This document shows, piece by piece, positions 1-64,000 of a stretch of DNA of 64,000 bases. Numbering within the stretch: position 1 is the first letter of the stretch; the number at the start of each line of letters is the position of its first letter. The stretch covers positions 2,601,062 to 2,665,061 of the forward strand of contig CAWGZV010000002.1 in assembly GCA_963827155.1 (NCBI GenBank). Reading direction: 5' to 3'. The DNA is from an uncultured Chloroflexia bacterium (GTDB taxonomy: Bacteria; Chloroflexota; Anaerolineae; Anaerolineales; UBA4823). The notes under the pieces were generated by a model, which was given only the letters and a program-made list of their open reading frames with translations, was not told the DNA's origin and made no database searches. The translations under genes were made by a program, and so were the position numbers.

Positions 1-3000
1 CTGTGAAATCCACATATTGAAGCGAAAGCTCTCGAGTCACCGGAGGTTCCCCTAAAACTAAAGCCCGGTAATTCTCTTCCAGTTCCCTGAAGAAAATGTT
101 CATAGACCACAGGTCAGTAATAATGTGGTGGATGACAACCAGAAACAAGAACCGGTGGTCTGATAAATGAATCAGGACTACCCGCAGAAGTGGATCGTCC
201 TCAAGATTAAATGGTTCCCGAATTTGGGACTGCAGGATTAATTGAGTTTGCCGATATTTTTCCGCATCCGGATATATACGAAGGTCAAACTGTTTCATTT
301 CGATATCACGAGATGCAGAAATTACCTGACGCGGTTCACCGTTTATCAATTTGAAGTTAGTGCGTAAAATCCCATGCCGCTGGACAATCCTTGATATGGA
401 CCTTTCGAATGACTGTGGATCCAAGCTGCCGCTCAATTGGAGAGAATAACTGAGATTGTAAGCAGGAGATTTTGGGTCAAGCTGCTGAATAATAAAAAGC
501 CGCTGCTGCGCAAATGACAGGGGGAATGCATCCGAAGTTTTTTGGCTTTCTAATGCATCCTGGAGGCGCGTATTTTCGAGAAATGCAATCAGCTCAGACT
601 TCCTTTGAACGACAGCATCCTTGATGGCTCCTGTCATCACCGCCGGTGGAGCGCTGAATTTGAGCTTGCCTTCTTCAAGCCAGAGGTGGATTCCCGCGGA
701 ATACAAAGTGGTTAAGAAAGCAAAGACTGAACTTTGCTGGTCTATCTGAAGAGAAATCTCCGCGGCAGACTTCGAAAATGCATACTGTTCTTTGACTGTG
801 TCCGAAGATTCTAGCTGCCCAGCTAAAATCTCAAGCAAGATCTCCGCTCTGGCTTCGATTTCCGCAGATCCGTCTGCAATCAAGCGGATCTGATCCACAA
901 AATCTGCCAGATTGGGGGATTCGATCAGGGTTCCAAATGGAATTTCTATTGAAAGCAGGTCATTTAAACGAGCAATCAGCCGGATTGCGAGCAGAGAGTG
1001 ACCCCCAACATCGAAGAAATGATCCCGCATATCCATAGATTTCAAATGCAGGATATCGGCCCAAACATTCGCCACTAATCGCTCCAAAGCGGTCTGAGGC
1101 GAGTGTAAATCCCTGCGAGTTTCCTCATCTTTTAATGATACTAACAGTGCAGAGTAGTCGACCTTTCCATTCGAGGTAATTGGAAGTTTATCGATGACTA
1201 CAAAAACAGAGGGGATCATATAATCCGGCAACTTAGACCGAAGGAAATTTCTTATCTCCCCTTTTGAGAATGGAGCGCCTGGTTCAGGGATTATGAAGGC
1301 AATCAGGCTCTGTTGGAGCTGATCGTTCGATTTGGATTAAATCACCACAGCCAGCTTTATTGTGGGGACTGCTGATAGAATCTGTTCGATCTCGCCTAGC
1401 TCAATCCGAATCCCGCGTATCTTCACTTGTCTATCTGCCCGACCGATAAATATAATCTTCCCATCTGGCAAGTAACTGGCAAGGTCGCCGGTGCGGTAAA
1501 GACGCGCTCCCGGATTTGCTGAGAATGGATTTGGCAAGAAGCTTTCAGCAGTCCATCCGGGCTCGTTCTGATAGCCAACAGCAAGCCCATCTCCACCGAT
1601 ATACAATTCTCCGGTCAATCCCACTGCGACGGGTTGAAGAGCTTCATCCAGGATGTAGACCTGCACATTATCGATTGGATGACCTATGGGAATTACCTGT
1701 GGAAGATCAGTTTTTTCACAGAGAAAATGAGTCGCATCAATACAGGCTTCGGTTGGACCATAGAGATTATGCAACGCAGCATTTGAAATCGTGAGAAAAT
1801 CCTTTGCGAGCTCATGGGACATTACATCCCCACCACAAAGCACATGCCGGAGGGTTTCACACTTCTGTAATTCTTGCAAATCAACCAGCATTTGCAGCAG
1901 TGATGGGGTGATATTCAAGATCGTAACCTGATATTCGATTATTGCCCGATCCAGACCTTTAAAATCTGGCTCAACCCCACCAGGCAGTAAAACGAGTGAG
2001 GCACCATTAAGCAGCAAATCGAATATTTCTCCTAAGGCAACATCAAATCCAAGTGAAGCGGATTGAAGAAAAACATCATCGGATTTAACATCAAGCAGCC
2101 GTTTCATCCAAAATGCATGATTAATCAGGGACCTTCGTGAGATGATAACGCCTTTAGGATCACCGGTTGAGCCTGATGTGTAAATCACATAAGCCGGGTT
2201 TTTAGAAGAAATTGCAAGGTTTGTGTCTTCTGGACTGCAAGCCTCAATCTCGCGAGCATCTTGATCGACGAGAATTCTGCGCTCAACATTTATATTAATT
2301 TGATCATTGTGAACGCGATCCGTAATAAGGGTGGTAATCCCGGCACGGCTGGCGAACGAAAATACACGCGAACTGGGCAACTTTGGATCCAAAAGCAGAA
2401 AAGCCCGACCTGATTTCAAAACAGCTAAAACAGCTACGATGAGCTCGGGGGAGCGCTCCAGGTAAACTCCCACGAGCACTGAAGGATTACTTCTGTTCGT
2501 CCCCAGATAATCCGCAAGTTGATTCGCGCGTTTATTCAAATCGGAATAGTTGAACGTTTCTTCGGTGCTTACAATCGCCACTGCATTTGGAGAGAAATGA
2601 GCCCGATCCTCAAATCCTTTTAATATGTAATTTTGGTCCGAATAAGGTCGATCAGTCCGGTTCCATTCGACAAGAATCTGATCTCTGCTTGAACTTGAAA
2701 GCAAGTTCAGCTGCATGAGCGTTTGGTGCGGATTCGCGACGACTTGTGCTAGCAGTTCAAGATAAGAACTCGCTTATCCATTCAACGGTTGCCTTCTTGT
2801 AGATTTGGGTATTGTAGATAAATTCCCCCCTCAGCGAACCGTTAATCTGGGTGAATTCGAGGCTTAAGTCATAGCGAGCATAGGTTTGTTCATAAGAATA
2901 CGGCTCAACTTTCAATCCAGAAAAAGTTTTTTGGCGCTCAGGAAGGTTTTCAAAATTGAATAGGATTTGAAAAAAAGGGGGGCGGCTTAGATCTCGATGG

Positions 3001-4154
3001 AAAGGCACCACATCAACGATTTTTTCAAAAGGAATATCCTGGTTAGAATATGCTTCGAGCGCTTCATCACGCACTCGATGTAATAGATTGGAAAATGTTG
3101 GTCTTCCTGAAATATCGAAGCGAAGGACCAATGTATTGATAAACAAACCGATCAGGTTCTCAGTTTCAATATAGGTGCGACCAGCAATAGGCGTTCCAAT
3201 CACAAAATCCGTTTGGTTGGTTATCCGGTGGATCAAAGCCACGAACCCGGCTAACAACACCATGAAAAGTGTGGCATTTTCTGAAGCTGCCAGGGTTTTT
3301 AATAAAGGCACCATGTCGGCAGAAACGTCGAAAGTGTGGGCTGCGCCTCGGCTGGCATATATGGATGGGCGTCGAAAATCCGGGGTCAGATCCAACGGTG
3401 AAGGAAGATTTTCCAGCTTATGCTTCCAATAATCCAACTGATTATTTAGAGCACCACTCTCAAGCCGATCACGCTGCCAGGCTGCAAAATCGGCATATTG
3501 AATCCTTAAGTCTGGTAATTGGGCGGGATTTCTGCTCACTAATCCGTTATATACCGCGCTCAAGTCCGCCAGCAATACGCCTTCTGACCAGGCATCGAAG
3601 GTGATGTGGTGAAAGACCAATACCAGAATATGTTGATTTTCTGTAAGATGGATGAGACTGGCTCGCATCAGTGGGCTGCAAGTGAGATCGATCGGGTTGA
3701 TCACCTGCTCGTTAACATATTGATTGGCGGAGTATTCACGCTGATCCGCGTCCAGCCCACGAAAATCCACATCGATAAGGGAAAGCTGTTCTGGTCGCGC
3801 GATTTGCTGTAAAGGTTCCCCAATATCACTTCTCAGCCGGTAACAGAGCGCCTTGTGTCTGCGAACAACCGTGAATAATGCAGCCTCCAAATTCGATCGA
3901 TCAAGAGCTCCGGTCAAGCGAATGACAACAGGTCGATTGAAGAGCCCATGGTGAAGATCGAACTGGCTTAGAACCCATAATCCTTCCTGGGCAAAAGAGA
4001 GAGGAGCAAATTCCTGTCGTTTCCGAACCGGGATGGAGGTTGGTCGCGCACTTAATTCCAGCGCTTCGCTCAAACGCCTATCAAGCGCCGCACGCCTGGC
4101 AGGAGAAAGATCCTTGCTCAATTTTGATGAATGAGGCTTATCTTCCAAGTTCAA
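1..4154 (-). CDS. NRPS, partial (runs off left edge): C-A-T-[TubC_N-like]-C; split by a frameshift (~2775) and an in-frame TAA (1337-1339)
   Basis: C domain HHITFDAWS. Removing one A in TGGATAAGCG (~2775) joins it to the A domain (YTSGSTGDPKG, YGPTE, YRTGD). Hand translation past TAA 1337-1339 stays open in the same frame to base 1: LPDYMIP, NGKVD, PCP FFDVGGHSLL, then LYSAGIHLWLEEGKLKFSAP, then C domain PLSFAQQRL...HHIITDLWS. Confidence 0.9.
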
Positions 4155-4163
4155 TTCGCTTGT

Positions 4164-6030
4164 TTAATATGTCTGAAAATCCTGATTTTCATCCATCTTT
4201 TCTTCCACTTCTTGCAGGATAACTTGTTCCAGGTACAAAGCCTGTTCCGCAATTGTCGGCTCTCTAAAGATCGTTCCCAAAGGTATTTCCAACTGAAATA
4301 CCGATCGGATGCGCGCGAATTAATCGGGTCGCGAGCAGAGAATCTCCGCCACTAGCAAAGAAATTATCAAAGATCCCAATCCATTCGGAATGCAGAACCT
4401 GCTTCCAAAGATTCACCAACGCTTGTTCGGTCTGAGTTCGAGGCGCTTGATATGGAGGGTTAAGATGGGATTTGAGTTTTTCCGCCAGACCGATTCGCTG
4501 GAGCTTGCCTGTGGGTCCCTTTGGGATCGAATCCAGGATTATCACCAATGACGGCGCTTTTTGGGCTGCCAGGCGGTCGAGAGCATAATCCCGCAGCTCT
4601 TTTTCACTTATGAGTGATCCTGTGCGAATTACAACGGCTGTCGCCACATCTTCTCCCAGGGTTGGATGAGGGATTGCAAAAGTCACCGCCTGGGCAACCT
4701 CTGGATGGTCGAGGAAAACCTCATCAACTTCACGAGGGGCGACCTTCTCACCACCTCGGTTTATCATCTCTTTAATCCGGCCGGTGATAAAGAGATAACC
4801 ATCCGCATCCAGATAACCTTCATCTCCTGTTCGAAACCACCCATTGAAAAACGCGGCCTGACTTGCCTCGGGATTGTTGGCATAGCCCGACATCACGTTT
4901 CTCCCTCGGATTACAATCTCGCCGACTTGATTCGGATTAACAAATTTTTCGCCCTCGTCCAAGATTGCTATCTCAGGACCGGCAGGTAAGCCCACCGAAC
5001 CAGGTTTACGCACCCGCGGTGGGAGGGGATTGCTAGCCATCTGATGTGCAGCTTCGGTCATACCATATGCCTCGATAACAGGCGCCTTAAATACTTGTTC
5101 AAGATCAGCCATCATCTTAGGAGGCAGTGACGCCGAAGAAGAACGGATCAACCGCAGTGGATTGGCCAGAATGACCTGAAAATATGATTTGGCTGCTGCC
5201 AGAACGGATTGGTGCATGGTTGGAACAGCCGAATACCACGATGGATGGAATTCTTCAATCCAGGGGAAGAACTGATCCGCCTGGAAACCAGGGGTACATG
5301 CGACACTGGCGCCAGCCATCAGCGAAGATAAGACGACAGCCATTAACCCGTGAATATGGAATAAGGGCATTACATTCAAGCAGCGATCTGCCGGGGTAAG
5401 TGTAAGGGTCTGGACGATATGGCTAGCTGAAGCGATGATATTTGCTTGAGAGAGCGGGACCATCTTGGGTCGGGAAGTGGTTCCAGAAGTATGCAGGACC
5501 AGTGCGATGTCAGCGGGATTTGCGAATCCGGTGTTATCAGCGGACACGGCAGAATCTGATTGCAGCTCAAAATTAATCCTCCCCGGATTTGAATTGGGGA
5601 CCAATTCGACAACGGGAATTTTTCTGCTTTCTGCAACCAGCCGGGCTGGGGAAGCAGTCTCAGCCTGGATAACAAGCGCTTTGGCATCCAGATCTCCCAG
5701 GTAAAAATCAAATTCTGACATGCTGTAAGCAGGATTCAAAGGCGCGCTGGTAGAACACGCGGCAATCGTCAGGAAGGCTGCGGCTAATTCTGGGCCATTC
5801 GGCAGGACGATTGCCACTCTTTCCCCACATCCCACGCCCATTTGGTTCAAGGATCGCTTTACGGCATCCATCTGCTGCGCCAACTCGGAGAAGCTCATCA
5901 TACGCTGCTGCAACCCGAGGAAGGCTATTCCATCCGGCGTCTTGCCAGCTCGCATCTGGATGAGTTTCGCAAGGGTATCGATCGTATTCGGGACATCCTT
6001 GTTTAAGTCCACCTCAGAAAAAACTCCCAT
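4164..6030 (-). CDS. Acyl-CoA/AMP ligase (oxalate-CoA ligase-like) fused to a C-terminal carrier protein; frameshift ~4317
   Basis: LHTSGTTSRPK, PLFHIHGL, WYSAVPTMHQ, RSSSASL, EAYGMTEAAHQM, KGPTGK, then FFASGGDSLL. Removing one C at ~4317 gives RLIARIRSVFQLEIPLGTIFREPTIAEQA and a stop at 4164-4166, 10 nt before the next start. Confidence 0.85.
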
Positions 6031-6060
6031 TATTCCACCTGATTTTCATTTACTCGTAGA

Positions 6061-9000
6061 TTAATCGCGTTTCTGATCAAATTGATCGGGAGGATCCTTG
6101 ACTTGAGAATCAGGAAGGTTTTGAATTTCTAATAGAAATTTTGCGATTTTTTCAATTTGATACGGATCTGGGGAGTGAGCCAAAATCGCTTCAGAAAATT
6201 CAGCTACACTCGGAGATTCGAACAGCAGTCGAGGATTGATCTGGAGATTGAAAAGCTCAGTCAACCTGTAGATCATCCTGATCGCCAAGAGCGAATGTCC
6301 ACCCAGGTCAAAGAAACTGGCGTAAACATCCTGGACAGACCTGCCAAGCAAATCGGACCAGATATGTAAGAGCACTTTTTGGAATACGGTCGGCTGCCCA
6401 TTAAACTCCGAAGGGCGCTGGACTTCGGGTGAGGTAAAACTCGGCAGCAAACGACGATCCACTTTTCCATTCGGGGTCATCGGTAGGGCTGGGATGAAAA
6501 TAAAGACACTCGGGATCATATAATATGGAAGCCGAAGCATCAAAAAATCTTTCAGCTCATGCGTAGAGCCAAATTTTTCTGGGATGAAAACCACATAGGC
6601 AATTAATCGCTGATTATCAGGCAAATCTTCAGCGATTCTCACTGCAGCTTGCCTGACTGCTGAATGGTCTTCAAGCGCTTTCTCAATCTCCCCCAGCTCC
6701 ACCCGAAAACCCCTCAGCTTCACCTGCTGATCGATTCGACCTAAGAAATCCAAATTTCCATCTTGGAGGAAGCGAGCCGAATCGCCAGTACGATACATAC
6801 GCTCGCCAGCACCGTCAAAGGGGTTAGGAATGAATTTTTCGGCAGTCAATTCTGGGCGCTTAAGGTAACCCTGAGCAAGACCATCGCCCGCATTGTAAAG
6901 CTCGCCAGCCGCGCCAATGGGAGCTAAGTTCAACCAGCGGTCTAAAACATAGACGCGTGTGTTTGAAACGGGAGTCCCAATTGGGATGACCCACGGCGAA
7001 TCCTCAATATCATTGACCTGGTAGCAAGTCGTCCAGGTGGTATTTTCGGTAGGGCCGTACCCATTGATCAGTCGTTTTGGTCCACCGGCTCGATTGATTT
7101 TTCGAAGGATATCCGGTGAAGCCACCTCCCCACCAAAGATTACTTCGCGGATCGATTGAAAAGCATGCGGGGCGAAGCTAGCGATGTGATTAAAAAGCGA
7201 AGTGGCAATGCAAAGGACGTCGATTTTCTCAGTTTTGATAAATTTCTCGAACAGGTGTGGGATAAGTAAAATATGTTGGGGAACTATGAATAGAGTTCCT
7301 CCGTTGAGCAGGCTTCCCCAGACCTCAAAAGTAGATAGATCAAAGGAGGTGTTTGTCACCTGCGCTACCCGGTCACCTCTTTTGATTTGAAGATAATTAT
7401 TATTTAGAACTAACCTGTTCACTGACAGATGAGAAATCCCGATCCCCTTCGGCTTTCCTGTTGATCCCGAAGTATACATGACATAAGCAAGGTGCTGAGG
7501 TGTGATCTCAACATCCAGATGAAGAGGGCTCTCTTGTTCAATTTGAGCTCGATCCTGATCAAGGATTATGACCGGCGACTTCACCCCACTCAATAAATCC
7601 CGGTAAGCATCCTGGCTGAGGATGAACTCTGGCACCAGAATCAGTAATCATATAATTCAGACGTTCGAAAGGATGGCCAGTGTCCAGTGGGAGATAAGCT
7701 GCACCTGCCTTCAAAACTGACAAGAATGAAGCGACTGCATCCAAAGAGCGGTCCATACATACGCCCACAGTATCCCCAGGTCGCACCCCCGACCTGGTAA
7801 GGAATCTTGCGAGTTGATTGGTCTGCCGGTCCAATTCTTCATATGAAAAACTCTTAGGAGGTGGGTCTTGATAGGTTTGAGAACCTGGTAAATTATCTGG
7901 ATCACAAACAGCCAAAGCGTTGGGGGTATTTTGGACCTGTTCTGTGAATATCTCGTGGATGCATAAATCACGAGGAAAATTTGAAAAAGTTTTATTCCAG
8001 CGATCCAATAATAAAGCCTGTTCTTGATCGCTAATAAACTTGACTTGAGTAATTTTCTGCTGAGGATCGGCAATCAGCGCCTGGATGAGATTCAAATAAT
8101 GCTCGATCATCCTTTTCATAGCAGCTTCTTCAAACAAATCCGTGTCGTATTCCCATACCAGGGTAATATCTCTGTCTTTGGACACAGCATGTCTGCCGAT
8201 TAGCTGCTCGGCACGTGGGATCACGACAATATTCAAGTCAAATTTCGCGGCTTTATTCTGACGGTACTCAAGACTGCCATGAAGTTCGGGGAACTCGAGC
8301 TCAGGGACAGGAGAATCATGAAAGCTGAATAGAATTTGGAAGTATGGGTTGTAGCCTGGATTTCGATCGGGTTGAAGTATCTGCACCAGCTTCTCAAAAG
8401 GCATGTCCTGATGGGCTGTGGCTTCCAGGATTGTCTCTCGAACCTGGTCGAGAGCCTGAATAAAACTGAGATTCCCTGAAAGATCTGTTCGCAGCAGGAC
8501 TGTATTCACAAACATCCCGATCAGAGGTTCGAATTCGCGCAGCCTTCTATTTGCAAAACCAGATCCAATCAGCAAATCTTCCTGACCGGTGTAGCGCATC
8601 AGCAGCACTTTAAATGCTGTAAGGAATGTGGCAAACAGGGTCACGCCGTTCTTCAAGCTGAAAGATTTAGCTTCTCGATAAAATTCTTCCCCCAGGCTCA
8701 CCTGGATCGAGGCTCCACGAAAATTCTTTTGAGGCGGTCGTGGGTGGTCTGTTTGAATGGGTATGGTCGTGGGGGCTGCTTGCAGCCGTTTTCGCCAATA
8801 TTCCACCTGTCTATCAAGGAACGAACCCCGGAAAACCTCTCTCTGCCAGACCGCATAATCAGAAAACTGAAATCGAAGCTCAGGAAGTGGGGAAGGATTT
8901 CCATCCAGAAAAGCTCGATAAAGGGCTTGAAACTCCCGCATCAGAACCGCAAATGACCATCCATCATGCACAAGGTGGTGCTCGTAATGCACCAACAAAT

Positions 9001-11341
9001 GCTCCTTATCGGAGGATTTGAGAAGCCTCCATTTCACCAAAGGAAGTTGGGTAATATCCAAAACCTCAGAGAAATAATCCGCAAGCAGGCGATCTTCTTG
9101 GATTCTTTGCTGATCGGATGCAAGCTGGCTTAAATCAATAATTGGGATTTCTACATTCCAGGGGGCGTGAATGACCTGGATCGGCGCTCCTTCATGTTCA
9201 TGGAAAGTTGTCCGATAAATCTCATGTCGTCGGATGATCTCATTGAATGCCCAACAAATTGCGTCGTAATTCAGTTTGCCATAAAGCCGAATAGAAATCT
9301 GGTAGTTATACGCAAGGTTCTCTGGCTGCATCTTGTTTAAAAACCATACTTGTTCTTGGGCATAACTCAAAGGCAAATGATGACGATCTAAAGCACGTTT
9401 TAAAGGAGGGAATTTGACCTGATCCTCAGAATGCTGTAAGCGCTCAATTTCTTTCGCCATACTGGCAATTTCAGGCACCGAAAATATATCCGTGATCGGG
9501 AGCTCAACCTGATATCGTTCGTAAACACGGGTGAGAACCTGAGCTAACGCGAGCGAATGCCCACCTAATTCAAAAAAAGAATCATGGATTCCTATCGGAA
9601 AAATACCAAGAACCTGGGACCAAATCTCAGCCAGCACTTTTTCAATTTCGCTGATCGGCAGGATGTATTCTCCTTCGCGATCTTTGGGTGAGGCACTTAA
9701 TTTGATTAGTTCAAGACGGTCCAGCTTTCCACTCGTTGAAACAGGCATGGCGTTCAAGAAATGGAAGTCTGTGGGAATCATGTAATCAGGCAGTTTCTCA
9801 GATAAATAGCGCCGAAGCTCTTGTATAGAAATTTCCTGGTTGGCGTGAAGCACCAGGAATGCCACCAGCCTTGGCTCTCGATGAGCGCCGATTTGATGGC
9901 TGGAATCGTGAAAGACCACCGCGGCCTGCCGTAAGGCGGGGTGCAAATGGAGGCAGTTTTCGATTTCCCCTAATTCCAGCCGAGAGCCGCGGATTTTTAC
10001 CTGAAAATCGACTCTTCCAAGAAATTCGATGTTGCCGTCGGCGAGGAAGCGAGCTAGATCACCGGTGCGGTAAAGCCGGCCGCCCTGGTCGCTGAAAGGA
10101 TCAGGCAGAAAACGCTCTGCCGTGAGGGCAGGACGATGAAAATATCCTCTGCCAAGACTATCCCCGGCAAGATAAATCTCACCAACATCCCCGATAGGGA
10201 CCAACTGCAGTCGATCATCCAGAATATAAGCTCTATTATTCGCAAATGGTTTCCCGATTGGTACGATTTGCAATCGGCGATCCTCTGGGATTCTGTAGGA
10301 AATGGTATCGATACAGGCTTCCGCCGGACCATAAATATTTATTATTTCTACATCAATCAACTCCTTTACCCGGTTGACTAATTCAGGCGGAAGCGCTTCG
10401 CCACCGAAAAACAACCAGCGAAGCTGACCGCAAACCTTGAAACGAGGGTCGTCCAGCATCACCCGCAATAACGAAGGGACCATCAGGAGGGCTGTGATGT
10501 GATGCTCGGCTATCATCTGCAGGATATGTCCCACATCGGATGTGCGTTTGGATGAGATGATTACCAGCTGTGCGCCCCACAACAATCCTGCACAGAGCTC
10601 CCATTCAAACGTATCGAAGCCTAAAGGCGCCTTTAGAAATATGCGATCATTTGAATCAAGGGGAAAAGCCGACTGCATCCAGTGTACATGGTTAGACAGA
10701 CTGCGATGCGTGTTTATCGCGCCTTTCGGCTGTCCAGTTGAGCCTGAAGTGTATATAAGAAACGCTGGATTCTCCGGGTGTGTGACGTTTATTGGATTTT
10801 CGATGGATTCTTTTGAGATGGATCCCCATTCGGAATCGATGGAGATCACTTGAACAGAGTTGAGATTGATCTTTTCAAGCGAATTTTGGATTGCGAGCAA
10901 TATTCGAGTTTTCGAATCCTCCAGCATGAACTCAAGCCGCTTCAATGGGTAGTCTGGATCGAGCGCAAGAAATGCGGCGCCAGCCTTCCAAATTGCGAGG
11001 ACTGCAATCACAAGCTCAAGTGATCTATCGAGGTGGAGTCCGATGATCGATTCTGGACCGACCCCAAGTTTTATTAAGTAATGGGCCAGCTGGTTAGCAC
11101 GCTGGTTGAGATCGCGGTAGGTTAAGGATCTTTGTCGAGGCGAGCCCCAAGTCTCAACGACCGCAATCTGCTCAGGCGTCCAATAAACCTGCTCTTCAAA
11201 GAGCTGGTGGATCAATTTATCATGGGGATATGGAGTATTCGTCGCGTTAAATTCGAACAAAATCCGCCGAATTTGAGAGTCCTCCACAGGGTTTTTGATC
11301 GGACCTATTCCGGGATTATTAAAATCACCTTCGGAAACCAT
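6061..11341 (-). CDS. NRPS A-T-C-A-T (~1760 aa repaired); frameshift ~7631
   Basis: ORF 7559-11341 has A (YTSGSTGQPKG), T (FFELGGHSL), C (EHHLVHDGWS) and the start of a second A. Removing one C in GGTGCCAGAG joins it to ORF 6061-7635 (YTSGSTGKPKG, YGPTE, T FFDLGGHSLL). RBS GAGGAG precedes ATG 11341. Confidence 0.92.
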
Positions 11342-11417
11342 ACCGCTCCTCTTTTAGCGAATTAACGACTAAGTATACTATGCTGTCAGCGGAAAATTAC
11401 CGGCGGCGCATTCCTGA

Positions 11418-11446
11418 TTGACGACCACCAGACACCATAGTATGAT
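11418..11446 (+). promoter_or_regulatory. sigma70-type promoter of rnpB
   Basis: TTGACG (11418-11423), 17-nt spacer, TATGAT (11441-11446), 7 nt before the RNase P RNA P1 helix. Confidence 0.8.
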
Positions 11447-11453
11447 CAAATCA

Positions 11454-11833
11454 CCAGGTCGGTCGGGCGATCGCCGAATGGCTCTGCGAGCCGTTTGGAG
11501 GAAAGTCCGCACTCCAAAGAGCACGATGCCGGGCAACACCCGGGATGGGGCAACCTGTCGGATCGGACCACAGAGATATACCGCCGGGAATCCGGTAAGG
11601 GTGAAAAGGTGGTGTAAGAGACCACCGGCGCAGTTGGCAACAATTGCGGCCAGGCAACCCCCATCGGGAGCAAGGCCAAGCAGGGACAAATGGGTGAATA
11701 ACCCAGGGAAGCTGCTCGTTTCCGTGAGTTCCGGGTAGGCCGCACGAGCTGGATGGAGACATCCAGCCTAGATAGATGATCGCCGGGGCAGGCAAGTCCT
11801 GCTGCACAGAATGCGGCTTATAGATCGACCTGG
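11454..11833 (+). ncRNA. rnpB: RNase P RNA, bacterial type A
   Basis: Conserved GAGGAAAGTCC (11498) and ACAGAA.GCGGCTTAT near the 3' end; P1 pairing CCAGGTCGGTC / GATCGACCTGG; GGGTGAAAAGGTGGTGTAAGAGACCACC segment. Confidence 0.97.
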
Positions 11834-11835
11834 TA

Positions 11836-13218
11836 TTATTGTTTTGGGATAGAAATTGTAAAAAGGGCTCCCTTGCCTGGCTCGCTCTGCAAGCGAATAG
11901 CCCCACTATGTGCTTCGACGATCGATTTTGCTATTGCCAACCCCAGGCCAGTCTCGTTATTATACGTACGGGCGCGGTCGGCACGATAGAAGCGGTCGAA
12001 CACAAAGGGCTGCTCCTCTACAGGAATTCCAATTCCATCATCCTGGACTTGGAGCTCCACATCGTGGGGTGAGCCAGAGGCACCAAGGACGATATTTCCA
12101 TTTGCAGGAGTGTAGCGAAGCGCATTCGTCATCAAGTTGCCCAGCACCTGGTTCATCCGTTCCGGATCAACGAAAACCTCTGGCAAATTGGGCTCGATTC
12201 GCAGCTCCAGATTGATTCCTTTTTGCTCACACAACGGGCGATAAGCAGATGCCGATCGTTCGAGAATCACCCCGGGAGATATCATCTGGGGGAAAAGCAC
12301 CAACTCCCCCGCGTCTGCAAGTGACAATGTCCGTAGATCCTCGATTAATCGATTTAACAGACCAGCCTCTTTATGCATGATTTCAAATATTTCTGGGGTC
12401 CCTTCCAACTTGGCATCGCTAAGCGCTTCGGTGTAACCCAGGATTACAGTTAATGGAGAGCGCAGATCATGGGCGATATCGGCAGTCATTTGACGGCGTG
12501 CCTGGGTTGCTTTGGCCAGGTCTGTGCTCATCTTGTTGAATGAATCAGCAAGACCCCCGAGCTCGTCCTTGGATCGGATTAGCACTTGAGTTCCCAATTC
12601 ACCGGCTGCTATCGCCTGGGTCGCGTGAGTCAGATCGCGGATTGGCCGAGTCAGGGTACGCGCCAGTGCCACACCTAAAACCAGGGCGATAATCGATGCC
12701 AGGACTGCACTGATTAGAAGCACCTGGTTAATCGCCGATAGAAAATTCCTCTCAGGTCCACCTATGTCTCCGGGCGACAGGCGCGGACTGATGGTCAACC
12801 AACCTACCAGCTTTCCATCCACCTCCAACGGGAGCCCTTGAGAAATTTCGTCCTTTGTCGCAAGCCCACCTGGCGGAAGTTCTGAACCTGTAAAGACAAT
12901 GATTCGGTTGGCGTCTACCAGCATCAGCGGCAGCGGACGACTTTCCGGTGGTCGCGGATTACTCGACATCTTCTGTGTATCATCTTGAATACGCCGCAGC
13001 CGCTCCATCTGGTCCATGACCTGATCAACCCCATTCCAGGATCCATTCGAGATGTAGAATTCGGTCAAAGCCGTGACTAAATCGCGCTGGTACTGGTTGG
13101 ATAGAAAGCGGTTAAATTCAGTGTTGGTTCGCTGCTGAATAAATAGAGCAGAGAGCACAGCCCCAGTCAGGCTGACAATCAAGAACGCGAGAACGAGCTT
13201 AACGGTTAACGACCGCAT
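11836..13218 (-). CDS. HAMP-domain sensor histidine kinase (BaeS-like)
   Basis: Two TM segments, HAMP, H-box ADIAHDLRSPL, N-box NLMTNALRY, DDGIGI, GLGLAIAK. Confidence 0.93.
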   Translation of the reverse strand: MRSLTVKLVLAFLIVSLTGAVLSALFIQQRTNTEFNRFLSNQYQRDLVTALTEFYISNGSWNGVDQVMDQMERLRRIQDDTQKMSSNPRPPESRPLPLMLVDANRIIVFTGSELPPGGLATKDEISQGLPLEVDGKLVGWLTISPRLSPGDIGGPERNFLSAINQVLLISAVLASIIALVLGVALARTLTRPIRDLTHATQAIAAGELGTQVLIRSKDELGGLADSFNKMSTDLAKATQARRQMTADIAHDLRSPLTVILGYTEALSDAKLEGTPEIFEIMHKEAGLLNRLIEDLRTLSLADAGELVLFPQMISPGVILERSASAYRPLCEQKGINLELRIEPNLPEVFVDPERMNQVLGNLMTNALRYTPANGNIVLGASGSPHDVELQVQDDGIGIPVEEQPFVFDRFYRADRARTYNNETGLGLAIAKSIVEAHSGAIRLQSEPGKGALFTISIPKQ

Positions 13219-13224
13219 GGATTT

Positions 13225-13932
13225 CTATACCCCTCGAGATTCAATATCTTTCAACGCGGTGAAGCGGTAGCCAGTACCATAAACCGTCTCAACATATCTT
13301 GGTTCCGAAGGATCCACTTCAATTTTTGAGCGCAAATTTCGGACATGAACATCAATGGTGCGCTCATAGCCTTCAAATGCCGCACCTTGCAGCCGTTCAA
13401 GCAGCTCAAGACGAGTGAAAGCTCGCCCTGGAGCAGCCATCATCACAGCAAGCAGATCGAATTCTGATGGGGTCAGGTCGATCAAATCGTCATTGATCAT
13501 GATGAGATGACCATCTCGATCGAGAGTAATATCACCGGCGCGCAGGATCTGGCTTGGTTTTGCTTGTTTTTCGACACGCCGCAGGACCGCCCGGATGCGT
13601 GCAGTTAGCTCGCGTGGGCTAAAAGGTTTTGTGACAAAATCATCCGCGCCAAGTTCGAGGCCAGTCACCTTGTCTGATTCCTCAAGCCGCGCAGTTAGAA
13701 CGATAATCGGAGCATCCGCCTCGCGGGTGTAAGACCGGATAAACTCATATCCGCTCATTTCCGGCATCATCAGATCAAGAACGATAAGATCTGGCTTGGC
13801 TTGTCGGGCGACGAAGAGTGCTTCTTTTCCGTCGCTGGCTGCAACCACATCAAAACCTTCCTGGTTCAAATATGATTTGAGTAGTTGGCGAATTTCTATT
13901 TTGTCATCGACTACAAGAATTTTCTTTGACAT
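13225..13932 (-). CDS. OmpR/PhoB-family response regulator
   Basis: ILVVDD, LDLMMP, GADDFVTKPF, and wHTH RTIDVHVRNLRSKIE...VETVYGTGYRF. Start set at ATG 13932. Confidence 0.95.
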   Translation of the reverse strand: MSKKILVVDDKIEIRQLLKSYLNQEGFDVVAASDGKEALFVARQAKPDLIVLDLMMPEMSGYEFIRSYTREADAPIIVLTARLEESDKVTGLELGADDFVTKPFSPRELTARIRAVLRRVEKQAKPSQILRAGDITLDRDGHLIMINDDLIDLTPSEFDLLAVMMAAPGRAFTRLELLERLQGAAFEGYERTIDVHVRNLRSKIEVDPSEPRYVETVYGTGYRFTALKDIESRGV

Positions 13933-13973
13933 GTGCACCCTAGACCACTGGGTCAAATTATCCTTCAAATTTC

Positions 13974-14005
13974 AGTATAGTGGAAATTTGTTAGGAAATT
14001 ATGAA
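13974..14005 (-). promoter_or_regulatory. Promoter with tandem OmpR-type boxes upstream of the response regulator
   Basis: Minus strand: TTCATA (14005-14000) and CTAACA (13994-13989) at 11-bp period, 9-nt gap, then -10 TATACT (13979-13974). Confidence 0.6.
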
Positions 14006-14057
14006 GATGTGATTTAGACATTATTGGGACAATCTTGGCTGCGACAAGATTAATGAT

Positions 14058-14085
14058 TATGGGCGCGAGGTGTCTCGCGCCCATA
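14058..14085. terminator. Hairpin, probable terminator of 14114-14899
   Basis: Perfect 12-bp stem TATGGGCGCGAG-GTGT-CTCGCGCCCATA just downstream of the stop. Confidence 0.7.
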
Positions 14086-14113
14086 GTAAGGAAATATCGG
14101 ATTTCGGATCGGC

Positions 14114-14899
14114 TTATTGGCCTGCCTCCTGAGGGGGCTGAGAATTCGAATTCGGCATTCCCATTCCATCTCGGGGGCCACCATGCCGGCCAGGACCAGG
14201 CATCCCACCACCGAAGAGACCGTGTCCGGCTTTCTGGCTAAGAATTTGATCGGCAATTTCCTGGGTGATCACGCCGTCATCCACAGCTTGCTGGACTGCT
14301 GCTTTATAGGCATTCTGCACTGCTTGCTGGAAAGTTTCCGCACTCAACCCCTGCTCTTCGATCAATGCTGGGATTGATTTTCCAGCTTGAAGAGATGACT
14401 TGAGTTCGTCGGAGGATATCCCGAGCGCTTCTGCCATCAGCACATCTCGATCCAGATAGGGTTTCAGCGCCTGCCTGGCTTTGATCAAGGCGGCTTGTTC
14501 TTCGGTTATCTCGCCATCGGCAATGGACTGTTCCAGCATCGTCTCATCGGCTTTCTGTCGAGCTGCTTGAAGCTCTTCTACCGAAATTCCCAATGCTTCA
14601 GCCAGATACTTGTCATATTCATCGTTTCCGCCAAATCGGGGCTTATCCATTCGGCCAAACCCAGGAAATCCACCCGGCATCTGTCCGTCGCCAATGGGAG
14701 GGTGAAATCCTAAATCGTTGGGTTGTCCTCCGGTGCCGCCAGACTGGGCGGGATCAACTGGAGGCTGCGGCGTGACATTCTGCGCCTGAGCAATTTGCGG
14801 TAAAACTGCCACAGCACCTGCAACTAACATACCTGCGATCACGACCGCTATCACGAGCTTGACCAGCGGTCTCCAAACTTTCTGATCAGTTTTCTCCAT
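14114..14899 (-). CDS. Exported/anchored helical protein of unknown function
   Basis: N-terminal hydrophobic signal, Gly/Pro-rich flanks, internal repeat (LAEALGISVEEL / MAEALGISSDEL), RBS AGGAG. Confidence 0.8.
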   Translation of the reverse strand: MEKTDQKVWRPLVKLVIAVVIAGMLVAGAVAVLPQIAQAQNVTPQPPVDPAQSGGTGGQPNDLGFHPPIGDGQMPGGFPGFGRMDKPRFGGNDEYDKYLAEALGISVEELQAARQKADETMLEQSIADGEITEEQAALIKARQALKPYLDRDVLMAEALGISSDELKSSLQAGKSIPALIEEQGLSAETFQQAVQNAYKAAVQQAVDDGVITQEIADQILSQKAGHGLFGGGMPGPGRHGGPRDGMGMPNSNSQPPQEAGQ

Positions 14900-14971
14900 A
14901 AACGTACTCCTTTCGAACCTGTGTAATTGTTGAGATTGGGTTTCATCAATTCGACTTCCTCGAGCATTCTC

Positions 14972-15003
14972 AGGATATCAAAAGCCTGTTCAGAAAATGT
15001 TAG
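14972..15003 (-). promoter_or_regulatory. Promoter with tandem OmpR-type boxes upstream of 14114-14899
   Basis: Minus strand: CTAACA (15003-14998) and TGAACA (14992-14987) at 11-bp period, 9-nt gap, then -10 TATCCT (14977-14972). Same geometry as at 13974-14005. Confidence 0.6.
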
Positions 15004-15148
15004 GATGTTATTTCGGGATTATTGGTTTTCACACAAAATCGAAGGTGTGGTTGTCATTTTGATGTTTGGGCTTTTAAAATTGAAAAGCCTATAAAGGTAT
15101 AATCATCTCAAATTCCATACCCATCAAATAATTCGGCAGGAAAATCAA

Positions 15149-15694
15149 TTGAACGTCCAAAATTACCCTTTCGATGCTGTTGAAGAAGCCTCTTTGCAAG
15201 ATGGTCGGAAGGTTGTCCTGCGTCCTATCCGACCAGATGACGCACCTCGCCTCCAACAATTTTTTTTGAGGCTTTCGAAAGAATCCATTTATATGCGCTT
15301 TCTCCAGGCTGCATCCGTCTTGACAGATGAGCAAGCTTATAACCTGGCAAACGTAGATTACCTGACAAAAATGGCGTTGGTTGGATCGATTGAAGAAAAT
15401 GGCGGACAACAGATCTTGTGTGTGGCGCGATATGCAATCCTCGACCGAGATCCGCCAGGAGGGGCAGAAGCAGCAATTGTGGTGCGCGACGATTTTCAAA
15501 GATGCGGGTTAGGAAAAATCTCGATGGATCGACTGGCGCGTTATGCCCAAAAACACGGTGTCCGATATTTCACTGCGACTGTTCATACGACAAATCTCAA
15601 GTTGTTAAGTTTCATCCAAAGTTCTGAGTTAAGCTTCGAAAAAGAAGTCCTGGAACCAGGAGTTTGGGAGATCCGGATCCTGCTGGGTGAGTGA
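15149..15694 (+). CDS. GNAT N-acetyltransferase (Pat/PatZ-type GNAT domain, stand-alone)
   Basis: LRPIRPDDA, SIYMRF, NVDY, AEAAIVVRDDFQRCGLG. Confidence 0.85.
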   Translation: MNVQNYPFDAVEEASLQDGRKVVLRPIRPDDAPRLQQFFLRLSKESIYMRFLQAASVLTDEQAYNLANVDYLTKMALVGSIEENGGQQILCVARYAILDRDPPGGAEAAIVVRDDFQRCGLGKISMDRLARYAQKHGVRYFTATVHTTNLKLLSFIQSSELSFEKEVLEPGVWEIRILLGE

Positions 15695-15989
15695 GATTGT
15701 CGATAATCAGGAATCAAGTTTGGGAAATTTCGCTCGAACCTGCGATCGAGGCAGCTTCACCAAGCTCGTTTAGTCTTGAGCATTCAGAAACCAAGGCCAG
15801 TGGTTAAATGGTGAAACGATGGGGAGCGGCTTTTCAGGCATTTACAACAATGGCGATTTAGAAGAAGGCTGCCTCCTGGCAGCCAATCCTGGTGATGATG
15901 CATAAATCAAAGGAGCTGGATTTAAACAGCTTCTCAAGCTTGATATGGATCGAGCGGTATCCCTGTGAAAAGGCTCAGCGAGCTGACAA

Positions 15990-18248
15990 TCAGCTATTTT
16001 CGGTGAATTCTTCGTGAGCATCTCGCTCTATCAAGACTTCACGATCGCGGCCGCCTCCCACGGCTGGACCGATCACCCCCAACTCTTCAAGTTCATCGAC
16101 GAGGCGTGCAGCCCGGGGATAACCTATCCGGAGCCGCCTTTGAAGCATAGAAGCGCTGGCACGCTGGTTGGTTCTCACAATCTCGATAGCTCGCTCGATA
16201 AGATCATCTTTTTCAGAAGAAATCTGGTCCTGATTGACGGTCTCTTCCCAGGGCGGCAATTGGTCTGTCTGAGCCTGAGGCTCTGACCAAGCTTTTTGCC
16301 AGAACGTGATCGCTCGCTCGACTTCCTGATCGCTGACCATCACACCCTGCAGCCGGATCGGTGCAGATGCTTCAGGTGGGATGAAAAGCATGTCACCATG
16401 TCCAAGAAGGGATTCGGCCCCATTCGTATCTAGAATCACGCGCAAATCAATAGATGATGCTACCGTGAAGGCGATTCTGGCTGGAAAATTCGCCTTTATA
16501 AGACCTGTGACGACGTCCACTCCAGGCCTTTGGGTGGCAACAACCAAATGGATCCCGGTGGCACGCGCCATCTGCGCGAGTCTCACGAGATTGTGCTCGG
16601 TTTGATCCGGGGCAGACATCATCAGATCAGCTAATTCATCGATCATCACCACAATATGAGGAAGGGGATTCTCACCACGCCGCCGGCGGATTTTTCGGTT
16701 GTAGGAGTCGATATTGCGGGAATGGGAGGACTCAAGAACCTTATAACGTCGATCCATTTCCATCACAGTCCACTGCAGCACCCCCAAGATCCGAATAAGA
16801 GCTGTCTCTACCTTGCCATACAAATGAGGCAAGCCGTTGAATCTCACCAGCTCAACCATTTTAGGATCAATCATTACCAGGCGCAGGTCATCCGGGGTGT
16901 TGTTCATGACCAGACAGGTTGTCAGTGCGGCGATGCAGACTGATTTTCCCGAACCGGTCGTGCCGGCGATGAGCAAGTGGGGCATGCGAGCAAGATCGGC
17001 AACGTATGGGGCACCTGAGACATCCCGTCCAAGCGCTATCGCGAGAGGCGAATTGTTCTTGCCGAATTGCTCCGATTCCATGATCGGTCGCAGACGGACG
17101 ATCGAGGAGCGAGCATTCGGGACTTCGATACCGACGTACGGGCGCCCAGGCACCGGAGCCTCGATTCGTAATCGCTCCGCAGCCAGCGCCAACGCAAGAT
17201 CGCGGCCAAGCGCCGATATTTGAGCTACACGTACTTTCTGGCGCGCCGCATCACCATTTTCCCCGGCTCCATCTTTATCGAGGTATCCAGGTTCAACTGC
17301 AAATTGGGTGACTGTCGGTCCCACCCGAAATCCAACGACTTTAGCAGGGATTCCAAACTCAGCCAGCGTCTTTTCAATGAGCCCAGCGGTCAAGTTAATA
17401 TTCCTCTCGTCTGGTCGGTGGAACTGCTCATTAACCAGCAAATCTAGACCAGGCAGACGGGTATCTCGTGGGGGGAGCTCGGCGGAGGGCTTATCTTCAT
17501 AATCTATGCGAAATGTCTTCCGAAATTGGGGCGGTAAAGAAATTTTTCGGCGGTTTTGAACGGAGGCCTGGGATTGAATTGGACTCGATGAAAGGGGAGA
17601 CTCACTTACCACAGGCTCCGGCTCAACGAACCTGGAGCTGGCGGTTACCTTCGCGGCGCGGCTTGACCAGCGACCAACCGCCTGGAGCCATCCAAATGCG
17701 TAAGAAATTGTGAGCAGAAAGACTACAAAAACCAGTAAGATCATCAAACCACTATTGCTGAGCCCGATCGGTCGGATGAGAATTCGAAGCAGTTCCACCA
17801 GCCCCCAACCTACTCGTCCACCATCCAAACCAGCCTCTGCTCGGAACAGATCTGGTCCGCCAATCAGGGTAAGGAGGGCAATCGAGCAAAATGCTGCCAG
17901 CTCAAGCGAAAAAAGCCTAAGCCAGAAGTGGCCTCCCAAAGCAGGTCCTTCAGCCCGGCGCCGCAAGAGGATGATAGAGAACAAGATAGATCCAATGACA
18001 AACCACATACTCCCCCAACCAAACCAGAGACGGAGGGCGCCTGTCCACCAGTCCAATATCCCACCCGCAATTGCAGGAAATATCAAGCCCACCAAAGTGA
18101 TCAATCCCGCCGACATCAGGAAAACAGCGGCAATATCGACTGAAAAACGTTCGAAACGTGCCAGGAAATCGAGGACGGTGGAACTCGAACCTTCATTCAT
18201 CTTATCTTCAGGAAGATTTGAAAGCTGCTTGTGGGTTACCCTTGGCAT
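15990..18248 (-). CDS. ftsK: FtsK/SpoIIIE DNA translocase
   Basis: N-terminal TMs, PHLLIAGTTGSGKS, MIDELADLMM, HLVVATQRP, gamma domain ASASMLQRRLRIGYPRAARL. Confidence 0.97.
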   Translation of the reverse strand: MPRVTHKQLSNLPEDKMNEGSSSTVLDFLARFERFSVDIAAVFLMSAGLITLVGLIFPAIAGGILDWWTGALRLWFGWGSMWFVIGSILFSIILLRRRAEGPALGGHFWLRLFSLELAAFCSIALLTLIGGPDLFRAEAGLDGGRVGWGLVELLRILIRPIGLSNSGLMILLVFVVFLLTISYAFGWLQAVGRWSSRAAKVTASSRFVEPEPVVSESPLSSSPIQSQASVQNRRKISLPPQFRKTFRIDYEDKPSAELPPRDTRLPGLDLLVNEQFHRPDERNINLTAGLIEKTLAEFGIPAKVVGFRVGPTVTQFAVEPGYLDKDGAGENGDAARQKVRVAQISALGRDLALALAAERLRIEAPVPGRPYVGIEVPNARSSIVRLRPIMESEQFGKNNSPLAIALGRDVSGAPYVADLARMPHLLIAGTTGSGKSVCIAALTTCLVMNNTPDDLRLVMIDPKMVELVRFNGLPHLYGKVETALIRILGVLQWTVMEMDRRYKVLESSHSRNIDSYNRKIRRRRGENPLPHIVVMIDELADLMMSAPDQTEHNLVRLAQMARATGIHLVVATQRPGVDVVTGLIKANFPARIAFTVASSIDLRVILDTNGAESLLGHGDMLFIPPEASAPIRLQGVMVSDQEVERAITFWQKAWSEPQAQTDQLPPWEETVNQDQISSEKDDLIERAIEIVRTNQRASASMLQRRLRIGYPRAARLVDELEELGVIGPAVGGGRDREVLIERDAHEEFTENS

Positions 18249-18412
18249 ATCCGATAATTATAGCATTCAGAATTACTATAAACGGATTGTGGGATTTGTC
18301 CAGGCACCTGCAGGATACCCCTTTAGAATCACGCTGAGCGAAAAAGCTCACATTATTCTCAATAAACAGCTGCTTAAGCTCCGATTTGATAATGAGCTTG
18401 TAAGCGATTGGA

Positions 18413-19387
18413 TTAAGCCGTGTTGGAATTTAAATTATCTACAACTCGGTTTGGGCGGTGAGCCTCACTGCGAGATGCCAGGTAGATGCCGGCTAAAATC
18501 AAGCTTGCTCCGATCAGTTTGATCGGGGTGAACTGTTCTCCTAGAAAGAAATATGCCAGGATGGATGATCCGATTGGTTCACCAAGGACTGCAATCGAGA
18601 CGAATGCCGCCGAGAGATATGCAAGCGCCCAGTTGTACGAAGTGTGTCCTAAGAGCTGAGGCACGAGCGCAAGAGCCAGAAGCCAGAAGTAAGTAGAGGG
18701 CGAATATCCAAAGAATTCCAGACCAGATGCCAGGGCTGCAACCGCGAGCACGCAGGCTGCGGTACCGTAAACCAGGAAAATATAAGTCAATAAAGTCATG
18801 CGCGTCCGAAGTCTGCGACCGACAATTATGTAACCAGCTGCAGTTACTGCCCCGGCTAATGCCAGCAAATCCCCAAGAAATGCCCGTCCGCGCACGAAAT
18901 CAGACCAAGAAGGACAAACCAGATTGACACCGTCCAAAGTACAGGAATCGCTGATTCCGACGATTATTCCTCCAGCAAGCGCAAGAAGCATCCCAAACAG
19001 CATCAATCGCGTAAGCGGTTCCTTTAAAGTCAATGGAGAAAGAAGCGCCACCCAAAGAGGGGCGGTAGAAACCAAGACTACCGAGCTTGCAACGCTGGTG
19101 TAAGATAGTGAGCTTATCCAGGTAGCGAAATGAAGCGCCAAAAAAAGGCCGGATAATGCGGCAAGGCCGCGCTCCCTTGAAGTCAGTAGGGCAAGTTCGT
19201 TTCGGCGTCGAACAACTGCAAACGGTGCTATTACCAGCGAAGCCAAGATAAGCCGCCAGGCAGCAATGATTAACGAGGGAGCCTCTTGCTGGGCGAATCG
19301 GATCATGATCGAAGCCGTGGAGACAGCCAGAATTCCAAAACCGAGAACCAGGATGGGAGAGATGGGAGGGCGGCGCATCCCCTGCAT
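18413..19387 (-). CDS. DMT/EamA-family transporter
   Basis: About 10 TMs; FLALHFATWISSL, GDLLAL, LGEPIGS. Confidence 0.9.
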   Translation of the reverse strand: MQGMRRPPISPILVLGFGILAVSTASIMIRFAQQEAPSLIIAAWRLILASLVIAPFAVVRRRNELALLTSRERGLAALSGLFLALHFATWISSLSYTSVASSVVLVSTAPLWVALLSPLTLKEPLTRLMLFGMLLALAGGIIVGISDSCTLDGVNLVCPSWSDFVRGRAFLGDLLALAGAVTAAGYIIVGRRLRTRMTLLTYIFLVYGTAACVLAVAALASGLEFFGYSPSTYFWLLALALVPQLLGHTSYNWALAYLSAAFVSIAVLGEPIGSSILAYFFLGEQFTPIKLIGASLILAGIYLASRSEAHRPNRVVDNLNSNTA

Positions 19388-19429
19388 TATAAAGGATGGA
19401 TCCGCCAGTGGAAGTTGGTAATGCTGAAA

Positions 19430-19732
19430 CTATACGGTTGGGCGACTGATGTGCAGGACAACTTTTCCGATCACCCAGCGTCTCGGGATAAGACCAAACT
19501 GCCGGCTGTCGGTACTATCCGGATTCTCACCTACGACGAATAATTCTTCGCCGTCCGGGGTAATTGTTTCCAATCGTTTTACTAATCTGCCGTAGACAGG
19601 GTGGTGGAATACTACCAGATCTCCAGCTTTAAGCTTGCGCAGAGAAAAGGCGGCTTTAAAAACGAGGATGTAATCGCCCGGATTTATGGAAGGTGCCAGG
19701 CTTTCACCTGACACCTTCATCAATCGGATCAT
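19430..19732 (-). CDS. sodX: Nickel-SOD maturation protease (S24/S26-like)
   Basis: VSGESLAPS, GDLVVF, LVKRL, GENPDSTDSRQFG; overlaps the sodN stop by 4 nt. Confidence 0.9.
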   Translation of the reverse strand: MIRLMKVSGESLAPSINPGDYILVFKAAFSLRKLKAGDLVVFHHPVYGRLVKRLETITPDGEELFVVGENPDSTDSRQFGLIPRRWVIGKVVLHISRPTV

Positions 19733-20232
19733 TCAATTACTGGATAAACCAGTTCAACGGGTGGGTTATAGGGCGATTTTGCTCGGCGGGTTTTCATGCT
19801 CTTGGTTGCCCAGAAGATTTCGGCAAATTTGTTGATCTCTTCTACCAGGTCCAGGGCAGCCTGGCGATCTGCGGTCTGCCGGCTTTTTGAGCCAAACTGC
19901 ATGATTCTGTGGGTGATGGCATGCAGATCGGGGAATTTCTCCAGGTGCGGCGCTTTGATGTAATCTCCCCAAATCACACGGATCTCATGCTTAGCTTTCT
20001 CTGCATGCTCTTCCTTGACCTCGATGTAACGAGACATGGTGTTGAAGTAATCTTTACCTTTCTCCCCACCTTTGCTTTCGAGATCTGCCATCAGATCCAT
20101 CATCCTGACAACGGTGACGGCGGCAATTTGGGCAGTGATCGGGTCGTAGATCCCGCAGGGAATATCACAGTGCGCGCTTGCGCTCTCAAAACCCATCTTT
20201 TTATCCAGGGCTGAGATCAAATTGTAAATCAT
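19729..20232 (-). CDS. sodN: Nickel superoxide dismutase precursor
   Basis: Ni-hook HCDIPCGIYDP after a 20-residue leader; KEEHAEKAK, IWGDY, FAEIFW. Confidence 0.96.
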   Translation of the reverse strand: MIYNLISALDKKMGFESASAHCDIPCGIYDPITAQIAAVTVVRMMDLMADLESKGGEKGKDYFNTMSRYIEVKEEHAEKAKHEIRVIWGDYIKAPHLEKFPDLHAITHRIMQFGSKSRQTADRQAALDLVEEINKFAEIFWATKSMKTRRAKSPYNPPVELVYPVIE

Positions 20233-20331
20233 TCTTTCCTCCTGATGATTATGTTGAATTGGATAGTGAGCTATCCAGAACTTATTCGACCATAGGTCCG
20301 TTATGCCCCAATTTAATCTTTCGACCGCGTC

Positions 20332-20360
20332 ATGATACTTATAATGATAAAACTTGTCAA
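20332..20360 (-). promoter_or_regulatory. sigma70-type promoter of sodN-sodX with an overlapping Fur-like array
   Basis: Minus strand: TTGACA (20360-20355), 17 nt, TATCAT (20337-20332). GATACT-TATAAT-GATAAA lies at 20334-20351. Confidence 0.7.
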
Positions 20361-20367
20361 GATTCTG

Positions 20368-20434
20368 TTGCTAAAGCCTCACCTTCTTCTTATAATAACG
20401 ATCGCTTGACAAAGGAATAAGGGGAGACTAAAAT
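20368..20434 (+). promoter_or_regulatory. Two tandem sigma70-type promoters of the ferredoxin gene
   Basis: TTGCTA(20368)-N17-TATAAT(20391) and TTGACA(20406)-N17-TAAAAT(20429); RBS AGGAGG before ATG 20455. Confidence 0.65.
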
Positions 20435-20454
20435 TCATTCAGGAGGATCGTCAT

Positions 20455-20856
20455 ATGACCCATATTATCACCAGTTTATGTTTACGCGACTCAGGATGCG
20501 TTGATGTCTGCCCGGTGGAGTGCATTGTCCCTGGGAAGCCTATCGCTGAATGGCCGTGGTTTTACATTGATCCAGATACATGTATCGATTGCGGGGCATG
20601 CATACCCGAATGCCCCTTCGAAGCCATCTTCCCTGAAGATGAAGTGCCGTCCGCCTACACCGCAAAAGGCGGCGAGTACATCAGCAAGGTTGGATTGAAA
20701 GGTCATTACGAAGGAACAAATCACCACGGGGAAGCAGTTGTATTAGACTGCGTCCGCCAGCTTGACGCCGGTGAAGTGGTTGATCTGACCGCAGATACCC
20801 AGCCAAATTATGATTATTTCACTAAGGGTTCAGGCTACAAAGCGCTTGAAATGTAA
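20455..20856 (+). CDS. Dicluster ferredoxin with C-terminal extension
   Basis: CLRDSGCVDVCPVEC and CIDCGACIPECP. Confidence 0.92.
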   Translation: MTHIITSLCLRDSGCVDVCPVECIVPGKPIAEWPWFYIDPDTCIDCGACIPECPFEAIFPEDEVPSAYTAKGGEYISKVGLKGHYEGTNHHGEAVVLDCVRQLDAGEVVDLTADTQPNYDYFTKGSGYKALEM

Positions 20857-20910
20857 CACTTTCCGATATCCAATAATATTTTTCCAATAATAGATTTTGT
20901 ACCTTAAACA

Positions 20911-20940
20911 ACAAGCTCCCCATATGATTGGGGAGCTTGT
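20911..20940. terminator. Probable bidirectional terminator
   Basis: 12-bp stem ACAAGCTCCCCA-TATGAT-TGGGGAGCTTGT between convergent genes. Confidence 0.7.
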
Positions 20941-21001
20941 GCAGAATGTATCAATACATGCTTTCGAATAAATTACTCTACCTCCCAAAATCCGGGAAGT
21001 T

Positions 21002-21880
21002 TTATCGGATCTGAAGCTCCAAATTTCCAGCTCCCAGGTCGACATTGATCGTCAATACTGGACCCCCGTTTCCAGTCAAATATGCGTCGTTTTGGATTTC
21101 CCAGTCTCCTGAGGTCTGAACATTCATCAATCCTGAGGTATTTATACGCGCGGTCATTCCCTCAGGAATCACAATCACCAGTTGGCTGAAGCCCGACTCG
21201 ATCGAAGCGACCGCATCCCTTTTTAACTCTCCAGAAAAATCCAGTTTATAATTCCCTGCCCCGCTTCGAAAAACAAGCGAAGTGAAGTTGGCATTCGCGA
21301 GATCCGATAAAGTCACATTAGAAGCACCAGTCTGATATCTCAATCGGTCCATTTCAACCGGATTCGGCGAAGAAAATCGAAGGCTCACGTCTGCAGCGCC
21401 ATCGGTAACTTCCAACTCCCGAATCGGAAGACCACCCAAGTCCATGTCGCCTTGATAGGCGCCTGAGTTTATTTTGAGCCTCATCAAGAAATTCCCAAGC
21501 TCTAGATCCCAGCGGTTTTCCACCTCGTCGCTCATTCTTGGGATCCCCTTGATTTCCAACTCGCCGGTTGTAAGTCGAACCGTTTCATCCTCGACAGAGA
21601 TTTCCGGTTTTAAATCGTCTACGTTATACTTTGCAGTTCCGCTCACCAAAGCGGCTTGAGAAGACGAGCCTTCCTTTGCTGGGCGAATTTTTAGCTCTCC
21701 AGCGCCAAATTCAATCGTTAGATCGATCACCTCTGCATCCGGAGGTTCGATAAGAATGTCTTCGGTTTGCGTAGGTCCAGTCACGATCCGATCTACTGGA
21801 ATATTGACTGTGATACCGCATGCCATTGTTATCAATGCTGCAATCATTACAGCGAATAAGATTATTGAACGCCTCATCAT
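21002..21880 (-). CDS. Putative lipoprotein, toast-rack/LiaF-like beta-repeat family
   Basis: Lipobox ITMAC; repeated GAGEL, GAYQG, GAADV, GASNV, GAGNY units. Confidence 0.7.
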   Translation of the reverse strand: MMRRSIILFAVMIAALITMACGITVNIPVDRIVTGPTQTEDILIEPPDAEVIDLTIEFGAGELKIRPAKEGSSSQAALVSGTAKYNVDDLKPEISVEDETVRLTTGELEIKGIPRMSDEVENRWDLELGNFLMRLKINSGAYQGDMDLGGLPIRELEVTDGAADVSLRFSSPNPVEMDRLRYQTGASNVTLSDLANANFTSLVFRSGAGNYKLDFSGELKRDAVASIESGFSQLVIVIPEGMTARINTSGLMNVQTSGDWEIQNDAYLTGNGGPVLTINVDLGAGNLELQIR

Positions 21881-21900
21881 TAAACTCCTTCCCTCTGCAA

Positions 21901-22554
21901 TTATTTCGGGTTCATTTTTTCGTGGTATTTTCTATACGAAGAAATCCTCAGAAAGTTGCATTTTCGTATTTTGATTGATCTTGCTAAAATCAGCCGCAGC
22001 CGGGATGATGATATTAACTTCGCACGCAAGAATACGATGATCCCCGTGATTATATAAACAATTGCGAGCGAAAGAAGAGAGAATTTTATAACAGCGGCAA
22101 TGCTCGCGATTTCAGGCCAGGGAGATCCGGCTCTCTTCAAAAGGACCAGAACAAGTCCAAGATTCTCGATTGAATCGAAAATAACTGCACACCATACAGC
22201 CGCAGCAAGAACCGCTCTCGAATAGCCTATCGACCAGCCAGCCCCTAAAAGAATTCTGCCTGTCCAAAAACACGCTATGCTGAGAGCCAAAGCATAACTG
22301 ACCATGAACAGGTAGTCAAATCCGAGATTAAACGAAGCAAGGCTTTGAAGCTCTGGAGTCCAGGAGCTGAGGATCTCAAACGCCCTTTCGGGAGTCCGGG
22401 CAAATTCAAATGAGATGATTCCTGCGGACGCTGCAGGATTAATCAATGGAGTATTGACAACACTGATAACAATAAAGGTGAATGCAAATCCTAGCCACAA
22501 AAGCCAGATCAGGGCTCTACTTATAGCCGGCGATTTGGATATTTGAAGCGCCAT
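21901..22554 (-). CDS. Membrane protein of unknown function
   Basis: 4-5 TMs; IISFEFA, GFDYLF, FDSIEN, IKFSLL. Confidence 0.7.
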   Translation of the reverse strand: MALQISKSPAISRALIWLLWLGFAFTFIVISVVNTPLINPAASAGIISFEFARTPERAFEILSSWTPELQSLASFNLGFDYLFMVSYALALSIACFWTGRILLGAGWSIGYSRAVLAAAVWCAVIFDSIENLGLVLVLLKRAGSPWPEIASIAAVIKFSLLSLAIVYIITGIIVFLRAKLISSSRLRLILARSIKIRKCNFLRISSYRKYHEKMNPK

Positions 22555-22650
22555 GTTTTCCTCCTTTGTGATGATTTTACCCTCTTCTCCATTTCCCTTG
22601 CAGGAAAAGGATATTTAGGGCAAAATTGTTCTGAATCCTGGAGGATAAAA

Positions 22651-23061
22651 ATGTCCGAAAATCCACAATCCGAAGAAAGCATTACCGAAGAATTTCGCAG
22701 GTTGGGAATCAACCTGGTTTCAGCATTACAAACTGCCTGGGAAGCTCCAGAAAGAAAAAAGCTGCAAGACGAATTGACGAGCGGTCTAAACGAATTAGGC
22801 TCCACGCTGCGGCGGGAGGTTGAGCAGTTCTCGAGCAGCGATACGGGACAGCGCATTAAAGGAGACGTGGAGCAGTTTGGTGAAAAAATCCGAAGCGCTG
22901 AAACAACATCTAAGGTTCGCGGTGAATTGATCCATGCCTTACAATTAGCCAACACCGAGATCCAAAGGGTAATTGACAATTGGACTGAAAGCGAATCGAA
23001 CTCCGAGGCGGCAGACCCAAATAAAACAGCATCGAATGATGCTCCGCCTGTTCAAGAGTGA
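22651..23061 (+). CDS. Helical hypothetical protein
   Basis: GGAGG RBS before ATG 22651; acidic, helix-forming composition. Confidence 0.7.
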   Translation: MSENPQSEESITEEFRRLGINLVSALQTAWEAPERKKLQDELTSGLNELGSTLRREVEQFSSSDTGQRIKGDVEQFGEKIRSAETTSKVRGELIHALQLANTEIQRVIDNWTESESNSEAADPNKTASNDAPPVQE

Positions 23062-23147
23062 GATCATACATCCTGATTTTCTGCTTCATACCTCTTGCTT
23101 GACAGTCATCCATGCTTGCGATAGCATAGGTAAGAGGTCAATTAATA

Positions 23148-23822
23148 ATGAAAGGCGAACAACAACTGGTGGAACAAGCTACGGATAATTCGGTTGCCAA
23201 ACCAAGACAGACACTTTCAGACCAGATGCGTAAAACCTTTGGAGGCGTACTCGACCCGATCGCAGGGTTTCTGAACCGTCTCGGATTAATGCCTAACACA
23301 ATTACTGTGCTGGGGTTGATCGGGAATGTGATCGGCGCCAGCTTAATCGCTTTTGGGCAAGTCCAGATTGGCGGGATAATAGTTCTTATGATGGGGCCGG
23401 TGGATGCCCTTGATGGGGCAATGGCCAGGTTGCGCGGGATGGCAGGTCAATTCGGAGCTTTCGTGGATTCAGTCACGGACCGGTATTCGGAACTGGTCAT
23501 CTACTTAGGTCTCTTGGTCCATTTCACCCGGGTATGGAATCCGCAGGCAATTATCCTAGTATTTTCGGCAGCGGCGGGTTCAGTCCTGGTTTCGTATATT
23601 CGGGCTCGTGGGCAGTCGCTCGGTTGGGATACAAAAAAGGGGATATTAACCCGCATGGAACGGTACCTTGTCCTGGCTCCGGCATTGATCCTGAATATTC
23701 CTGTTGCGGGGCTGTGGATCATTGCGGTACTCGCGAATATCACCGCAATTCAGAGAATCGTTGATGTTCGCCGGCAGGCTTATCAGACTCAGTCTTCCTT
23801 AAACCAGGCATCAGAAAAATAA
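23148..23822 (+). CDS. CDP-alcohol phosphatidyltransferase (PI/PIP-synthase-like)
   Basis: PNTIT, DALDGAMAR...GAFVDSVTDR, SYIRAR, GILTRMER. Confidence 0.9.
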   Translation: MKGEQQLVEQATDNSVAKPRQTLSDQMRKTFGGVLDPIAGFLNRLGLMPNTITVLGLIGNVIGASLIAFGQVQIGGIIVLMMGPVDALDGAMARLRGMAGQFGAFVDSVTDRYSELVIYLGLLVHFTRVWNPQAIILVFSAAAGSVLVSYIRARGQSLGWDTKKGILTRMERYLVLAPALILNIPVAGLWIIAVLANITAIQRIVDVRRQAYQTQSSLNQASEK

Positions 23823-24667
23823 TGAACATCCCAACGGGTTTTCAACTAGGACCGATCTACATTTACTATTACGGCATCATCTTGATGATAGGCGCGCTGG
23901 CGGGCGGCTGGTTGGCGAGTGTGGAAGCCCGCCGCAAGGGGGTAAATCCGGAAATTGTGTGGGATGGATTGATTTGGGCTTTGATAGCCGGGATTATTGG
24001 AGCTCGACTGTGGCATGTGTTTACACCTCCACAATCAATGGTCGAGCAGGGAATAACCACTTATTGGTACTTGATGCATCCATTAGATTTTCTGAACACA
24101 CGCCAGGGAGGTCTTGGTATTCCTGGAGCAGTCATTGGCGGCTTAACTGGATTATATCTGTTCAGCCGGCGAAGGAAAATTAATTTCCTACAGCTTACGG
24201 ATATCGGCGCCCCGGGATTAGCTCTCGGACAGGCAATCGGGCGCTGGGGGAATTTCGTAAATCAAGAACTTTATGGCTCGCCAACGACCTTGCCCTGGGC
24301 GGTCCATATTGACGCGAAAAACAGGCTCCCTGGTTTTGAGACAATTGAGACCTATCATCCGCTCTTCCTCTATGAAGCGCTTTGGAGTTTGGGAAATCTG
24401 ATCGTTCTATTGTGGATGGGGCGTAAATATGAAAACCGTCTCAAGGACGGGGATATCTTTTTGACCTATCTGATTATCTATCCGCTCGGTCGGTTTTTTC
24501 TAGAGTTCTTACGGTTGGATGCAGCCTACCTTGGGGGTATCAATGCCAACCAGACCTTGATGGCGGTGGTTGCAATCAGCGCAGCGGCAACGCTTTTTTG
24601 GCGCCATCGCGATGGGTCCGGATCTGAAACGGAGAATGAACCTCCGCAATCTAACGGATCCGAATAA
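23822..24667 (+). CDS. lgt: Prolipoprotein diacylglyceryl transferase
   Basis: YYGI, IGARLWHV, AIGRWGNFVNQELYG, HPLFLYE, GRFFLEFLR. Confidence 0.96.
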   Translation: MNIPTGFQLGPIYIYYYGIILMIGALAGGWLASVEARRKGVNPEIVWDGLIWALIAGIIGARLWHVFTPPQSMVEQGITTYWYLMHPLDFLNTRQGGLGIPGAVIGGLTGLYLFSRRRKINFLQLTDIGAPGLALGQAIGRWGNFVNQELYGSPTTLPWAVHIDAKNRLPGFETIETYHPLFLYEALWSLGNLIVLLWMGRKYENRLKDGDIFLTYLIIYPLGRFFLEFLRLDAAYLGGINANQTLMAVVAISAAATLFWRHRDGSGSETENEPPQSNGSE

Positions 24668-24677
24668 CAGTTGGATC

Positions 24678-25616
24678 ATGATCCTGACCGAAGATCTCGG
24701 GAAGCGATTTGACAAATTCCAGGCGGTTGAAGCGGTCAACCTGACCGTCCAAAATGGGGAAGTGCTTGCCCTGCTGGGACCCAACGGCGCCGGTAAAACC
24801 ACAACCGTGCGTATGCTTTCATCGGTGCTGATTCCGAGTTCGGGCTCAGCAAAGGTAGCAAATTTTGATGTAGTGCATGAGGCAGCCAGCGTCCGAGCTA
24901 ATGTCGGGGTTTTAACCGAAAATCACGGTCTCTACAACCGGATGCCCGCACAAGAATACCTGGATTTTTTTGGACAAATTTATCGATTGAGCCCAGAATT
25001 GCGCAAGAAGCGGACTCAGCAGCTTCTGGAAGAATTTGGTTTGGAACAAAACTCGCGTCAACCTATCGGTGAGTATTCCAAAGGAATGAGGCAGAAGCTG
25101 GCGCTCGCCCGTGCATTGCTCCATGACCCGCCCGTTCTTCTTCTAGACGAGCCAACTTCTGCAATGGACCCTGAAAGCGCTCGCTTAGTACGAGACTCTA
25201 TCCTAACAATGCGCTCCGAAGATCGAACAATAGTGATATGCACACACAATCTGGCGGAAGCCGAACAGCTCTCCGATAAAATCGCGATTATCAGAGAGGG
25301 TAAAATCATTGCCCAGGGTTCGCCAGAGGGATTAAAACGCGACATGCTTGGGTCAGCCGAATATGAGATTAGACTTGCGGCTGAAATTAATGGTCGACTT
25401 CCCGGATTGCCAGAATGCGCAAAAGAATCTGGGTTTGGAAAAGACTGGATTCGCTACCGGACTGCCGATCCATTCCGGGAAAACCCAGCAGTGATTCGCT
25501 GTCTGGTTGACCAGGGATTGGATGTGGTCAGCTTGCAAGAAGTCCCTCGAAGCCTGGAGCAGGTTTATATGCAGGCAATCAGCGCCAATGAATTTAAGGC
25601 AGGGGTGAATGGATAG
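24678..25616 (+). CDS. ABC exporter ATP-binding subunit
   Basis: GPNGAGKTT, YSKGMRQK, LLLDEP, ICTH. Confidence 0.93.
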   Translation: MILTEDLGKRFDKFQAVEAVNLTVQNGEVLALLGPNGAGKTTTVRMLSSVLIPSSGSAKVANFDVVHEAASVRANVGVLTENHGLYNRMPAQEYLDFFGQIYRLSPELRKKRTQQLLEEFGLEQNSRQPIGEYSKGMRQKLALARALLHDPPVLLLDEPTSAMDPESARLVRDSILTMRSEDRTIVICTHNLAEAEQLSDKIAIIREGKIIAQGSPEGLKRDMLGSAEYEIRLAAEINGRLPGLPECAKESGFGKDWIRYRTADPFRENPAVIRCLVDQGLDVVSLQEVPRSLEQVYMQAISANEFKAGVNG

Positions 25617-27027
25617 CTTGCGAATGGCGCTCGTGATCACTCGCAGGGAAATGCGAGATCAATTCCGGGATTGGAGGATCATCTTTCCGGTCATCGTTCT
25701 GACATTGGTGTTTCCCTGGTTGATGAATTTCACGGCGCGCCAGGCAGTAAGGTTTGTTGAACGCTACAACGCCCCACTTGTCGCCGAAAGGATGATCCCC
25801 TTTCTATTGATGATTGTGGGATTTTTCCCGATCTCGGTCTCGTTAGTCATCGCATTAGAGAGCTTTGTTGGTGAAAAAGAACGTCGAAGTATCGAGCCGC
25901 TGCTTTGTTCTCCGCTCAGTGACGGTCAGCTCTATTTCGGAAAACTTATGGCGGCGATGACCCCCCCGGTACTTGCCAGTTATTTGGGGATTGCGGTGTA
26001 CCTAACTGGATTGTTAATTCAGGTCGGTTGGAAGCCTTCAGCGATCTTATTAACCCAAATCTTAGTCTTGACCACTGTTCAAGCGATCGTGATGGTCAGC
26101 GGCGCCGTAGTAGTCTCATCCCAAACTACGTCTGTACGGGCGGCTAATCTTCTTGCATCTTTCATTATCATTCCCATGGCTTTTCTTATCCAGGGAGAAG
26201 CTATGATCATGTTTTGGGCTCGCTATTACATCTTGTGGTGGGTGATTGCTGGCGAGCTTGTAATCGCCGGTCTGCTTATCCGCACAGGGGTTTCATATTT
26301 CAACCGGGAAGAACTGTTGGGACGGGAGCTGGACACCATCAATTTGAAATCTGCCTTCTGGCGGGTTCGCATATCATTTTTTGGCAAAGCCTCTTCTGTC
26401 AAGAATTGGTACTTAAAAATACTGCCCGCCACACTATTTGAGCTTCGCCTCCCTATCCTATTTTCTTCAATCGCCTTATTGATTGGGTATATCGCAGGAT
26501 TCAGCCTTGCGGATGAATTCCGGCTTCCAGCCCATCTGGTAGCATACCAGAATTTGGGAAGCGGGTTTATCCAAGGTCTAAAATCAATGCGATTTTTTAG
26601 TACAGCCGGAATTGGGATTATCTGGCTTCACAACCTGCGTTCAATTCTTATTGCTACTATATTAGGGGTCTTCTCTTTTGGGGTCTTAGGGTTGTTGGTC
26701 TTGATGCTGCCGATAATGGTGATTGGATTTGCGGCTGGGAATATTTCGCTTGCAGGTCTATCCCCGCTCACTTTTTTTGCCGCTCTGGTTCTGCCGCACG
26801 GATTATTTGAAATTCCGGCGATTATTCTAGCTGGTGCTGCTATTCTCCAACTGGGAGCGACACTAACGGCACCTGCTGAAGGAAAGACAATCGGAGAAGC
26901 CTGGCTGGTAGCCCTTGGCAAGTGGGCGCGGATCATAATCGGCGTGGTTATTCCGCTTTTCTTACTATCGGCAGCGATTGAAGTATTCATAACCCCTCAT
27001 ATCGCAGTCTGGCTGCTGGGGAAATGA
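25609..27027 (+). CDS. ABC-2 permease fused to a SpoIIM-like domain
   Basis: ESFVGEKERRSIEPLL in the N-half; IWLHNLRS and LPHGLFEIPA, AAIEVFITP in the C-half. Confidence 0.82.
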   Translation: MDSLRMALVITRREMRDQFRDWRIIFPVIVLTLVFPWLMNFTARQAVRFVERYNAPLVAERMIPFLLMIVGFFPISVSLVIALESFVGEKERRSIEPLLCSPLSDGQLYFGKLMAAMTPPVLASYLGIAVYLTGLLIQVGWKPSAILLTQILVLTTVQAIVMVSGAVVVSSQTTSVRAANLLASFIIIPMAFLIQGEAMIMFWARYYILWWVIAGELVIAGLLIRTGVSYFNREELLGRELDTINLKSAFWRVRISFFGKASSVKNWYLKILPATLFELRLPILFSSIALLIGYIAGFSLADEFRLPAHLVAYQNLGSGFIQGLKSMRFFSTAGIGIIWLHNLRSILIATILGVFSFGVLGLLVLMLPIMVIGFAAGNISLAGLSPLTFFAALVLPHGLFEIPAIILAGAAILQLGATLTAPAEGKTIGEAWLVALGKWARIIIGVVIPLFLLSAAIEVFITPHIAVWLLGK

Positions 27028-27060
27028 GCATATATATTTTATAGATAGGAGATTACTCGA

Positions 27061-27852
27061 GTGACAAAATTAATTTTTCTCGGGACATCGTTTGTTGTCC
27101 CTGCTTTCAACCATGAGAACACGCATCTTTTGATCCTTGGTGAAAAACAAAAAATTTTAATTGACACTGGTAATAATCCCACGGTGAGGCTGAAACAAGT
27201 TGGGCTTGATCCACTGGAATTGACCGATTTGCTGCTGACTCATTTCCATCCGGACCATATTTCTGGAGCGCCTTCACTCTTGTTGAACAGCTGGATATTG
27301 GGGAGAATAAAACCGCTGGATATCTATGGACTTGACGATACAATGCAGCGGTTCGAAAAAATGATGGATCTCTATCAGTGGGAGAACTGGCCGAACTTTT
27401 ATCCAGTCCATCTGCATCCCATAGAGCCACGGGAGCTGGTCGAGGTATTCAACAGCGAAGAATTCCTAGTCACCAGCTCGCCCGTCCATCATATGATCCC
27501 TGCATTTGGGATGAGGATCATATCCCACCGAACAAGGAGGTGCATTGTCTATTCAAGCGACACAGAGCCTTGCGATGAGGTTGTGAATCTTGCAGAGGGC
27601 GCCGATATCTTGATCCACGAAGCTACGGGGGCAAGCCTTGGACACAGCTCTGCCGCCCAGGCTGGTGAGATCGCTTCGAAGGCCCGGGTAAAAGAGCTCT
27701 ACCTGATCCATTACAAACGCCCATTATCCCACTCAACAGAATGGACCACTGCGGACGCATTAGCAAGCCGGAATAGTTTGGTGGATGAAGCGCGAACCAC
27801 CTTCGATGGTCCAGTAACGGTGGCTGAAGATTTTATGGAACTTGAGTTTTAA
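27061..27852 (+). CDS. RNase Z-like metallo-beta-lactamase-fold hydrolase
   Basis: LGTS, ILIDTG, THFHPDH, YSSDT, IHEAT, HSSA, LIH. Confidence 0.85.
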   Translation: MTKLIFLGTSFVVPAFNHENTHLLILGEKQKILIDTGNNPTVRLKQVGLDPLELTDLLLTHFHPDHISGAPSLLLNSWILGRIKPLDIYGLDDTMQRFEKMMDLYQWENWPNFYPVHLHPIEPRELVEVFNSEEFLVTSSPVHHMIPAFGMRIISHRTRRCIVYSSDTEPCDEVVNLAEGADILIHEATGASLGHSSAAQAGEIASKARVKELYLIHYKRPLSHSTEWTTADALASRNSLVDEARTTFDGPVTVAEDFMELEF

Positions 27853-27858
27853 TTGAAA

Positions 27859-28362
27859 TTACCAGCCTTGAATGAAAGGCAGCCACTCCTGGTTTTCTCC
27901 AAGATGACGAGCAAACAGGTAAACGGCCGAAGCTGAAGGTTCTTCTGGCGGACGCATGAGTTGCATCTGAACCTGATCTAAAGTCCTTCCCCCCTTGCGG
28001 TGATTACATGACGGGCAGGCTGCTACCAGATTTTCCCAAGAATGACTACCCCCAAGCCGGCGAGGAATCACATGGTCTATGGTCAAATACGAGACGCGCT
28101 GACCGCAGTATTGACAGGTGTATTCATCGCGGCGCAAGACTTCACGCTTAGTCAGGCGAACAGTCAAGCGAGGGCGTTTGATCATCTTATCGAGCCGAAT
28201 TATCGAAGGTTTTGGAAAGATTGCAGCGACCGATCGAACTTCGCCGCGTCCATTCAAGACTAGGCTGGCTTTTCCATTCAGGATCAACCCCATCGCCCGT
28301 CGGGTACTGCACACATTAATCGGCTCAAAGTTGGCGTTTAGAACCAGGACGGGTTCCTGCAT
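27859..28362 (-). CDS. HNH endonuclease (McrA-like, solitary)
   Basis: RDEYTCQYC, TIDHVIP, WENLVAACPSCNHRKG. Confidence 0.92.
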   Translation of the reverse strand: MQEPVLVLNANFEPINVCSTRRAMGLILNGKASLVLNGRGEVRSVAAIFPKPSIIRLDKMIKRPRLTVRLTKREVLRRDEYTCQYCGQRVSYLTIDHVIPRRLGGSHSWENLVAACPSCNHRKGGRTLDQVQMQLMRPPEEPSASAVYLFARHLGENQEWLPFIQGW

Positions 28363-28469
28363 CGGTTCCTCACAAACTTGCCGAATTATAGCATGGCTCT
28401 ATTTGTTGAAGGTTAACAGTCAACAGCTTGCCTATATACGACCTGTAAGCAGAAAATCCTTTATAATTA

Positions 28470-29001
28470 TTGACCATGATCGAAGAGAGCGATTTATCGG
28501 TCGGAGAATTCTTTCCTGAGCAGCTCTCACGGCGCGGCGAGCTCGTCGCATGGGTTACTACACTAATAACCCTGGTCGGATGGATGATATTATCTGTGCT
28601 GGATTTTTCGGTCTTTATCGGCTTGAAACTGCTCTGCATCTTGCTCGGATTTTCAGCGCTCGCAATTTCACTGGGAAACTGGATGGACCGCCGAACCAGA
28701 CTCGAGCTTATGCAAAATGGGATCCATTTTGAGAACGGTTTGCGAAAAGTGACTTTGAATTGGGATGGCGTCGAAAGAGTTCGATGTCACGCCATCCGAT
28801 TGGGGCAAGAAAGTCTCCGTGATCGGAACAGGTGCTCATTTCGAATTTCGCACGCTTGGCGAAGTAAGGGTGCGTGATGAGGTTAAGGGAAGGTTAGGGT
28901 TCGAGAAAGGCGAGGAAATCTTAGCGCATATCTTGAACAAGGCTCAGTTGATTAATGTATCGAGCACTGAGGAAGGTTGCAGCCATTATTCCAAAGGTTA
29001 A
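28470..29001 (+). CDS. Two-TM protein with PH-like soluble domain; frameshift ~28782
   Basis: ORFs 28470-28877 and 28765-29001 join by removing one base (VERV|DVTPSDWGKKV). Confidence 0.6.
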
Positions 29002-29027
29002 GCCTGTGGATCTGCGGCGAGCAGCCA

Positions 29028-29055
29028 GCGCCCTCCCGCAGAGGGCGCGTTTTTT
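29028..29055 (+). terminator. Rho-independent terminator upstream of tyrS
   Basis: GCGCCCTC-CCGCA-GAGGGCGC followed by GTTTTTT. Confidence 0.75.
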
Positions 29056-29097
29056 ATGATTTGAAAGCACTCATCTAATAAATATAGGAGACAATTC

Positions 29098-30324
29098 ATG
29101 GATAAGCGTCAGATGACAATTGAGCAGCAAGTCGAGTACTTAATGCAGGGGACTGAGTACGGTGACGAAACCCTCAAGCAAGCGATGGCAGAAGAGCTAG
29201 GCCAGCGGCTACTCGAATCCCAGAAAGAAGGTCGCCCACTGCGGATTTATTGTGGTTTCGACCCTCGCACTAGCGATCTCCACCTGGGTCACACCGTCCC
29301 GATGCGCAAGCTACGCCAGTTCCAGGAATTGGGTCATGAAGTCACATTTCTTATCGGGAACTACACCTCGCTCATTGGTGATCCATCCGATAAAGATAAA
29401 CTGCGCCCCCAGCTTACGCCCCAAGAAGTGCAGCAGAATGGCCAGACCTATGCAGAACAGGCTTACAAGGTACTGGATCGGGAGAAAACACTAATCCGAT
29501 ACAATGCTGAATGGCTTTCAAAATTGACATTTGCGGAACTGATCAACCTGGCGTCTAATTTTACTATTCAACAGTTTATCGGGCGTGAAAATTTCAAGCT
29601 TCGTTGGGAGCATGGCGATGCAATTTACCTTCATGAAACATTTTATGCAATCATGCAAGGTTATGACGCATACGCGATGAGGAGCGATGTGCAAGTTGGA
29701 GGAACCGACCAGCTTTTTAACATTATTACTGCCGCCCGTAAGTTAATGGTTTTCTTGAACGAAAAACCAAATATTGGCGTAATTATGGGCATTCTACCCG
29801 GTACTGACGGCGAAGTGAAAATGAGCAAGTCCCTTGGCAACCACATTCCTTTGCTTTCCACACCAGAAGATATGTACGGCAAAGTGATGAGCGTACCTGA
29901 CAAAGCCATGGGGTTGTATCTGCGATTATTGACGCGTTGGACTCCACCAGAGATCAATGAACTTGAAGCTGGATTAGCTTCCGGTTTCTATCATCCAAGA
30001 GATGTGAAGATGAAGCTGGCTCGCGAGATCGTTGCAATCTACCATTCCGAAGAATTGGCTGAAATGGCAGAACAGTACTTCGTACGCGTCTTCCAACAGG
30101 GTGACATGCCTGATGAAATGCCCGAGTTTCAGCTCATGGGGAACCAAAGTGTTCTCGAAATCCTGGTCAGCACAGGTTTAGTCAGCAGTAAAAGCGAAGG
30201 GAAGCGCATGATCGACCAACATGCAGTTCGATTGGACGGCGAAATCCTTAATGATCCAAATCAGGCTTTCCCTCATCCTGGTGTGCTTCAGGTGGGCAAA
30301 AGGCGCTACTTGCGGATTATTTAA
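29098..30324 (+). CDS. tyrS: Tyrosine--tRNA ligase
   Basis: YCGFDP, HLGH, MQGYD, GGTDQLFN, KMSKS, C-terminal S4 domain (VGKRR). Confidence 0.98.
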   Translation: MDKRQMTIEQQVEYLMQGTEYGDETLKQAMAEELGQRLLESQKEGRPLRIYCGFDPRTSDLHLGHTVPMRKLRQFQELGHEVTFLIGNYTSLIGDPSDKDKLRPQLTPQEVQQNGQTYAEQAYKVLDREKTLIRYNAEWLSKLTFAELINLASNFTIQQFIGRENFKLRWEHGDAIYLHETFYAIMQGYDAYAMRSDVQVGGTDQLFNIITAARKLMVFLNEKPNIGVIMGILPGTDGEVKMSKSLGNHIPLLSTPEDMYGKVMSVPDKAMGLYLRLLTRWTPPEINELEAGLASGFYHPRDVKMKLAREIVAIYHSEELAEMAEQYFVRVFQQGDMPDEMPEFQLMGNQSVLEILVSTGLVSSKSEGKRMIDQHAVRLDGEILNDPNQAFPHPGVLQVGKRRYLRII

Positions 30325-32789
30325 AACCCTGACAGCAGTTCTTTGGCGATGAGTTGAGCCGCTCCTGGATCATCGCGTTCTAATACAATCGCGAGGGCGA
30401 GTGGGTTCGAAGCTGAATTCGGCAGCGCTCCGCCGATTAACCAGGTCAAGGGTGAGTTTTGATTATCTTGAACAACTTTTACTACCTGCCAAAACCCCTC
30501 CCCTTTGAGGGCATGGGTTTTCGCAAGCAAATTTGCATCTTCAGTCGGTACGGCTGCCAGTGATTTGTCTTCTGCCGGTAGAGGAGTCCAGCCATTTTCC
30601 GAGTCATCTACTGCCATTACCATGCGTGGGACTGGGCGGACTCCTTCAGCAGTCACCGTGGCAGCAGTTAACGCAAGTTGAAGCGGGCTGTAAGTCTGTA
30701 TACCAGTACCATCCGGTGATTTGAAGCTGATGTCTCCGGTTTGGAGCCCGATGACAGTACCTAAAGATTTCCCCGCAGCAAGAATACCTGCTGGGAATTC
30801 ATCTACCAACGAACCTATTGGGTATCGCCCCATGACTGCCCGATTTAACAGGGGTGCTTCAGGATCATCAATCAGCTCTTCCCAATCGCTGACCAGTTCA
30901 TTCGCATCAAAACCAGGCTGCGAAGCCATGGCAAGGATTTCGCCCGTCCTTGCATCTATAAGAACCAGTGCGCCGCGCTTACCTTCCAACAGCTGGTCTG
31001 CCTTTTGCTGAAGGTTGAGATCGATTGACAAGCGGATGTCTCTTCCAGGAGGTGGCTGACCGTAGACGAGCTCGTTCCAGATTACTTCGGATAATGGATT
31101 TCCCTCAAGCCCGCGCAGGAATGGATCCTGAGATTCCTCCAGCCCAGATTGACCATAGGTTGAACTGGTATAACCTACAACATTGCTCAGCGCAGGATAA
31201 TTGATTCTCCGAGAATAAGCCCCAGGTTCACCCGTCGTTTCGCTGATAGGGCGAGCACTCCGGTCCAGAACCGCGCCTCTGCGGACAAAACGATCTCCAA
31301 CAGCTCTGCGAGGATTATCGGTTCGCACCAGAAGCCCAGGCGCTCGATAGATCGCCCACCAACCGGCAGCCAGAGCGGTCACGACAAAACCCACCCCTAA
31401 CACCAACCCCAGGTGGAGATAAGGTTGTGGATTTATCGGTTTCTGGGTTTGGGATTCGGATGGTTTGCTCATGATCATCAGAAGCATCAACCCCAGCATC
31501 GATATCAGCAGTGAAGAACCACCATATGAAACAAATGGTAGGGTGATCCCCGTCAGCGGGAGCAAACGGAGTGCTCCCCCCATTATCAGAAGACTTTGGG
31601 CACCAAGGTATGCGGAAATACCTGCCGCCAGATAACGCAGATATGGTTCAGGGCGTCTTACTGCAATTACCAATCCCCTGGAGACCATCAGTACAATGAT
31701 CAGGATCAGTCCAAGGGCTCCGACCAAACCTGTTTGTTCGATTACTGCGGCAAAAATCAAATCCGAATGGGAGACAGGTACCAACTCCGGACTCCCCAAT
31801 CCTGGACCACGACCAATGACGCCTCCATTCGCTACGGATAAGAGAGACTGGACGATTTGATAAGATTGTCCGCTTGGATCCTCCCACGGATTAAGCCAGG
31901 CTTCAACTCTTACACTTACCACATCAAACAGCAGATAGCCCAGGATTCCTGCACAGATCAGGCTTAACGCAGCAAGCAATAAGACAATACGGCGCTGTGA
32001 AGTGACGTAGACCATTGCTGCATAGAGGAATAGAAAGATTGCGGCAGCCCCTAAATCTCGTTGGATAGCGAGGACAGCGACCGCCAAACCTATCATCAAG
32101 ACAGAGGGGGCTATCAGCGGCACAAAAGGCACTACCCATCCTCCAAGAGGTGATCGAACTTCGGGCTGCTTATTTGACACGGGTTGCGACTGATGAGCCA
32201 GAGCCAACAATGTTTGACGATCAGCCATGTATGCAGCCAGAAAAGCGATCATCAAGAGCTTGAGGGGTTCGGATGGTTGAAGGTATATTCCACAGCAGCC
32301 AAGCCACATGCGGGGACCATAACCCAGTGGATTGACCCCGAAACCAAATGTCATCGCAGTGAGAATTAATCCCCCTGTCAGCCAAAGATACTTGTACCTG
32401 CGCAAAAACCGCAGATCAGGTGGGAGCCGGAAACCCAGTACTAACAATACCCCAGTGAGGGTCAGCCAGATCATTTGCCGAAATCCAAAAATCGGCATAA
32501 GGCTCCAAATCGTCAACATCCCCCATCCACTGAGTAAGGCTGCCGCTGGCAGCAAGTAAGGATCTCTTCCAGGCAGAAGACGGACGGATTGAAAATGAGC
32601 CAAACCAAAAATAATGCCCCAAACTGCCACTCCAAGCCAATGATCGAATCGGAAAGGTCCGGCGGACGAATGCCCTCTAACCGCAGGAGAAACGGTCAAG
32701 GCGGCTGCATAAATAACCAAAAATAACCCCCCAAGGACTAACAGGCGGGATTGAATTTGATCATTTCGGGTGGAGGAGGGATTTTCCAA
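30321..32789 (-). CDS. SEDS glycosyltransferase (RodA/FtsW) fused to a degenerate class-B PBP domain
   Basis: QPSEPLK, QRDLG, SHSDLIF, LPFVSYGGSS; then RGAVLDR, GALVLIDARTGEILAMAS, LLNRA, YPIGSLVD. Confidence 0.88.
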   Translation of the reverse strand: MENPSSTRNDQIQSRLLVLGGLFLVIYAAALTVSPAVRGHSSAGPFRFDHWLGVAVWGIIFGLAHFQSVRLLPGRDPYLLPAAALLSGWGMLTIWSLMPIFGFRQMIWLTLTGVLLVLGFRLPPDLRFLRRYKYLWLTGGLILTAMTFGFGVNPLGYGPRMWLGCCGIYLQPSEPLKLLMIAFLAAYMADRQTLLALAHQSQPVSNKQPEVRSPLGGWVVPFVPLIAPSVLMIGLAVAVLAIQRDLGAAAIFLFLYAAMVYVTSQRRIVLLLAALSLICAGILGYLLFDVVSVRVEAWLNPWEDPSGQSYQIVQSLLSVANGGVIGRGPGLGSPELVPVSHSDLIFAAVIEQTGLVGALGLILIIVLMVSRGLVIAVRRPEPYLRYLAAGISAYLGAQSLLIMGGALRLLPLTGITLPFVSYGGSSLLISMLGLMLLMIMSKPSESQTQKPINPQPYLHLGLVLGVGFVVTALAAGWWAIYRAPGLLVRTDNPRRAVGDRFVRRGAVLDRSARPISETTGEPGAYSRRINYPALSNVVGYTSSTYGQSGLEESQDPFLRGLEGNPLSEVIWNELVYGQPPPGRDIRLSIDLNLQQKADQLLEGKRGALVLIDARTGEILAMASQPGFDANELVSDWEELIDDPEAPLLNRAVMGRYPIGSLVDEFPAGILAAGKSLGTVIGLQTGDISFKSPDGTGIQTYSPLQLALTAATVTAEGVRPVPRMVMAVDDSENGWTPLPAEDKSLAAVPTEDANLLAKTHALKGEGFWQVVKVVQDNQNSPLTWLIGGALPNSASNPLALAIVLERDDPGAAQLIAKELLSGF

Positions 32790-32856
32790 TTTGGATGAGC
32801 CGCGATCTAACCACGAGAAGGGTAATCTTGAGAAGCTCGTGGGCCTTAGCTGCTTC

Positions 32857-33723
32857 TTATGATAAGTATTTCCCCACCAGAAGGCTGAGCTTTTGGACTG
32901 TCTCCGAAGGGACGCGTTCTTTGGCTGTGATCAATGCACCAGCCAAGGCTTGATTACAGCTGCAATCTCGCTCGTCCTTCCAATTGCTGGCGAGATTCTT
33001 GACTGCCTGGCGTGCAATCTGGGTATTGCGACTAAGAACCTCCACGACGCGTTCGACCGACACAGGGTCTTCAGTGATGTGCCAGACATCATAATCGGTC
33101 ACGTGAGCCATAACTGCGTAGCAAAGCTCCGCCTCCCGAGCCAGAAAAACCTCAGGAGATGTTGTCATACCTATCAACGACATCCCCCAAGATCGAAAGA
33201 TGTTAGACTCAGCTTTAGTGGAGAACCGCGGACCTTCGATCGTGATAAGACCGCCACCCCAATGAACTTTGCCGCCAGCTGCTTCGGTAGCAGTTGATAA
33301 CATTTTTGAGAGATCGGGACAAAAAGGGTCAGCCGTGGAGATATGCACGACCAGGCCTTCTCCGTAGAAAGACGACGCTCGATTTTTTGTAAAATCGAAG
33401 ACCTGGTCTGGGATCACAATTTCTCCAGGGATATAGTCTTCACGCAGCGACCCGCACGCACTGATGCTCACCACCCTCTCCACTCCGAGCGACTTCAGGG
33501 CAAAAATATTTGCGCGGTAATTTACTTCGCTCGGCATGATATGGTGACCAATCCCATGGCGAGCAAGGAAGGCCACCCGGAGTCCCTCAAGTGAGCCGGT
33601 GATTATTGGAGCGCTCGGGGAGCCAAATGGAGTCTCTGGAAAATTCTCAACAATATCTTCCAGACCGGGCATTTCATACAAGCCAGAACCACCGATTACC
33701 GCGAGCATTGGATTTGGGTACAC
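32857..33723 (-). CDS. mtnP: S-methyl-5'-thioadenosine phosphorylase
   Basis: IGGSG, FLARHG, VNYRANI, IEGPRFSTKAES, IGMT, VTDYD. Confidence 0.94.
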   Translation of the reverse strand: MYPNPMLAVIGGSGLYEMPGLEDIVENFPETPFGSPSAPIITGSLEGLRVAFLARHGIGHHIMPSEVNYRANIFALKSLGVERVVSISACGSLREDYIPGEIVIPDQVFDFTKNRASSFYGEGLVVHISTADPFCPDLSKMLSTATEAAGGKVHWGGGLITIEGPRFSTKAESNIFRSWGMSLIGMTTSPEVFLAREAELCYAVMAHVTDYDVWHITEDPVSVERVVEVLSRNTQIARQAVKNLASNWKDERDCSCNQALAGALITAKERVPSETVQKLSLLVGKYLS

Positions 33724-33781
33724 AATATCCTCCTATTCATTGGCTCACAACAGTTATGAACCCAGATATTAATTTCTTTTA

Positions 33782-34258
33782 CTACAACTCAGTTTGCTCT
33801 TGTGATTCGGATGTTCTATTCAAAGACATATCCGTGAGGTTGTTTCCAATTTTTACGTTCAAATGAACACTGCCGCACCGCACTGCATCTCCATTCGTAA
33901 GCACCATGGCTGTCGTCAGTCGTTCATCATTAAGAAATGTACCGTTTTTGGAATGAAGGTCTTCAGCCCACCACTGTCCATGATGAAAAGACATTCGGGC
34001 GTGTTTGGCAGAAATTGTTTTATCCTTCAGTCTCAAATCGCATCCGGGTTGGCGACCGATTATTACCTCTGTTTGTCGATATCCCCGAGTCTCCATTCGA
34101 TCCTCAATCCATTCCAGGACAATTGGCGGGGCGAGAATCTCGTGTGATTTTTGGGCTTCATAGCGGAGCTGTCTCCAAAGCACCCAGATCGCTAAACCCA
34201 AGAAAATATACAGCGCAGCAGCAAGCAGAATTCGGAGGATCAGGAAGGCTATTTCCAT
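33782..34258 (-). CDS. TM + FHA domain protein (FhaB/FipA-like)
   Basis: N-terminal TM; IGR, SAKHA, DLHSKNGTFLN. Confidence 0.9.
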   Translation of the reverse strand: MEIAFLILRILLAAALYIFLGLAIWVLWRQLRYEAQKSHEILAPPIVLEWIEDRMETRGYRQTEVIIGRQPGCDLRLKDKTISAKHARMSFHHGQWWAEDLHSKNGTFLNDERLTTAMVLTNGDAVRCGSVHLNVKIGNNLTDMSLNRTSESQEQTEL

Positions 34259-34269
34259 TTCATCTCAGA

Positions 34270-35025
34270 TCATTGAACAGTGGAAATTTCCTGAGTTACA
34301 CCAAGTTCTGGGGAATCCTGTCCAAAAACAATGGGGACCCCTGCCAAGGAGATCACGTCCCCAGGGTGGAGAACTTGTTGGAAAACCCGGCTGCCGTTTA
34401 CAAATGTCCCGCCGCGAGAATCGAGGTCAAAAACGACAAACTGTCCTCGAACCAGGCGTATCTGGGCATGTGTGCGAGATACACGCCCATCATCGATCAC
34501 GAGATGATTATCCGGACGCCGCCCGAGATTGATAACAGATCGATCAAGGGGGATAATTTGAGTCCCATTGACGATCAAGAAAACACCGCCTGGTATTTGA
34601 TGAGTATGGGATTCTGGCGCTGCAACATCGCTCGTTTGGGAGATCGATCCAGTATCATCGTAAGGGATAACCAGCATCTCTCCAGGTAAAAGCTGTTCAC
34701 GACTTTCCACCTGTATAAAGCCATACTCAGGGAACTTGATACTCTGTTCGGAGCCAATCGAACGAAAAGCGGTTTCAATCTCAGATAACCAGCGTGAATT
34801 GCGAAATAAATCCAATTCCATTGGACAAACACATAAAATCAGACGCTCAGGCGCGGCTATACTCCCATCACTAGACGTGTGCAGTCCCTCTTCTACAGCA
34901 GTCATCAGCCGGTGGGCAAACATTTCTGAAAGCGGTATCCCGGCGAACAGCCGTTCAGCGGTTCCTTCCACAAACAGCTGCAGCCGAGATTCAATTAATA
35001 TCAATTTTTCTTCTAAGATGTTCAT
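34270..35025 (-). CDS. FhaA-like protein (N-terminal DUF3662-like + FHA)
   Basis: LGRRPDN, VSRTHA, DLDSRGGTFVNG. Confidence 0.88.
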   Translation of the reverse strand: MNILEEKLILIESRLQLFVEGTAERLFAGIPLSEMFAHRLMTAVEEGLHTSSDGSIAAPERLILCVCPMELDLFRNSRWLSEIETAFRSIGSEQSIKFPEYGFIQVESREQLLPGEMLVIPYDDTGSISQTSDVAAPESHTHQIPGGVFLIVNGTQIIPLDRSVINLGRRPDNHLVIDDGRVSRTHAQIRLVRGQFVVFDLDSRGGTFVNGSRVFQQVLHPGDVISLAGVPIVFGQDSPELGVTQEISTVQ

Positions 35026-35187
35026 CGTCAGGGGGAGTATTATAAAAGCAAAAAGAGCGGATGGACAAGAACAGCGAATAAGGGGTTTGTGAATGGGGGA
35101 TTAAGAACTAACAGAGACATTATCGTGTGCCTCTCCAATTCTAACTTCGGAATTTTCGGTTTGAATTACTCGATCATGTTTCTCGGA

Positions 35188-37850
35188 TCAGCAGGTTTCA
35201 AACAACAAGTCTGATAGGAGCTCTGCAACTCGACCAACCTGAGGCTCCCATAACAAGGCATCATGATGACCATCGACCTCAATAACCTCAATACGTTCTC
35301 CTGCGACGGCTCCCCACCCTAATAACGGATCGGGTACCAAGCCAAACGGCTGACGTCTGGCTCGGAATAATACCAATCGGCCTTTAAATCTAGGAGGAGT
35401 CAAGGCATACCGGTTGGCGATCTTATTGGCCTTACGGACTCGCTTAAGATCATCAGGAAGCGGGTTGCGGATTAGTTGGTAGCTGTTGGAGATCCGCACA
35501 CTCAGCCTGCGGCCCATACTCGGGATCCGAAGGGATAAATATTCGCCTGCACCACGCAAGTTTAACGATTTGATATTAACTAGATGCCGCTGCAATTTTT
35601 GAATCTTGCGGATCAGATATATTTTGCCTCGCTTCATTCCTGGCAAACGTTTTGGGTAGTTCGGGCCATAAGTATCAAACATCACCACAAGCGCAGTATT
35701 TTCTCCCATATCTGCAAGCTGTTGGGCGATCTCATATGCCACTTTTCCCCCAAACGACGAGCCGCATAAGGTATAAGGTCCATGAGGTTGAATTTTCAAG
35801 ATAGACGCGAGATGAAAACCCGCGATCTCAACGACATTCGTCAGCGGCTCTTCTTGACCGCCAATCCCTTTTGATTGCAGGGCATAAAGGGGCTGATTAC
35901 TCCCCAAATGTTTCGATAGATCGTGATAATTTAACACATTCCCACCCACACCTGGCAAGCAGAAAAGGGGCGGGAATTTCCCATGCGGTTGAACAGCGAC
36001 CAGCGGCGACCAATCTGCCACCCATTGTTCATCCTGGAGAAGCTCAGACTGTTGAGCTACGGTCGCAGCATTGAAAATTATGGAGAGCGGCAGTTTTTTC
36101 CCAAGCATCCGCTCTATCTCAACAAATATGCGCATTGCCTGGAGTGAATCGCCTCCGATCGCGAAAAAATCGTCATAGATCCCGATCGGATGGCAGCCAA
36201 TCACCCTTTCCCAGATTTTTATCAGCCTAGCTTCAAGATCATTGGTCGGCTTCGCATATTTTTCATCACGAGCGATCGCTGCCTGGGAGGGCGCTGGCAG
36301 CGCGGTTCGATCAATTTTTCCATTCGGGTTTCGAGGGAGCTCATTAAGGAATACGTATTGTGTCGGCAGCATATGTGCTGGCAGAAGGAGGGATAACTCT
36401 CTACGCAGATCGCTTATGCTCCGGGAGTTTCCCGGATTCATACAGAGGTAAGCAGTCAATCGCATGTTGCTGCCTGAAATCAGTTTGCCCGGCAATTACA
36501 GCCGCTTCGCGAACACCGTTAATATGAAGCAGCGATGATTTAACCAGCGGAAGCTCAACTCGATACCCGCTGATCTTTACCATTTCATCTTTTCTACCAC
36601 GATACTCCAAAAGGCCATCCTGGCGCAGCACGCCCATATCGCCGGTATAAATCAGACGGTCCAAACCACCTTGTGGGTCAGGCTTGAATTTCTCGTTCTC
36701 AATTTTGGCTTCACCCCAATATCCACTCGCCACGCTGCGCCCTTTGACCACAATTTCGCCAATTTCACCAGGCGGTAATCCTTGGCCGTTTTCATCGACG
36801 ATCAACACCTGTTTGTCGATTGTCGGATATCCGATTGGCAGATAATCATCATCCAATATTGTGTCTTGGGTTATGAAATAGGCTGATGATGAACCAGCTT
36901 CACTTGAAGCAAGATGATGCTTTATCAGACAATCTGGCGAGATGTGAGATCGAAACATCTTTAAAGCACCAATATTTACCCTTTGTCCAGCCAAGGTAAC
37001 CAACCGCAAGTCACGTAAAAAATCGTCAGGCTGGAGAATCTCGACAAATTGATGAAACAACGAGACCGGTGGGGAAAATATGTTGATGCGGTTCTCGTTA
37101 AGCCAATCATAAAGGCGCCCGATTCCCCATTCTTTAACCGGGTAAAAGTAAATGGCTGCGCCCGAAAGCAAAGCGCTGAAAATCGTGGAGAGGGCTGCCG
37201 AGAAAGCGAATGATGACAGGTGTGCCTGACGGCTGCCTGGTCCAAATCCATATGGGCGGTACTGCAAGGCGCCGTGTTTTTTAATAATCCCCTTCGGATT
37301 CCCCGTGGAGCCTGAAGTGTAATAGAGCGCTGCAATCGTGTCTGCAGTGATGGGTATGTCAGGGTCCGAGTCCGAAACGCCTGGATCGAGTTCATCAATA
37401 TTAATCACAACAGATTTATCTGGGCAGATACTATTCGCTAGCTCGAGGCTCGATGTATCGGTGAGAATTTTTCGCAGACCCGCATCTTTAATAATCAGAT
37501 TCGAGGTTGGCGGGTGGGTAATCCCGGTCCAGCGGGACAGCAATTTTGCCGGCTTTGACAACTGCATAGATTGCAAAGATTGAATTCGGGGTGTGGCCAA
37601 ATATCAGGCCTATGGTCTCCTGCTCCGAACCAGGAACCAGAAGGTACCGGTTCGCAATCCGATTAGTGAGTCGGTCAAATTCCTGGAAAGTGAACTCCTG
37701 GTCACCGTGATTTATTGCTATTTGGTCTGGATTTTGCTTGACACGAACACACAATCGATCTGGGATCGATTGGGCGGGATCGAGCTGCTTGAAATTCTCG
37801 ACTTCACTGACCAGATTCCCGCGGTAAATCGGATGAATCTCAACTTTCAT
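35188..37850 (-). CDS. Monomodular NRPS-like A-T-TE enzyme (~885 aa repaired); frameshifts ~37502 and ~36478
   Basis: Three ORF pieces join by single-base removals. YTSGSTGNPKG, YTGDMG, GRKDEMVKISGYRVE, PNGKIDR, T FFAIGGDSL, TE PLFCLPG...GSSFGG...GHH. Confidence 0.85.
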
Positions 37851-37903
37851 GTCATGGCGTCCAACGACAAATTGGATTAAGAGGATTTTTCACTTGATAG
37901 AGG

Positions 37904-38908
37904 CTATTTCGCTTGTGATAGTGCATATTCGGCAAAAGATGGATTCCAAACTTCCTCGATCTGCGCAGCACTTTCCAGTAAACCGTTTTGGATCGCCCAT
38001 TCCTGGAAATCGAGCACGCTTTGAGTATTGATCAGAAGGTCTTGGCGAAATGTCGGCCAGCAGATTTGACCAAGCATCGTTTTATCTAAACCGGTGAAGG
38101 TTTCCATGAGCTGAATGTTTCGTTCCGTTTTTCCTTCGTTGTACTGTCGGACTGCTTTTAGATAAGCAACCATGAAGCGCCTCCCGGCATCCTGGTTTTT
38201 CTCCAGTAGCGTGGGGCCATAGATTAGATAGGCAAACTGGAAATCGGGGATCAAGTCTTTGAAGTCTTTCCAAAGCACTGAATTACCGGTATTCAGGTTG
38301 CGTGTGATCCAAGGCTCTGATTCGGCTGCGACATCAACCGCTCCAGTCGAGAATGCATCGAGGAGTATCGGAGGCGAGTTGAAATCAACCTGCTCAACAT
38401 CTGCCAGAGAAAAGTCAGCAGCATGCAGAAGTGTATCCAGAAAATAAGCCTGAACCGAGGCCTTATCATATTTAACCTTTCGCCCCACAAGGTCTTCAAC
38501 ATCATTCAATTCACCGCTTTCAACCAGAGAGCTGCGAGCCAGGAGACCGTTCACAACGCATCCCTCAGGCGCGATATACCCTTTATCGGCAACAACTTTG
38601 ACGGTCTCGCCTTTCTGGACTGCACTTAAGATCGTACTGGAAAGGAAGCTGGCGGCAACATCAATCTCGCCCTGGATCAACGAGACGAAAGCAGCGCCGC
38701 CCTGCAGCTGCAGGAACTCAACATTCAACCCCTGTTCTTGAAAGTAACCTTCTTCCTGTGCGAAATATAACGGCGCATTTGACATATAAGGAATCAGCTG
38801 GACTTTTAAAGTCACCGGTTCTTGAGTAGCTTTACCAGGTAAAGAGCCACACGCCGAGAGGACGGAAATAAAAAAACAAAAAAATATTGTCTTCATGACA
38901 TTCTCCAC
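37904..38908 (-). CDS. NitT/TauT (SsuA/THI5)-type ABC substrate-binding lipoprotein, orphan
   Basis: Lipobox LSAC; APLYFAQEEGYFQEQGLNVE; GEIDVA; RRFMVAY. Confidence 0.88.
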   Translation of the reverse strand: MENVMKTIFFCFFISVLSACGSLPGKATQEPVTLKVQLIPYMSNAPLYFAQEEGYFQEQGLNVEFLQLQGGAAFVSLIQGEIDVAASFLSSTILSAVQKGETVKVVADKGYIAPEGCVVNGLLARSSLVESGELNDVEDLVGRKVKYDKASVQAYFLDTLLHAADFSLADVEQVDFNSPPILLDAFSTGAVDVAAESEPWITRNLNTGNSVLWKDFKDLIPDFQFAYLIYGPTLLEKNQDAGRRFMVAYLKAVRQYNEGKTERNIQLMETFTGLDKTMLGQICWPTFRQDLLINTQSVLDFQEWAIQNGLLESAAQIEEVWNPSFAEYALSQAK

Positions 38909-39020
38909 AGGTTAAATCCTTGTGAGTATAATCCAACCATAGATTTTAGCAACTTTTTTCCACGAATGGTGTTTCTCATTGATGACTAATCCAAATTAAG
39001 CAGAAATATTGGAGGAAAAA

Positions 39021-39656
39021 ATGACTTTCGAGCTATTTTGTATGACTTTGATCGCGCTTTTTGTCGGGATGGCAATTTGTTTCAATGGCTACCGCTGGTT
39101 CCTAATCCTGCTTCCAATCCTCGGTTTCTTTTTTGGATTTGGGATTGGCGCACAAACCGTTCAGGCACTATTCGGCGGTGGATTCTTAAGCACCGTCACA
39201 AGCTGGGTGGTTGGATTTGTTGTAGCACTAATATTCGCAGCTCTATCCTACTTCTTCTATTTGATCGGCGTAGCTCTGGCAGGGGGATCGCTGGGTTATG
39301 CACTGGGTGTAGGACTGATGGGTTTGTTAGGTCTCGACTTTGGCTTGATCACCTGGCTCGTTGGGATTGCACTGGGTGTGATTTTCGCGGTTGGAACCAT
39401 TGTCTTGAATATTCAAAAGTATGTAATCGTCGCATTTACATCTATCACCGGCGCAACCGTGATCGTGGCAGCCTTTCTGGTAGTGCTGGGGAAGATAAAT
39501 CCCGCACATTTAAGTACAAATGTCGTTCGCGCCGCTATGCAAGACTCTCCATTCTGGTTGATCATCTTTATCGTCCTGGCAGTTCTCGGGGTTGCAGCCC
39601 AGCTTTACTACAATCGCTCCTATGAATTAACCCCTCCAGAGCGAGAGATGGTCTAA
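39021..39656 (+). CDS. Gly-rich multi-TM protein (DUF4203/TM7S3-like)
   Basis: GGAGG RBS; ICFNGYRWF; about 7 TMs. Confidence 0.75.
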   Translation: MTFELFCMTLIALFVGMAICFNGYRWFLILLPILGFFFGFGIGAQTVQALFGGGFLSTVTSWVVGFVVALIFAALSYFFYLIGVALAGGSLGYALGVGLMGLLGLDFGLITWLVGIALGVIFAVGTIVLNIQKYVIVAFTSITGATVIVAAFLVVLGKINPAHLSTNVVRAAMQDSPFWLIIFIVLAVLGVAAQLYYNRSYELTPPEREMV

Positions 39657-39697
39657 ATCGGAAAATCGAGTTAGGGTATTTATACACAAATTAAGGC

Positions 39698-39742
39698 AAA
39701 TGCGGCCTGTGTATGGATTCCAATCCATCAGGCCGCATTTTT
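39698..39742 (+). terminator. Long hairpin terminator
   Basis: AAATGCGGCCTG...CAGGCCGCATTT followed by T's. Confidence 0.7.
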
Positions 39743-39765
39743 GGGTTTGGATTCACGCTTTTTGC

Positions 39766-39794
39766 TTGACAATCACCTCTGGTGCGGTTATAAA
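39766..39794 (+). promoter_or_regulatory. sigma70-type promoter of tRNA-Gly
   Basis: TTGACA (39766), 17 nt, TATAAA (39789). Confidence 0.75.
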
Positions 39795-39866
39795 TATGGA
39801 CTGTCTCTAGGAGGTGTTTGCGAAAAGCACTTAACTTAGGACTACAGTTCAAATTAGATCGCTGAT

Positions 39867-39938
39867 GCGGGTGTAGCCAAGTGGTAAGGCAGTAGCTTCC
39901 CAAGCTACCATTCGTGGGTTCGAGTCCCATCACCCGCT
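39867..39938 (+). tRNA. tRNA-Gly (CCC); CCA not encoded
   Basis: Acceptor GCGGGTG/CACCCGC, anticodon arm GTAGC-TTCCCAA-GCTAC, T-loop GTTCGAG. Confidence 0.97.
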
Positions 39939-39966
39939 CTTTCCATAATATTCCTTACAATTATCC

Positions 39967-40791
39967 TTATTCACACTGTTCTTGAAACGCATCTAATTCG
40001 CGATTTTTAAGGATCAGGCTTATTCCCAGCCTTTTCGCGTCAGCGCAGTATTCCTCGATTGTATCAATTTCATCGGTGTACTCGATTGCGAGGACAGGCT
40101 TACCCTCTTTAAGGAAGGGCTCGAACTCCTCACACCAGCCTTCAGCAAAGCAGCTTTCAACTATCGCGAAATCAAAATGGGGACTTAATTCATCTGCCTG
40201 CTCCGGGTCGTTCTTAAGACCCGGCGACAACCCGTGTTTTCTGGCTTGGTCCGCAAGCCAGGTGTTAAAAGCGATTTGATCTTCAGGTGTAATAGGAAAA
40301 CCTGTCGAATTAGCATACCCATCCAGATTATCAAACTCAACACCGTCGAAACCTTTTTGCTGGCAGAGATCAAGCCTGGCTTGCAAGATTGGCGCCAATT
40401 CTGCGATCTGCCGAATATCCAGCCAGCGTTCGCCTTTCCATCCGGCGTAATTCTTTCCAAGCAGCTTTTCTGGATATTGATCTTTATCTGGACGCCAATC
40501 CTCCCACGCCCCGGCGTTAACGTAGCAGATCATCCTGCTCCCTTTGGCGTGCAGCCGGCTGACAAGTTCTGCATCGGTATCAAATGCATCTAAATCAATC
40601 AATTCCCCGGTGATACTTTCATCTACCTCCCCACTAAACTGGATCTGCCAGGAAAGAATGCCTGCAGGATTCCAGTCAGGGCTGGCATGATTCAACAGCG
40701 GAGGTGATGGGGTAGCTTCCGTGATCGAGAGGATCTGGCAGGCTGGGAGCAACAGCGCCAGAAAACCAGCGCACTTTAGAAATATTCGCAT
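39967..40791 (-). CDS. Endo-alpha-1,4-polygalactosaminidase (GH114-like), probable lipoprotein
   Basis: WQIQF, ICYVNAGAWEDWRPD, GFDGVEFDNLDGY, GLKND, FAIVESC. Confidence 0.88.
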   Translation of the reverse strand: MRIFLKCAGFLALLLPACQILSITEATPSPPLLNHASPDWNPAGILSWQIQFSGEVDESITGELIDLDAFDTDAELVSRLHAKGSRMICYVNAGAWEDWRPDKDQYPEKLLGKNYAGWKGERWLDIRQIAELAPILQARLDLCQQKGFDGVEFDNLDGYANSTGFPITPEDQIAFNTWLADQARKHGLSPGLKNDPEQADELSPHFDFAIVESCFAEGWCEEFEPFLKEGKPVLAIEYTDEIDTIEEYCADAKRLGISLILKNRELDAFQEQCE

Positions 40792-40949
40792 CGGATAATC
40801 CCTGATTTATCTCATTGAATAAATGATCATAACTCATTATTCCATCAAATCTATTCACTCCGAAACAAGTTCTACGCAGAATTCAGCCGAGTTCATGCAA
40901 ACATTTTTGTAAATTCCCATTTAAATAAAAATGTTAGAATTAATATATT

Positions 40950-41363
40950 ATGAATGTCGATCCCGTGCCAAGAACCAAGACAACAATTTTATATGTCGAA
41001 GACAATACCGACAACCGCGTCCTGGTCAAGCGCATTTTAATGGCTGAGGGATTCGCGTTATTAGAAGCAGCGAATGCGCTCGAGGCGGTTGAGATGCTTG
41101 CAGACCGATCTGCGGATTTGATCCTGATGGACATCAACATGCCGGACATCGATGGCTATACGCTCACGACAATCTTCAAGTCTATCCCTGGGATAAGCCG
41201 AACCCCGATCATCGCAATGACCGCGAATGTGATGAAAGGCGATCGCGAGCGAAGCTTTGCCTCGGGCTGCGATGGTTATATCCAGAAGCCGATTGATGTT
41301 GATGCGCTCCCTCGTCAGATTGCCCGATTCCTCTACATGAGGGATTGTGAGAACAGGAGTTGA
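40950..41363 (+). CDS. Single-domain response regulator (DivK/CheY-like)
   Basis: YVEDN, LMDINMP, AMTA, YIQKP. Confidence 0.93.
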   Translation: MNVDPVPRTKTTILYVEDNTDNRVLVKRILMAEGFALLEAANALEAVEMLADRSADLILMDINMPDIDGYTLTTIFKSIPGISRTPIIAMTANVMKGDRERSFASGCDGYIQKPIDVDALPRQIARFLYMRDCENRS

Positions 41364-41807
41364 ACTTGGAGCGAGAATTCATAAGCGTACGTAATCCGGA
41401 TCCTATTTCCGATGGGATTACCGTTCTGGTCGTGGAAGACAATGTCGCTAATTTTATCTTAATTGCACGCATGTTGGGTTTGTTGGGAATTCATTGCGAA
41501 TGGAAAACTTCTGGATATGAAGTCGTTGAATATGCCGATAATCTCCCACGGCTCGATTTGATCCTCCTGGACATTCGGCTCCCTTATGAGGACGGATTCA
41601 GCGCATTGAAAAAGATCCGCGGGGCGGAAAGACTTAAACATACCGCTTGTAGTCGCCGTAACAGCGGAAGCGAGCAATGAACATATGAATAGAGCTCGTC
41701 TGGCACAGTTCGATGGATTCATAGGCAAACCATTGAACCCTGACCGCTTTCCCGACCAGATCCGTCGGATCCTGGCAGGTGATCCAGTTTGGGAAATTGA
41801 TCAGTAG
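41360..41807 (+). CDS. Second single-domain response regulator; frameshift ~41642
   Basis: VVEDN, LLDIRLP. The shifted frame supplies PLVVAVTA...FDGFIGKP...WEIDQ and a stop at 41805-41807. Confidence 0.85.
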
Positions 41808-41955
41808 TGTGTTTGTCAGGTTGCAATTCTGCAAGGAAACCTTCCATTAAAACGATTGGGAGGGATAATCTTTATCCGATATCCTTTTCTTTGAATGTCG
41901 AATCTGGCCTCCATTGTGATAAGAGGATGCTTTCATACACCAGGTTTATGGGAGA

Positions 41956-43697
41956 GTGCTGATGTCCTCACCTGAAAGCCCACCCACCCGGGTAACTCAT
42001 AATCACCTGACCCGCAGGATGACAATCACCATCCTTCCGGTTGGGCTGATCCCTGTCATTGTTATGGGATTGTTAATCTCCACTATCACGAATATGGCGG
42101 GGACCGTTGGAAATGCCGAGTTTTCCAGGCTCACAATTGGTTCAGTTGTCGCTTTGACTCTGATCGCATGGCTGGTATCTTGGCTGATCGCGAAAAGATT
42201 AGCAGGTCCCTTAGTCAGCTTGAGCCAGGCGATGGAAAGTTTTACTTTGGGGAACTGGGATCAACGTGCTTCAGTCTCTCAGAGAGATGACACTGCCAGG
42301 CTGGCAGAACTTTTCAACCAAATCGCGGATGAATATCGCTCAACTTACCAATCTCTGACGCTACGCGAAGGAGTGGGGCACGTTGGACCCGATCAGGGAA
42401 TCAGTCAGATCGCCTGGATAGCTGTTCAAGCAGAAAGCCAAACCGAGATGCTGGAGGGAGCGCTCGAGACGCTGGTTAGAGGCTTCGGCTTAACTTACGC
42501 GGCGATCTATCTAATCGAGCAAGATCATTTGCGCGAAAAACGCTCCGCCAATATGCTGCATTCTTACCAATTGCCAGGATTTGATGCTACAGGTACGGAG
42601 CAAATTAAGCGTCCAGATACAGTCGACCTTGAAACTGTCCCCACCCTCGAATGGCAGGTCAGTAAGGCGATCGCGACTCGTCAGGCACAAGTTGCAGAAA
42701 GCCATCAAGAGGTTGGATTATTCGAGGCGGCTGTGCCTTTATTGCGTGCCGGGCAAGTTATCGGAGCTTTGGAGCTTTTGGCTTTCAGCCGCAGCGGCGA
42801 TGCGCGACTCGGTCCTTTCGGGTGCGCGGTCTGGTGGAGATACAGAAGGCAGCAGGCATTATTGCACTTGGTCTGATCGATTCCCAACCCCTTGATTCAG
42901 ATTCCACGAAGGGGGAAAAATCTGAGGGAAAATCTGGATTGCTAAAGGAATCAATCTCGCTAAAAGAAACTGCTCAGGCACAAACAGATCGTCAACTTAG
43001 CCAGCTGCGAACATTCTGGAACATCAGTCAGGCTATTTCGCTTGAAACGGACCTCAATCCACTTTTTGAGATGATCCATCACCAGTTGGAGAATGCAATG
43101 GGAAATCTCAACTCATTTACCATCGCACTATATGATCTTGGAGAAAATGACCAGCTCGATGGGACTATCCGGATCCCATACTCTGTTGAAGATGGCCGAA
43201 AACTCAGGTATGAACCTTTTCCATTAGGAGAAGGATTGACATCCATTGTTATTCGAACTCGAAAATCACTCCTCATATCCAAAAATGTCGAAGAACAACT
43301 GCGGCAGCTGGATGTCAAGATGGCTGATATGCCCTCAAAGTCATGGTTGGGGGCACCGATGATTTACGCCGGAGATATGATTGGAGTAATCGTCGTACAA
43401 GATGTCACCAGGGATGATCGGTTCAACGAGGAAGACGAACGGATGCTGACAGCTCTTGCTGCCCAGGCTGCGGTGGTTGTTCGCAACGCCAGCCTCCTTG
43501 AGGCTGCTCGCCGGCAAGCAAGGCAAGAAAAATTAACCAATGAAATTACCGCTCGGGTTCGGCGTGCATCCGATATCCAGACGATCCTTATGACGACCGC
43601 GCGTGAGCTCGGAGCGGCACTAGGAGTTCGGAGTGCACATATCCATTTGAATCCCGAATTTTCAGAGCCACCGACGGGAATGGGGGCAGAGCCGTGA
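41956..43697 (+). CDS. Membrane HAMP-GAF-GAF sensor with no output domain; frameshift ~42820
   Basis: Two TMs, HAMP (PLVSL...DDTARLAELFNQ), GAF (WLGAPMIYAGDMIGVI), half-GAF tail. Confidence 0.8.
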
Positions 43698-45413
43698 AAC
43701 TATCGATCTTCAATTTGCGCGGGTCAGAGAATGGGTGGGGCGCCTCTAATAGTCCCTCAACTCGTTTCGGTCTGGACTCAACGGGCGATAAGAAGCTTGG
43801 TCTCGATATTAATAACCGAAATCCTGGCGTTGAACTTCGCACGCAGATGCTTAACAATCTGCTGATTGCTGCAGTTTTCACTTCAGGAATTCTATACCTG
43901 TTGGGATTACCAGCGATGCTTCAGGACCACCAATGGGGGCGGATTTTTGTATACGGACTGATTGCGATTACGATTATTGCTTTAAATCGGGCGGAAAAGC
44001 TCGTTTTCGCCTGGAGATCGGCAATTTTTCTTGGGATAATCTTTGCTGGCGGCGCATTCATGCTAGCAACCGAGGGTCTTTCCGGTAATGGTCGACTGCT
44101 GCTGCTGGCTCTACCTATTCTTGCTACATTCCTTCTGGTCGATTTTCGCTTCACCCACCTGCTCCGGTTCAGCGCCTGGGCATTAAGTCTGATTACGTTG
44201 GTTACGATTGGAATATTTACAATCCAGGGATATCTATCGATCGGAGAACCCGGGGAAAATAACCCAAATTGGGTGAGTGCAACCGTCGGTTTTCTGATGT
44301 TTGCATTCGTCGGTATGTTCACATTCGAACGCTATATCAAGATGCAGGAGGCAAATCACGACCGGCAGGTAGATCTCGCACGAGAGAGCGAGCTTTTGAT
44401 GAGCCGCTTGACAAAGCAGACAGGGATTTTAACCCACAGATTGATCCAAATCCGCACTGCCGCAGAGATCAACGCGGTAGCCAGCAGTCTGCAGGACCCA
44501 AAAACACTGTTTTACCAGGTGTGTGAGCTCGTTAGGGAACGATTCGGATTGTATTATGTTGGGATTTTTCTGATTGAACCGAATACAAATATGGCAGTGC
44601 TTACTTCTGGGACCGGTGAAGCCGGTAAGATCATGTTGGCAGAACATCATCAATTAGTTGTAGGGGGTGATTCGATGATCGGATGGGCGACAGCCAATCG
44701 TAAGGCGCGAATTGCACTAGATGTTGGACAAGAAGCGGTTCGTTTTAACAATCCGCATCTACCAGAGACTTCGATCTGAGCTGGCTCTCCCGATCGTCAG
44801 TCAGCAGGGGGCACTGGGAGCGATTACTATCCAATCGCAAATAGAATCCGCGTTCGATCAAGATGACATCATCGTGTTTCAAAGCGTAGCCGACAGCCTC
44901 GCCAGTGCGATCGAGAACTCCAGGCTTTTCGAACAGGTTCAGAATAATCTTGAGGAAATATCCACACTTCATCGCCAATATCTGCGTGAGGCCTGGTCCC
45001 AAGTAATTGAAGATCAAGGTCCACAGGAGTATCTTTATGAAGCCGGAACAGGACAAACCAGATCCCCAGGTCAGAATGTGAGCATTCATCTACCAATCCG
45101 CCTTCGAGAACAGGTGATTGGGGACATTCGATTGGATACCGACCCTGAACGAAAACCTGGAATGGAAGAGCTTGCTCTAGCTGAAAGCGTGCTGAGTCAA
45201 ACCGCTTTAGCGCTCGAGAACGCTCGCCTCTTAGAAGAAACTCGGCAACGCGCCAACCAGGAAATCCTGGCAGCTGCGATTACTACCAGAATCTGGTCCT
45301 CAAGTAATATCGAGACAATCATGCGCACTGCCCTTGAAGAGATTGGCAGCTCTCTTGATGTCGAAAGTGCATCGATCGAGATTTGGCCGCAGCATATGGG
45401 AGATAATCAATGA
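43694..45413 (+). CDS. Multi-TM GAF sensor with no output domain; frameshift ~44771
   Basis: About 5 TMs; GAF (SMIGWA, LPET|RSELALP after removing one T); half-GAF tail. Confidence 0.82.
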
Positions 45414-48346
45414 CCCCAACCGCTGAACTTACTCTCCAATATATCGGCTGGTTTCTCGCCCTCTTTGAACTGATTTTTGCGGTCTATCTTATTTTTATTA
45501 ATCCACGGAATCTCACTAATATCTTGGCAGGTGCTTTTATTTTCCTGTTAGCGGTGATCACTGTCGGCGTTGGTTCGTTAGCAGGAGCCGCCTATCGCAT
45601 GTCAGCCGAAACATATACCGGGCTATTAGCTGCCCTGATTCCAGCCCTTTTCCCATTGGAGTTGGCTGCCCTGATTTCTATCTTCCGACCTGCTGTTTTT
45701 CAATCTAAACGCTGGCGTTGGTTGGTGTGGGCTGTTGGAGTAATCGCACTTATTCCAGTGGTGTTAACGATCACGGATATTCGAACTGCCTGGTCACTTT
45801 GGTACAGTGGGATCCCGGCAGATTATTCCAGTGGGTATCTCCCTCTCCGCGCTTATACTCAGGGATTTCTTTCTCCGCTTGTCTATTTCATTAATTTCTT
45901 GTTGAGCGGTCTCGGGGTATTAATTTTCTTGATCAAAGCTGGTTTCTGGGAACAGCATGCTCCGAAAGCATATAAAAGGGCAGCCTGGATCCTGCTGATT
46001 GCTAACCTCGCGGTAGGGGCTGCTGCTGCTATTCAATCCAGTGGTATGGCAAGCGTGATCCTGGCGATCACTGCAACATTGGTTTACCTTCTTGGGATCG
46101 GGGCTGCCATTACAGGGGAACTCATCTCAGTTAACAATCCTGGTCGAAGCCTCCAGGTGCGGCTAACAGGTCTGACTTTGATTGTGGCGATCCCAATGAT
46201 CATTGGGATTTCGATGTTCCTGACTGAGCAGGCCCGCCGCAGTATGATTAGTAACGCTAACCAAAACCTGGGAACTGCAAACTATTCGGTGTACGGGTCA
46301 ATCAGTCAGTGGCTGGAATACAACAGCAAAGCCCTCCAGAACCTGGTTAGCAGCCCAGATGCAATCACTATGAACTCGCTGTGGCAAAAACCTCTCTTGG
46401 AAGAGATGGCTGTGAACTACCCATATATGTACCTGATCAGCACAGTGGATGTCAACGGGGTGAATAAAGCTCGCAGTGACAGTCAACCACTGGAAACATA
46501 CAAAGACCGCTATTGGTTCCAGAATGCAATGCGCGGCGCTCCGGTGACTTACGAAGCGTTGTTAGGCAAGACAAATGGAACGCCTTCACTGATCGTTTCG
46601 ATGCCTATTTATCGTGAGGATAAGCGTGTGGTAGGTGTTGGTATGTTTGCCAGCGAGCTAAGCGATGTCTCCAAAGTAGTACAGAATATTCAATTAGGAG
46701 TGGGAGGCAGCGCATTCGTCGTGGACCAGCGTAATGTAATGGTCTCTCACTCTGACCCAAAGGCTGCTCTGCTAGCAAACATGGGGGGCAATCCAGCGGT
46801 AAAAGCGATAAGAGAGGGGAAGCAGGGCGCTTTTGCATATTCAGACACTAAGGGAGAACGGATTGAAGCGTACATAGACCTGCTTCCCAATGGTTGGGGT
46901 GTTGTGACCCAACAAACTGAGGCCGGTATGTTCATGCCAATTCGCCAGATTCAAAAACTGGCGTACATCGTCCTCGTGATTGGCGCGGCATTAATGTCAC
47001 TGCTTGCCTGGACAACAATCCGGCAAGCACTTCGTCCAATTGAGGAATTGACTGAGATTGCCAGGTCCATCAGTCAAGGCAATCTGTCCCGACGAGTCGC
47101 AGTAACCACAGACAATCTGGACGATAAAGATGAACTGGGAACACTTGCTGATTCATTCAATCTTATGACGGACCAGCTTCAAGAACTGATCGGTGGATTG
47201 GAAAGCCGCGTCGACGAGCGAACAACAGAATTGAAACGGCGCATGTTGCAGCTCCAAGTGGCTTCAGAAGTAGCGAGAGAAACGGCTGCAATCAAGGATC
47301 ATGACAGATTATACGAACGCGTAGTCCACTTGATCTCCGAACGCCTCGGGTATGACCATGTCGGCATTTTTTCGATCGAGTCCCACCATTTTCCTGGTTC
47401 ACGGGCAGCTGATCCGACCCAGGGATTTGCAGTGCTGCGCTCAGCCTCATCAGAAGGCGGTGAGCGAATGTTGAGAAAAGGTCATAGGCTGCAGATTGGG
47501 CGGGAAGGCATTGTCGGTTTTGTCGCTTCAACAGGCAGACCCCGGATCGTGTTAGATGTTGGCAGCGATGCCGTATATTTTAATAATCCCGAGCTGCCGC
47601 TCACTCGGTCCGAGATGGCTCTGCCCCTTAAAATCCAAAATAAAGTGATCGGAATCCTCGATGTCCAGTCGAACCAGCCATCTGCTTTCACAAATGAAGA
47701 TTTAGAGATCTTGCAAATCCTGGCTGATCAGGTGGCGCTGGCAATCGAAAATGCGCGCCTGCTTTCAGAGAGCCGGGAGACAGTGCTTGAGCTTGAAACA
47801 CAATATGGAATGCAAATAAGCAAGGGTTGGGCTAAGCATTTAGGGAAAAAACCGATCGTTTACACTTACGATCGGGCTGGTAAGATTAAAATTAACCCGC
47901 CGAATGATGAGAGCGGTCCACAGGAAAATGGAGATAACATTCACGCTGAAATTAACGCTCCAATAGAGCTTCGAGGTCAACGAATTGGAGCCTTCAAACT
48001 TCGAAAAGAACAAACCTCAAAGGGTTGGTCTGAAGCCGACCAAAACCTGGTGCGTAAAACTGCAGCCCAGCTGGCATTATCCTTAGAAAATGCTCGCCTG
48101 ATGGAGGAGATTCGCAGCAAAGCAAACCAGGAAGAAATGATTAACAGCGTGGTTGCCAAAACCCAAAGTTCACTGAACCTCGAAAGTGTCATGAAAAAAG
48201 CAGTGCTTGAGATCGGACGCTCGATGCATCTTTCCAGGGTGCAAATTCGGCTGGGTACAGAACCATGCGAGTCCGGCGGAGGCTCTCCGGAGAACGGAAA
48301 TGGAAAAGGGGCAGGAAAGCACCAGACGCAGGAGTCGGAAGAATGA
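45410..48346 (+). CDS. Multi-TM Cache-HAMP-GAF sensor with no output domain
   Basis: About 7 N-terminal TMs; Cache-like region (YKDRYWF, AFVVDQRNVMVSH); HAMP (DELGTLADSFN); GAF (TRSEMALPL); half-GAF tail. Confidence 0.88.
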   Translation: MTPTAELTLQYIGWFLALFELIFAVYLIFINPRNLTNILAGAFIFLLAVITVGVGSLAGAAYRMSAETYTGLLAALIPALFPLELAALISIFRPAVFQSKRWRWLVWAVGVIALIPVVLTITDIRTAWSLWYSGIPADYSSGYLPLRAYTQGFLSPLVYFINFLLSGLGVLIFLIKAGFWEQHAPKAYKRAAWILLIANLAVGAAAAIQSSGMASVILAITATLVYLLGIGAAITGELISVNNPGRSLQVRLTGLTLIVAIPMIIGISMFLTEQARRSMISNANQNLGTANYSVYGSISQWLEYNSKALQNLVSSPDAITMNSLWQKPLLEEMAVNYPYMYLISTVDVNGVNKARSDSQPLETYKDRYWFQNAMRGAPVTYEALLGKTNGTPSLIVSMPIYREDKRVVGVGMFASELSDVSKVVQNIQLGVGGSAFVVDQRNVMVSHSDPKAALLANMGGNPAVKAIREGKQGAFAYSDTKGERIEAYIDLLPNGWGVVTQQTEAGMFMPIRQIQKLAYIVLVIGAALMSLLAWTTIRQALRPIEELTEIARSISQGNLSRRVAVTTDNLDDKDELGTLADSFNLMTDQLQELIGGLESRVDERTTELKRRMLQLQVASEVARETAAIKDHDRLYERVVHLISERLGYDHVGIFSIESHHFPGSRAADPTQGFAVLRSASSEGGERMLRKGHRLQIGREGIVGFVASTGRPRIVLDVGSDAVYFNNPELPLTRSEMALPLKIQNKVIGILDVQSNQPSAFTNEDLEILQILADQVALAIENARLLSESRETVLELETQYGMQISKGWAKHLGKKPIVYTYDRAGKIKINPPNDESGPQENGDNIHAEINAPIELRGQRIGAFKLRKEQTSKGWSEADQNLVRKTAAQLALSLENARLMEEIRSKANQEEMINSVVAKTQSSLNLESVMKKAVLEIGRSMHLSRVQIRLGTEPCESGGGSPENGNGKGAGKHQTQESEE

Positions 48347-50256
48347 GCGCAGCCGTTGATCATCAGATCAAATCGAACACACCTGAACAAAGCCGGAGAG
48401 GATTCTCGGTTGTCCAGAAGGCAGGATTAGCATTGATTATCATGATCTTCCTGGTAACTGCAGCCAGTGGGATCAGTCTCTGGTTTGCCGCCAGTGTACA
48501 ACAGTCCGTTAAATCAATGCGCACGGCAACTGAGCAGTCTATCCGAGTATCTGACCTCCAACTTCGCTGGTTGGCAATCGCTGGGATTTTGGATACACTA
48601 TCTGTTACCCGATCGACACCGGTGGTGAAAGAAGCTCTTAATGATCAGCTTGCAGAGCTGGAGAGACAGCTTGCTGCAATCGCTTCTGAGCCGCTTGGAT
48701 TGAGCTCGGAGATGATTGCCAAAAATCAAGCGCTGACAAACCAACTACGCAAGACTGGGCTTGAAATGACCACCCTGGTAGGCGAGCTGTACGAACTGAT
48801 TGAACAAGGACGATGGGGCACTGCGCTGCAGCGGCGTCAATCTGGCATGGCCGTGATGCAGGCTCAACTGGGCGAAACCTTATCTCAACTCAACGCTAAT
48901 ATTCAAAACGAAGTTACTGCTCAGGTAAGTGAGATCGCACGGATGCAGTCTCTTGCACGCTCTTTCGCTCTGGCAGCAGTAGCGATGGCATTATTATTTT
49001 CGGTGGCAGCTGTGTGGTTCACACGGCGTACGATCTTGCGCCCAGTCCAGAGATTAACAGCGGATGTCCGGAGAATTTCTGGGGCGCGCTCGGCCACCGA
49101 GCTTGGAGAAATAGAGCCGCTACCCCAACAAGATGAGCTTGGCGAGCTTTCACAGGCAATGTCGCGAATGGCAGGATGGCTTCGCGAATCCTATTTGAAA
49201 CTTGAAGAACAGGTTGAAGAGCGTACTGCGCAGCTCCATAAACGCTCGGTGCAGCTTGAAGTAGCCGCCCAAGTCGCTAAAGATATTGCGGCAACTCACG
49301 AGCTGGAAGTCCTTTTGTACCAGGCAGTCAACACCATTCGGGATCGATTCGATTTCTATCACGCCGGTATTTTCTTAATCGATCAGCAAGCTGAATTTGC
49401 AGTATTACGTGCTGCTACTGGAGAGGCAGGACGAGAGATGCTAGCGCGAGGACATCGATTGAAAGTTGGAGGGACGGGATTGGTTGGCCATGCCGCCCAG
49501 TCAGGTGAAAGTAGGATCAGCGCGGATGTCCGGTTTGAGCTGGAACATTATAAGAATCCACTGCTCCCCGAAACTCGATCGGAGGCTGCATTCCCACTTA
49601 TCGTAAGTGGGCAGGTCATTGGGGTCCTCGATGTTCAGAGCGATCGGGTGGAGGCTTTTGAGCAAGAGAGCGTAGAGACGATGCAAATTATGGCAGATCA
49701 ACTGGCGATCGCAATCCAGAACGCCAAGCTGATCCAGCAAAGTCAGGAAAACATCAGAGAGCTTGAGGCGGCATACAGCCGGATCAATAAGCAAGATTGG
49801 GTGCAATTTATTCGGCGAAGTGATGTCGTTGGGTATTCTTTCGATGGTCTGGAAATCCGTCCTATCATGCGAGAAAATCTCTCTTTCGATGGCTGCGAAC
49901 CAGACACAAGCGCAAATGAAACGGTAGAATCAACTGCAGATTTCAAGGTAGGAGCTGTTCATATTCCTCTACAGATCCGGGGTGAATTGATTGGCAATCT
50001 CGAATTATGGACTCAAGACGAAGAATTTACTGAAGATGATTTCATTGTGCTCGACACAATCAGCAGCCGGTTGAGTCAGATCCTGGACAGCGCCCGACTT
50101 TATGAGGATACTCAACGGAGAGCCGATAGAGAGCGCCTTGCTTCAGCCATCACAGCTAAGTTGCGAGCCTCTAACGATCCACATGCCATTCTTAGTACTG
50201 CAGTAAAGGAGCTTCGAAAAGCACTGCAAACAGAAAAGGAGCAGGTTTCTTTGTGA
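48343..50256 (+). CDS. Four-helix-bundle-HAMP-GAF sensor with no output domain
   Basis: TM, helical extracytoplasmic region, TM, HAMP (DELGELSQAM), GAF (TRSEAAFPL), half-GAF tail; ATGA overlap with the previous gene. Confidence 0.87.
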   Translation: MSAAVDHQIKSNTPEQSRRGFSVVQKAGLALIIMIFLVTAASGISLWFAASVQQSVKSMRTATEQSIRVSDLQLRWLAIAGILDTLSVTRSTPVVKEALNDQLAELERQLAAIASEPLGLSSEMIAKNQALTNQLRKTGLEMTTLVGELYELIEQGRWGTALQRRQSGMAVMQAQLGETLSQLNANIQNEVTAQVSEIARMQSLARSFALAAVAMALLFSVAAVWFTRRTILRPVQRLTADVRRISGARSATELGEIEPLPQQDELGELSQAMSRMAGWLRESYLKLEEQVEERTAQLHKRSVQLEVAAQVAKDIAATHELEVLLYQAVNTIRDRFDFYHAGIFLIDQQAEFAVLRAATGEAGREMLARGHRLKVGGTGLVGHAAQSGESRISADVRFELEHYKNPLLPETRSEAAFPLIVSGQVIGVLDVQSDRVEAFEQESVETMQIMADQLAIAIQNAKLIQQSQENIRELEAAYSRINKQDWVQFIRRSDVVGYSFDGLEIRPIMRENLSFDGCEPDTSANETVESTADFKVGAVHIPLQIRGELIGNLELWTQDEEFTEDDFIVLDTISSRLSQILDSARLYEDTQRRADRERLASAITAKLRASNDPHAILSTAVKELRKALQTEKEQVSL

Positions 50257-50315
50257 TCTGCTCCGGTTAAGGCAGATATTGGTCAACGCTGCAAATCGGC
50301 AAGATTGAACTGGAA

Positions 50316-51332
50316 GTGCATGAAACCCGAGATTATGGAGTTGAGTGTATGAACAACAACGAATTTACCCCGAAGGATCAAAGTGTCTTCGAACCAGGAC
50401 CGGAGACTTCAATCGAGCCGCATGCGGATGATAATTCGCAATCAAAAGATCTGGACATTCATCACAGCAGTGAAACTGGGTTGGAAACCAAATCCAAGAA
50501 CCCTTTGGTTATAGCGCTTGCGAACCAAAAAGGAGGTGTGGCTAAAACAACCAGCGCAGTCTCGTTGGGAGGCGCATTGGCGAGCAGATCGTTTGATGTA
50601 TTGTTAATAGATTTGGACGCCCAGGCTAATTTAACGCTTGCACTGGGGAAAGATCCAGCTCGAGTGCGCAGCTCGATAACGGATGTGCTCTTCCATTCGG
50701 CAACGCTGTTGAGCGTCAGCAGGGAAACCAATATCCCTGGGTTGGATCTTGTGCCATCAAATTCTGGAATGGAGCTCGCTGAACGTTTCTTGCCAGTTCG
50801 AAAAGATTATGAAACTATCATGAAGCGAATTTTCGATAAGGAGCTGCGTACTATTGGCAAGTCGGGATCTCGCCTTGAAATGCGAGAAAGTCCATCTTTC
50901 GAACATATTCTTCCAGTAATTCAATATGATTACATTATTCTGGATTGCCCACCATTTATGGGGGCGGTCACATTGAATGCTTTGATTGCATCCGACCTGC
51001 TGATCATCCCTACCCAACCAGAATTCTTCTCGGCTCACGCACTGCGTACGATGATGACCTCGATCCGCCAGGTGAGGGCTCAACTCAATACAAATCTTGT
51101 TTACCGAATCCTGGTCACGATGTTAGATAAACGTAACCGAATCCATCGCCAGATCCGCGATCAGATTATTAAGACCTTTGGCGAAGGTGTCTTTTCCACG
51201 ATTATTGAGGTAGATACCAAGCTGCGCGAGAGCGCGATTGAGGGAAAGCCAATCCATTATCACAAGGCACATACTCGGAGTGCGATCCAATATGATGCCT
51301 TAGCGCAGGAGATTATCGATTATGGTCGCTAG
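50316..51332 (+). CDS. ParA/Soj-family ATPase (orphan, no parB)
   Basis: ANQKGGVAKTT, IDLDAQANL, DLVPS, ILDCPP, IIPTQPE. Confidence 0.92.
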   Translation: MHETRDYGVECMNNNEFTPKDQSVFEPGPETSIEPHADDNSQSKDLDIHHSSETGLETKSKNPLVIALANQKGGVAKTTSAVSLGGALASRSFDVLLIDLDAQANLTLALGKDPARVRSSITDVLFHSATLLSVSRETNIPGLDLVPSNSGMELAERFLPVRKDYETIMKRIFDKELRTIGKSGSRLEMRESPSFEHILPVIQYDYIILDCPPFMGAVTLNALIASDLLIIPTQPEFFSAHALRTMMTSIRQVRAQLNTNLVYRILVTMLDKRNRIHRQIRDQIIKTFGEGVFSTIIEVDTKLRESAIEGKPIHYHKAHTRSAIQYDALAQEIIDYGR

Positions 51333-54300
51333 ATATCCACCACAAAAAGAACTGATCAAGCGCCGTGATCGACAGGATCGAGAAGAAATTCCGGAATGTC
51401 CTGCTTGGGATAAAGAAAGCCTGGAGTTCACACCAGGTGAGGAAGGGCGATCAGGATCACAAGCAAAGAAGCGGATCGAAGATCTTTTTTCCGGGTTGTT
51501 GAAGGAATCACACGGGAAAGATCGACCAGATGCATCTGAAGAGACTACCGTTGCAAATGAAACGAAAACTGGCTTTGAGATTAATGAATGGCGAATAAAT
51601 CCGGGGCTGAACGCCGATTTTCGATCTGAACCGGTTGACCTGGACTGGTACGGCCCTAGAAGGCATCCACTTAGCCTACCAGAAAATTTCGGATCCACTG
51701 AGTTCGAAGCGGATGAGTTCGGGGGATTAGCTACTCATCGATCCATTGAGATAAGCTCACCGGCAGAATCGCCACAACCCTTCCCAGAACTGGCTCCGCA
51801 AACCGGCGAGTGGATCGCGGCGCCGACAACTCTGGCACTCACCAAGGCGGAGACCCTTTCTCCTAATATGCTGCTGGAGCTTGTGGATCAAAAACCGCAG
51901 CGCCGCTGGAACGAGGACGAGCTGCTGTTGGTTGAACAGGTTGCAGACCAGCTGACGCTTGCTTTAGAGAATGCACAGCTCTTCGAACAAACCCAGCAAG
52001 CGAGAGACGCCTTGCAAATCAGCGTCCGGTATCAGAAAAGTGTGGCTGAAGCGGTCTCGATCCTGAGCGAACGCGGTTATTCGGCCATCTCGGAAGTGCT
52101 TCAAGTCTTAGGCGAGGCTGCTCAAGTGAGCAGGGCTACCGTTTTCGAGATTGAGGTTGATCTGCACGGCCCATATTTTAGGAGTTCATCGGAATGGCAT
52201 GCGCCAGAGGTTGATTCGCGTTTGGTCGACCCTGAAATGCATCGGATTGCAGGGGATTGGCTGAAACCCTGGATCGACCAGATAGATCGCGATGGACATC
52301 TCACCGCAGATATTCACAGCGCTCCTCTTAAAGGCGGGGCATTGGTGAAAACCCTCGGCGCAAAAACCATTCTGCAGTTCATCGTTCGCGGGCAGCATGG
52401 TGCTCCGAGATGCCTCAGTTTCGAACAAACAGATTTCGTCCGAACGTGGAGCAGCGATGAAATTGCGGCACTCGATACAGCCGCTTCAGCGCTTGCGAAC
52501 ACAATTCTGCGGGAAAACCTCTTCAACCAACTCCAGGTCAACCTTTCTGAGACGGAAGCCCAGTATCAGGCAAGCGCCCAAATCAATTCAGCGAACAGTC
52601 CAGATGAAATCCTCTCAATTTTGAGGCAGTTCACTATTCTCGGCCACAACCATGTTTCAAATGTTTCCATCTGCCTGTTCGATATACCCTGGACGAAAAC
52701 GGAAAAACCAGCCTGGTTGGCTCCGGCAGCAGTATGGTCCTGTCCGTCACAACCCGAGTTTCTTTCAGAAAGAACCGCAAACCTTGATTGGTTGAATGAA
52801 GAATTGCTGTTTAATTCCGAAGGCACTACATCGGTGTTTGACATCGAGAGCGATCCCAATTTCAACAGGCAATCGAAATCCCAATTGATCGAGACGTTCA
52901 AAACGAAGAGCTTGCTAAGCGTGCCGCTGAACGTTTCAGGACGCTGGATTGGCTCAATCATTGCGCTTTTCAACCAGACAACCGGATTTTTAGAGAGGGA
53001 AATTCGGCGGTTAGAATCACTTTCCGGGCAGGCTGCAGTCGCACTTGAAAGCCAGCGCCTGCTCTCTGAGACTCGGCAAAGAAACGAAGAGCTGCTAGTC
53101 ATGAACCAGGTATCCAGCGCAGTCAGCCGCACACTGGAGCTGGACCAGGTGCTTAACGAGATCTTGGAGCGAGCACTTGAAATGACGGGTTTCGATGGGG
53201 GGTTGATCTCATATGTTCATCCCGAATCTCAAAAATTGATTCTGGCAGTTGCCTGCAACCTACCCTCTGCAATGTCTGAGAGATTGGATCAAACCGGCCT
53301 TGGGGGTACGCCATGCGATCTGGTATATCAGTCGGGAATAACCATTAACATTTCAGACCTGACTGGTATCTCTGAGGTATTTATTAAGTTTCCAGATGAA
53401 GTGAAAGCCGAATGGCCTGAAGAGCGGGTATCGAAAGCCTTCGCCGGATTGAAAGCTATGGGATATCAGGCTTACCTGGGCGTCCCGCTGATGGTTAAAA
53501 GGCACACCCCTTGGCACTGTCTGTTTATTCAGTCGGTCGACGAGAGAGCTTCCACCTGTTCGGATTGAGCTAGCCGAAGCAATTGGAAAGCAAGTGGGAG
53601 TTGCAGTTGATAACGCCCGGCTTTTCAGGAACACCCAAAACGCGCTTGGGGAGACCGAAGGTCTTTATCAGGCAAGCTCAGAGCTGAACTCGGTCCAAAC
53701 TTATGAGGATATCCTGGATTCGCTTCGCCGATACACCATCCTGGGAAAATCGGATCGGTTGATCAGTATTTTGCTTTTTAACCACCCCTGGTTCATTAAG
53801 GAGGAGAAACGCCAGACGGGCAGACTGCCAGCCGATTCAGAACTCAATAAACCGGAATGGCTGGAGGCTTATGCATGCTGGTCACAAGCTCCAGCTGAAT
53901 TCACTTTCACCCGAATCGAGGTCGAAAAATTCCCAGGGTGGTCGCTCGCGCTCCAGCAAGGCATGAGAATTCTTGAAGATGTCGGGGCTGACTCAAGCAT
54001 GGAGGACGAACAGCGCCGTTATATCGTGGAAAAACTCCAAGCTCAGGCTGTGATTTGGTCGCCGCTTTACGTTGGAAATTTATGGATTGGTCTGATCTTT
54101 GCAGCCTTCGGTGAAACCATTACAGGTTGATGATTTTCAAAAAAGGCGGCTTAATTCACTCAGCGGTCAGGCTGCAATCGCAATCCAAAACCTGCGCCTG
54201 CTGGAGGAAAGCCGCCGCCGGGCGAACCAACTGCAAACCGCTGCCGAAATTGCCCGAGACACGTCCAGCACGCTTGCCCTCGACAGCCTGCTCCAACGGA

Positions 54301-56075
54301 TTGTTCGATTGATTGTCGAGCGATTTGGCTATTATCACGCTTCGATCTTCCTGATTGAGGAGGATGGCAACGAAGCAGTAGTGCGTGAGGCGACTGGGAC
54401 TGCTGGGGAAGAGATGAAGCGAACAGGTCACCGCCTGGAGGTGGGTGGGCGATCGGTAATTGGTACGGTAACCGCATCTGGAAAATCATTCTTGTTAAAT
54501 GATGTGAGCTCTGAAGAAGCCTTATCCATCCACCACCCGAATCCGCTTCTGCCTAACACAAGAGCCGAGCTCGGACTGCCGCTGAAGATTGGCGAGCGGG
54601 TGATCGGGGCATTCGACGTCCAATCGGACCTGGTGAATTCATTTTCTGAAGACGAGGTAAACGTGCTGCAAATTCTTGCAGACCAGGTCGCGGTAGCTGT
54701 AGACAATGCCCGATCCTACGAACTTGCCCAACAAGCGGTGAAGGAAATCAGCGAAGCGGATCGCTTAAAGACCCAGTTCCTAGCTAATATGAGCCATGAG
54801 CTGCGCACGCCGCTGAACTCTATTATCGGTTTTTCCAGGGTAATCCTGAAAGGCATCGATGGGGCGATAAATGAGCAGCAGACCCAGGATCTGACGGCGA
54901 TTTACAACTCGGGACAGCACCTGCTCGGATTGATCAACGACGTCCTGGACGTATCCAGGATCGAAGCCGGGAAGATGGACCTGAACTTCGAAGATAATGT
55001 GAACCTGAGCGAGATCATCCGAGGGGTGATGTCTACAACCATTGGGCTCGTGAAAGACAAGCCAATCGCGCTGCACCAGAACATCGACAGCAATTTACCA
55101 CTGGTGACAGCCGATGCGATGAAGATCCGCCAGGTGCTGATCAACCTGCTATCTAACGCTTCAAAATTCACCGAACAAGGCAGCATCACGGTCGAAGCCT
55201 CTCCATACAGCGGAACGGATGGCGATCCGCAGGTAATCGTGCGGGTTATCGACAGCGGACCCGGCATCCTACCGATCGATCAGGCTAAACTATTTCAACC
55301 CTTCTCGCAGGTGGACGGCTCGCTTACCAGGAAGACGGGCGGATCTGGGCTTGGGCTTTCGATCTGCAGCCACCTTGTACGGATGCATCACGGTCAAATC
55401 GGAGTGGAAAGCGAGATTGGAAAAGGAAGCACTTTCTTCTTCACCCTTCCAATCAGGCAGCCTGAGCCGAAAGAGGAAAGCGACCCTGAAGCAACACAGC
55501 TGGTTGAGACCAATCCATCATTGAATAAGGCTACCCTGGCTTTAGATACCGAACTCCACAGCGAGCAAGCCGGTGAAGCTGGACCCAGACCAGAACTGAC
55601 CAATTTCCGCGGAACAGGCACAATTTCTGGCGGCCCGCTGCCGAACACAAAGTCCCGGCTGATCCTGTCTATCGACCCAGACCCGAAGGTCATAGACCAA
55701 TACCGCCGCTACCTGGCTGGCAGCACGTGCACGGTAATCGCTCTAACGCGCATCGACCAGGCAATCACGGTTGCGCGTGGGGTGCAGCCTTATGCGATCA
55801 CGCTCGATGTCACGATGACGGGCGCTCAAGGCAAAAACCGGACCGGACCGCTCAGCCCGGCTTTGGGTTTGCTTTCGGGTAAAGGCAGCCTGGATGGTTA
55901 TAAAGTGCTCAAAGAATTGAAGGCCGATCCGTCCACAAGCCACATCCCCGTGATCGTCTGCTCAACCGCGGCGCAGGAGGAGAAAGCCCGCGAAGCAGGC
56001 GCTGACGATTATCTACTCAAACCGATTCTGGAGGACGACCTTGTGCAGGCTGTTCAACGCCTCGAGAGGAAATGA
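51322..56075 (+). CDS. Cytoplasmic multi-GAF hybrid histidine kinase (~1580 aa repaired); frameshifts ~53498 and ~54107
   Basis: Three ORFs join by single-base removals. Serial GAF domains; H-box FLANMSHELRTPL; NLLSNASKF; DSGPGI; GGSGLGL; C-terminal receiver (TLDV...LLKP). Confidence 0.88.
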
Positions 56076-56187
56076 AAAGCAGCGCCCTGGCGGTCAAATC
56101 GAAGACCGGCTGCAAGGAAGACCTGCTGCAAGATGGCAAATTTCGCGGCGATCGATCTCTTTAACGAAGTCTGGTTAGCCGATCCAT

Positions 56188-57225
56188 ATGAGGAGCGCTG
56201 AACTGTCGACCGTCCATATTCCCAAGAAAGGAGTGCTAGCCGCACTGAGCTCCGCACTGTGCCTGGGACTGGCGCCAGTATTTGGGCGGATGGCGATCTT
56301 GTATGGGATTCCATCGCTGGCAGTTGTTGCCATCCGTACAACCCTGGCTGCGCTACTGCTACTGATTGCAGTTTTGATCTTCGGACGAAAGTACCTGTAC
56401 ATCTACCCTGCCGGGCTGCTCGGCTGCCTACTTGCAGGGTGGATCAATGGATTCGGATCGCTCTTTTATTATTTCGCGTTGAGCAGGATCAATGCCAGCC
56501 TCGGACAGCTGCTCTTTTCGCTGTACCCTCTTTTCCTGGTCTTATGGCTTTCACTGGACAGACAGGCTCCCAGCAAGCTGACAATCTTGCGGTTGGGGCT
56601 TGCGCTGCCGGCGATTATCCTGATCGTTGGGACAGAACAGAGCAAACCGGATCTCCTCGGAGCTGGCGCGATGCTGATCGCGGCTATCCTTTATGCTCTG
56701 CACCTGCCGATCAATCAGAGAGTGCTCTATGATATGCCGCCCCAGACCGTGACGCTCTACACGCTGATGGCGATGAGCGCAGTCGTCCTGCCGCCATTTC
56801 TCTTCTCGAACGGCGGGGGCTGGATTGGAGCTCCTTTCCAAGGCGGCAGCGCTGCACATTTAGGAGTTAGCCCAGCTCAGATGGTGGCGCCGCTGATCGG
56901 GTTAACGCTGGTGACCTTTTTTTCACGCCTGATGCTGTTCACGGGCGTCAAACACTTAGGAGGAATGCAAACCGCGTTACTGGGTTTAGGCGAGCTGCTG
57001 GTTACGCTGGTCTTTGCACAAATTTTCCTGGATGAAACCCTGACAACGACGCAATGGGCTGGCGCTGGCTTGCTGATGGCAAGCTTGATGATGGTGGGGT
57101 TGGAAGGAGGCGAAACTCGCAGAGGCACGAACAGAGGATTCTTACGCTGGCTCAGCCCAATCACCTATCATGAATCCGTTCTGCCAGCACAGCTCTCTGA
57201 AAATGGAAGCACAACGGATTTGTGA
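56188..57225 (+). CDS. DMT/EamA-family transporter
   Basis: About 10 TMs in two EamA-like halves; LFSLYP, LGELLVT. Confidence 0.88.
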   Translation: MRSAELSTVHIPKKGVLAALSSALCLGLAPVFGRMAILYGIPSLAVVAIRTTLAALLLLIAVLIFGRKYLYIYPAGLLGCLLAGWINGFGSLFYYFALSRINASLGQLLFSLYPLFLVLWLSLDRQAPSKLTILRLGLALPAIILIVGTEQSKPDLLGAGAMLIAAILYALHLPINQRVLYDMPPQTVTLYTLMAMSAVVLPPFLFSNGGGWIGAPFQGGSAAHLGVSPAQMVAPLIGLTLVTFFSRLMLFTGVKHLGGMQTALLGLGELLVTLVFAQIFLDETLTTTQWAGAGLLMASLMMVGLEGGETRRGTNRGFLRWLSPITYHESVLPAQLSENGSTTDL

Positions 57226-57262
57226 AGGGATCGCAAGATCGGTCAAATGCCCGTCTCGGGCT

Positions 57263-58552
57263 TCAATAGAAGCTCCCCCCGGTTTCATTGTATGAAACCG
57301 GAGGACCATCTGGATGCTCGAGAACCTGGTGGTAAAGATCGATGATGCGCAAAGCAATATTCTCCCAGGCGTATTGGCGGGCAAGCTGCAGGGCTTGCTC
57401 ACCCAGCTTTTGGCGCAGCTCGCTATCCTGCAAAATCCAGGATAAGCGCGTGGCAAGCGCTTCAGGATCGTCAACCGGGACGGTGTAGCCAGTCACCCCA
57501 TCTTGCACTAAGAAGGCGAGGCCGCCAACTTGCGATGCGACTACCGGCGTCCCGCAAGCCATCGCCTCGAGGGCAACCATCCCGAAGGATTCATAATGCG
57601 ACGGGACCACGACTGCTTCGGAAGCTGAATAATAATAGGGCAGGGTGTCCTGGCTGCGCTTTCCCAGGAAGGCGATTAGATCGTTCAATCCGGCTTGCTG
57701 GCTGATTGCCTTGAGGCGCTCCATCTCTTCATTTTGATTTTCCTGCTCCGCCTCCAGATCGCCGCCGATCACCGCCAGGCAGACATAGATATTCTGGCTG
57801 TTCAGGATCTTGATCGCCTGGATCAGAATGTCGATTCCTTTGAGGGGCTCAATCCGCCCGACGTAGAGGAGCATACGGCCGCCGCGGGGATCACAAGGAG
57901 GGGCTTCAATCACCTCACAGGCTTCATCATTGGGAATTGGGTAGAAATGGCTGATATCAACGCCAGGGGGGATGATGACGACTTTAGAGGTGTCGGTCTG
58001 GTAAAGCCACTGGAGCTGGGCAAGCTCGGCAGGGGTGGCAGCGACGATGCGGTCAGCAAGGCGCAGGACTTCCTTCTCACCATTGAGGCGGTAATCGCCT
58101 TCAATCTCGCTGGGAGACCTGGCAACGCGCTGCTTCATCACGCCCAGGGTGTGGAACATATGGACGATCGGCACGCCCCAGAGCTGCTTGAGGGTTTTTG
58201 CGGCGATGCCCGACATCCAATAATGGCTGTGGATCAGGTCATAATGCAGATCTTTGGCTGCGGCGAAATCGCGGACACCCTGGGCGAAATCGGGGATGTA
58301 GGAGGCAAGGGTCTCTTTGCCGAGGGGGGTTTCTGGACCGGCAGGAATGTGAACGACGCGGTTTCCGTAGCCCAGGTCGTGGAGGACATGGGGGACATGT
58401 TCGTCCTGCGAGCGGGTGAAGACGTCTACATGCACACCCTGAGCACCCAGGCGGCGGGTGAGCTCGCGAACGTAGACGTTCATGCCGCCGGTATCTTTGC
58501 CCCCGAGGATGGCAAGCGGGCAGGTATGGTATGAGAGCATGGCGATGCGCAA
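57263..58552 (-). CDS. GT4 glycosyltransferase, MshA-like
   Basis: HTCPL...DTGGMNVYV, HSHYWMSG, HMFHTLG, VGRIEPLKG, PSHYESFGMVALEA. Substrate not confirmed. Confidence 0.8.
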   Translation of the reverse strand: MRIAMLSYHTCPLAILGGKDTGGMNVYVRELTRRLGAQGVHVDVFTRSQDEHVPHVLHDLGYGNRVVHIPAGPETPLGKETLASYIPDFAQGVRDFAAAKDLHYDLIHSHYWMSGIAAKTLKQLWGVPIVHMFHTLGVMKQRVARSPSEIEGDYRLNGEKEVLRLADRIVAATPAELAQLQWLYQTDTSKVVIIPPGVDISHFYPIPNDEACEVIEAPPCDPRGGRMLLYVGRIEPLKGIDILIQAIKILNSQNIYVCLAVIGGDLEAEQENQNEEMERLKAISQQAGLNDLIAFLGKRSQDTLPYYYSASEAVVVPSHYESFGMVALEAMACGTPVVASQVGGLAFLVQDGVTGYTVPVDDPEALATRLSWILQDSELRQKLGEQALQLARQYAWENIALRIIDLYHQVLEHPDGPPVSYNETGGSFY

Positions 58553-58560
58553 GTTGTACC

Positions 58561-58589
58561 TTGTAAACCCGGCTTAAATTCTGTATAAT
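58561..58589 (+). promoter_or_regulatory. sigma70-type promoter of tRNA-Thr
   Basis: TTGTAA (58561), 17 nt, TATAAT (58584). Confidence 0.75.
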
Positions 58590-58611
58590 GTCAACCGCTC
58601 AAAGCGCAGAG

Positions 58612-58684
58612 GCCACCGTAGCTCAGCTGGCAGAGCAGTCGCTTCGTAAGCGACGGGTCAAGGGTTCGATTCCCTTCGGTGGCT
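58612..58684 (+). tRNA. tRNA-Thr (CGT); CCA not encoded
   Basis: Acceptor GCCACCG/CGGTGGC, anticodon arm GTCGC-TTCGTAA-GCGAC, T-loop GTTCGAT. Confidence 0.97.
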
Positions 58685-58704
58685 CTAAGGCAGCCTGGCG
58701 GATG

Positions 58705-58728
58705 AACCTCCCTAACGGGAGGTTTTTT
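58705..58728 (+). terminator. Terminator after tRNA-Thr
   Basis: AACCTCCC-TAAC-GGGAGGTT followed by TTTT. Confidence 0.8.
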
Positions 58729-58796
58729 CGCTTTCTGGGAGTTTACCACAGGAGGGGAGGAGAGGGCAACGCCGAGATGAGGGGGTATTCGTTCCG

Positions 58797-58804
58797 CGAA
58801 AAAA
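58797..58804 (+). repeat. Left copy of the 8-bp target-site duplication
   Basis: CGAAAAAA, identical to 60615-60622 and abutting the IR. Confidence 0.85.
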
Positions 58805-60614
58805 GACTCCCCTGCAAGAACTAAGGTTTGAAAGCCCTATAGCAGTCAAAATGCACGTAATGATACAGAATGGTACCTTTCGCAAAATTGATACCAGGAA
58901 ACTGAGGGGTAGACTTTAGCAGCTCAAAGCCAGATAGCGCTGCATTTGTCGCACATTATTGAGAGCAGCCGATCCGATCATCAGATAAAACATTCGAAAC
59001 CTGCCTCGCACAGGCAACTTGCCCTTCGGGAAGGGCAGTTTGACCGCTCTAACCGTCGCTTCAACGGCCGCCCGAGGGTTGTGTTTCGTTTTTTGGAAGA
59101 ACTTGCTCCGCTCTCGTCGCAAGGAAAGCCTCATTTTTGAAGGCAGGAAATACAAACCATAAAACTGCTTCCTCTTTCGAAAGCGGGTTGGGCATTTTCC
59201 AGCCTGATGGAAGGAGCAGGTCTCGCAAATGGAGACGGAAAACCGGGCAACATAGCCTTTCTTCTGGCTACCGACTTCAACCGGTGCCATTTGTCCATTT
59301 GGGCAGGTCATTTGAGTGGGTTGACCGCGCTCATCTTGATGAATGGAAAAATGATAAAAACTCAGCTTGTCCTGACCTAGTTTCTTCCCGCGGATCCCGG
59401 TTTGAAACAAAGCAATCCCTTTATCCGTCAGGGATTGATCTAACTCTGCTCCACCATAGCCACCATCGGTATAGAGGGTATCCAAATCCGTCCGCTCGGC
59501 TAGATTCGGTAAGGCTTGCAACAGGAGTTTTCCATCATCGGTGCTGTTAGGCGCCACCTGGATCTTAGTGATCAGCTGAAAGGGGTTGTCTGGATCGCAG
59601 GTTTCGGCTAGATTAGCCACATAGCCTTGCTTCAACCCGCTGCCGACATCTCGGATGGTGGCTTCCCAATCGTCCGGGGATTGTAGACTGCAAGCCCCCA
59701 ACTCTTTCTGGGCTTTGGGGACCACTCCGGCTTTTTCCAAGCGGTAGTGTTCACCAAATACCCGTTCGAGGACCTGATATTCTTTACACTGGGCATAATT
59801 CGGTTTCAATTCCACCAGCAATTGATGCATGATCAATCCGACCCGTCGAATGTGCTCGGGAAACTCAGATTGCTTCATCTGATAGACATACCAGCCAGGG
59901 TGGCCTCGCATAAAGGGTTGCAACCGTTCGGCATAATGGGCCTGGTCAGCTTCGTTTAGCATCCTTGACACTCGTTGGAGCACTTCCACTAGCAATTGCA
60001 GACGACCATGCTGGCGGATATTACTGGCAATTTGGGTGCTGTCCACGCGCTGCTTACCAGTTTTCAACTGAAATTTGGCCAGCTGTTCATCGGTTATCTG
60101 CTCGAAGGCCCGCTCCAGCAGGTTGATCCCTTCCTTCTGCATATACTGGCCCAATCGCTGGCGAAAGTAATATAACGTCCGTAAATCAAACTCGCCTAAC
60201 CCCAACTCGTGGTATCCCAGGGCGTAACGCACCTGCACATTGTAAAGAAATTCATCATACAGCTCCTCATCACTCCAGCCAAACCCGGATTTCAGGAATT
60301 CCAGTCCCACCAGCACATTGACCGGAATATTGGGTCGAGAAGGCAGATCCGAATACAGGCATGCGAAAGCACTCTCGTCGAGGCGGGAGAATACTTCTCG
60401 ATAAAAAACGCCTGCCCAGGAGCGCTCCAGGCGTAATAACTGACTTTCTGGTAAATGGGAAACTTCACTGATTAGAGGTGGTTGTAAATGACGTTTGTTC
60501 TTCTTGAACATCGCTCAGACCTTTTTTCCTGGATTGGCCTGATTATATTAAGGAATTGAAAAACTGAGGAGGGTAATCCAACTATTTCCCTCTGCTCGTT
60601 TTTTCAGGGGAGCC
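58805..60614 (-). mobile_element. IS1182/IS5-like insertion sequence, 1810 bp
   Basis: IRs GACTCCCCTGCAAGAAC (58805-58821) and GGCTCCCCTGAAAAAAC (reverse complement of 60598-60614) match 14/17; 8-bp TSD; single transposase. Confidence 0.9.
58916..60511 (-). CDS. DDE transposase (DUF772-type N-terminus)
   Basis: SRPNIPVNVLVGL, WSDEE, VDSTQIASNI, YTDGGY, RAAVEAT. Confidence 0.92.
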   Translation of the reverse strand: MFKKNKRHLQPPLISEVSHLPESQLLRLERSWAGVFYREVFSRLDESAFACLYSDLPSRPNIPVNVLVGLEFLKSGFGWSDEELYDEFLYNVQVRYALGYHELGLGEFDLRTLYYFRQRLGQYMQKEGINLLERAFEQITDEQLAKFQLKTGKQRVDSTQIASNIRQHGRLQLLVEVLQRVSRMLNEADQAHYAERLQPFMRGHPGWYVYQMKQSEFPEHIRRVGLIMHQLLVELKPNYAQCKEYQVLERVFGEHYRLEKAGVVPKAQKELGACSLQSPDDWEATIRDVGSGLKQGYVANLAETCDPDNPFQLITKIQVAPNSTDDGKLLLQALPNLAERTDLDTLYTDGGYGGAELDQSLTDKGIALFQTGIRGKKLGQDKLSFYHFSIHQDERGQPTQMTCPNGQMAPVEVGSQKKGYVARFSVSICETCSFHQAGKCPTRFRKRKQFYGLYFLPSKMRLSLRRERSKFFQKTKHNPRAAVEATVRAVKLPFPKGKLPVRGRFRMFYLMIGSAALNNVRQMQRYLALSC

Positions 60615-60622
60615 CGAAAAAA
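60615..60622 (+). repeat. Right copy of the 8-bp target-site duplication
   Basis: CGAAAAAA, identical to 58797-58804. Confidence 0.85.
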
Positions 60623-60694
60623 CGAAGAGGAACGAATAAGGTTCTGGGGAGGAACTGGGAGGGGGTTGGTTGTTAAGGTGCGAAGGACGAAACC

Positions 60695-60712
60695 ATTATA
60701 GCACAAATGTTC
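60695..60712 (-). promoter_or_regulatory. Extended -10 promoter with adjacent SOS-box-like site
   Basis: Minus strand GAACATTTGTGC-TATAAT: TGnTATAAT plus GAAC-N4-GTGC (one mismatch to GAAC-N4-GTTC). Confidence 0.5.
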
Positions 60713-60810
60713 GCTAAAACGAGTTGGAGTAATAAAAGTGTGTGTTTTGGTTGGAAAATCCAACGGACTGCAACACCCTAACTGTTTATAATAGGCAAGG
60801 ATAATTAAAA

Positions 60811-61059
60811 ATGGATGATCGTTTTTTCACTCACCCGATCCTCAACTCCCCATACGAATACCCTTCGCGTCATTGGGAGCTTGATAAAGATGGTCAACCC
60901 ACACAGCAGATTATCGAGCGCCGTCGAAGCGCAGAGTTTATTACCCCAATTCCAAAACCAAGGAAACGGGAACAACTTGGCAGACAATCTGAAACACAAT
61001 TGGCAATGGTGCTCGATGAGGGCAAGGGTCTACAGAAGTGGCCCCCAGTGATGAAGTGA
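60811..61059 (+). pseudogene. N-terminal fragment of a type III restriction (Res)-like helicase/endonuclease
   Basis: FFTHPILNSPYEYPSRHWELD.DGQPTQ...RRSAEFITPIPKP...DEGKGL matches the N-terminus I recognise for this family; it stops after 82 aa with no continuation in any frame. Confidence 0.7.
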
Positions 61060-61082
61060 TGAAGGTGTTTCGAGTAAAGTAG

Positions 61083-61337
61083 ATGGGTATTCTTTCTTCC
61101 GATACGCATCCCAAAATGGAAGCTTTGCAAATCCAGTTATGGCGGCAGGCGAGTCCCACGCGCAAAATGCAGGCGCTGGCGCAGCTGAATGCGTCTGTGC
61201 GCCTGCTGGCAATGACAGGCTTACGCTCGCAATATCCTCAAGCCGATGAAACCGAGCTGCGTTTCAAGCTGGCGGTCTTGCTGCTTGGGGATGAACTGGC
61301 GCACAAAGTCTATGGAGAGCCGAGCCATGCAAAATGA
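61083..61337 (+). CDS. Small helical protein, candidate antitoxin/partner
   Basis: 84-aa ORF overlapping the start of the nucleotidyltransferase-like gene by 11 nt. Confidence 0.7.
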   Translation: MGILSSDTHPKMEALQIQLWRQASPTRKMQALAQLNASVRLLAMTGLRSQYPQADETELRFKLAVLLLGDELAHKVYGEPSHAK

Positions 61338-61895
61338 ACCCGTGGAAGTCACCCTAAAAGTCACGTATATTTTTGAGAAACTTTCCATCCCCTATCTGAT
61401 TGGCGGCTCCCTAGCCAGCGCACTCTACGGCATGATCCGCGCCACTCAAGACGCGGATATCGTCGCCGAGATGCGGCATGAACATATCCAGGCGTTTGTC
61501 TCGGGATTACAGGGCGAATTCTACATCGATGAGGAAATGATCGCCGAATCTGTTCAACGCAACTCCAGTTTCAATATCATCCACCGCGAGACCATGTTCA
61601 AGGTGGATGTTTTTATCCGCGCCCGCGTCCCTTTCTTCAATCCCAGCTTGCCCGCGCCCAAAAGCAAACCTTTAGCTTTGAAACAGAAGTCAGCGCCAAA
61701 TTTGCAAGTCCTGAGGATACCATCCTCTCCAAACTTGAATGGTACCGCCTGGGCGGCGAAGTCTCAGAACGTCAATGGTTGGATATTCTGGGTATTTTGA
61801 AAACGCGCGCCGGGGAACTTGATCTAGCTTATTTGGACCAGTGGGCTAAAGAGCTAAAAGTAGCAGACCTGCTTGAACGCGCCTTGAAAGAATAA
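61327..61895 (+). CDS. Minimal nucleotidyltransferase-like protein; frameshift ~61617
   Basis: YLIGGSLAS...RATQDADIV (GS + DxD). Adding one C at ATCCG gives FIPRPRPFLQ...SPEDTILSKLEWY...RQWLDILGIL...LERALKE and a stop at 61893-61895. Confidence 0.78.
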
Positions 61896-61900
61896 ATGTC

Positions 61901-63964
61901 ATGGAATTCCGCATCTCCGACACCTTCATCGACAGCCTGGGCAAGCTGAGCAACCAGGACCAAAAAGCGATCAAGACCACTGTTTTTGATTTGCAGGTGA
62001 ACCCAGCCAGCCCCGGCATGAGTTTTCACAAGCTCGAAAGATTTCAGGACCCCAATTTTGCCGCAGTGCGCGTCAGCAGCGATATCCGCCTGATCGTGCA
62101 CCAGGCGATGGGAAACCTGCTGATCTGTTATGTGGGACACCATGACGATGCTTATCGCTGGGCCGAGCGGCGCAAGCTCGAAACCCACCCCACTACGGGC
62201 GCGGCGCAACTGGTCGAGATCCGCGAAACCGTCCAGGAAATTGTCATCCCCAATTACGTGACCGAAGAAAGAGCAAAGCCGCGCTTGTTTGCCGGCATAT
62301 CAGATGAGGAACTGCTCGGCTACGGCGTCCCACCCGAATGGATTGAGGATGTGCGTGCTGCCACCGAAGATACCTCCCTCGAACTGGCTGATCATCTGCC
62401 TGCAGAAGCTGCCGAAGCACTGCTTGAGCTGGCAGTTGGCAGCAGACCTCAAAATACACAACCACCTGCCAGGATAATCGATCCATTTGACCATCCAGAT
62501 GCCTTGCGGCGCTTCCGAGCAGTGGGTGACATGGATGAACTGCTGCGCGCCCTTGAGTATCCTTGGGAAAAGTGGCTGGTCTTCCTACATCCCGAACAGC
62601 GCCGCTTTGCTACCGGAAATTACAGCGGTCCAGCGCGCGTCTCTGGTTCTGCCGGGACCGGTAAAACCGTCGTAGCTCTGCATCGCGCAGTCCACCTGGC
62701 AAAAACGAATCCAGGGTCAAGAATCCTTCTGACTACTTTTTCCGAGACACTGGCGAATACCCTGAAAACCAAAATGCGGATGCTGATCCAAAACCAGCCG
62801 CACCTGGGCGACCAGATCGAAGTTTATGCCATGAACACTCTCGGCGAGCGCCTGTATCAGTTAAACCAGGGCAAAGCACATCTCGCATCCCCTGATACCG
62901 TCCAGGCACTGCTCTCTGAATCCGCCGCAAAGGTGAGCGGGCATGCTTTTCGTCAACATTTCCTGATCACTGAATGGGAACAAGTGGTAGATGCCTGGCA
63001 GCTGGAAAGTTGGGAAGCCTACCGAGATGTTCTTCGCCTTGGACGCAAAACCCGCCTGACTGAAAATCTCAGGAAAATTTTGTGGTCGATATTTGAACCG
63101 GTGAAATCTGAGCTAAGTAAACGCGGTCTGATCACTTATGCAGGCATGTTCAGCCAATTGGCGGAACTATATGCAGCCGGTCAGCAAGCACCTTTCAATT
63201 TTATCGTGGTGGATGAATCTCAGGATGTCAACCTCTCGCAGCTTAAACTCTTGGCAGCGCTGGCTGGCAATCGTCCGAATAGCCTATTTTTCGCTGGGGA
63301 CTTGGGTCAGCGGATTTTCCAACAGCCCTTCTCTTGGAAATCTTTAGGTGTTGATGTTCGCGGTCGTTCAAAGACTCTGCGTATCAACTACCGAACATCG
63401 CACCAGATCCGCATGCAAGCCGATAAACTCCTTGGCCCCGAAATTGCGGATGTTGATGGCATCACTGAAACGCGCAGCGGGACAATCTCGATTTTCAATG
63501 GACCGCTCCCAACCATTGAAACTTTTGATGCCGAGGCATCCGAAATTCAAGCGGTGGCAGTATGGCTCAAAGAACGTTTTGATAATGGGTTGCAGCCTGA
63601 AGAAATCGGAGTTTTTGTGCGCTCAGAGGCGCAGATTTCCAGAGCAGCTTCTGCTCTGGAGGCTGCCGAATTGGCTCATAAAATTCTTGATCAGAAAGTG
63701 GAGACCACCGTTGGCAACGCCTCTTTGTGTACCATGCACCTAGCTAAAGGCTTAGAATTCCGAGCCGTAGTCGTGATGGCATGCGACGATGAGGTCATAC
63801 CATCGCAAGAAAGAATAGAAACGGTGACGGACGATTCCGACCTCGAGGATGTTTACAATACGGAGCGTCACCTGCTTTATGTGGCCTGCACGCGTGCTCG
63901 TGACCATTTGCTGGTAACGGGGGTGGACCCAGCTTCGGAATTTCTGGTTGATCTGAGAGATTAG
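61901..63964 (+). CDS. SF1 UvrD/Rep-like helicase with an N-terminal RelE/ParE-like domain
   Basis: N-terminal ~90 aa ends in VRVSSDIRLIVH...YVGHHDDAY; SGSAGTGKT, VVDESQD, INYRT, CTMHLAKGLEF, LYVACTRAR. Confidence 0.88.
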   Translation: MEFRISDTFIDSLGKLSNQDQKAIKTTVFDLQVNPASPGMSFHKLERFQDPNFAAVRVSSDIRLIVHQAMGNLLICYVGHHDDAYRWAERRKLETHPTTGAAQLVEIRETVQEIVIPNYVTEERAKPRLFAGISDEELLGYGVPPEWIEDVRAATEDTSLELADHLPAEAAEALLELAVGSRPQNTQPPARIIDPFDHPDALRRFRAVGDMDELLRALEYPWEKWLVFLHPEQRRFATGNYSGPARVSGSAGTGKTVVALHRAVHLAKTNPGSRILLTTFSETLANTLKTKMRMLIQNQPHLGDQIEVYAMNTLGERLYQLNQGKAHLASPDTVQALLSESAAKVSGHAFRQHFLITEWEQVVDAWQLESWEAYRDVLRLGRKTRLTENLRKILWSIFEPVKSELSKRGLITYAGMFSQLAELYAAGQQAPFNFIVVDESQDVNLSQLKLLAALAGNRPNSLFFAGDLGQRIFQQPFSWKSLGVDVRGRSKTLRINYRTSHQIRMQADKLLGPEIADVDGITETRSGTISIFNGPLPTIETFDAEASEIQAVAVWLKERFDNGLQPEEIGVFVRSEAQISRAASALEAAELAHKILDQKVETTVGNASLCTMHLAKGLEFRAVVVMACDDEVIPSQERIETVTDDSDLEDVYNTERHLLYVACTRARDHLLVTGVDPASEFLVDLRD

Positions 63965-64000
63965 TATATCCATATGAATTGGAATCAGCCAATGCCGGAT

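What the first reader, a model, noticed from the sequence alone, without database searches (positions are those of the whole stretch)
1..11341. Multi-gene NRPS cluster in a probable Anaerolineae genome
Seen: three co-oriented genes (A-T-C-A-T; ligase-T; C-A-T-dock-C) with 30-nt and 9-nt gaps, divergent from rnpB and continuing off the window; no TE or reductase so far. Hand-extracted A-domain codes are DTWLFGIIDK, DLFCIGGTWK and DVGNLGLIDK; none is an exact match to a code I recall (the second resembles Val-type codes). Inference: an uncharacterised peptide pathway in a lineage rarely credited with such clusters.
Basis: partly seen in the sequence, partly recalled or inferred. Interest (0 to 1): 0.7.

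Follow-up and report, generated by a model that had tools for sequence, protein, structure and literature searches.

The report
Eight-module peptide synthetase island, Anaerolineales
This is a real, uncharacterised 28-kb gene cluster for a non-ribosomal peptide in an uncultured Anaerolineales (Chloroflexota) genome, probably started by an oxalate-type acid loader; its broken reading frames match a genome-wide assembly error rate and do not point to a dead pathway.

Summary
Pfam confirms A-T-C-A-T, ligase-T and C-A-T-dock-C on the minus strand. The gaps are 30 and 9 nt, rnpB is divergent, and all three hand-read A-domain codes are reproduced.

The whole genome shows the window holds only the first 11.3 kb. 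The cluster has five genes (28,058 bp, eight amino-acid modules plus one acid loader) and ends in a thioesterase beside uvrB. The host is Anaerolineales (UvrB 83-89% identical to Anaerolineales MAGs). In the same-genus genome and two other relatives rnpB abuts uvrB, so the cluster is a variable island. An intact, shorter ortholog (53-66% identity, five modules) lies next to uvrB in a metagenome contig.

The six frameshifts and one stop are not specific to the NRPS. Conserved genes across this genome, including a Glu/Gln-tRNA synthetase and aroA, break about once per 6-7 kb.

The ligase belongs to the oxalate-CoA ligase family and keeps the oxalate-contacting residues. The condensation domain after it falls in a dedicated clade. 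The thioesterase has a cysteine nucleophile. Nothing named is more than 43% identical.

"Rarely credited" is overstated, because NRPS clusters in Anaerolineae MAGs have been reported. Moderate interest: a new member of a known kind, with an unusual starter.

The parts
6061..11341 (-). Gene 1: A1-T1-C2-A2-T2 (about 1760 aa if read through one frame change). Approximate domains: A1 9725-11200, T1 9449-9637, C2 8006-9385, A2 6463-7945, T2 6184-6375.
   Evidence: Pfam. ORFs. Ortholog L083 g1 is 53% identical across both pieces.
7623..7640 (-). Frame change 1, inside A2 just after the DSGA motif. It is a one-base frame change and does not lie in a long homopolymer.
   Evidence: Overlapping ORFs 7559-11353 and 6061-7647. 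The L083 g1 alignment switches frame between 7640 and 7623.
4164..6030 (-). Gene 2: acid-AMP ligase of the oxalate-CoA ligase (AAE3/Pcs60) type (about 4504-5955) fused to a carrier domain (about 4185-4428, GGDSL at 4336-4350).
   Evidence: Pfam. PDB 5IE0 at 428 bits against 195 bits for the first hit outside the oxalate-ligase family. L083 g2 is 66% identical.
4316..4320 (-). Frame change 2, inside the carrier domain of gene 2 (RLI | ARIRSVFQL), in a CG-repeat context.
   Evidence: Because of it the gene caller's product (P0241) carries no PP-binding hit, unlike all 600-aa relatives.
1..4154 (-). Gene 3, window part: C3 (2769-4016), A3 (1163-2614), T3 (890-1078), internal TubC_N-type docking domain (575-721), and the start of C4 (1-532). 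The gene continues left of the window as C4-A4-T4.
   Evidence: Pfam. Only one frame is open across the T3-dock junction.
2770..2781 (-). Frame change 3, at the C3/A3 linker (WISEF | YLELL).
   Evidence: The L083 g3 alignment switches frame between 2781 and 2773.
1337..1339 (-). In-frame TAA inside A3, between the A8 and A9 regions.
   Evidence: The L083 g3 alignment runs straight through it.
11455..11836 (+). rnpB (bacterial RNase P RNA, class A). It is divergent from gene 1 and marks the right border of the island.
   Evidence: Rfam RF00010, 277 bits against a gathering score of 100, full length. In relatives it abuts uvrB.

Best explanation
The window holds the first 11.3 kb of a five-gene, 28,058-bp modular NRPS operon on the minus strand. 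It spans window 11341 to about -16716, which is contig C2 2,584,345-2,612,402. It sits as a variable island between rnpB and uvrB in a long-read-assembled Anaerolineales genome.

Architecture:
- Gene 1: A1-T1-C2-A2-T2.
- Gene 2: acid ligase-T.
- Gene 3: C3-A3-T3-dock-C4-A4-T4.
- Gene 4: C5-A5-T5-C6-A6-T6.
- Gene 5: C7-A7-T7-C8-A8-T8-TE.

Shown here: the domain order, the borders, the host and the island status. Also shown: an intact shorter ortholog exists, all catalytic motifs are intact, and frame breaks occur at about the same density throughout the genome.

Inferred mechanism:
1. The ligase, a member of the oxalate-CoA ligase family, adenylates oxalate or a similarly small acid and loads it on its own carrier domain.
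2. C3, which belongs to a clade of condensation domains that always follow such loaders, joins the acid to amino acid 3.
3. The chain is extended co-linearly through genes 3, 4 and 5. The predicted residues are X3, Thr-like, Phe, X6, Leu and Pro.
4. A thioesterase with a cysteine nucleophile releases the product.

Gene 1 makes a Gln-like/aliphatic dipeptidyl thioester. How it enters the product is not resolved.

The six frame changes and one stop codon are most likely consensus errors of the assembly. The pathway is therefore probably intact in the organism.
For: - Domains: Pfam. All nine carrier serines (GG[HDN]SL) and all seven HHxxxD condensation motifs are present.
- Extent: the window maps to C2:2601062-2665061 and the line ends in PF00975 next to uvrB.
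- Host: the 80 best UvrB matches are almost all Anaerolineae or Anaerolineales, the best at 83-89% identity.
- Island: rnpB abuts uvrB in L011, L005 and the same-genus genome G353. Cluster GC is 47.6% against 52.3% for the genome, and GC3 is 47.6% against 58.1 +/- 7.6%.
- Ortholog: L083 (JGI 3300044798, UvrB 88% identical) carries A-T-C-A-T | ligase-T | C-A-T | C-A-T-C-A-T-TE | uvrB. All its genes are called intact and are 47-66% identical to genes 1, 2, the first part of gene 3, and gene 5.
- Breaks are genome-wide. I found 28 frame changes in 166 kb of sequence orthologous to intact ORFs of relatives, and 16 in 111 kb against the same-genus genome. That is one per 5.9-6.9 kb, against one per 4.7 kb in the cluster (Poisson P 0.13-0.34). 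The broken genes include a Glu/Gln-tRNA synthetase (twice), EPSP synthase and PEPCK.
- Ligase: the top four PDB hits are oxalate-CoA ligases (428-276 bits) and the next hit scores 195 bits. Ser289, His319 and Lys500 of AtAAE3 are kept, and the other pocket residues are identical or conservatively changed.
- C3: post-ligase C domains from nine genomes form one clade with support 96/94.
- TE: GYCFG aligns with the catalytic serine of 7CRN and is conserved as GFCFG in L083.
- Accessory genes: two PPTase-family genes and one MbtH gene lie elsewhere in the genome.
Against: - The error interpretation therefore rests on rates, not on the sites themselves.
- The break sites do not lie in long homopolymers, so they do not carry the classic nanopore signature.
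- The cluster's break density is somewhat above the genome estimate.
- The oxalate assignment is by homology only. The NCBIfam best hit (FadD7 family) is below its cut-off, at 404 against 650 bits. No oxalate-producing enzyme lies in the island.
- The operon has one more chain-starting protein than receiving C domains, which the co-linear model does not explain.
- Three A-domain codes (A1, A3, A6) match nothing I can name.
- Expression is unknown.
Confidence: 0.7

Rival explanations
1. The cluster is a genuine pseudogene array. The frameshifts and the nonsense codon are real mutations, and the pathway is dead or dying in this lineage. It has already been lost from the same site in the same-genus genome.
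For: There are seven disruptions in 28 kb, in four of the five genes. The break sites are not in long homopolymers. The island is absent from close relatives. Its GC content is atypical.
Against: The same kind of break occurs once per 6-7 kb in conserved genes over the whole genome, including essential ones. The excess in the cluster is not significant. Every catalytic motif of the 8 A, 9 T, 7 C and 1 TE domains is intact, which is not expected after loss of selection. The same-genus long-read genome shows the same break density when measured against this one.
Confidence: 0.12
2. The gene 2 ligase loads something other than oxalate, such as a fatty, aryl or other small carboxylic acid. The product would then be an ordinary N-acyl lipopeptide of the PvdL or surfactin start type.
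For: NCBIfam's top models are the FadD7 family and long-chain fatty-acid CoA ligases, though all are below their cut-offs. Acyl ligase-T starters that load fatty acids are well known (PvdL; my own knowledge). Three of the eight pocket residues differ from AtAAE3 (V215I, C288S, A313G).
Against: The ligase scores 428 bits against oxalate-CoA ligase and 195 bits or less against FadD13, malonyl-CoA, coumarate, benzoate or DHB ligases. Ser289 and His319 are both kept in this ligase and in L083. PMC8905533 reports these two residues as conserved only in oxalyl-CoA synthetases.
Confidence: 0.3
3. Gene 1 (A-T-C-A-T) is not part of the same assembly line. It makes its own dipeptide (for example released as a diketopiperazine or by a trans hydrolase), while genes 2-5 make an acyl-hexapeptide.
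For: Most related Anaerolineales clusters start directly with ligase-T and lack a gene 1. In G263 rnpB abuts the ligase gene. C3 belongs to the post-ligase clade. There is one donor protein too many for the receiving C domains.
Against: Gene 1 is kept in the same position, 30-40 nt ahead of the ligase gene, in L083, and NRPS modules precede the ligase in L105 too. Its C-terminal tail is of the same docking type as the tails of genes 2 and 3. It has no release domain.
Confidence: 0.25

Closest known systems
Uncharacterised ortholog cluster on JGI metagenome contig 3300044798 Ga0480573_000288 (locus L083)
   Same: It has the same position and orientation directly upstream of uvrB (UvrB 88% identical). 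It has the same gene order: A-T-C-A-T, ligase-T, C-A-T......C-A-T-C-A-T-TE. The last two A codes are the same or nearly so (DAWFLGNVVK; DVQFIAQVVK against DVQFIAHVVK). The TE has the same cysteine nucleophile. Genes are 47-66% identical.
   Different: It has five amino-acid modules, not eight. It lacks the dock-C4-A4-T4 segment and all of gene 4. All its genes are called intact. It is itself unstudied.
PvdL-type initiation (acyl ligase-T followed by C-A-T) of pyoverdine synthetases, NCBIfam PRK05691
   Same: An ANL-family ligase with its own carrier domain starts the chain, and a C domain couples the acid to the first amino acid. C3 and C7 align best to the first C of this model, positions 661-1087.
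   Different: Here the ligase-T is a separate protein of the oxalate-CoA ligase family, not a fatty-acid ligase. All scores are far below the model's cut-off (300 against 4090 bits). An extra A-T-C-A-T protein is encoded ahead of it.
Oxalate-CoA ligases AtAAE3 (5IE0-5IE3), LsOCS (6QJZ), yeast Pcs60 (8AFF)
   Same: The match runs the full length at 428 bits. His214, Ser289, Met314, His319 and Lys500 are conserved.
   Different: Those enzymes make a CoA thioester in oxalate catabolism or beta-ODAP synthesis. This one is fused to a carrier domain inside an NRPS operon, so the acceptor thiol is presumably its own phosphopantetheine arm.
Cysteine thioesterase domains of ObiF1 (obafluorin) and SulM (sulfazecin)
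   Same: A cysteine replaces the serine nucleophile of a type I NRPS TE.
   Different: Those TEs close a four-membered lactone or lactam ring from a beta-hydroxy or beta-amino C-terminal residue. Here the predicted last residue is Pro, sequence similarity is not special (the best PDB hit is 7CRN, a serine TE), and related clusters alternate between Cys and Ser.
TubC-type N-terminal docking domain (PF18563)
   Same: Clear Pfam match at 57.2 bits against a cut-off of 26, placed directly in front of a C domain.
   Different: It is not at a protein N-terminus. It is fused in frame behind T3 and its docking-like tail, and no other frame is open there. This is probably the scar of a fusion that brought in the extra modules.

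Membership tests
Modular type I non-ribosomal peptide synthetase cluster | Repeated C-A-T modules with adenylation core motifs | tested here: met
   PF00501/PF13193, PF00550 and PF00668 all score far above their cut-offs in every piece. Eight YTSGSTGxPK ... NGK[VIL]D adenylation domains were found.
Modular type I non-ribosomal peptide synthetase cluster | Carrier serine and condensation HHxxxD active sites present | tested here: met
   Nine GG[HDN]SL motifs and seven HHxxxD motifs.
Modular type I non-ribosomal peptide synthetase cluster | Chain release domain | tested here: met
   PF00975 at 89.3 bits at the end of gene 5, outside the window. Its nucleophile is Cys.
Modular type I non-ribosomal peptide synthetase cluster | Uninterrupted reading frames | tested here: not met
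   The assembly has six frame changes and one TAA. These are judged to be assembly errors from the genome-wide rate. Reads were not available.
Oxalate-CoA ligase (AAE3/Pcs60/OCS) subfamily of ANL enzymes | Closest to oxalate-CoA ligases rather than to other ANL subfamilies | tested here: met
   5IE0 scores 428 bits, 6QJZ 400 and 8AFF 365. The next family (FadD13) scores 195 bits.
Oxalate-CoA ligase (AAE3/Pcs60/OCS) subfamily of ANL enzymes | Oxalate-contacting Ser289, His319 and Lys500 (AtAAE3 numbering; PMC8905533) | tested here: met
   All three are conserved in this ligase and in L083. The other pocket residues are V215I, H216H, C288S, A313G and M314M.
Oxalate-CoA ligase (AAE3/Pcs60/OCS) subfamily of ANL enzymes | Oxalate-dependent adenylation and thioester formation | not testable with these tools
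   This needs an enzyme assay.
FadD7 family fatty acid-CoA ligase (NCBIfam NF004511) | Score at or above the curated cut-off | tested here: not met
   404 bits against a cut-off of 650.
Beta-lactone/beta-lactam-forming Cys thioesterases (ObiF1, SulM) | Cysteine nucleophile | tested here: met
   GYCFG aligns with GWSLG of 7CRN.
Beta-lactone/beta-lactam-forming Cys thioesterases (ObiF1, SulM) | C-terminal residue with a beta nucleophile, and the aspartate moved to the loop after strand beta-7 | tested here: inconclusive
   The last A domain code, DVQFIAHVVK, is Pro-type, which argues against a beta nucleophile. The aspartate position was not examined because no model was built.
TubC_N docking domain (PF18563) | Profile match above the cut-off | tested here: met
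   57.2 bits against 26, covering profile positions 3-51 of 52.
TubC_N docking domain (PF18563) | Located at the N-terminus of a subunit | tested here: not met
   It is internal, fused in frame after T3, and only that frame is open.
Bacterial RNase P RNA class A (RF00010) | Full-length covariance-model match above the gathering score | tested here: met
   277 bits against 100, model positions 1-367.

The most novel reading that the evidence does not exclude
The operon, like its intact ortholog, may merge two chain starts: an oxalyl unit on the ligase's carrier domain and a dipeptide on gene 1. Only one starter-type condensation domain (C3) is available to receive them. Either C3 acylates amino acid 3 twice, as MxcG does with lysine, or the two starts are joined by some other undescribed step. 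Release by a cysteine thioesterase would then give a branched N-oxalyl peptide, a build logic not described for NRPSs.
Probability: 0.15. Interest if true: 0.7.

Novelty: new member of a known kind. Interest (0 to 1): 0.4.

Why it matters
If the pathway is intact, it is a sequence-novel octapeptide line from an uncultured Anaerolineales bacterium. No protein among 5.8 billion is more than 55% identical, and gene 4 has nothing above 43%. Its starter appears to use oxalate, a building block I could not find described for any NRPS in the papers searched. The same ligase-T loader is very common in metagenomes from many phyla, so working out one example would annotate thousands of genes.

The locus also records assembly-line evolution at a fixed chromosomal site between rnpB and uvrB. 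The states seen are an empty site, a five-module line and an eight-module line with a fused docking-domain scar.

There is also a practical lesson. This genome breaks a conserved gene about every 6-7 kb, so any 'truncated', 'split' or 'pseudogene' call made on it needs read support.

Tried and rejected
- Metagenome-contig scan with the ligase, to find an independent near-identical assembly: no relative found.
- Asking for rnpB upstream of gene 1 in L083's record: the record is not held by the genome search.
- Hidden gene boundary at the T3-dock junction: rejected. The other two frames are full of stops.
- Long-homopolymer explanation of the frame changes: not supported. The contexts are runs of three bases or fewer, or a CG repeat.
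- NRPS-specific decay: rejected on rates.
- Contig chimera or mis-binning: rejected. The cluster lies inside a 3.68-Mb contig with Anaerolineales genes on both sides, and an independent assembly (L083) also joins the NRPS to uvrB.
- Recent import of the extra modules from a recognisable donor: no hit above 43%.
- Docking-tail/head matching to order the subunits: the tails of genes 1, 2 and 3 and the heads of genes 3 and 5 are all of one type, so this gives no information.
- Literature search for oxalyl starter units in NRPSs: one irrelevant paper.
- Citing all A-domain codes from papers: only Leu (DAWFLGNVVK), Thr (DFWNIGMVHK/DFWSVGMVHK) and the Pro DVQ pattern could be cited (PMC12283262). 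The Phe, Gln and Orn comparisons are from memory.
- C-domain subtype calling (LCL, DCL, dual E/C, starter) was not possible without reference models.


Full report
**What is in the window.**
Stop-to-stop ORFs on the minus strand of 1-11353 fall into six pieces. Pfam reads them as follows:
- AMP-binding/PP-binding/Condensation/AMP-binding(start)
- AMP-binding(rest)/PP-binding
- AMP-binding/AMP-binding_C
- Condensation
- AMP-binding
- AMP-binding_C/PP-binding/TubC_N/Condensation

Reading the junctions in three frames gives three genes:
- Gene 1 runs from ATG 11341 to the stop at 6061-6063.
- Gene 2 runs from ATG 6030 to TAA 4164-4166.
- Gene 3 starts at TTG 4154 and runs off the window.

Rfam finds a full-length class A RNase P RNA at 11455-11836 on the plus strand, divergent from gene 1.

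I extracted Stachelhaus positions from a MAFFT alignment of all A domains. The same columns give DAWFLGNVVK for A7, which PMC12283262 names as the most common Leu code. They give DFWSIGMVHK for A4, one residue from the Thr codes in that paper, and a DVQ-type Pro code for A8. The column choice is therefore sound.

**The whole cluster.**
The window is C2:2601062-2665061 of a 4.94-Mb, three-contig genome. To the left, the NRPS continues for another 16.7 kb. The complete line spans 28,058 bp from rnpB to uvrB:
- Gene 1: A1-T1-C2-A2-T2.
- Gene 2: ligase-T.
- Gene 3: C3-A3-T3-dock-C4-A4-T4.
- Gene 4: C5-A5-T5-C6-A6-T6. Its ATG overlaps the TGA of gene 3.
- Gene 5: C7-A7-T7-C8-A8-T8-TE.

No tailoring, transport or regulatory gene lies inside it. 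All nine carrier serines and all seven HHxxxD motifs are present. The remaining codes are A5 DAWTIAAVCK (Phe-type, from memory), A6 DARSLSQMTK (no match I know) and A8 DVQFIAHVVK (Pro-type).

Elsewhere the genome has an AcpS-size and an Sfp-size PPTase gene, and one MbtH gene. It also has only a few small NRPS-like loci. One of these is an A-T-TE gene inside this window at 35191-37889.

**Host and locus.**
The UvrB protein encoded next to the TE finds 80 loci in the species-representative genome collection. Nearly all are labelled Anaerolinea, Anaerolineales, Anaerolineaceae or 'uncultured Chloroflexia', and the best are 83-89% identical.

In L011 (89%), L005 (83%) and the same-genus genome G353 (89%), rnpB lies 50-150 nt from the uvrB start and is divergent. 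That is the empty site.

The cluster also differs in composition from the rest of the genome. GC is 47.6% against 52.3%, and GC3 is 47.6% against 58.1 +/- 7.6%. The NRPS is therefore a variable island at a fixed site. Whether it was gained here or lost from relatives is not decided.

**Relatives of the cluster.**
The best database hit to gene 5 is 55% identical over its full length, and everything else is at or below 43%. That hit lies on a 65-kb JGI metagenome contig (L083) whose UvrB is 88% identical to ours. L083 carries A-T-C-A-T | ligase-T | C-A-T | C-A-T-C-A-T-TE | uvrB, with all genes called intact.

Genes 1, 2, the first module of gene 3, and gene 5 are its orthologs at 47-66% identity. 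The segment dock-C4-A4-T4 plus all of gene 4 has no counterpart there. Gene 4 has no database relative above 43%.

The internal TubC_N domain marks the left edge of this extra segment. Only one frame is open across it, so it is a true in-frame fusion and probably the scar of the recombination that added three modules.

In a sample of 400 Anaerolineales genomes, 13 carry an ortholog of the ligase-T (51-64% identical) but the same-genus genome does not. Where the contigs allow, the layout is ligase-T-C-A-T-TE or a small variation of it. In G263 the ligase gene abuts rnpB with no gene 1. A further relative (L004, UvrB 86% by tblastn) has an A-T-TE 35-51% identical to ours, again just upstream of uvrB.

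**The frame breaks.**
The assembly has frame changes at about 7623-7640 (A2), 4316-4320 (carrier domain of gene 2), 2770-2781 (C3/A3 linker), -4370 (A5), -10445 (C7) and -11130 (A7). It also has a TAA at 1337-1339 (A3). Five of the seven sites are bridged by collinear alignments to the intact L083 proteins.

Instead I measured how often the same thing happens elsewhere.
- Intact ORFs of at least 250 aa from 80 relatives' loci were searched against this genome. They gave 28 frame changes in 166 kb of orthologous sequence, or one per 5.9 kb.
- The affected genes include a class I Glu/Gln-tRNA synthetase (twice), EPSP synthase, PEP carboxykinase, pyrimidine-nucleoside phosphorylase and a 2-oxoacid dehydrogenase E1.
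- ORFs from 200 kb of the same-genus genome gave 16 frame changes in 111 kb, or one per 6.9 kb, and about one in-frame stop per 10 kb.
- The reverse comparison shows that genome to be just as broken relative to this one.

Six frame changes in 28 kb is not a significant excess (Poisson P 0.13-0.34). Multi-megabase contigs, broken essential genes and intact catalytic motifs together make consensus errors of a long-read assembly the best explanation. Real decay of the cluster remains possible at roughly one in eight. The break sites are not in long homopolymers, which is the main point against the error reading.

**The starter.**
The gene 2 ligase scores 428, 400 and 365 bits against the solved oxalate-CoA ligases of Arabidopsis, grass pea and yeast. 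It scores 195 bits or less against fatty-acid, malonate, coumarate, benzoate or aryl-acid ligases and NRPS A domains.

PMC8905533 lists the AtAAE3 oxalate pocket as Val215-His216, Cys288-Ser289, Ala313-Met314, His319 and Lys500. [quoted passage not shown] In our protein these positions are I, H, S, S, G, M, H and K, and the motifs around the three contacts are the same in L083.

The ligase-T fusion is a very large family. All but two of the 8000 candidates scored reached E 1e-80 or better. The named ones come from Anaerolineales, Gemmatimonadota, Thermodesulfobacteriota, Bacteroidota and Caldithrix. Some are labelled 'oxalate-CoA ligase' by JGI, and many have a TE fused.

A maximum-likelihood tree of 26 C domains puts every C domain that directly follows a ligase-T, from nine genomes including ours and L083, in one clade with support 96/94. 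The elongation C domains fall outside it. This ties C3 functionally to the ligase-T, so I take ligase-T to C3 as the conserved chain start.

I found no paper describing an oxalyl starter for an NRPS. Earlier notes of this scan reach the same idea on other genomes and on this gene. I treated them as leads, and the tests above are my own.

**What stays unexplained.**
- *One donor too many.* Both our operon and L083 have one more T-ending donor protein (gene 1 and gene 2) than head C domains to receive them. The C-terminal tails of genes 1, 2 and 3 and the N-terminal heads of genes 3 and 5 (LSPAKR-type) are all of one kind, so docking does not order them. The possibilities are a double acylation of amino acid 3 by C3, a separate dipeptide product, or an unknown joining step. 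I put none above 25%.
- *The cysteine thioesterase.* The TE nucleophile is cysteine (GYCFG), aligned to the catalytic serine of 7CRN. It is conserved in L083, L004, L097, L099 and L100 but is serine in three other related clusters. Known Cys TEs (ObiF1, SulM) make four-membered rings (PMC11298585). With a predicted C-terminal Pro, that chemistry is unlikely here.
- *C5.* It is a long-branch outlier with HHLISDGRS, and its subtype was not determined.

**Verdict.**
This is a real, sequence-novel, probably intact NRPS island in an Anaerolineales genome, and a new member of a known kind. The claim that the lineage is rarely credited with such clusters is out of date, since PMC11748557 reports 20 NRPS/PKS clusters in Anaerolineales MAGs from one habitat. 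The more interesting parts are the oxalate-type loader, the two chain starts, the Cys TE and the visible module gain at a fixed site. Interest 0.4.

Noticed in passing
whole genome (e.g. C1 about 290,987 and 291,594; C2 about 619,524, 648,909 and 2,574,725): Conserved genes are frame-broken about once per 6-7 kb, including a Glu/Gln-tRNA synthetase, aroA, PEPCK and an E1 dehydrogenase. The same-genus genome G353 (a 3.65-Mb contig) shows the same rate. Any 'split', 'truncated' or 'output-less' protein reported from this genome needs read support, for example the GAF receptor notes at 40950-56075.
   Followed up: partly
window 35191-37889 (-): A second, separate NRPS-like gene (A-T-TE with a serine TE, GSSFG). 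It is split over three overlapping ORFs (37491-37889, 36404-37603, 35191-36495), so it apparently carries two frame changes as well.
   Followed up: partly
L083 19537-21841: Downstream of uvrB the ortholog contig carries a Y1 (IS200-type) transposase, an HTH gene and a PhD/PIN toxin-antitoxin pair. These are absent from our locus and hint that the rnpB-uvrB neighbourhood is a recombination hot spot.
   Followed up: no
L100 (G237:C1 about 2,006,500-2,009,100) and many hits: The oxalate-type ligase-T is often fused directly to a TE (845-900 aa, ligase-T-TE) with no C or A domain. This stand-alone enzyme has no known function.
   Followed up: no
L097 9448-12524 and L101 10580-13249: Related small clusters have odd inserts after the loader: ligase-T-C-T-C-A-T-TE and ligase-T-C-C-A-T-TE. 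The second C of L101 groups with our outlier C5 on long branches.
   Followed up: no
window about -16792 to -16716 (C2 about 2,584,270-2,584,345): Only about 70 nt separate the NRPS stop from the uvrB ATG, with a TATAAT-like box just ahead of uvrB. uvrB may be read through from the 28-kb operon as well as from its own promoter.
   Followed up: no

Follow-up and report, generated by a model that had tools for sequence, protein, structure and literature searches.

A ligase-carrier didomain of the oxalyl-CoA synthetase clade as a putative oxalate-loading starter of an NRPS line in an uncultured freshwater bacterium

We analysed a gene, hereafter gene B, that encodes a ligase fused to a carrier domain (LIG-T didomain) and lies within an NRPS line of an uncultured freshwater bacterium; the window considered throughout is the whole stretch of DNA around it, 64,000 nucleotides long. 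Our main reading, to which we assign a probability of about 0.55, is that gene B loads oxalate and starts an N-oxalyl peptide built by the following genes C to E. The evidence that bears directly on this reading consists of the clade to which the ligase belongs, its substrate-contact residues, its fusion to a carrier domain, the recurrence of a loader-to-C-domain architecture among its relatives and the clade formed by the partner C domains.

All the motifs quoted for the ligase-carrier gene in the preliminary description were located on the minus strand within 4164-6030 (Table 1), and the flanks are as stated there, with an A-T-C-A-T protein upstream (gene A) and a protein starting with a C domain downstream (gene C). 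The ANL core motifs of the ligase comprise TSGTTSRPK, YGMTE, FRTGDEG, GRIKEMINRGGEK and PKGPTGKLQR, and the catalytic A10 lysine is present. The thiolation domain bearing GGDSL, likewise proposed there, exists and is fused to the ligase, but it is broken in the raw assembly by a frameshift that had gone unmentioned. Pfam analysis of the raw ORF detected AMP-binding (241 bits) and AMP-binding_C, and no PP-binding domain. Three-frame translation placed the shift at about 4317, right after ...GGDSLLATRLI, and the carrier continues in another frame as ARIRSVFQLEIPLGTIFREPTIAEQAL...DFQTY up to the stop codon; the start coordinate of the preliminary description, 4164, is reached only when the frameshift is read through. 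The full-length protein and its PP-binding domain were recovered when base 4317 was omitted, as it is in metagenome contigs.

Table 1. Positions of gene B, its motifs and domains, and its neighbours in the window (ranges written with two dots are features, ranges written with a hyphen are motifs or codons)
Feature	Position	Strand	Remarks
Histidine kinase (HAMP-HisKA-HATPase) + OmpR-type response regulator	11836..13968	-	upstream of the NRPS line
Gene A, A-T-C-A-T	6061..11341	-	1759 aa without extra base 7625; no release domain
Gene B, LIG-T didomain	4164..6030	-	621 aa with extra base 4317 left out
Ends of gene B	ATG 6030-6028, stop TAA 4166-4164	-	
Raw ORF of gene B as assembled	4264..6030	-	588 aa
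ANL ligase domain, AAE3/Pcs60 type	4456..6030	-	residues 1-525, core motifs all intact
PLFHIHGL	5344-5367	-	
WYSAVPTMHQ	5209-5238	-	
RSSSASL	5125-5145	-	
EAYGMTEAAHQM	5038-5073	-	
GGDSL	4336-4350	-	holds the carrier attachment serine
Carrier (PP-binding) domain	4230..4425	-	residues 536-600, 44.5 bits after correction
Extra base within the carrier domain of gene B	4317	.	absent from the near-identical X1 contig
Gene C, C-A-T-(TubC_N-like docking)-C-A-T	1..4154	-	2309 aa, runs off the window start
Breaks in gene C	extra base 2767; false stop TAA 1337-1339		CAA in X1/X2

The frame of gene B is not the only one to be interrupted. Translation revealed a split of gene A near 7559-7635 and a split of gene C between its C and A domains near 2716-2757, and a separate A-T-TE gene contains two more single extra bases (36477 and 37496). 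These many frame breaks were at first read as decay, an interpretation overturned by metagenome contigs and by an association with GANTC sites, which indicate probable base-calling error. Two public metagenome runs, X1 and X2, contain near-identical DNA: 78% of the sampled words occur in X1, and an X1 contig of 3,094 bases differs from the window by 12 letters and one gap. The X1 contigs (and those of X2 where covered) are devoid of exactly one base at each of positions 2767, 4317 and 7625, and they carry a G at position 1339 where the window has an A, which turns the stop codon of gene C into CAA. Once these four changes were applied, genes A, B and C became intact single-frame ORFs of 1759, 621 and 2309 aa, respectively. 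All coding indels relative to X1 (n=5) are single extra bases, and in 20 kb occupied by other genes (14000-33900) the only indels, at 28780 and 29049, fall between ORFs. Six of the eight differences lie in or beside GANTC sites, as read in the contig version, at positions that represent 2.4% of the window; a seventh sits in a run of T. Errors clustered at a methylation-type motif and at homopolymers are typical of long-read consensus sequences, and with six of eight differences at GANTC sites, base-calling errors rather than decay look likely.

The frame breaks are thus in all probability assembly artefacts. That gene B and the whole NRPS line form a decaying pseudogene in the window's strain is improbable: such decay would account for about six frameshifts and one in-frame stop over the 28-kb line as assembled, and for the location of five out of five coding indels in NRPS-type genes with none in the 20 kb of other genes, but it fits poorly with the concentration of differences at GANTC sites, with the excess of one base in each coding indel and with the intact frames of contigs that are 99.6% identical. 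As these contigs derive from a slightly different strain, intactness in the window's strain is not proven; the breaks being most likely sequencing errors, gene B was taken as functional.

Comparison with solved structures assigned the ligase to a precise family. Its best matches were Arabidopsis AAE3 (5ie0, 428 bits, E-value 3.8e-127), Lathyrus OCS (6qjz, 400 bits, 1.3e-118) and yeast Pcs60 (8aff, 365 bits, 6.7e-108), all of them oxalate-CoA ligases, and the next family was FadD13 (195 bits, E = 2e-56), followed by NRPS A domains, 4-coumarate ligases, malonyl-CoA synthetases and luciferases. No FAAL was named among the best 60 structure matches. The alignment with AtAAE3 showed 45.7% identity over 494 residues, every insertion being of at most one residue; FAALs are characterised by some 20 additional residues inserted into their N-terminal domain, so an insertion of that type is ruled out. 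Among NCBIfam models, the best one was the FadD7 family, with 404 bits against a cut-off of 650, so that no curated bacterial equivalog names the substrate of gene B.

A maximum-likelihood tree (quick search, SH-aLRT support only) grouped the bacterial LIG-T and stand-alone ligases in one clade (SH-aLRT 99), which joins eukaryotic AAE3/Pcs60 in an 87-row group (SH-aLRT 99). Excluded from this group were four further ANL enzymes encoded by the window's genome and one NRPS A domain, namely the first of the cluster itself, which shares 26% identity with the gene B ligase. The stand-alone ligases form one clade (SH-aLRT 94) nested among the fused ones. Two other identities were considered and discarded, that of a FAAL or aryl-CoA ligase on the basis of bit scores, tree and missing insertion, and that of an NRPS A domain on the basis of its outgroup position and low identity. 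From its sequence, the gene B ligase is almost certainly a member of the AAE3/Pcs60 oxalyl-CoA synthetase clade, and the preliminary description was right to prefer this type to an NRPS A domain or a FAAL, as judged from the bit scores, the grouping with AAE3/Pcs60 and the absence of the insertion.

The oxalate pocket of AtAAE3 is made of V215-H216, C288-S289, A313-M314, H319 and K500; oxalate is contacted by S289, H319 and K500, conservation of the first two being restricted to oxalyl-CoA synthetases (PMC8905533). The residues found in gene B at AtAAE3 positions 214, 215, 216, 288, 289, 313, 314, 319 and 500 read HIHSSGMHK, against HVHCSAMHK in AtAAE3; counted from the alignment and the motif positions, the gene B equivalents of the pocket are I226-H227, S298-S299, G323-M324, H329 and K509. 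The three contacts are all kept in gene B, and together in 32 of 33 LIG-T rows. Over the eight-residue pocket, five positions are identical and the three changes concern the lining (V215I, C288S and A313G). The stand-alone bacterial clade shows these changes too, and they are nearly invariant across the bacterial clade as a whole: HIHSSGMHK is the majority signature of both the LIG-T and the stand-alone groups (39 of 51 rows in the latter), and at the 85% level no alignment column separates LIG-T from stand-alone ligases.

The distribution of the didomain was assessed at two scales. The best 120 database matches are all related ligases with 55-73% identity, mostly of about 600-640 aa, and all but one possess a PP-binding domain; variants with a thioesterase, a C domain or hexapeptide repeats were found among them. 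A scan of GTDB, with one genome per species, yielded at least 595 loci, the best 80 of which were analysed: 28 have the carrier fusion (29 with L060, whose T domain is in the next ORF) and 52 stand alone (about 510 aa, mainly in Pseudomonadota) and share 56-62% identity with the gene B ligase. Among these best 80 loci, the fusion was found in Acidobacteriota, Gemmatimonadota, Verrucomicrobiota, Planctomycetota, Cyanobacteriota, Chloroflexota and others. Closer to the window, a homologue was present in only three of 40 genomes of relatives (two of five species of the same genus, plus one other genus of the family), one being a fused LIG-T-C, one a LIG-T and one a stand-alone ligase. Accessory biosynthetic genes commonly show a scattered distribution of this kind.

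Gene neighbourhoods differ between the two forms. A PanE/ApbA-family gene of about 325 aa lies within 600 nt downstream on the same strand for 39 of the 52 stand-alone ligases and for 0 of the 28 LIG-T. In Methylobacterium extorquens, PanE2 is an oxalyl-CoA reductase (PMC8411744, PMC12686821). On account of these PanE2-type neighbours, the closest of the stand-alone relatives appear to be genuine activators of oxalate, a link drawn from neighbourhood and family name, with a putative orthology to PanE2. As for the fused ligases, a protein of the PEP_mutase/ICL family adjoins LIG-T in L023 and L035, and an OXC-like ThDP enzyme follows it in L035, L040 and L052. The PEP_mutase/ICL superfamily includes oxaloacetate acetylhydrolase, an oxalate maker. 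Using tblastn, no match to the lyase of these related clusters was obtained in the window's genome, and the only match to the ThDP enzyme was a distant one, about 1.76 Mb away, so no oxalate source is present in the locus. The cluster of the window is of the plain type, with neither lyase nor ThDP gene nearby.

Given these elements, the cargo of gene B is probably oxalate. The preliminary description had proposed oxalate or a similar short diacid, and oxalate does appear as the best-supported candidate when the conserved contacts, the location of relatives with the same pocket beside PanE2-type genes and the occurrence of lyase or ThDP genes in some clusters are taken together. The fused carrier domain favours self-loading over CoA ligation. 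Another small acid acting as N-cap, e.g. glyoxylate, glycolate, malonate or pyruvate, seems an unlikely cargo. It would be in keeping with three pocket-lining positions that are unlike those of AAE3/Pcs60 and nearly invariant in the bacterial clade, and with an NCBIfam best match that remains below its cut-off and corresponds to no curated equivalog; as V215I, C288S and A313G differ from the plant and yeast enzymes, a relative of oxalate such as glyoxylate, glycolate, oxamate or malonate is conceivable. It must however be reconciled with the retention of S289 and H319, said to be specific to oxalyl-CoA synthetases, with neighbourhoods of relatives that point toward oxalate metabolism, and with the behaviour of LsOCS, whose efficiency drops by about four orders of magnitude along the series oxalate, malonate, succinate (PMC8905533).

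Within the line, the gene order is A (A-T-C-A-T), B (LIG-T), C (C-A-T-C-A-T), D (C-A-T-C-A-T) and E (C-A-T-C-A-T-TE), the last part extending past the window as far as the terminal TE and including about three further changes of frame. Gene C begins 9 nt past the stop of gene B. The same succession of LIG-T and C-A-T was observed in L009, L012, L089, L093 and L096, and LIG-T-C-A-T(-TE) occurs within one protein in L011, L026, L033 and L042. A tree built from 58 C domains places the one that opens gene C in a twelve-row clade (SH-aLRT 98) comprising nine C domains located directly after LIG-T in other phyla, one each from L091 and L083, and the window's own; the L091 member comes from a C-A-T gene abutting LIG-T. 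This clade implies that the loader has a dedicated partner type of C domain. It is highly probable that gene B is the NRPS starter for gene C, and the idea of the preliminary description that the acid could cap a chain is consistent with this comparative architecture. A kinase/regulator pair similar to the one found upstream of the line flanks the related cluster L091.

The position of gene B in mid-cluster had been regarded as that of a second initiation module. Genes C to E contain six C and six A domains, which is what an acyl-hexapeptide needs, and the odd element is consequently gene A rather than the loader: gene B would be the normal starter for genes C to E, gene A the extra initiator, and gene B appears in mid-cluster because the additional A-T-C-A-T gene lies upstream. 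In the closest cluster, L089, whose loader is 66% identical, gene A is kept within an identical four-gene order, and the Anaerolineales cluster L091 likewise has an A-T-C-A-T gene, in a permuted order. Genes A and B end with an acidic docking tail of the same type, and a matching LSPAKRALL-type head was found only in genes C and E; such tails and heads are compatible with several partner orders, and both donors may address one acceptor. The A code of the first module of gene C is DVGNLGAIDK, which we take to recall the ornithine code. The codes of the partner A domains that follow loaders vary, with a recurrence of DTEDIGTVVK, and are presumably Ser-like, Gly-like or Dab-like. A conserved amino acid after the loader was thus looked for and discarded, the varying Stachelhaus-type codes giving no clue to a single product.

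We infer from sequence that oxalate is probably the substrate, that N-oxalylation is probably direct and that an N-oxalyl peptide is probably released. The ligase domain of gene B would adenylate oxalate, and the oxalyl group would pass to the phosphopantetheine arm of gene B's own carrier, not to CoA. The first C domain of gene C would then join oxalyl-S-T to the amino acid of the first module of gene C, genes C, D and E would add further residues up to a total of six, and release of the N-oxalyl peptide would fall to the terminal TE. This model assigns no role to gene A.

Other assembly schemes make use of gene A. The same loader could serve another acceptor, the oxalyl group capping the free N-terminus of the gene A dipeptide to give a linear N-oxalyl octapeptide, either by double use of the first C domain of gene C or through the high intrinsic reactivity of oxalyl thioesters, which are described as highly reactive (PMC10353032). 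We consider this outcome rather unlikely. Eight A and seven C domains would fit one linear octapeptide (the loader then having no C domain of its own), the order A-T-C-A-T, LIG-T, C-A-T recurs in L089, L062 is an A-T-LIG-T-C-A-T within one protein, and the docking tail shared by genes A and B, with heads restricted to C and E, would agree with it. The first C domain of gene C, however, groups with C domains of clusters whose sole starter is LIG-T, a role that suffices without gene A; the gene order is permuted in L091, and nothing shows a C domain acting twice. A broader view, which we advance tentatively, is that carrier-bound oxalate is a general, so far undescribed building block of bacterial secondary metabolism, supplied by a loader that derives from oxalyl-CoA synthetase in at least 10 phyla, where its partners would be NRPS lines of varied length, thioesterases, hexapeptide-repeat acyltransferases (in glycan loci) and OXC-like ThDP enzymes. 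In the window, L089 and L091, where the loader stands next to another initiation line, two donors would then share a single C domain, and a single line would yield either a capped octapeptide or two products.

The preliminary description had also envisaged a diacid bridging two convergently built chains through an oxalamide link. Two initiation lines (genes A and B) with a single TE, in a gene set conserved in L089 and L091, could be seen in this light, but the bridge is highly improbable. Joining two amines requires the activation of both carboxylates, and the distal one would stay free after the first amide, in a locus that has one ligase and is devoid of a second activating enzyme. Moreover, the pocket retains the residues that bind the free distal carboxylate, so that an N-substituted oxamate should not fit, and in most relatives LIG-T is a simple starter for one to three modules. 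The hexapeptide model, with oxalate as N-terminal cap, is therefore preferred to the oxalamide.

Compared with characterised enzymes, gene B resembles AAE3 (5IE0-5IE3), LsOCS (6QJZ) and Pcs60/FAT2 (8AFF) in fold, ANL core motifs, identity (about 46% across the entire ligase), the three conserved contacts and position in the tree. These enzymes are stand-alone, and the CoA thioester they form serves oxalate breakdown or, in the case of grass pea, the synthesis of beta-ODAP, whereas gene B differs by its fused carrier, its NRPS setting and the three lining changes V215I, C288S and A313G. The stand-alone bacterial AAE3-like ligases are closer, sharing the HIHSSGMHK signature and 56-62% identity with no discriminating column; unlike gene B, they have no carrier, are followed by PanE/ApbA in 39 of 52 cases and would play a catabolic rather than biosynthetic role, the pair they form with a PanE2-type enzyme putatively converting oxalate to oxalyl-CoA and then to glyoxylate, as in M. 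extorquens. Regarding loaders, the FAAL-ACP or CoA-ligase modules of lipopeptides rely on an ANL enzyme to place an acid other than an amino acid on a carrier, from which the first amino acid is N-acylated by the following C domain. Gene B shares the logic of such NRPS/PKS modules, i.e. a ligase-carrier followed by a starter C domain, but it has no FAAL insertion and its predicted cargo is a C2 diacid rather than a fatty or aryl acid. A possible parallel can be drawn with Fum10 and Fum14 (PCP-C), which produce the tricarballylic esters of fumonisin and in which a ligase related to AAE3/Pcs60 supplies an acid to a carrier and C domain pair; this system differs in being fungal, with separate proteins, an ester on a polyketide backbone and a tricarboxylic acid.

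Neither ligase-carrier loaders nor oxalyl-CoA synthetases are new in themselves; the novelty lies in the ligase family of the loader and in its predicted cargo. In the literature searched, which includes only a minority of subscription papers, neither an NRPS loader of the oxalate type nor an oxalyl group bound to a carrier was found described. The question is directly testable, since the cultured cyanobacterium Calothrix sp. CCY 0018 (L011) encodes LIG-T-C-A-T-TE as a single protein, whose A code is presumably Ser-like. The LIG-T didomain is common across environmental bacteria and phyla. If its cargo is oxalate, these loci would represent a large unexplored class of N-oxalyl (oxamate-ended) peptides, whose oxamate ends may bind metal ions or mimic 2-oxoacids, and they would open a new route from oxalate metabolism to secondary metabolism.

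At eight positions (1339, 2767, 4317, 7625, 28780, 29049, 36477 and 37496) the window departs from near-identical contigs of the public metagenome runs, each of these differences being either a single extra base in the window or a G-to-A call. Because six of the eight lie in or next to GANTC sites, which make up 2.4% of positions, they suggest that base calls are systematically wrong at this motif in its methylated form, which implies that the organism has a CcrM-like methylase. Two of these positions fall in the stand-alone A-T-TE gene, which appears in the window as a pair of ORFs, 35188..36495 and 36401..37600. In run X1 the contigs are one base shorter at both 36477 and 37496, and the base at 37496 is also missing from a contig of run X2. 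This gene, too, is probably intact.

Other features emerged from the comparison with X1. Contig depth rises from about 4-5 in the surroundings to about 313 at 39850-40083, and many loose contig ends fall at 39865-39942, which together point to a short element common to many organisms or present in many copies; it may be a tRNA or some other RNA that is conserved. Within ORF 15990..18248, one X1 contig skips 69 bases at 16550-16620, an in-frame length variant between strains.

In gene C (1..4154, minus strand), which directly follows the loader gene, the TubC_N-type docking domain is internal, with a carrier domain before it, the next C domain after it and no stop codon ahead of it. Since the proteins corresponding to its two sides are separate in L089, the closest related cluster, gene C looks like the product of a gene fusion or of a lost stop.

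Coordinates of the features in the window and in the loci of relatives (LIG-T, oxalate-type ligase fused to a carrier domain)
Location	Positions	Strand	Organism	Feature
Window	about 575-721	minus		TubC_N-type docking domain (residues 171-219 of ORF 2..1231; 57 bits)
Window	35188-37850	minus		Stand-alone A-T-TE gene, broken into two ORFs
L020	4179-8693		Ktedonobacteraceae (contig)	LIG-T, then lantibiotic-dehydratase-like protein
L048	8687-16611		Rhizomicrobium	Stand-alone ligase and PanE-type neighbour, adjoining C-A-T-TE gene
L051	1967-8643		Rhizomicrobium	Stand-alone ligase and PanE-type neighbour, adjoining C-A-T-TE gene
L062	8099-15067		Gemmatimonadota	A-T-LIG-T-C-A-T in one single chain
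L094	6587-11280			LIG-T-TE; class I/II aminotransferase-fold gene on one side, PPTase on the other
L097	8001-10304			LIG-T fused to hexapeptide-repeat acyltransferase repeats; glycosyltransferase locus

The LIG-T loader also occurs with other partners and in other arrangements (L020, L062, L094 and L097 in the table). The Gemmatimonadota chain places an amino-acid loader and an oxalate-type loader in tandem, with a single C domain after both. At the two Rhizomicrobium loci, where the ligase lacks a carrier domain, the C domain of the adjoining C-A-T-TE gene is very divergent; this arrangement may represent a CoA-dependent version of the LIG-T capping chemistry.

Follow-up and report, generated by a model that had tools for sequence, protein, structure and literature searches.

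A good understanding of how many inputs are integrated in bacterial signal transduction exists mainly for chemotaxis arrays and for a small number of multikinase networks; UhpC-UhpB and RetS/LadS-GacS are accessory-sensor or multikinase networks of the two-component type. Sludge, sediments and anammox reactors harbor abundant Anaerolineae, a group that has hardly been studied genetically. In a 64-kb window of a genome from this group (the window being the whole stretch of DNA that was analysed), we examined a block of mostly overlapping genes, all on the plus strand, to which all window coordinates below refer, that encodes two receivers (REC1 and REC2), four membrane sensors (R1 to R4), a Soj-like ParA and a histidine kinase. 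A preliminary description of this DNA had listed eight co-oriented genes with start/stop overlaps, and the gene order, the strand and the overlaps were all reproduced, as was, by Pfam and hydropathy scans, the proposed membership, namely, two receivers, four membrane proteins, an orphan ParA and a single hybrid kinase without transmembrane (TM) segments. That description also put the system forward as a candidate for an undescribed one, and indeed we found no paper on such a combination of sensor tails, ParA and kinase. The reading that we favor, with a probability of roughly 0.55, is that the block is a conserved signalling operon of the Anaerolineae assembled from two-component parts, in which the sensors feed one kinase and ParA places it.

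Apparent frameshifts affect five genes or gene parts in the window. Logan short-read contigs from two independent metagenome runs place one-base indels at 41643, 42819, 44770, 53497 and 54123 and, once these are applied, REC2, R1, R2 and the kinase become single open reading frames of 148, 580, 572 and 1583 amino acids, respectively. REC1 (40950..41363), a stand-alone receiver of 137 amino acids (Pfam Response_reg, 1.2e-24), keeps the acidic pair, and orthologs of it stand at the head of the cluster in six related loci (L016, L021, L022, L034, L037 and L120). REC2 (41360..41807), likewise a stand-alone receiver, recognized by Pfam after removal of the spurious base at 41643, shares 68-83% identity with the REC2 of relatives; the phospho-acceptor aspartate as well as the threonine and the lysine are present in both proteins. 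The kinase (51322..56075, with the spurious bases at 53497 and 54123 removed), which has no TM segment in the hydropathy scan, consists of an array of several GAF domains (three stretches per GAF model in Pfam) followed by HisKA (3.3e-19) with the H-box SHELRTP, HATPase_c (4.1e-27) and a receiver (1.7e-11). Catalytic or phospho-acceptor motifs are thus retained in the kinase and in both receivers, and the cluster contains the defining set of two-component parts, that is, HisKA with an H-box, HATPase_c and receivers with the phospho-acceptor aspartate; no Hpt domain that could serve a phosphorelay from the hybrid kinase was detected in the cluster, which counts against the signalling route that we favor. 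An EamA/DMT transporter gene (56188..57225) is syntenic with the kinase in many relatives and, as judged from this gene order, is part of the conserved block, an addition to the gene set originally described. Some relatives encode, beside the EamA exporter, a threonine-synthase-like enzyme fused to a receiver; as a local output, this enzyme was rejected because its gene is missing from the present genome. A scan of the locus for promoters and terminators gave counts at the level of shuffled sequence and is uninformative, the sole exception being a 14-bp hairpin 3' of EamA.

The four sensors differ in their input regions much as had been described. R1 (41956..43697, one base missing after 42819) has two TM segments with a short loop, HAMP, a degenerate GAF and a GAF; R2 (43694..45413, spurious base at 44770) has a multi-TM MASE11 region, a GAF and a minimal GAF; R3 (45410..48346, 978 amino acids) has about eight TM segments, dCache_1, a further TM segment, HAMP, a GAF and a minimal GAF; and R4 (48343..50256, 637 amino acids) has a four-helix bundle between two TM segments, HAMP, a GAF and a minimal GAF. 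These assignments come from Pfam searches before and after frame repair and from hydropathy scans for TM segments, supplemented by AlphaFold for R4; the GAF/GAF_2 matches have E values of 1e-15 to 1e-22, and the AlphaFold secondary structure is concordant. At E <= 0.1, before and after repair, Pfam found no HisKA, HATPase, GGDEF, EAL, PP2C or MCP domain in R1 to R4, nor did it find STAS, and the AlphaFold models contain neither a DHp/HisKA nor a catalytic ATP-binding domain. The model of full-length R4 (pLDDT 84.5) accounts for the whole protein as a four-helix bundle, HAMP, GAF, minimal GAF and a short terminal helix and strand, and neither it nor the model of the last 198 residues of R4 (pLDDT 80) leaves a globular part unassigned. 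When these C-terminal 198 residues were compared with known structures using Foldseek, only weak GAF/PHY matches were obtained, the best ones being phytochrome GAF/PHY domains and the GAF of CodY (best E = 0.06, not significant). No hidden output domain was thus revealed by the repaired Pfam searches, the two AlphaFold models or Foldseek, and the claim that the four membrane proteins lack an output domain withstood the domain scan that had been suggested as a check.

The four sensors have in common a helical spine that bears a GAF, mostly a minimal GAF as well, and a family-specific tail. R1 to R4 share this tail of 52 amino acids at their C-terminal ends, located at 43494..43649 in R1 (73.7 bits with the tail profile; also recovered by a genome-wide scan), 45228..45383 in R2 (67.6 bits), 48098..48253 in R3 (64.6 bits) and 50098..50253 in R4 (81.9 bits), where it contains RASNDPHAILSTAVKELRKAL. 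The R4 tail belongs to the ParA-proximal 'NDP' subtype and shares 65% identity with its ParA-proximal counterparts in congeners. Relatives carry 1-13 sensors. In 14 related loci, the tail ends nearly every sensor (33-80 bits), the exceptions being one sensor-like ORF without a tail call in each of L017 and L037, and clusters of 3-13 tails, mostly on a single contig and strand, occur in 25 of the 301 sampled genomes of the phylum. It is conceivable that the tail refolds onto the minimal GAF to form a circularly permuted GAF; in the monomer models, the tail is predicted to form a helix and then coil, without strand pairing.

The ATPase encoded between the sensors and the kinase (50316..51332) is a ParA of the Soj type by both sequence and structure (AAA_31, 2.1e-42; about 1e-32 against Soj structures), with the deviant Walker A motif KGGxxK[ST] in the form KGGVAKTT, which is invariant in all orthologs. 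A genome-wide ParB_N search revealed no ParB partner adjacent to this gene; the sole match (C2:1594418-1594696) lies about 1 Mb away and adjoins a canonical Soj, so the cluster ParA is an orphan. The kinase itself starts with a conserved peptide, AKKRIEDLFSGLL (51463..51501), that resembles a ParB N-terminus: it is basic, ends in LF and has the consensus K-R-[LI]-x-x-L-F, and the ParB of the same genome, which starts MTRKTGLGRGLDALI, carries the similar RGLDALI in its N-terminus. The peptide, called with a regular expression and, in nine further cases, by eye, occurs in each gene located after a ParA of this type; in each ParA-bearing locus examined, and also in two paralogous clusters, it forms the start of the kinase, and it is absent from all four ParA-less kinases. 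In one relative (G027), the gene after ParA encodes a sensor, and the peptide sits on that sensor. Judging from these sequence patterns, ParA is tied to the N-terminal peptide of the protein encoded next, usually the kinase, and appears to hold the kinase through this ParB-like element.

Comparison of genomes indicates that the block is common and widely conserved in the Anaerolineae. In the order to which the genome belongs, the kinase is soluble and is encoded after an orphan Soj-like ParA. Of 29 loci whose ParA shares at least 45% identity with the one described here, 27 have a series of tail sensors that ends at ParA, and most of those 27 loci, where downstream DNA is available, encode after ParA a histidine kinase of about 680-1840 amino acids; by contrast, none of 41 control KGGVAKTT ParAs (at most 38% identity, mostly from other phyla) has tail sensors next to it. 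Among 41 relatives, 18 have both a ParA ortholog and tails, three only ParA, one only a tail and 19 neither (Fisher p = 1.3e-7, with kinship ignored). The linkage of the gene set, which the preliminary description had put forward for checking, is thus strongly conserved.

We infer that the sensors exert their effect via the kinase. They would be interchangeable input subunits that work in trans on this single enzyme, with contacts made via GAF domains, spine helices or tails, and the kinase would phosphorylate REC1 and REC2 and, in relatives, also the receiver-fused threonine-synthase-like enzyme. ParA-cargo positioning systems of the PpfA, ParC and McdA type are characterized by a client or adaptor whose N-terminal peptide binds ParA and stimulates its ATPase, and the peptide described here might do likewise. 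ParA-ATP might bind it and place or partition the soluble kinase; in the ParA-less relatives, whose kinase either sits in the membrane or has a sensor-like N-terminus fused to it, membrane anchoring or sensor fusion could do the same job. The kinase also has, near its N-terminus (51826..51999), a half-module delineated by sequence conservation that corresponds to the last two strands and the last helix of a GAF; this is conserved in ParA-linked kinases and is not seen in the N-termini of ParA-less ones. Conceivably, the ParA-proximal 'NDP' tail, which resembles the first helix and first strand of a GAF, pairs with this orphan last third. A bolder and rather doubtful extension is that a split minimal GAF completed in trans, with helix and strand supplied by a sensor tail and the last two strands and helix by the kinase N-terminus, couples up to 13 kinase-less sensors to a soluble hub kinase that is held and partitioned by a dedicated ParA via a ParB-mimicking peptide, in a lineage without chemotaxis genes; this would be an as yet unrecognized mode of coupling between receptors and a kinase. 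The tail cannot serve generally for docking of this kind because tails are also found in lineages whose kinases lack the half-module.

The latter observation would fit the view that the sensors are independent effectors, their GAFs binding a small ligand or their tails binding another target, and that they adjoin the kinase through tandem duplication and co-regulation. Duplication by itself makes tandem paralogs cluster, which counts against the proposed coupling; the first GAF of the sensors is complete and highly conserved, with an invariant NPLLPETRSE loop; and in G022, a ParA-kinase pair exists without any tail sensors, which means that the kinase is able to function in their absence. Nevertheless, we consider independent action unlikely, given that a tail of at least 42 bits is confined in this genome to R1-R4, that in other orders and in another class the sensors are followed directly by the kinase even without ParA, and that the same sensor parts occur in cis in related kinases.

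It is less plausible still that the system is mainly spatial, such that the sensors, above all the NDP-tailed one next to ParA, regulate ParA, which in turn positions the kinase or other cargo along a filament, with phospho-signalling being secondary. Such a role would fit the distribution of the 'DP' tail subtype, which most ParA-proximal sensors have but which the last sensors of ParA-less loci all lack, the fidelity with which the peptide tracks ParA, even onto the sensor of G027, and the retention of the NDP tail by R4 after an apparent deletion. The association is not strict, since the more distant loci deviate from the 'SNDP' motif, which we accordingly reduced from a universal mark of the ParA-proximal sensor to a feature of most such sensors. 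The ParA described here lacks a membrane-targeting helix, and several lineages keep the sensors, the kinase and the receivers without ParA, so that it cannot form the core; by its phyletic distribution, ParA is an add-on.

The preliminary description went further and likened the locus to a chemosensory array, and a large ordered membrane assembly, in which the kinase docks at the tails and ParA partitions the cluster, can be envisaged, considering that up to 13 sensors per kinase have a common C-terminal element, that an orphan ParA coexists with a cargo-like peptide and that the genome itself encodes neither MCP nor CheW. The parts of this analogy that stood are the lack of sensor outputs and the conserved linkage. 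The absence of cheA, cheW, cheR and cheB was also borne out: no CheW/CheA P5 domain (PF01584) was found in the genome and no CheR or CheB domain in any cluster gene, and MCPsignal (PF00015) is missing both from R1 to R4 and genome-wide, in searches that included positive controls. By none of the defining features is the system chemosensory. There is no CheW-like scaffold, the cluster encodes no methylation enzymes, no long hairpin tip was found in the sensors, and ParA is optional; with ParA outside the core and tied to the peptide, and with G022 lacking sensors, the analogy stays conjectural and an ordered array seems very improbable. Finally, decay of the locus, with the frameshifted genes being pseudogenes and the sensors leftovers of truncated kinases, is suggested by the five frame breaks visible in the window but is hardly credible, because the short-read contigs of two runs contradict all five, which are thus assembly errors, the repaired genes are single open reading frames, and the architecture is conserved, with intact genes in most loci examined. 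Frame breaks in two relatives (G001 and G004) also have the appearance of such assembly errors.

If the sensors indeed converge on the kinase, the block would represent a third solution to the integration of inputs, built from GAF spines, and a link between ParA and a histidine kinase via a ParB-like peptide would add a cargo to those known for ParA. Direct tests are possible with the tail, the peptide and the half-module, which are delimited with sufficient precision.

Among the known systems, the chemosensory arrays with an orphan ParA (PpfA/TlpT of Rhodobacter and ParC/ParP of Vibrio) resemble this one in having many enzyme-less receptors, one kinase, CheY-like receivers and a cluster-encoded orphan ParA with an apparent client that bears a short basic N-terminal peptide; they differ in their MCP domains, CheW, CheA-type kinase and CheR/CheB, in place of which we find GAF-spine sensors, a hybrid kinase of the HisKA type and a ParA that is missing in part of the family. 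As in UhpC-UhpB and RetS/LadS-GacS, a membrane protein without a productive output of its own would modulate a separate histidine kinase by contact, but here there are 2-13 paralogous sensors per kinase, none with a DHp or catalytic domain, and a dedicated common tail. The stressosome (RsbR paralogs, RsbS and RsbT) likewise combines one kinase with several paralogous sensors that vary in their N-terminal inputs but share a C-terminal module, whereas the present sensors are membrane-bound and involve neither STAS nor an RsbT-type serine kinase. Phytochrome-type and NarX/NarQ-type kinases share the arrangement of a four-helix bundle or Cache, HAMP and GAF/PHY-like modules on a continuous helical spine, except that here the spine runs out in the truncated start of a GAF, where those kinases have DHp-CA. 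For the ATPase, a parallel is chromosomal Soj/ParA-ParB, given its fit to solved Soj structures and the likeness of the client peptide to the ParB N-terminus; however, every ortholog has KGGVAKTT in place of KGGVGKTT, no ParB is encoded nearby, and the apparent client is a kinase or a sensor.

The genes between 40950 and 57225 form a single run, all on the forward strand, with ends that overlap or nearly abut, and the ORF listing confirms the gene set, shared orientation and overlapping ends reported in the preliminary description. Domain architectures were assigned with Pfam to the proteins before and after frame repair, and transmembrane (TM) segments were taken from a hydropathy scan. The run opens with two stand-alone receivers, REC1 (40950-41363) and REC2 (from 41360), both complete, the typical acidic pair as well as Asp, Thr and Lys being present; they are followed by four membrane sensors, namely, R1 (41956-43697; two TM segments with a loop of 3 to 15 residues, HAMP, a weak GAF and a GAF), R2 (43694-45413; MASE11 multi-TM region and GAF), R3 (45410-48346; about eight TM segments, dCache_1, TM, HAMP and GAF) and R4 (48343-50256; TM, periplasmic helical bundle, TM, HAMP and GAF; 637 aa in the public gene call). 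Next come a ParA (50316-51332; AAA_31/CbiA), for which the nearest solved structures are those of Soj (~1e-32), and a kinase without TM segments (51322-56075), which combines several GAF domains (each GAF model matches three stretches) with HisKA, HATPase_c and, at the C-terminus, a receiver that contains an insertion. In this receiver (55650-56072), DPDP replaces the usual acidic pair and an insertion of ~22 residues follows the phospho-acceptor Asp, so that the domain may be either regulatory or degenerate. An EamA transporter (56188-57225) lies directly after the kinase, and a 14-bp GC-rich hairpin (57275-57305) separates EamA from the glycosyltransferase gene that converges on it and is likely to be a two-way terminator that closes the operon.

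As assembled, REC2, R1, R2 and the kinase are each broken across two or three frames. The genome consists of three contigs and 4.9 Mb, and we compared the breaks with Logan contigs from two independent metagenome runs. Relative to the window, the Logan contigs lack a single base at each of 41643, 44770, 53497 and 54123 and carry an additional G after 42819; in several of the contigs, there is no further difference. These five base changes alone yield uninterrupted REC2 (148 aa), R1 (580 aa), R2 (572 aa) and kinase (1583 aa), and the orthologues in most other genomes are unbroken, with matching lengths. The five frame breaks are assembly errors in intact genes; in two relatives (G001 and G004), ParA and sensor ORFs are split as well, which may reflect similar errors. 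Five single-base indel errors thus lie inside 13 kb of a long-read-style assembly, other genes of the host genome are probably split likewise, and apparent pseudogenes in this assembly accordingly need read support.

None of the four sensors contains an output domain detectable with Pfam at E <= 0.1, either before or after repair. In the full-length AlphaFold model of R4 (63 homologues, mean pLDDT 84.5), every part of the protein is accounted for: the four-helix bundle and HAMP are followed by a long helix that runs into the GAF domain (residues 321-440). Residues 441-492 form another long helix, residues 495-555 a four-stranded minimal GAF with a disordered loop, residues 564-608 a third long helix and residues 613-628 a short helix, with a few coil residues at the end. 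When the last 198 residues were modelled on their own (pLDDT 80), the result agreed with the full-length model, and a search of the PDB with this region gave weak GAF/PHY and CodY-GAF matches alone, the best with E = 0.06. With no output domain in Pfam and the model fully assigned, the earlier observation that these receptors are output-less stands.

All four sensors end in one element of 52 residues, roughly L[LY]EEtQrRAeRErl..EIt.k.R.S.D...ILqTAv.EL..aLg...a.v.l, trailed by 6-60 low-complexity residues. Judging by its sequence, this tail corresponds to the end of the last GAF helix, the linker, and the opening helix and strand of a further GAF domain that is absent. The tail marks the family: when all six-frame ORFs of the host genome were scanned with the tail profile, scores of at least 42 bits were obtained for R1-R4 only, and true GAF starts within multi-GAF kinases gave weak matches of 20-30 bits. 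In 14 related loci, nearly all sensors upstream of the kinase end in the tail (33-80 bits); L017 and L037 each include one sensor-like ORF without a tail call. The sensor adjoining ParA usually carries a 'DP' subtype of the tail (e.g. SNDPQ, TNDPQ or SDPQ) that was not seen in the last sensors of ParA-less loci; this is only a tendency because more distant ParA loci also deviate. As far as residue 580, most 40-residue windows of R4 show 40-80% identity to the four-helix-bundle orthologue of genomes of the same genus; over the final 55 residues, identity is 65% to the ParA-proximal sensor of these genomes, compared with 45-48% to their R4 tails. Thus, R4 looks like a recombinant, with a four-helix-bundle body and a ParA-proximal tail (50083-50253, residues 581-637). 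The window has four sensors versus six to eight in these genomes, and the smaller number, together with the apparently hybrid R4, would fit a deletion by recombination in which the ParA-proximal tail was kept.

The block is widely conserved. A ParA orthologue is present in 21 of the 41 relatives, 18 of which also encode tails and three of which do not; of the others, one encodes tails without ParA and 19 lack both (Fisher p = 1.3e-7, a statistic that ignores kinship). Among 14 loci fetched around ParA, 13 share the same order, with at least one tail sensor, then ParA, then a multi-GAF kinase (~1000-2240 aa where complete), and REC1 and REC2 lie upstream of the sensors wherever the fetched DNA extends far enough. 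The exception, L024 (G022:C44:12500-31500), combines ParA with a shorter, 830-aa kinase and shares its glycosyltransferase neighbour with the window; this kinase has the N-terminal peptide described below, and tail sensors were found nowhere in the G022 genome. In a sample of 301 genomes from the phylum, the tail was matched in 35, and the 25 genomes with 3-13 tails mostly have them on one contig and one strand within ~25 kb. A scan for this type of ParA in a species-representative genome collection yielded 29 loci in which ParA is at least 45% identical and the upstream DNA is long enough. All are from Chloroflexota MAGs, most of which are labelled Anaerolineales, with Ca. Villigracilis among them. 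The linkage on which the preliminary description depended is borne out here: 27 of the 29 loci encode 1-6 tail sensors, versus none of 41 loci with KGGVAKTT ParAs of at most 38% identity, mostly from other phyla. The last tail sensor ends at ParA in 24 of the 27 and lies 230-250 nt from it in two and 1.6 kb from it in one, and a kinase follows ParA in most of those with downstream DNA. The control ParAs are mostly followed by a ParB-sized ORF and in two cases, both from Chloroflexota (L079 and L085), by a histidine-kinase-like ORF. Some genomes carry the whole system twice, the second copy being divergent (L118, G002:C3; L119, G033:C16), with tails of 27-50 bits and ParA 40-42% identical. Over 64 residues, the R4 tail of G001, a genome of the same genus, is identical to that of a public protein labelled 'Anaerolineae bacterium UTCFX2', which places the window near the UTCFX2 MAG.

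ParA is an add-on to the block and is tied to a peptide at the N-terminus of the gene that follows it. In four ParA-less genomes, G042 and G054 from another class of the phylum and G070 and G288 from other orders of the class, the kinase comes immediately after the tail sensors and is membrane-bound, or starts with PAS, or has a whole sensor-like N-terminus. One of these kinases (2611 aa) includes TM, sensor and HAMP-GAF parts resembling R4, a fusion that, as evidence of the Rosetta-stone type, hints that such sensor parts signal to this type of kinase. In ParA-bearing loci, no TM segment was found in the window kinase by the hydropathy scan or in the N-termini read from relatives, and the kinase starts with a conserved basic peptide with an LF end (AKKRIEDLFSGLL in the window; MPKKPKIDKRLDKLF, MSKKLNTRIESLF and similar in relatives). 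A variable or PAS region then leads to a conserved β-hairpin and helix, …WATLQVVDE..R.W.E.EQLLVKQVTDQLSLALENARLFQE, a half-module that can be aligned with the final two strands and the final helix of a GAF. Neither the peptide nor this N-terminal half-module is present in any of the four ParA-less kinases. The kinases of two divergent paralogous clusters, with ParA only 40-42% identical, begin MSKSDDLKNRLDELF and MSKDLYSKRLEDLF. ParA of G027 is followed by a sensor, which begins MSNNDNSYQKRLESLFSGI, while the kinase of that cluster is membrane-bound and has no such peptide; the peptide follows ParA and not the kinase. In this locus (L120:4551-8013), ParA lies between sensors, and the KRLESLF peptide of the following sensor precedes a long Gln/Ala/Glu-rich repeat region. 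The N-terminus of ParB activates ParAs of the Soj type. The host ParB, which adjoins a canonical Soj (KGGVGKTT) at C2:1594418-1596500, outside the window and ~1 Mb from the cluster, begins MTRKTGLGRGLDALI, and the peptide seems to resemble such a ParB N-terminus, [KR]-x-L-[DE]-x-L-[FI]. This Soj-ParB pair provides an internal reference for the orphan ParA and the peptide. The Walker A motif of the cluster's ParA is KGGVAKTT in every orthologue.

The sensors are proposed to act on the kinase, their tails would dock to its half-module, and ParA would position the kinase. The counter-evidence is that tails occur without the half-module and that G022 has a ParA-kinase pair without tail sensors. 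As for the output, many relatives encode, after the kinase, a threonine-synthase-like PLP enzyme with a C-terminal receiver (L014:268-1998, L019:1424-3133, L033:9002-10669, L032:4543-6246, L035:16795-18543), with an EamA/DMT transporter next; the enzyme scores under the NCBIfam cut-offs for true ThrC. It may be controlled by phosphorylation and make an amino-acid-type product exported by EamA. The fusion is missing from the host genome, where EamA stays directly after the kinase, and the predicted outputs are therefore narrowed to REC1 and REC2.

Full-text literature searches found no description of such a block, the parts of which are sharply defined and easy to test. The preliminary description had proposed a functional analogue of a chemosensory array, and a chemosensory identity is not borne out: the block differs from chemosensory systems by every defining feature tested, with no MCP domain or CheW in the whole host genome (positive controls were detected), no CheR or CheB among the cluster genes, and a kinase of the HisKA type. 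The closest analogies are with ParA-positioned chemoreceptor clusters, accessory-sensor or multikinase networks and the stressosome; the block is a member of none of these but is a two-component system with unusual kinase-less sensor paralogues and an orphan ParA.

Follow-up and report, generated by a model that had tools for sequence, protein, structure and literature searches.

A conserved GAF-like receptor tail and a candidate split-GAF docking module in an Anaerolineae receptor-kinase operon

Related systems and the operon

Two-component signalling usually joins one sensor to one kinase, and to our knowledge the chemotaxis array is the only well-understood design in which many receptors feed a single kinase. 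The GAF-built operon described here would be a second. In chemoreceptor arrays, many MCPs feed one CheA through a conserved tip, and the arrays have ParA-like positioning proteins, PpfA and ParC/ParP (PMC3964821, PMC6829392, PMC5706961). The operon shares with these arrays a set of varied sensors with an almost invariant distal end, one shared kinase, receptors lacking catalytic output, and a ParA/MinD-type ATPase encoded in the cluster. The likeness is functional only: Pfam matches no MCP signalling domain, CheA, CheW, CheB or CheR in the genes between positions 39967 and 58552, the constant part of the receptors is built of GAF elements, and the kinase is of the HisKA hybrid type. In contrast to the helical hairpin tip of chemoreceptors, the conserved end here is a truncated globular domain.

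A second comparison is the NreA-NreB system of Staphylococcus carnosus, in which a stand-alone GAF sensor binds and switches a histidine kinase (PMC12423327, its references 19 and 23). In both cases GAF-containing proteins without an output of their own occur with a separate kinase; direct contact between them is a candidate here. Unlike NreA, which is a single, complete, soluble, ligand-binding GAF domain, the proteins of this operon are membrane receptors that end in an incomplete GAF, and there are many of them per kinase. The literature searched contained no description of the operon or of a split GAF used for docking.

The operon lies on the + strand of the window (the whole stretch of DNA analysed, 64,000 nucleotides), and all coordinates below refer to that strand. 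Its first gene is an open reading frame for a receiver-only response regulator (40950..41363); relatives have one or two receiver genes in the same place. The next encodes a second, short response regulator (41360..41680; Pfam Response_reg, E 1.2e-10, profile positions 1-70 of 111), the shortness of which may be due to another frame break. Four receptor genes follow. R1 (41956..43697, in frames 41956-42876 and 42822-43697; Pfam HAMP, GAF_2) has the order TM-HAMP-GAF-GAF-tail. R2 (43694..45413, in frames 43694-44779 and 44721-45413; Pfam MASE11, GAF C-part), whose start overlaps the R1 stop, is MASE11-GAF-mini-tail, and R3 (45410..48346; Pfam dCache_1, HAMP, GAF) is TM-dCache-HAMP-GAF-mini-tail. 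R4 (48343..50256; Pfam HAMP, GAF) is TM-HAMP-GAF-mini-tail and comprises 637 aa from its ATG; the most likely start is this ATG at 48343, which overlaps the R3 stop, and the database gene call (P0002) is also 637 aa. The receptors are thus built of a variable membrane sensor (HAMP alone, MASE11 or dCache) and a constant cytoplasmic rod of one complete GAF, usually one mini-GAF, and then the tail. Pfam detects neither HisKA nor HATPase_c in R1-R4; the kinase downstream has both.

Between the receptors and the kinase lies the gene for the ParA/MinD-type ATPase (50316..51332; Pfam AAA_31 E 2e-42, CbiA E 1e-19). The protein has the ParA/MinD deviant Walker A fold, with NCBIfam ParA/MinD matches that fall below the equivalog cut-offs. 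A ParA-type gene occupies the same place in Anaerolineales relatives and is absent from the loci of Caldilineaceae and of family f11. The last gene discussed here encodes the cytoplasmic hybrid histidine kinase (51322..56075, in frames 51322-53568, 53594-54130 and 54099-56075; Pfam), which is composed of a disordered N-terminus, an orphan GAF C-part, several GAFs, HisKA, HATPase and a receiver, in that order. Its homologues in relatives are intact, with lengths of 1050-2720 aa.

R1, R2 and the kinase are each interrupted by frame changes, and those that could be placed sit at or beside short base runs. The R1 change adjoins a GGG run; the first kinase change is at an AAAA run and the second, placed approximately, is close to an AAA run. 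In R2, a one-base frame change falls in "...cca gag act tcg atc tga", where relatives read PETRSELALP. Gene decay was rejected as a reading of these breaks, which we judge to be assembly errors because of the short base runs, because other genes in the window are equally split, and because relatives from long-read metagenome bins are similarly split.

The receptor tail

All four receptors finish in a helix-helix-strand tail of approximately 47 residues, as the initial annotation of this DNA had claimed. The tails were located with a tail HMM at 43509..43649 in R1 (RRQARQEKLTNEITARVRRASDIQTILMTTARELGAALGVRSAHIHL; 71 bits), 45243..45383 in R2 (77 bits), 48113..48253 in R3 (67 bits) and 50113..50253 in R4 (83 bits). 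The HMM match is followed by 14 residues in R1, 8 in R2, 29 of low complexity in R3 and none in R4, where the final strand residue is the last residue of the protein; counted from the strand as quoted in the annotation rather than from the end of the match, the residues past the strand number 15 in R1, 9 in R2, 30 in R3 and 0 in R4. With this HMM, these are the sole terminal tails in the 4.9-Mb genome, and internal GAF starts in the same genome score at most 31 bits, versus 67-83 for the R1-R4 tails.

The proposed resemblance of the tails to the beginnings of the complete GAFs in the same proteins was recovered by profile comparison: against the complete GAF of the same receptors, the tail falls on columns 4-43 (E 2.5e-4). 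Further alignments place it on roughly the first 45 residues of several solved structures that consist of GAF only, and on the GAF-to-PHY spine of 8w26. These alignments support a reading of the tail as the first part of a GAF, a1-a2-b1, cut before b2. Within it, the spine helix continues as a1, helix a2 folds back and b1 is an amphipathic strand. Taken alone, the R1-R4 tails give no Pfam GAF match (PF01590 / PF13185) even at E values up to 10; the tail is covered by no Pfam or NCBIfam model, and a docking-domain Pfam match (E 0.022) is weak and below threshold. Since neither the tail nor the kinase N-terminal piece described below matches a whole GAF profile, we refer to each as a GAF fragment and not as a GAF domain.

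For the receptor segment b5-b6-a5-a1-a2, the aligned counterpart in 8w26 (SyB-Cph1 GAF-PHY) is residues 151-244 (domain E 3.8e-10). As in tandem GAF and GAF-PHY rods, in which a5 and a1 form a continuous spine helix, the tail is the start of the domain that comes after the spine helix. In the solved proteins that next domain is complete and in the same chain, whereas the receptor chain stops after b1.

In an AlphaFold2 model of R4 residues 310-663 (ORF numbering; mean pLDDT 85), a helix at model residues 281-325 runs on from a5 and is followed by a second helix at 330-345. This helix hairpin has a pLDDT of about 90, and the last nine residues are coil (pLDDT 85-87). The tail strand is unpaired in the monomer, so that the tail is two helices with an unpaired end and not a six-stranded GAF sheet sandwich. 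Between the tail and the mini-GAF of the same receptor runs an unbroken 45-residue helix, so the model does not predict completion in cis. That helix and the unpaired strand also led us to reject a circularly permuted GAF built from the mini and tail of one chain, and completion by a mini in cis is further ruled out by the complete GAF that precedes 42 of 201 tails (see below). A fold search with the receptor model was dominated by matches to its complete GAF and is therefore uninformative on the tail.

A terminal tail was found in 201 distinct proteins and in 35 of the 301 Chloroflexota genomes sampled. It is spread over several families of the phylum, with 4-14 copies per genome in the well-populated ones. 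None of the 201 proteins has an H-box motif, compared with 58 of 100 comparison proteins lacking a terminal tail. (A profile search of 1.84 billion representatives with a mini plus tail query returned mostly giant multi-GAF proteins and was used as a sample only.) Where mapped, tail-ending genes always form a single locus, and the gene for one multi-GAF hybrid kinase follows directly downstream. In all loci with both tails and the kinase N-module (about 25 checked), the two share an operon, and this pairing is retained across many Anaerolineae genomes. As the same arrangement is seen in clades without a ParA gene, the constant partner of the tail genes is the kinase. Receptor and kinase genes differ in frame in all loci checked.

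At the level of sequence, the tail is a distinct subclass of GAF start that is more conserved than internal starts: median tail HMM scores are 68-74 bits for terminal tails and 19-20 bits for internal GAF starts. The alternating hydrophobic pattern of strand b1 is conserved, and the conserved residues that are specific to the tail are mostly charged or polar and are found on the helices (TQRRAxRERL, EITxKIR, ILxTAxxEL). Past the strand, the chain continues in low complexity rich in G, S, E, P, A and D and then stops (median 17 residues). The tail is a real, conserved module, apparently undescribed. The argument of the initial annotation that four stops at one point do not reflect random truncation is thereby extended to a trait of the whole family, and conservation rules out random truncation or pseudogenes as the cause.

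It is very improbable that the tail is a functionless remnant, with the receptors being truncated 5' copies of a sensor-kinase gene that signal by some other route. The kinase of one family does share the receptor layout (TM-GAF-mini...) before continuing into minis, a GAF and the kinase core, and an origin by truncation fits this layout. However, a neutral leftover would be expected to decay or to vary in its end point, and the tails are instead far more conserved than ordinary GAF starts and are kept in several families, with 4-14 paralogues per genome where these are well populated.

The kinase N-terminus and the mini-GAF

The initial annotation had read the first ordered segment of the kinase, after its disordered stretch, as the end of a GAF. 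This identification held: the orphan C-part (TLAL...MLLELVDQKPQRRWNEDELLLVEQVADQLTLALENAQLFEQTQ; 51829..51996) matches positions 104-133 of 133 of Pfam GAF and GAF columns 101-163 in hhalign, which supports its assignment as the last part of a GAF, a b-hairpin plus a5. An AlphaFold2 model of the kinase N-terminus, built on only 19 sequences and with a mean pLDDT of 67, has a pLDDT below 50 for residues 100-180 and a weak hairpin at 170-173/185-188, then a helix with a pLDDT of 85. In the single-chain models, the receptor tail is thus left unsatisfied in cis and the kinase N-terminus forms no complete domain. Neither of the two outcomes that the initial annotation had named as contrary to its hypothesis was seen. 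In this genome and in the largest family, the first element of the kinase to be ordered is no more than a b-hairpin plus a5; the two families whose arrays are clearest have an N-terminus that consists only of these elements behind approximately 70-170 disordered residues. In two of five f2 kinases read, the next domain after the C-part appears from its sequence to be PAS-like and not a GAF, and the C-part would therefore belong to no complete GAF.

R2, R3 and R4 carry a reduced "mini-GAF" between the complete GAF and the tail. The R2 mini (44925..45239) is a GAF without a2-b1, with 100 residues between successive GAF C-part ends; for the R3 mini (47759..48109) the spacing is 115 residues. An alignment also supports both. 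In the AlphaFold2 model, the R4 mini (49729..50109; hhalign GAF columns 62-158) consists of four strands (model residues 212-217, 222-226, 255-262 and 265-273) between two long helices, and it folds alone, with a pLDDT mostly of 80-92 outside a disordered internal loop. R1 has no mini: the unit preceding its tail is a complete GAF (GAF_2 profile positions 2-135 of 136 in the second R1 piece, Pfam). This holds for 42 of the 201 tails, among them that of R1 and that of the first receptor in each operon examined.

The receptor mini is homologous to the N-terminal module of the kinase (hhalign probability 98.8%, E 8e-17). This homology would fit an arrangement in which the mini-a5-a1 segments of receptor and kinase pair as a parallel coiled-coil and the tail merely extends the helix pair, as would the same ENARL... 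spine helix that comes after both modules and the colinearity of the receptor C-terminus with the kinase N-terminus up to b1. We regard such pairing as improbable: the 42 tails just mentioned, that of R1 among them, stand behind a complete GAF and not a mini, the kinase module here has lost most of the mini, and a second kinase chain would be left unpaired in a mixed dimer. In membrane-bound kinases of another family, three minis occur in tandem with no tail between them, and in Caldilineaceae the kinase begins with a full mini. Clades with tandem minis or mini-headed kinases may have no vacancy to fill.

Candidate docking in trans

A plausible explanation of the module, to which we assign a probability of roughly 0.38, is docking of the receptor tail with the kinase C-part as the two parts of a split GAF. 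With similar caution, the tail would then be the output or docking element of a sensor family without enzymatic or DNA-binding output. The homology, conservation and operon linkage of the two pieces are observed, as is their single-GAF score in one chain; contact and signal transmission are inferred. The tail and the C-part would assemble in trans into a small, pocket-less, GAF-like unit in which a b1-b6-b5 sheet is covered by a three-helix layer of a1, a2 and a5. Placed at the head of the helical GAF spine of the kinase, the unit would relay the conformational state of the docked receptor along the spine to the DHp/catalytic core. In GAF structures, the last strand is the pairing partner of b1, and one face carries a1, a2 and a5, so the two fragments would be contiguous in the fold. 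The consensus is nearly the same for all tails, so any receptor could take the kinase site; it is possible, if a little more tentative, that up to 14 interchangeable receptors with a GAF N-fragment dock on the tethered C-fragment of one kinase and rebuild the domain.

Terminal elements or strands are known to assemble between chains in the docking domains of NRPS and PKS enzymes and in the donor-strand complementation of chaperone-usher pili. As in both, a C-terminal element and the N-terminal element of the next gene would here form one unit, and, as in donor-strand complementation, an incomplete sheet would gain a strand from another chain. The sequences are unrelated to either system; the pieces here derive from a signalling domain, and they would serve to transfer a signal, not to set NRPS/PKS order or to grow a pilus fibre. 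If correct, split-GAF docking would be a natural split-domain device serving as both plug and wire between receptor and kinase, would show how a helical spine of GAFs can carry a signal from one protein to another, and would give designers of engineered sensors a ready-made modular connector. Whatever the mode of docking, the tail is a clean sequence marker of the receptor family.

Where tail, linker and C-part occur in one chain, Pfam GAF calls a single domain from positions 3-5 to 133 of 133 (E values 9e-9, 6e-7 and 3e-7). Coverage of PF01590 is 4-133 in P0223 (36.4 bits, cut-off 22.4), 3-133 in P0311 and 5-133 in P0016, and coverage of GAF_2 is 3-136. P0223 and P0323 are end-to-end receptor-kinase fusions: residues 135-834 are colinear with the upstream receptor through the tail, residues 873-2804 are colinear with the kinase from the N-module onward, and a 22-residue G/P/S linker lies between tail and N-module. 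The joined genes are already adjacent, so fusion adds limited independent weight.

Several observations do not favour split-GAF docking. The homologue of the kinase N-module, the mini-GAF, is predicted to be a self-contained four-stranded domain, and other clades have the tandem, tail-free minis and mini-headed kinases noted above. Docking on the kinase only would also leave unexplained the orphan mini that most receptors carry beside the tail. The coevolution analysis suggested in the initial annotation gave no signal of genome-specific co-variation of tails with the kinase of their own genome: tail identity is 0.37 within a genome versus 0.35 between genomes, and nearest neighbours come from the same locus in 6 of 49 cases. 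Tails that are equally alike within and between genomes do not point to a genome-specific partner with which they co-evolve; the same result would be expected of an interface that is conserved universally.

Conservation that is universal rather than per genome, as in chemoreceptor tips, would also suit a different arrangement, in which the two a1-a2 hairpins of a receptor homodimer form a four-helix bundle and no GAF is completed. Such a bundle, resembling the a1/a2 helices of a GAF dimer interface, would close the signalling helix and serve either as a surface for the kinase, the ParA-type ATPase or a response regulator (compare the chemoreceptor tip) or as a stabiliser of the rod. It agrees with the confident helix hairpin and strandless last residues of the AlphaFold2 model, with the charged and polar character of the tail-specific residues on the helices, and with autonomous minis, given which nothing needs completing. 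We nevertheless find it rather unlikely, as it leaves unexplained why the cut always falls right after a conserved amphipathic strand, why the kinase has an orphan hairpin and helix behind a disordered tether, and why tail and C-part score as one GAF in cis.

The initial annotation had further suggested that receptors might polymerise with one another, and this part of the claim fits the tail and mini counts. Each receptor would use its tail to complete the orphan mini of the following one, and the kinase module would be completed by the last tail, to give a non-covalent multi-GAF chain or array. In seven of eight complete operons examined, exactly one receptor (the first gene) has a complete GAF before the tail and the later ones have a mini, and orphan tails equal orphan minis in number when the kinase is counted. 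The eighth (G015) has two receptors with a complete GAF before the tail and a kinase with three minis. Proteins in which mini-tail is repeated two or three times with flexible linkers between the repeats also exist. The geometry is awkward for membrane-anchored rods: tail and mini are one domain level apart on parallel rods, and, judging from tandem-GAF geometry, a chain of up to 14 receptors would need a growing membrane offset. Minis, moreover, are predicted by AlphaFold2 to fold on their own and are also found as tandem copies without tails. Head-to-tail completion of this kind is accordingly quite improbable, slightly more so than the coiled-coil pairing considered above.

The kinase N-terminus has one further conserved element, a peptide at 51466..51501 identified in alignments (KKRIEDLFSGLL; MPKKPKIDKRLDKLF in another family). 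This peptide pertains to a separate observation on ParA and not to the tail.

Gene row and reading frames

A single tightly packed row of genes at 40950-56075 on the + strand of the window was delineated from ORFs and Pfam matches. It comprises two receiver-only response regulators, four membrane proteins (the kinase-less receptors R1-R4), a ParA/MinD-type ATPase and a large hybrid histidine kinase. All junctions from R1/R2 to ParA/kinase show a start/stop overlap with the preceding gene, except R4/ParA; the overlap counted for R3/R4 takes the ATG at 48343 as the start of R4, in agreement with its recorded product of 637 residues. According to Pfam, the sensors vary among the receptors (HAMP only in R1 and R4, MASE11 in R2, dCache and HAMP in R3) and GAF domains are common to all four, while no HisKA, HATPase, GGDEF, MCP or DNA-binding domain is found in R1-R4.

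The kinase is read in three frames, and R1 and R2 in two frames each. Short base runs are found at or next to the four breaks (42822-42876, 44721-44779, 53568-53594 and 54099-54130). Many long genes of the window, outside this operon too (e.g. 6061-7635/7559-11341 and 35188-36495/36401-37600), are likewise broken into overlapping or adjoining ORFs, and similar splits occur in long-read metagenome bins of relatives. The breaks look like long-read assembly indels rather than signs of pseudogenes. The second response regulator ORF (41360-41680) matches only positions 1-70 of 111 in the receiver profile and may have been shortened by an additional frame break. Directly after the kinase, in the stretch 56075-57225, lies an EamA transporter gene; a gene of about 560 codons encoding a PALP and receiver protein, which takes this position in relatives, is missing here.

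The terminal tail

The initial annotation described all four receptors as ending just after a helix-helix-strand segment (the tail) that resembles the start of a GAF domain. Each tail (α1-α2-β1, ~47 residues) was found as quoted, with the protein ending 0-30 residues beyond the strand, and a tail HMM, hhalign and a PDB profile search concur on the resemblance. In the 4.9-Mb genome, the R1-R4 tails score 67-83 bits with the tail HMM, compared to at most 31 bits for internal GAF starts, and this HMM detects no further terminal copies. With hhalign, the tail matches the complete GAF of the same receptors at columns 4-43 (E 2.5e-4); in the PDB search, it aligns to the opening ~45 residues of several GAF-only constructs of solved structure. 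It also aligns with the GAF-to-PHY spine of 8w26; in such tandem GAF/phytochrome rods, the tail corresponds structurally to the beginning of the domain after the spine helix.

Approximately 40 homologues of the R4 C-terminus, all from Chloroflexota metagenomes, have the same ending, and 201 distinct terminal tails were collected from all fetched sequences pooled. Their consensus is ALENARLfEeTQRRAeRERLi.EITaKIRas.D.e.ILqTAv.ELg.ALG.sra.v.Lg., beyond which there are no hydrophobic residues, only a G/S/E/P/A/D-rich end with a median length of 17 residues; internal GAF starts, unlike terminal tails, run on into β2. Median tail HMM scores are 68-74 bits for terminal tails and 19-20 bits for internal GAF starts, and the tail is not represented by any model in Pfam or NCBIfam. 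The H-box is present in 0/201 tail-ending proteins, in contrast to 58/100 comparison proteins without a terminal tail. Tails occur in 35/301 sampled Chloroflexota genomes, with 4-14 copies per genome in well-populated families and one or two in some more distant genomes; in 7/7 genomes mapped, a single locus holds them all. The terminal tail is a family trait, and it is very improbable that it represents a neutral remnant.

The unit preceding the tail is a reduced GAF (the mini) in 145 of the 201 cases and a complete GAF in 42 (14 unassignable). The mini maps to GAF columns 62-158 (hhalign). An AlphaFold2 model of R4 (residues 310-663, 33 sequences, mean pLDDT 85) shows, in order, a complete GAF, a long helix, a small four-stranded mini and a continuous helix (281-325, model numbering) in which α5 of the mini runs into α1 of the tail. 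This is followed by a back-folding helix (330-345) and nine final residues without strand pairing (pLDDT 85-87). The mini is predicted to be an independent fold and, given the continuous helix and unpaired end strand of the model, the tail is not predicted to complete its own mini. As an alternative, the tail may form a dimeric helical end-cap with a different mode of recognition; we consider this second-ranked reading rather unlikely.

Operons in relatives and the kinase N-terminus

About 25 loci, from Anaerolineales, Caldilineaceae and further families, share this layout: tandem tail-ending genes lie immediately upstream of a single multi-GAF hybrid kinase, often with the PALP and receiver gene next. 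The ParA-type gene stands between receptors and kinase in Anaerolineales and is absent from the Caldilineaceae loci and from the Chloroflexota family f11, so that the kinase is the constant neighbour of the tails. Three genomes of family f2 (G043, G019 and G193; loci L034-L035, L038-L039 and L042-L043) give 13-14 tail matches at E <= 1e-9, and their 11-12 tail-ending receptor genes follow one another in tandem without a break over ~25 kb; for a single kinase, this is a very large array of paralogous sensors.

In 8/8 complete operons (window 41956-51996; L034-L046 and L001), the tail of the first receptor is preceded by a complete GAF, and that of nearly every later receptor by a mini (the exception is in G015, where one more receptor has a complete GAF). 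As a result, orphan tails equal orphan C-parts (the last third of a GAF, a β-hairpin and α5) in number in 7/8 of these operons, with the kinase counted. Receptor-to-receptor chaining is one reading of the tail, and an improbable one.

The first ordered segment of the kinase had been proposed to be the end of a GAF, and this holds: for 51829-51996, the Pfam GAF match is confined to the final 30 profile positions, and hhalign aligns the segment with GAF columns 101-163. In an AlphaFold2 model (residues 100-420, 19 sequences, mean pLDDT 67), about 80 disordered residues precede a weak hairpin (TLAL and LELV), after which a long helix, predicted with confidence, runs into a complete GAF. The f2 kinases start with a conserved basic peptide and ~70 disordered residues, followed only by YSINIQTGDQDWATLRLLDE..RRW.. 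and α5; in 2/5 of those read, the next sequence looks PAS-like rather than GAF-like by eye, not by Pfam. The kinase in the window's family and in f2 really does begin with an orphan last third of a GAF. This N-terminal counterpart (the N-module) is homologous to the mini (hhalign probability 98.8%, E 8e-17); pairing of receptor and kinase via this shared module and the spine helix is unlikely, slightly less so than chaining.

Kinases adjoining a ParA-type gene carry a conserved basic/amphipathic N-terminal peptide (KKRIEDLFSGLL in the window, 51466-51501; MPKKPKIDKRLDKLF in f2), followed by a proline-rich disordered stretch in the kinase starts of L034-L043. Loci without the ParA gene have kinase N-termini of other kinds. 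The Caldilineaceae N-module is a full mini. The f11 kinase is a membrane protein in which a GAF and three full tandem minis, with no tail element between them, precede the kinase core (L044 of G002, 12757-16791; L045/L046 of G015, 25667-29539 of the joined stretch; neither with a ParA gene). These two arrangements indicate that the mini is a stable domain without α2-β1, and in f11 and Caldilineaceae nothing is obviously in need of completion.

Probable coupling of receptors to the kinase

Whatever the mode, the tail probably couples the receptors to the shared kinase. As the most likely single mechanism, with a probability of roughly 0.4, we favour the one initially proposed, complementation in trans between tail and kinase. 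This ranking is based on the following: apart from a constant rod and tail the receptors lack any output, and their sole constant partner is the kinase; the tail stops exactly where an amphipathic strand ends; and the complementary hairpin and helix are retained in the kinase, behind a flexible tether. In the GAF topology, β1 pairs with the last strand, and α1, α2 and α5 lie on one face; tail and kinase fragment would therefore form a contiguous three-helix, three-strand unit.

Tail and C-part also occur within one chain. In P0311, P0266, P0016 and P0262, where each receptor contains two or three mini-tail units separated by low-complexity linkers, high-scoring non-terminal tails are followed by a 5-45-residue linker and a mini. 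Pfam GAF reads tail, linker and mini as one full-length domain in 3/4 of these pieces (positions 3-5 to 133 of 133); in P0262 the match is limited to the C-part. P0223 (2810 aa) and P0323 (2811 aa), 83% identical, are natural end-to-end fusions of a tail-ending PAS-GAF receptor and the downstream Caldilineaceae-type kinase. P0223 residues 135-834 are colinear, to the tail, with the receptor just upstream of the kinase in loci L017 and L028 (47-48% identity), and residues 873-2804 with the kinase of these loci from the N-module on (51% identity); a 22-residue G/P/S linker separates the tail strand from the first strand of the mini. The fusion adds little independent weight, as the fused genes were neighbours beforehand. 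Tail similarity within a genome is not above that between genomes, with no trace of partner-specific co-evolution; equal similarity is also expected from a universally conserved interface.

The tail-receptor system belongs with multi-sensor two-component signalling, already known as a kind; split-domain docking, if confirmed, would be categorically new. No description of a tail-receptor operon or of split-GAF docking was found in the literature searched. Functionally, the nearest parallel is the chemoreceptor array and its ParA-like organisers (PMC3964821, PMC6829392, PMC5706961), although no chemotaxis domain is present here. In NreA-NreB, a GAF protein controls a separate kinase by contact (PMC12423327); unlike the tail, NreA is one complete GAF.
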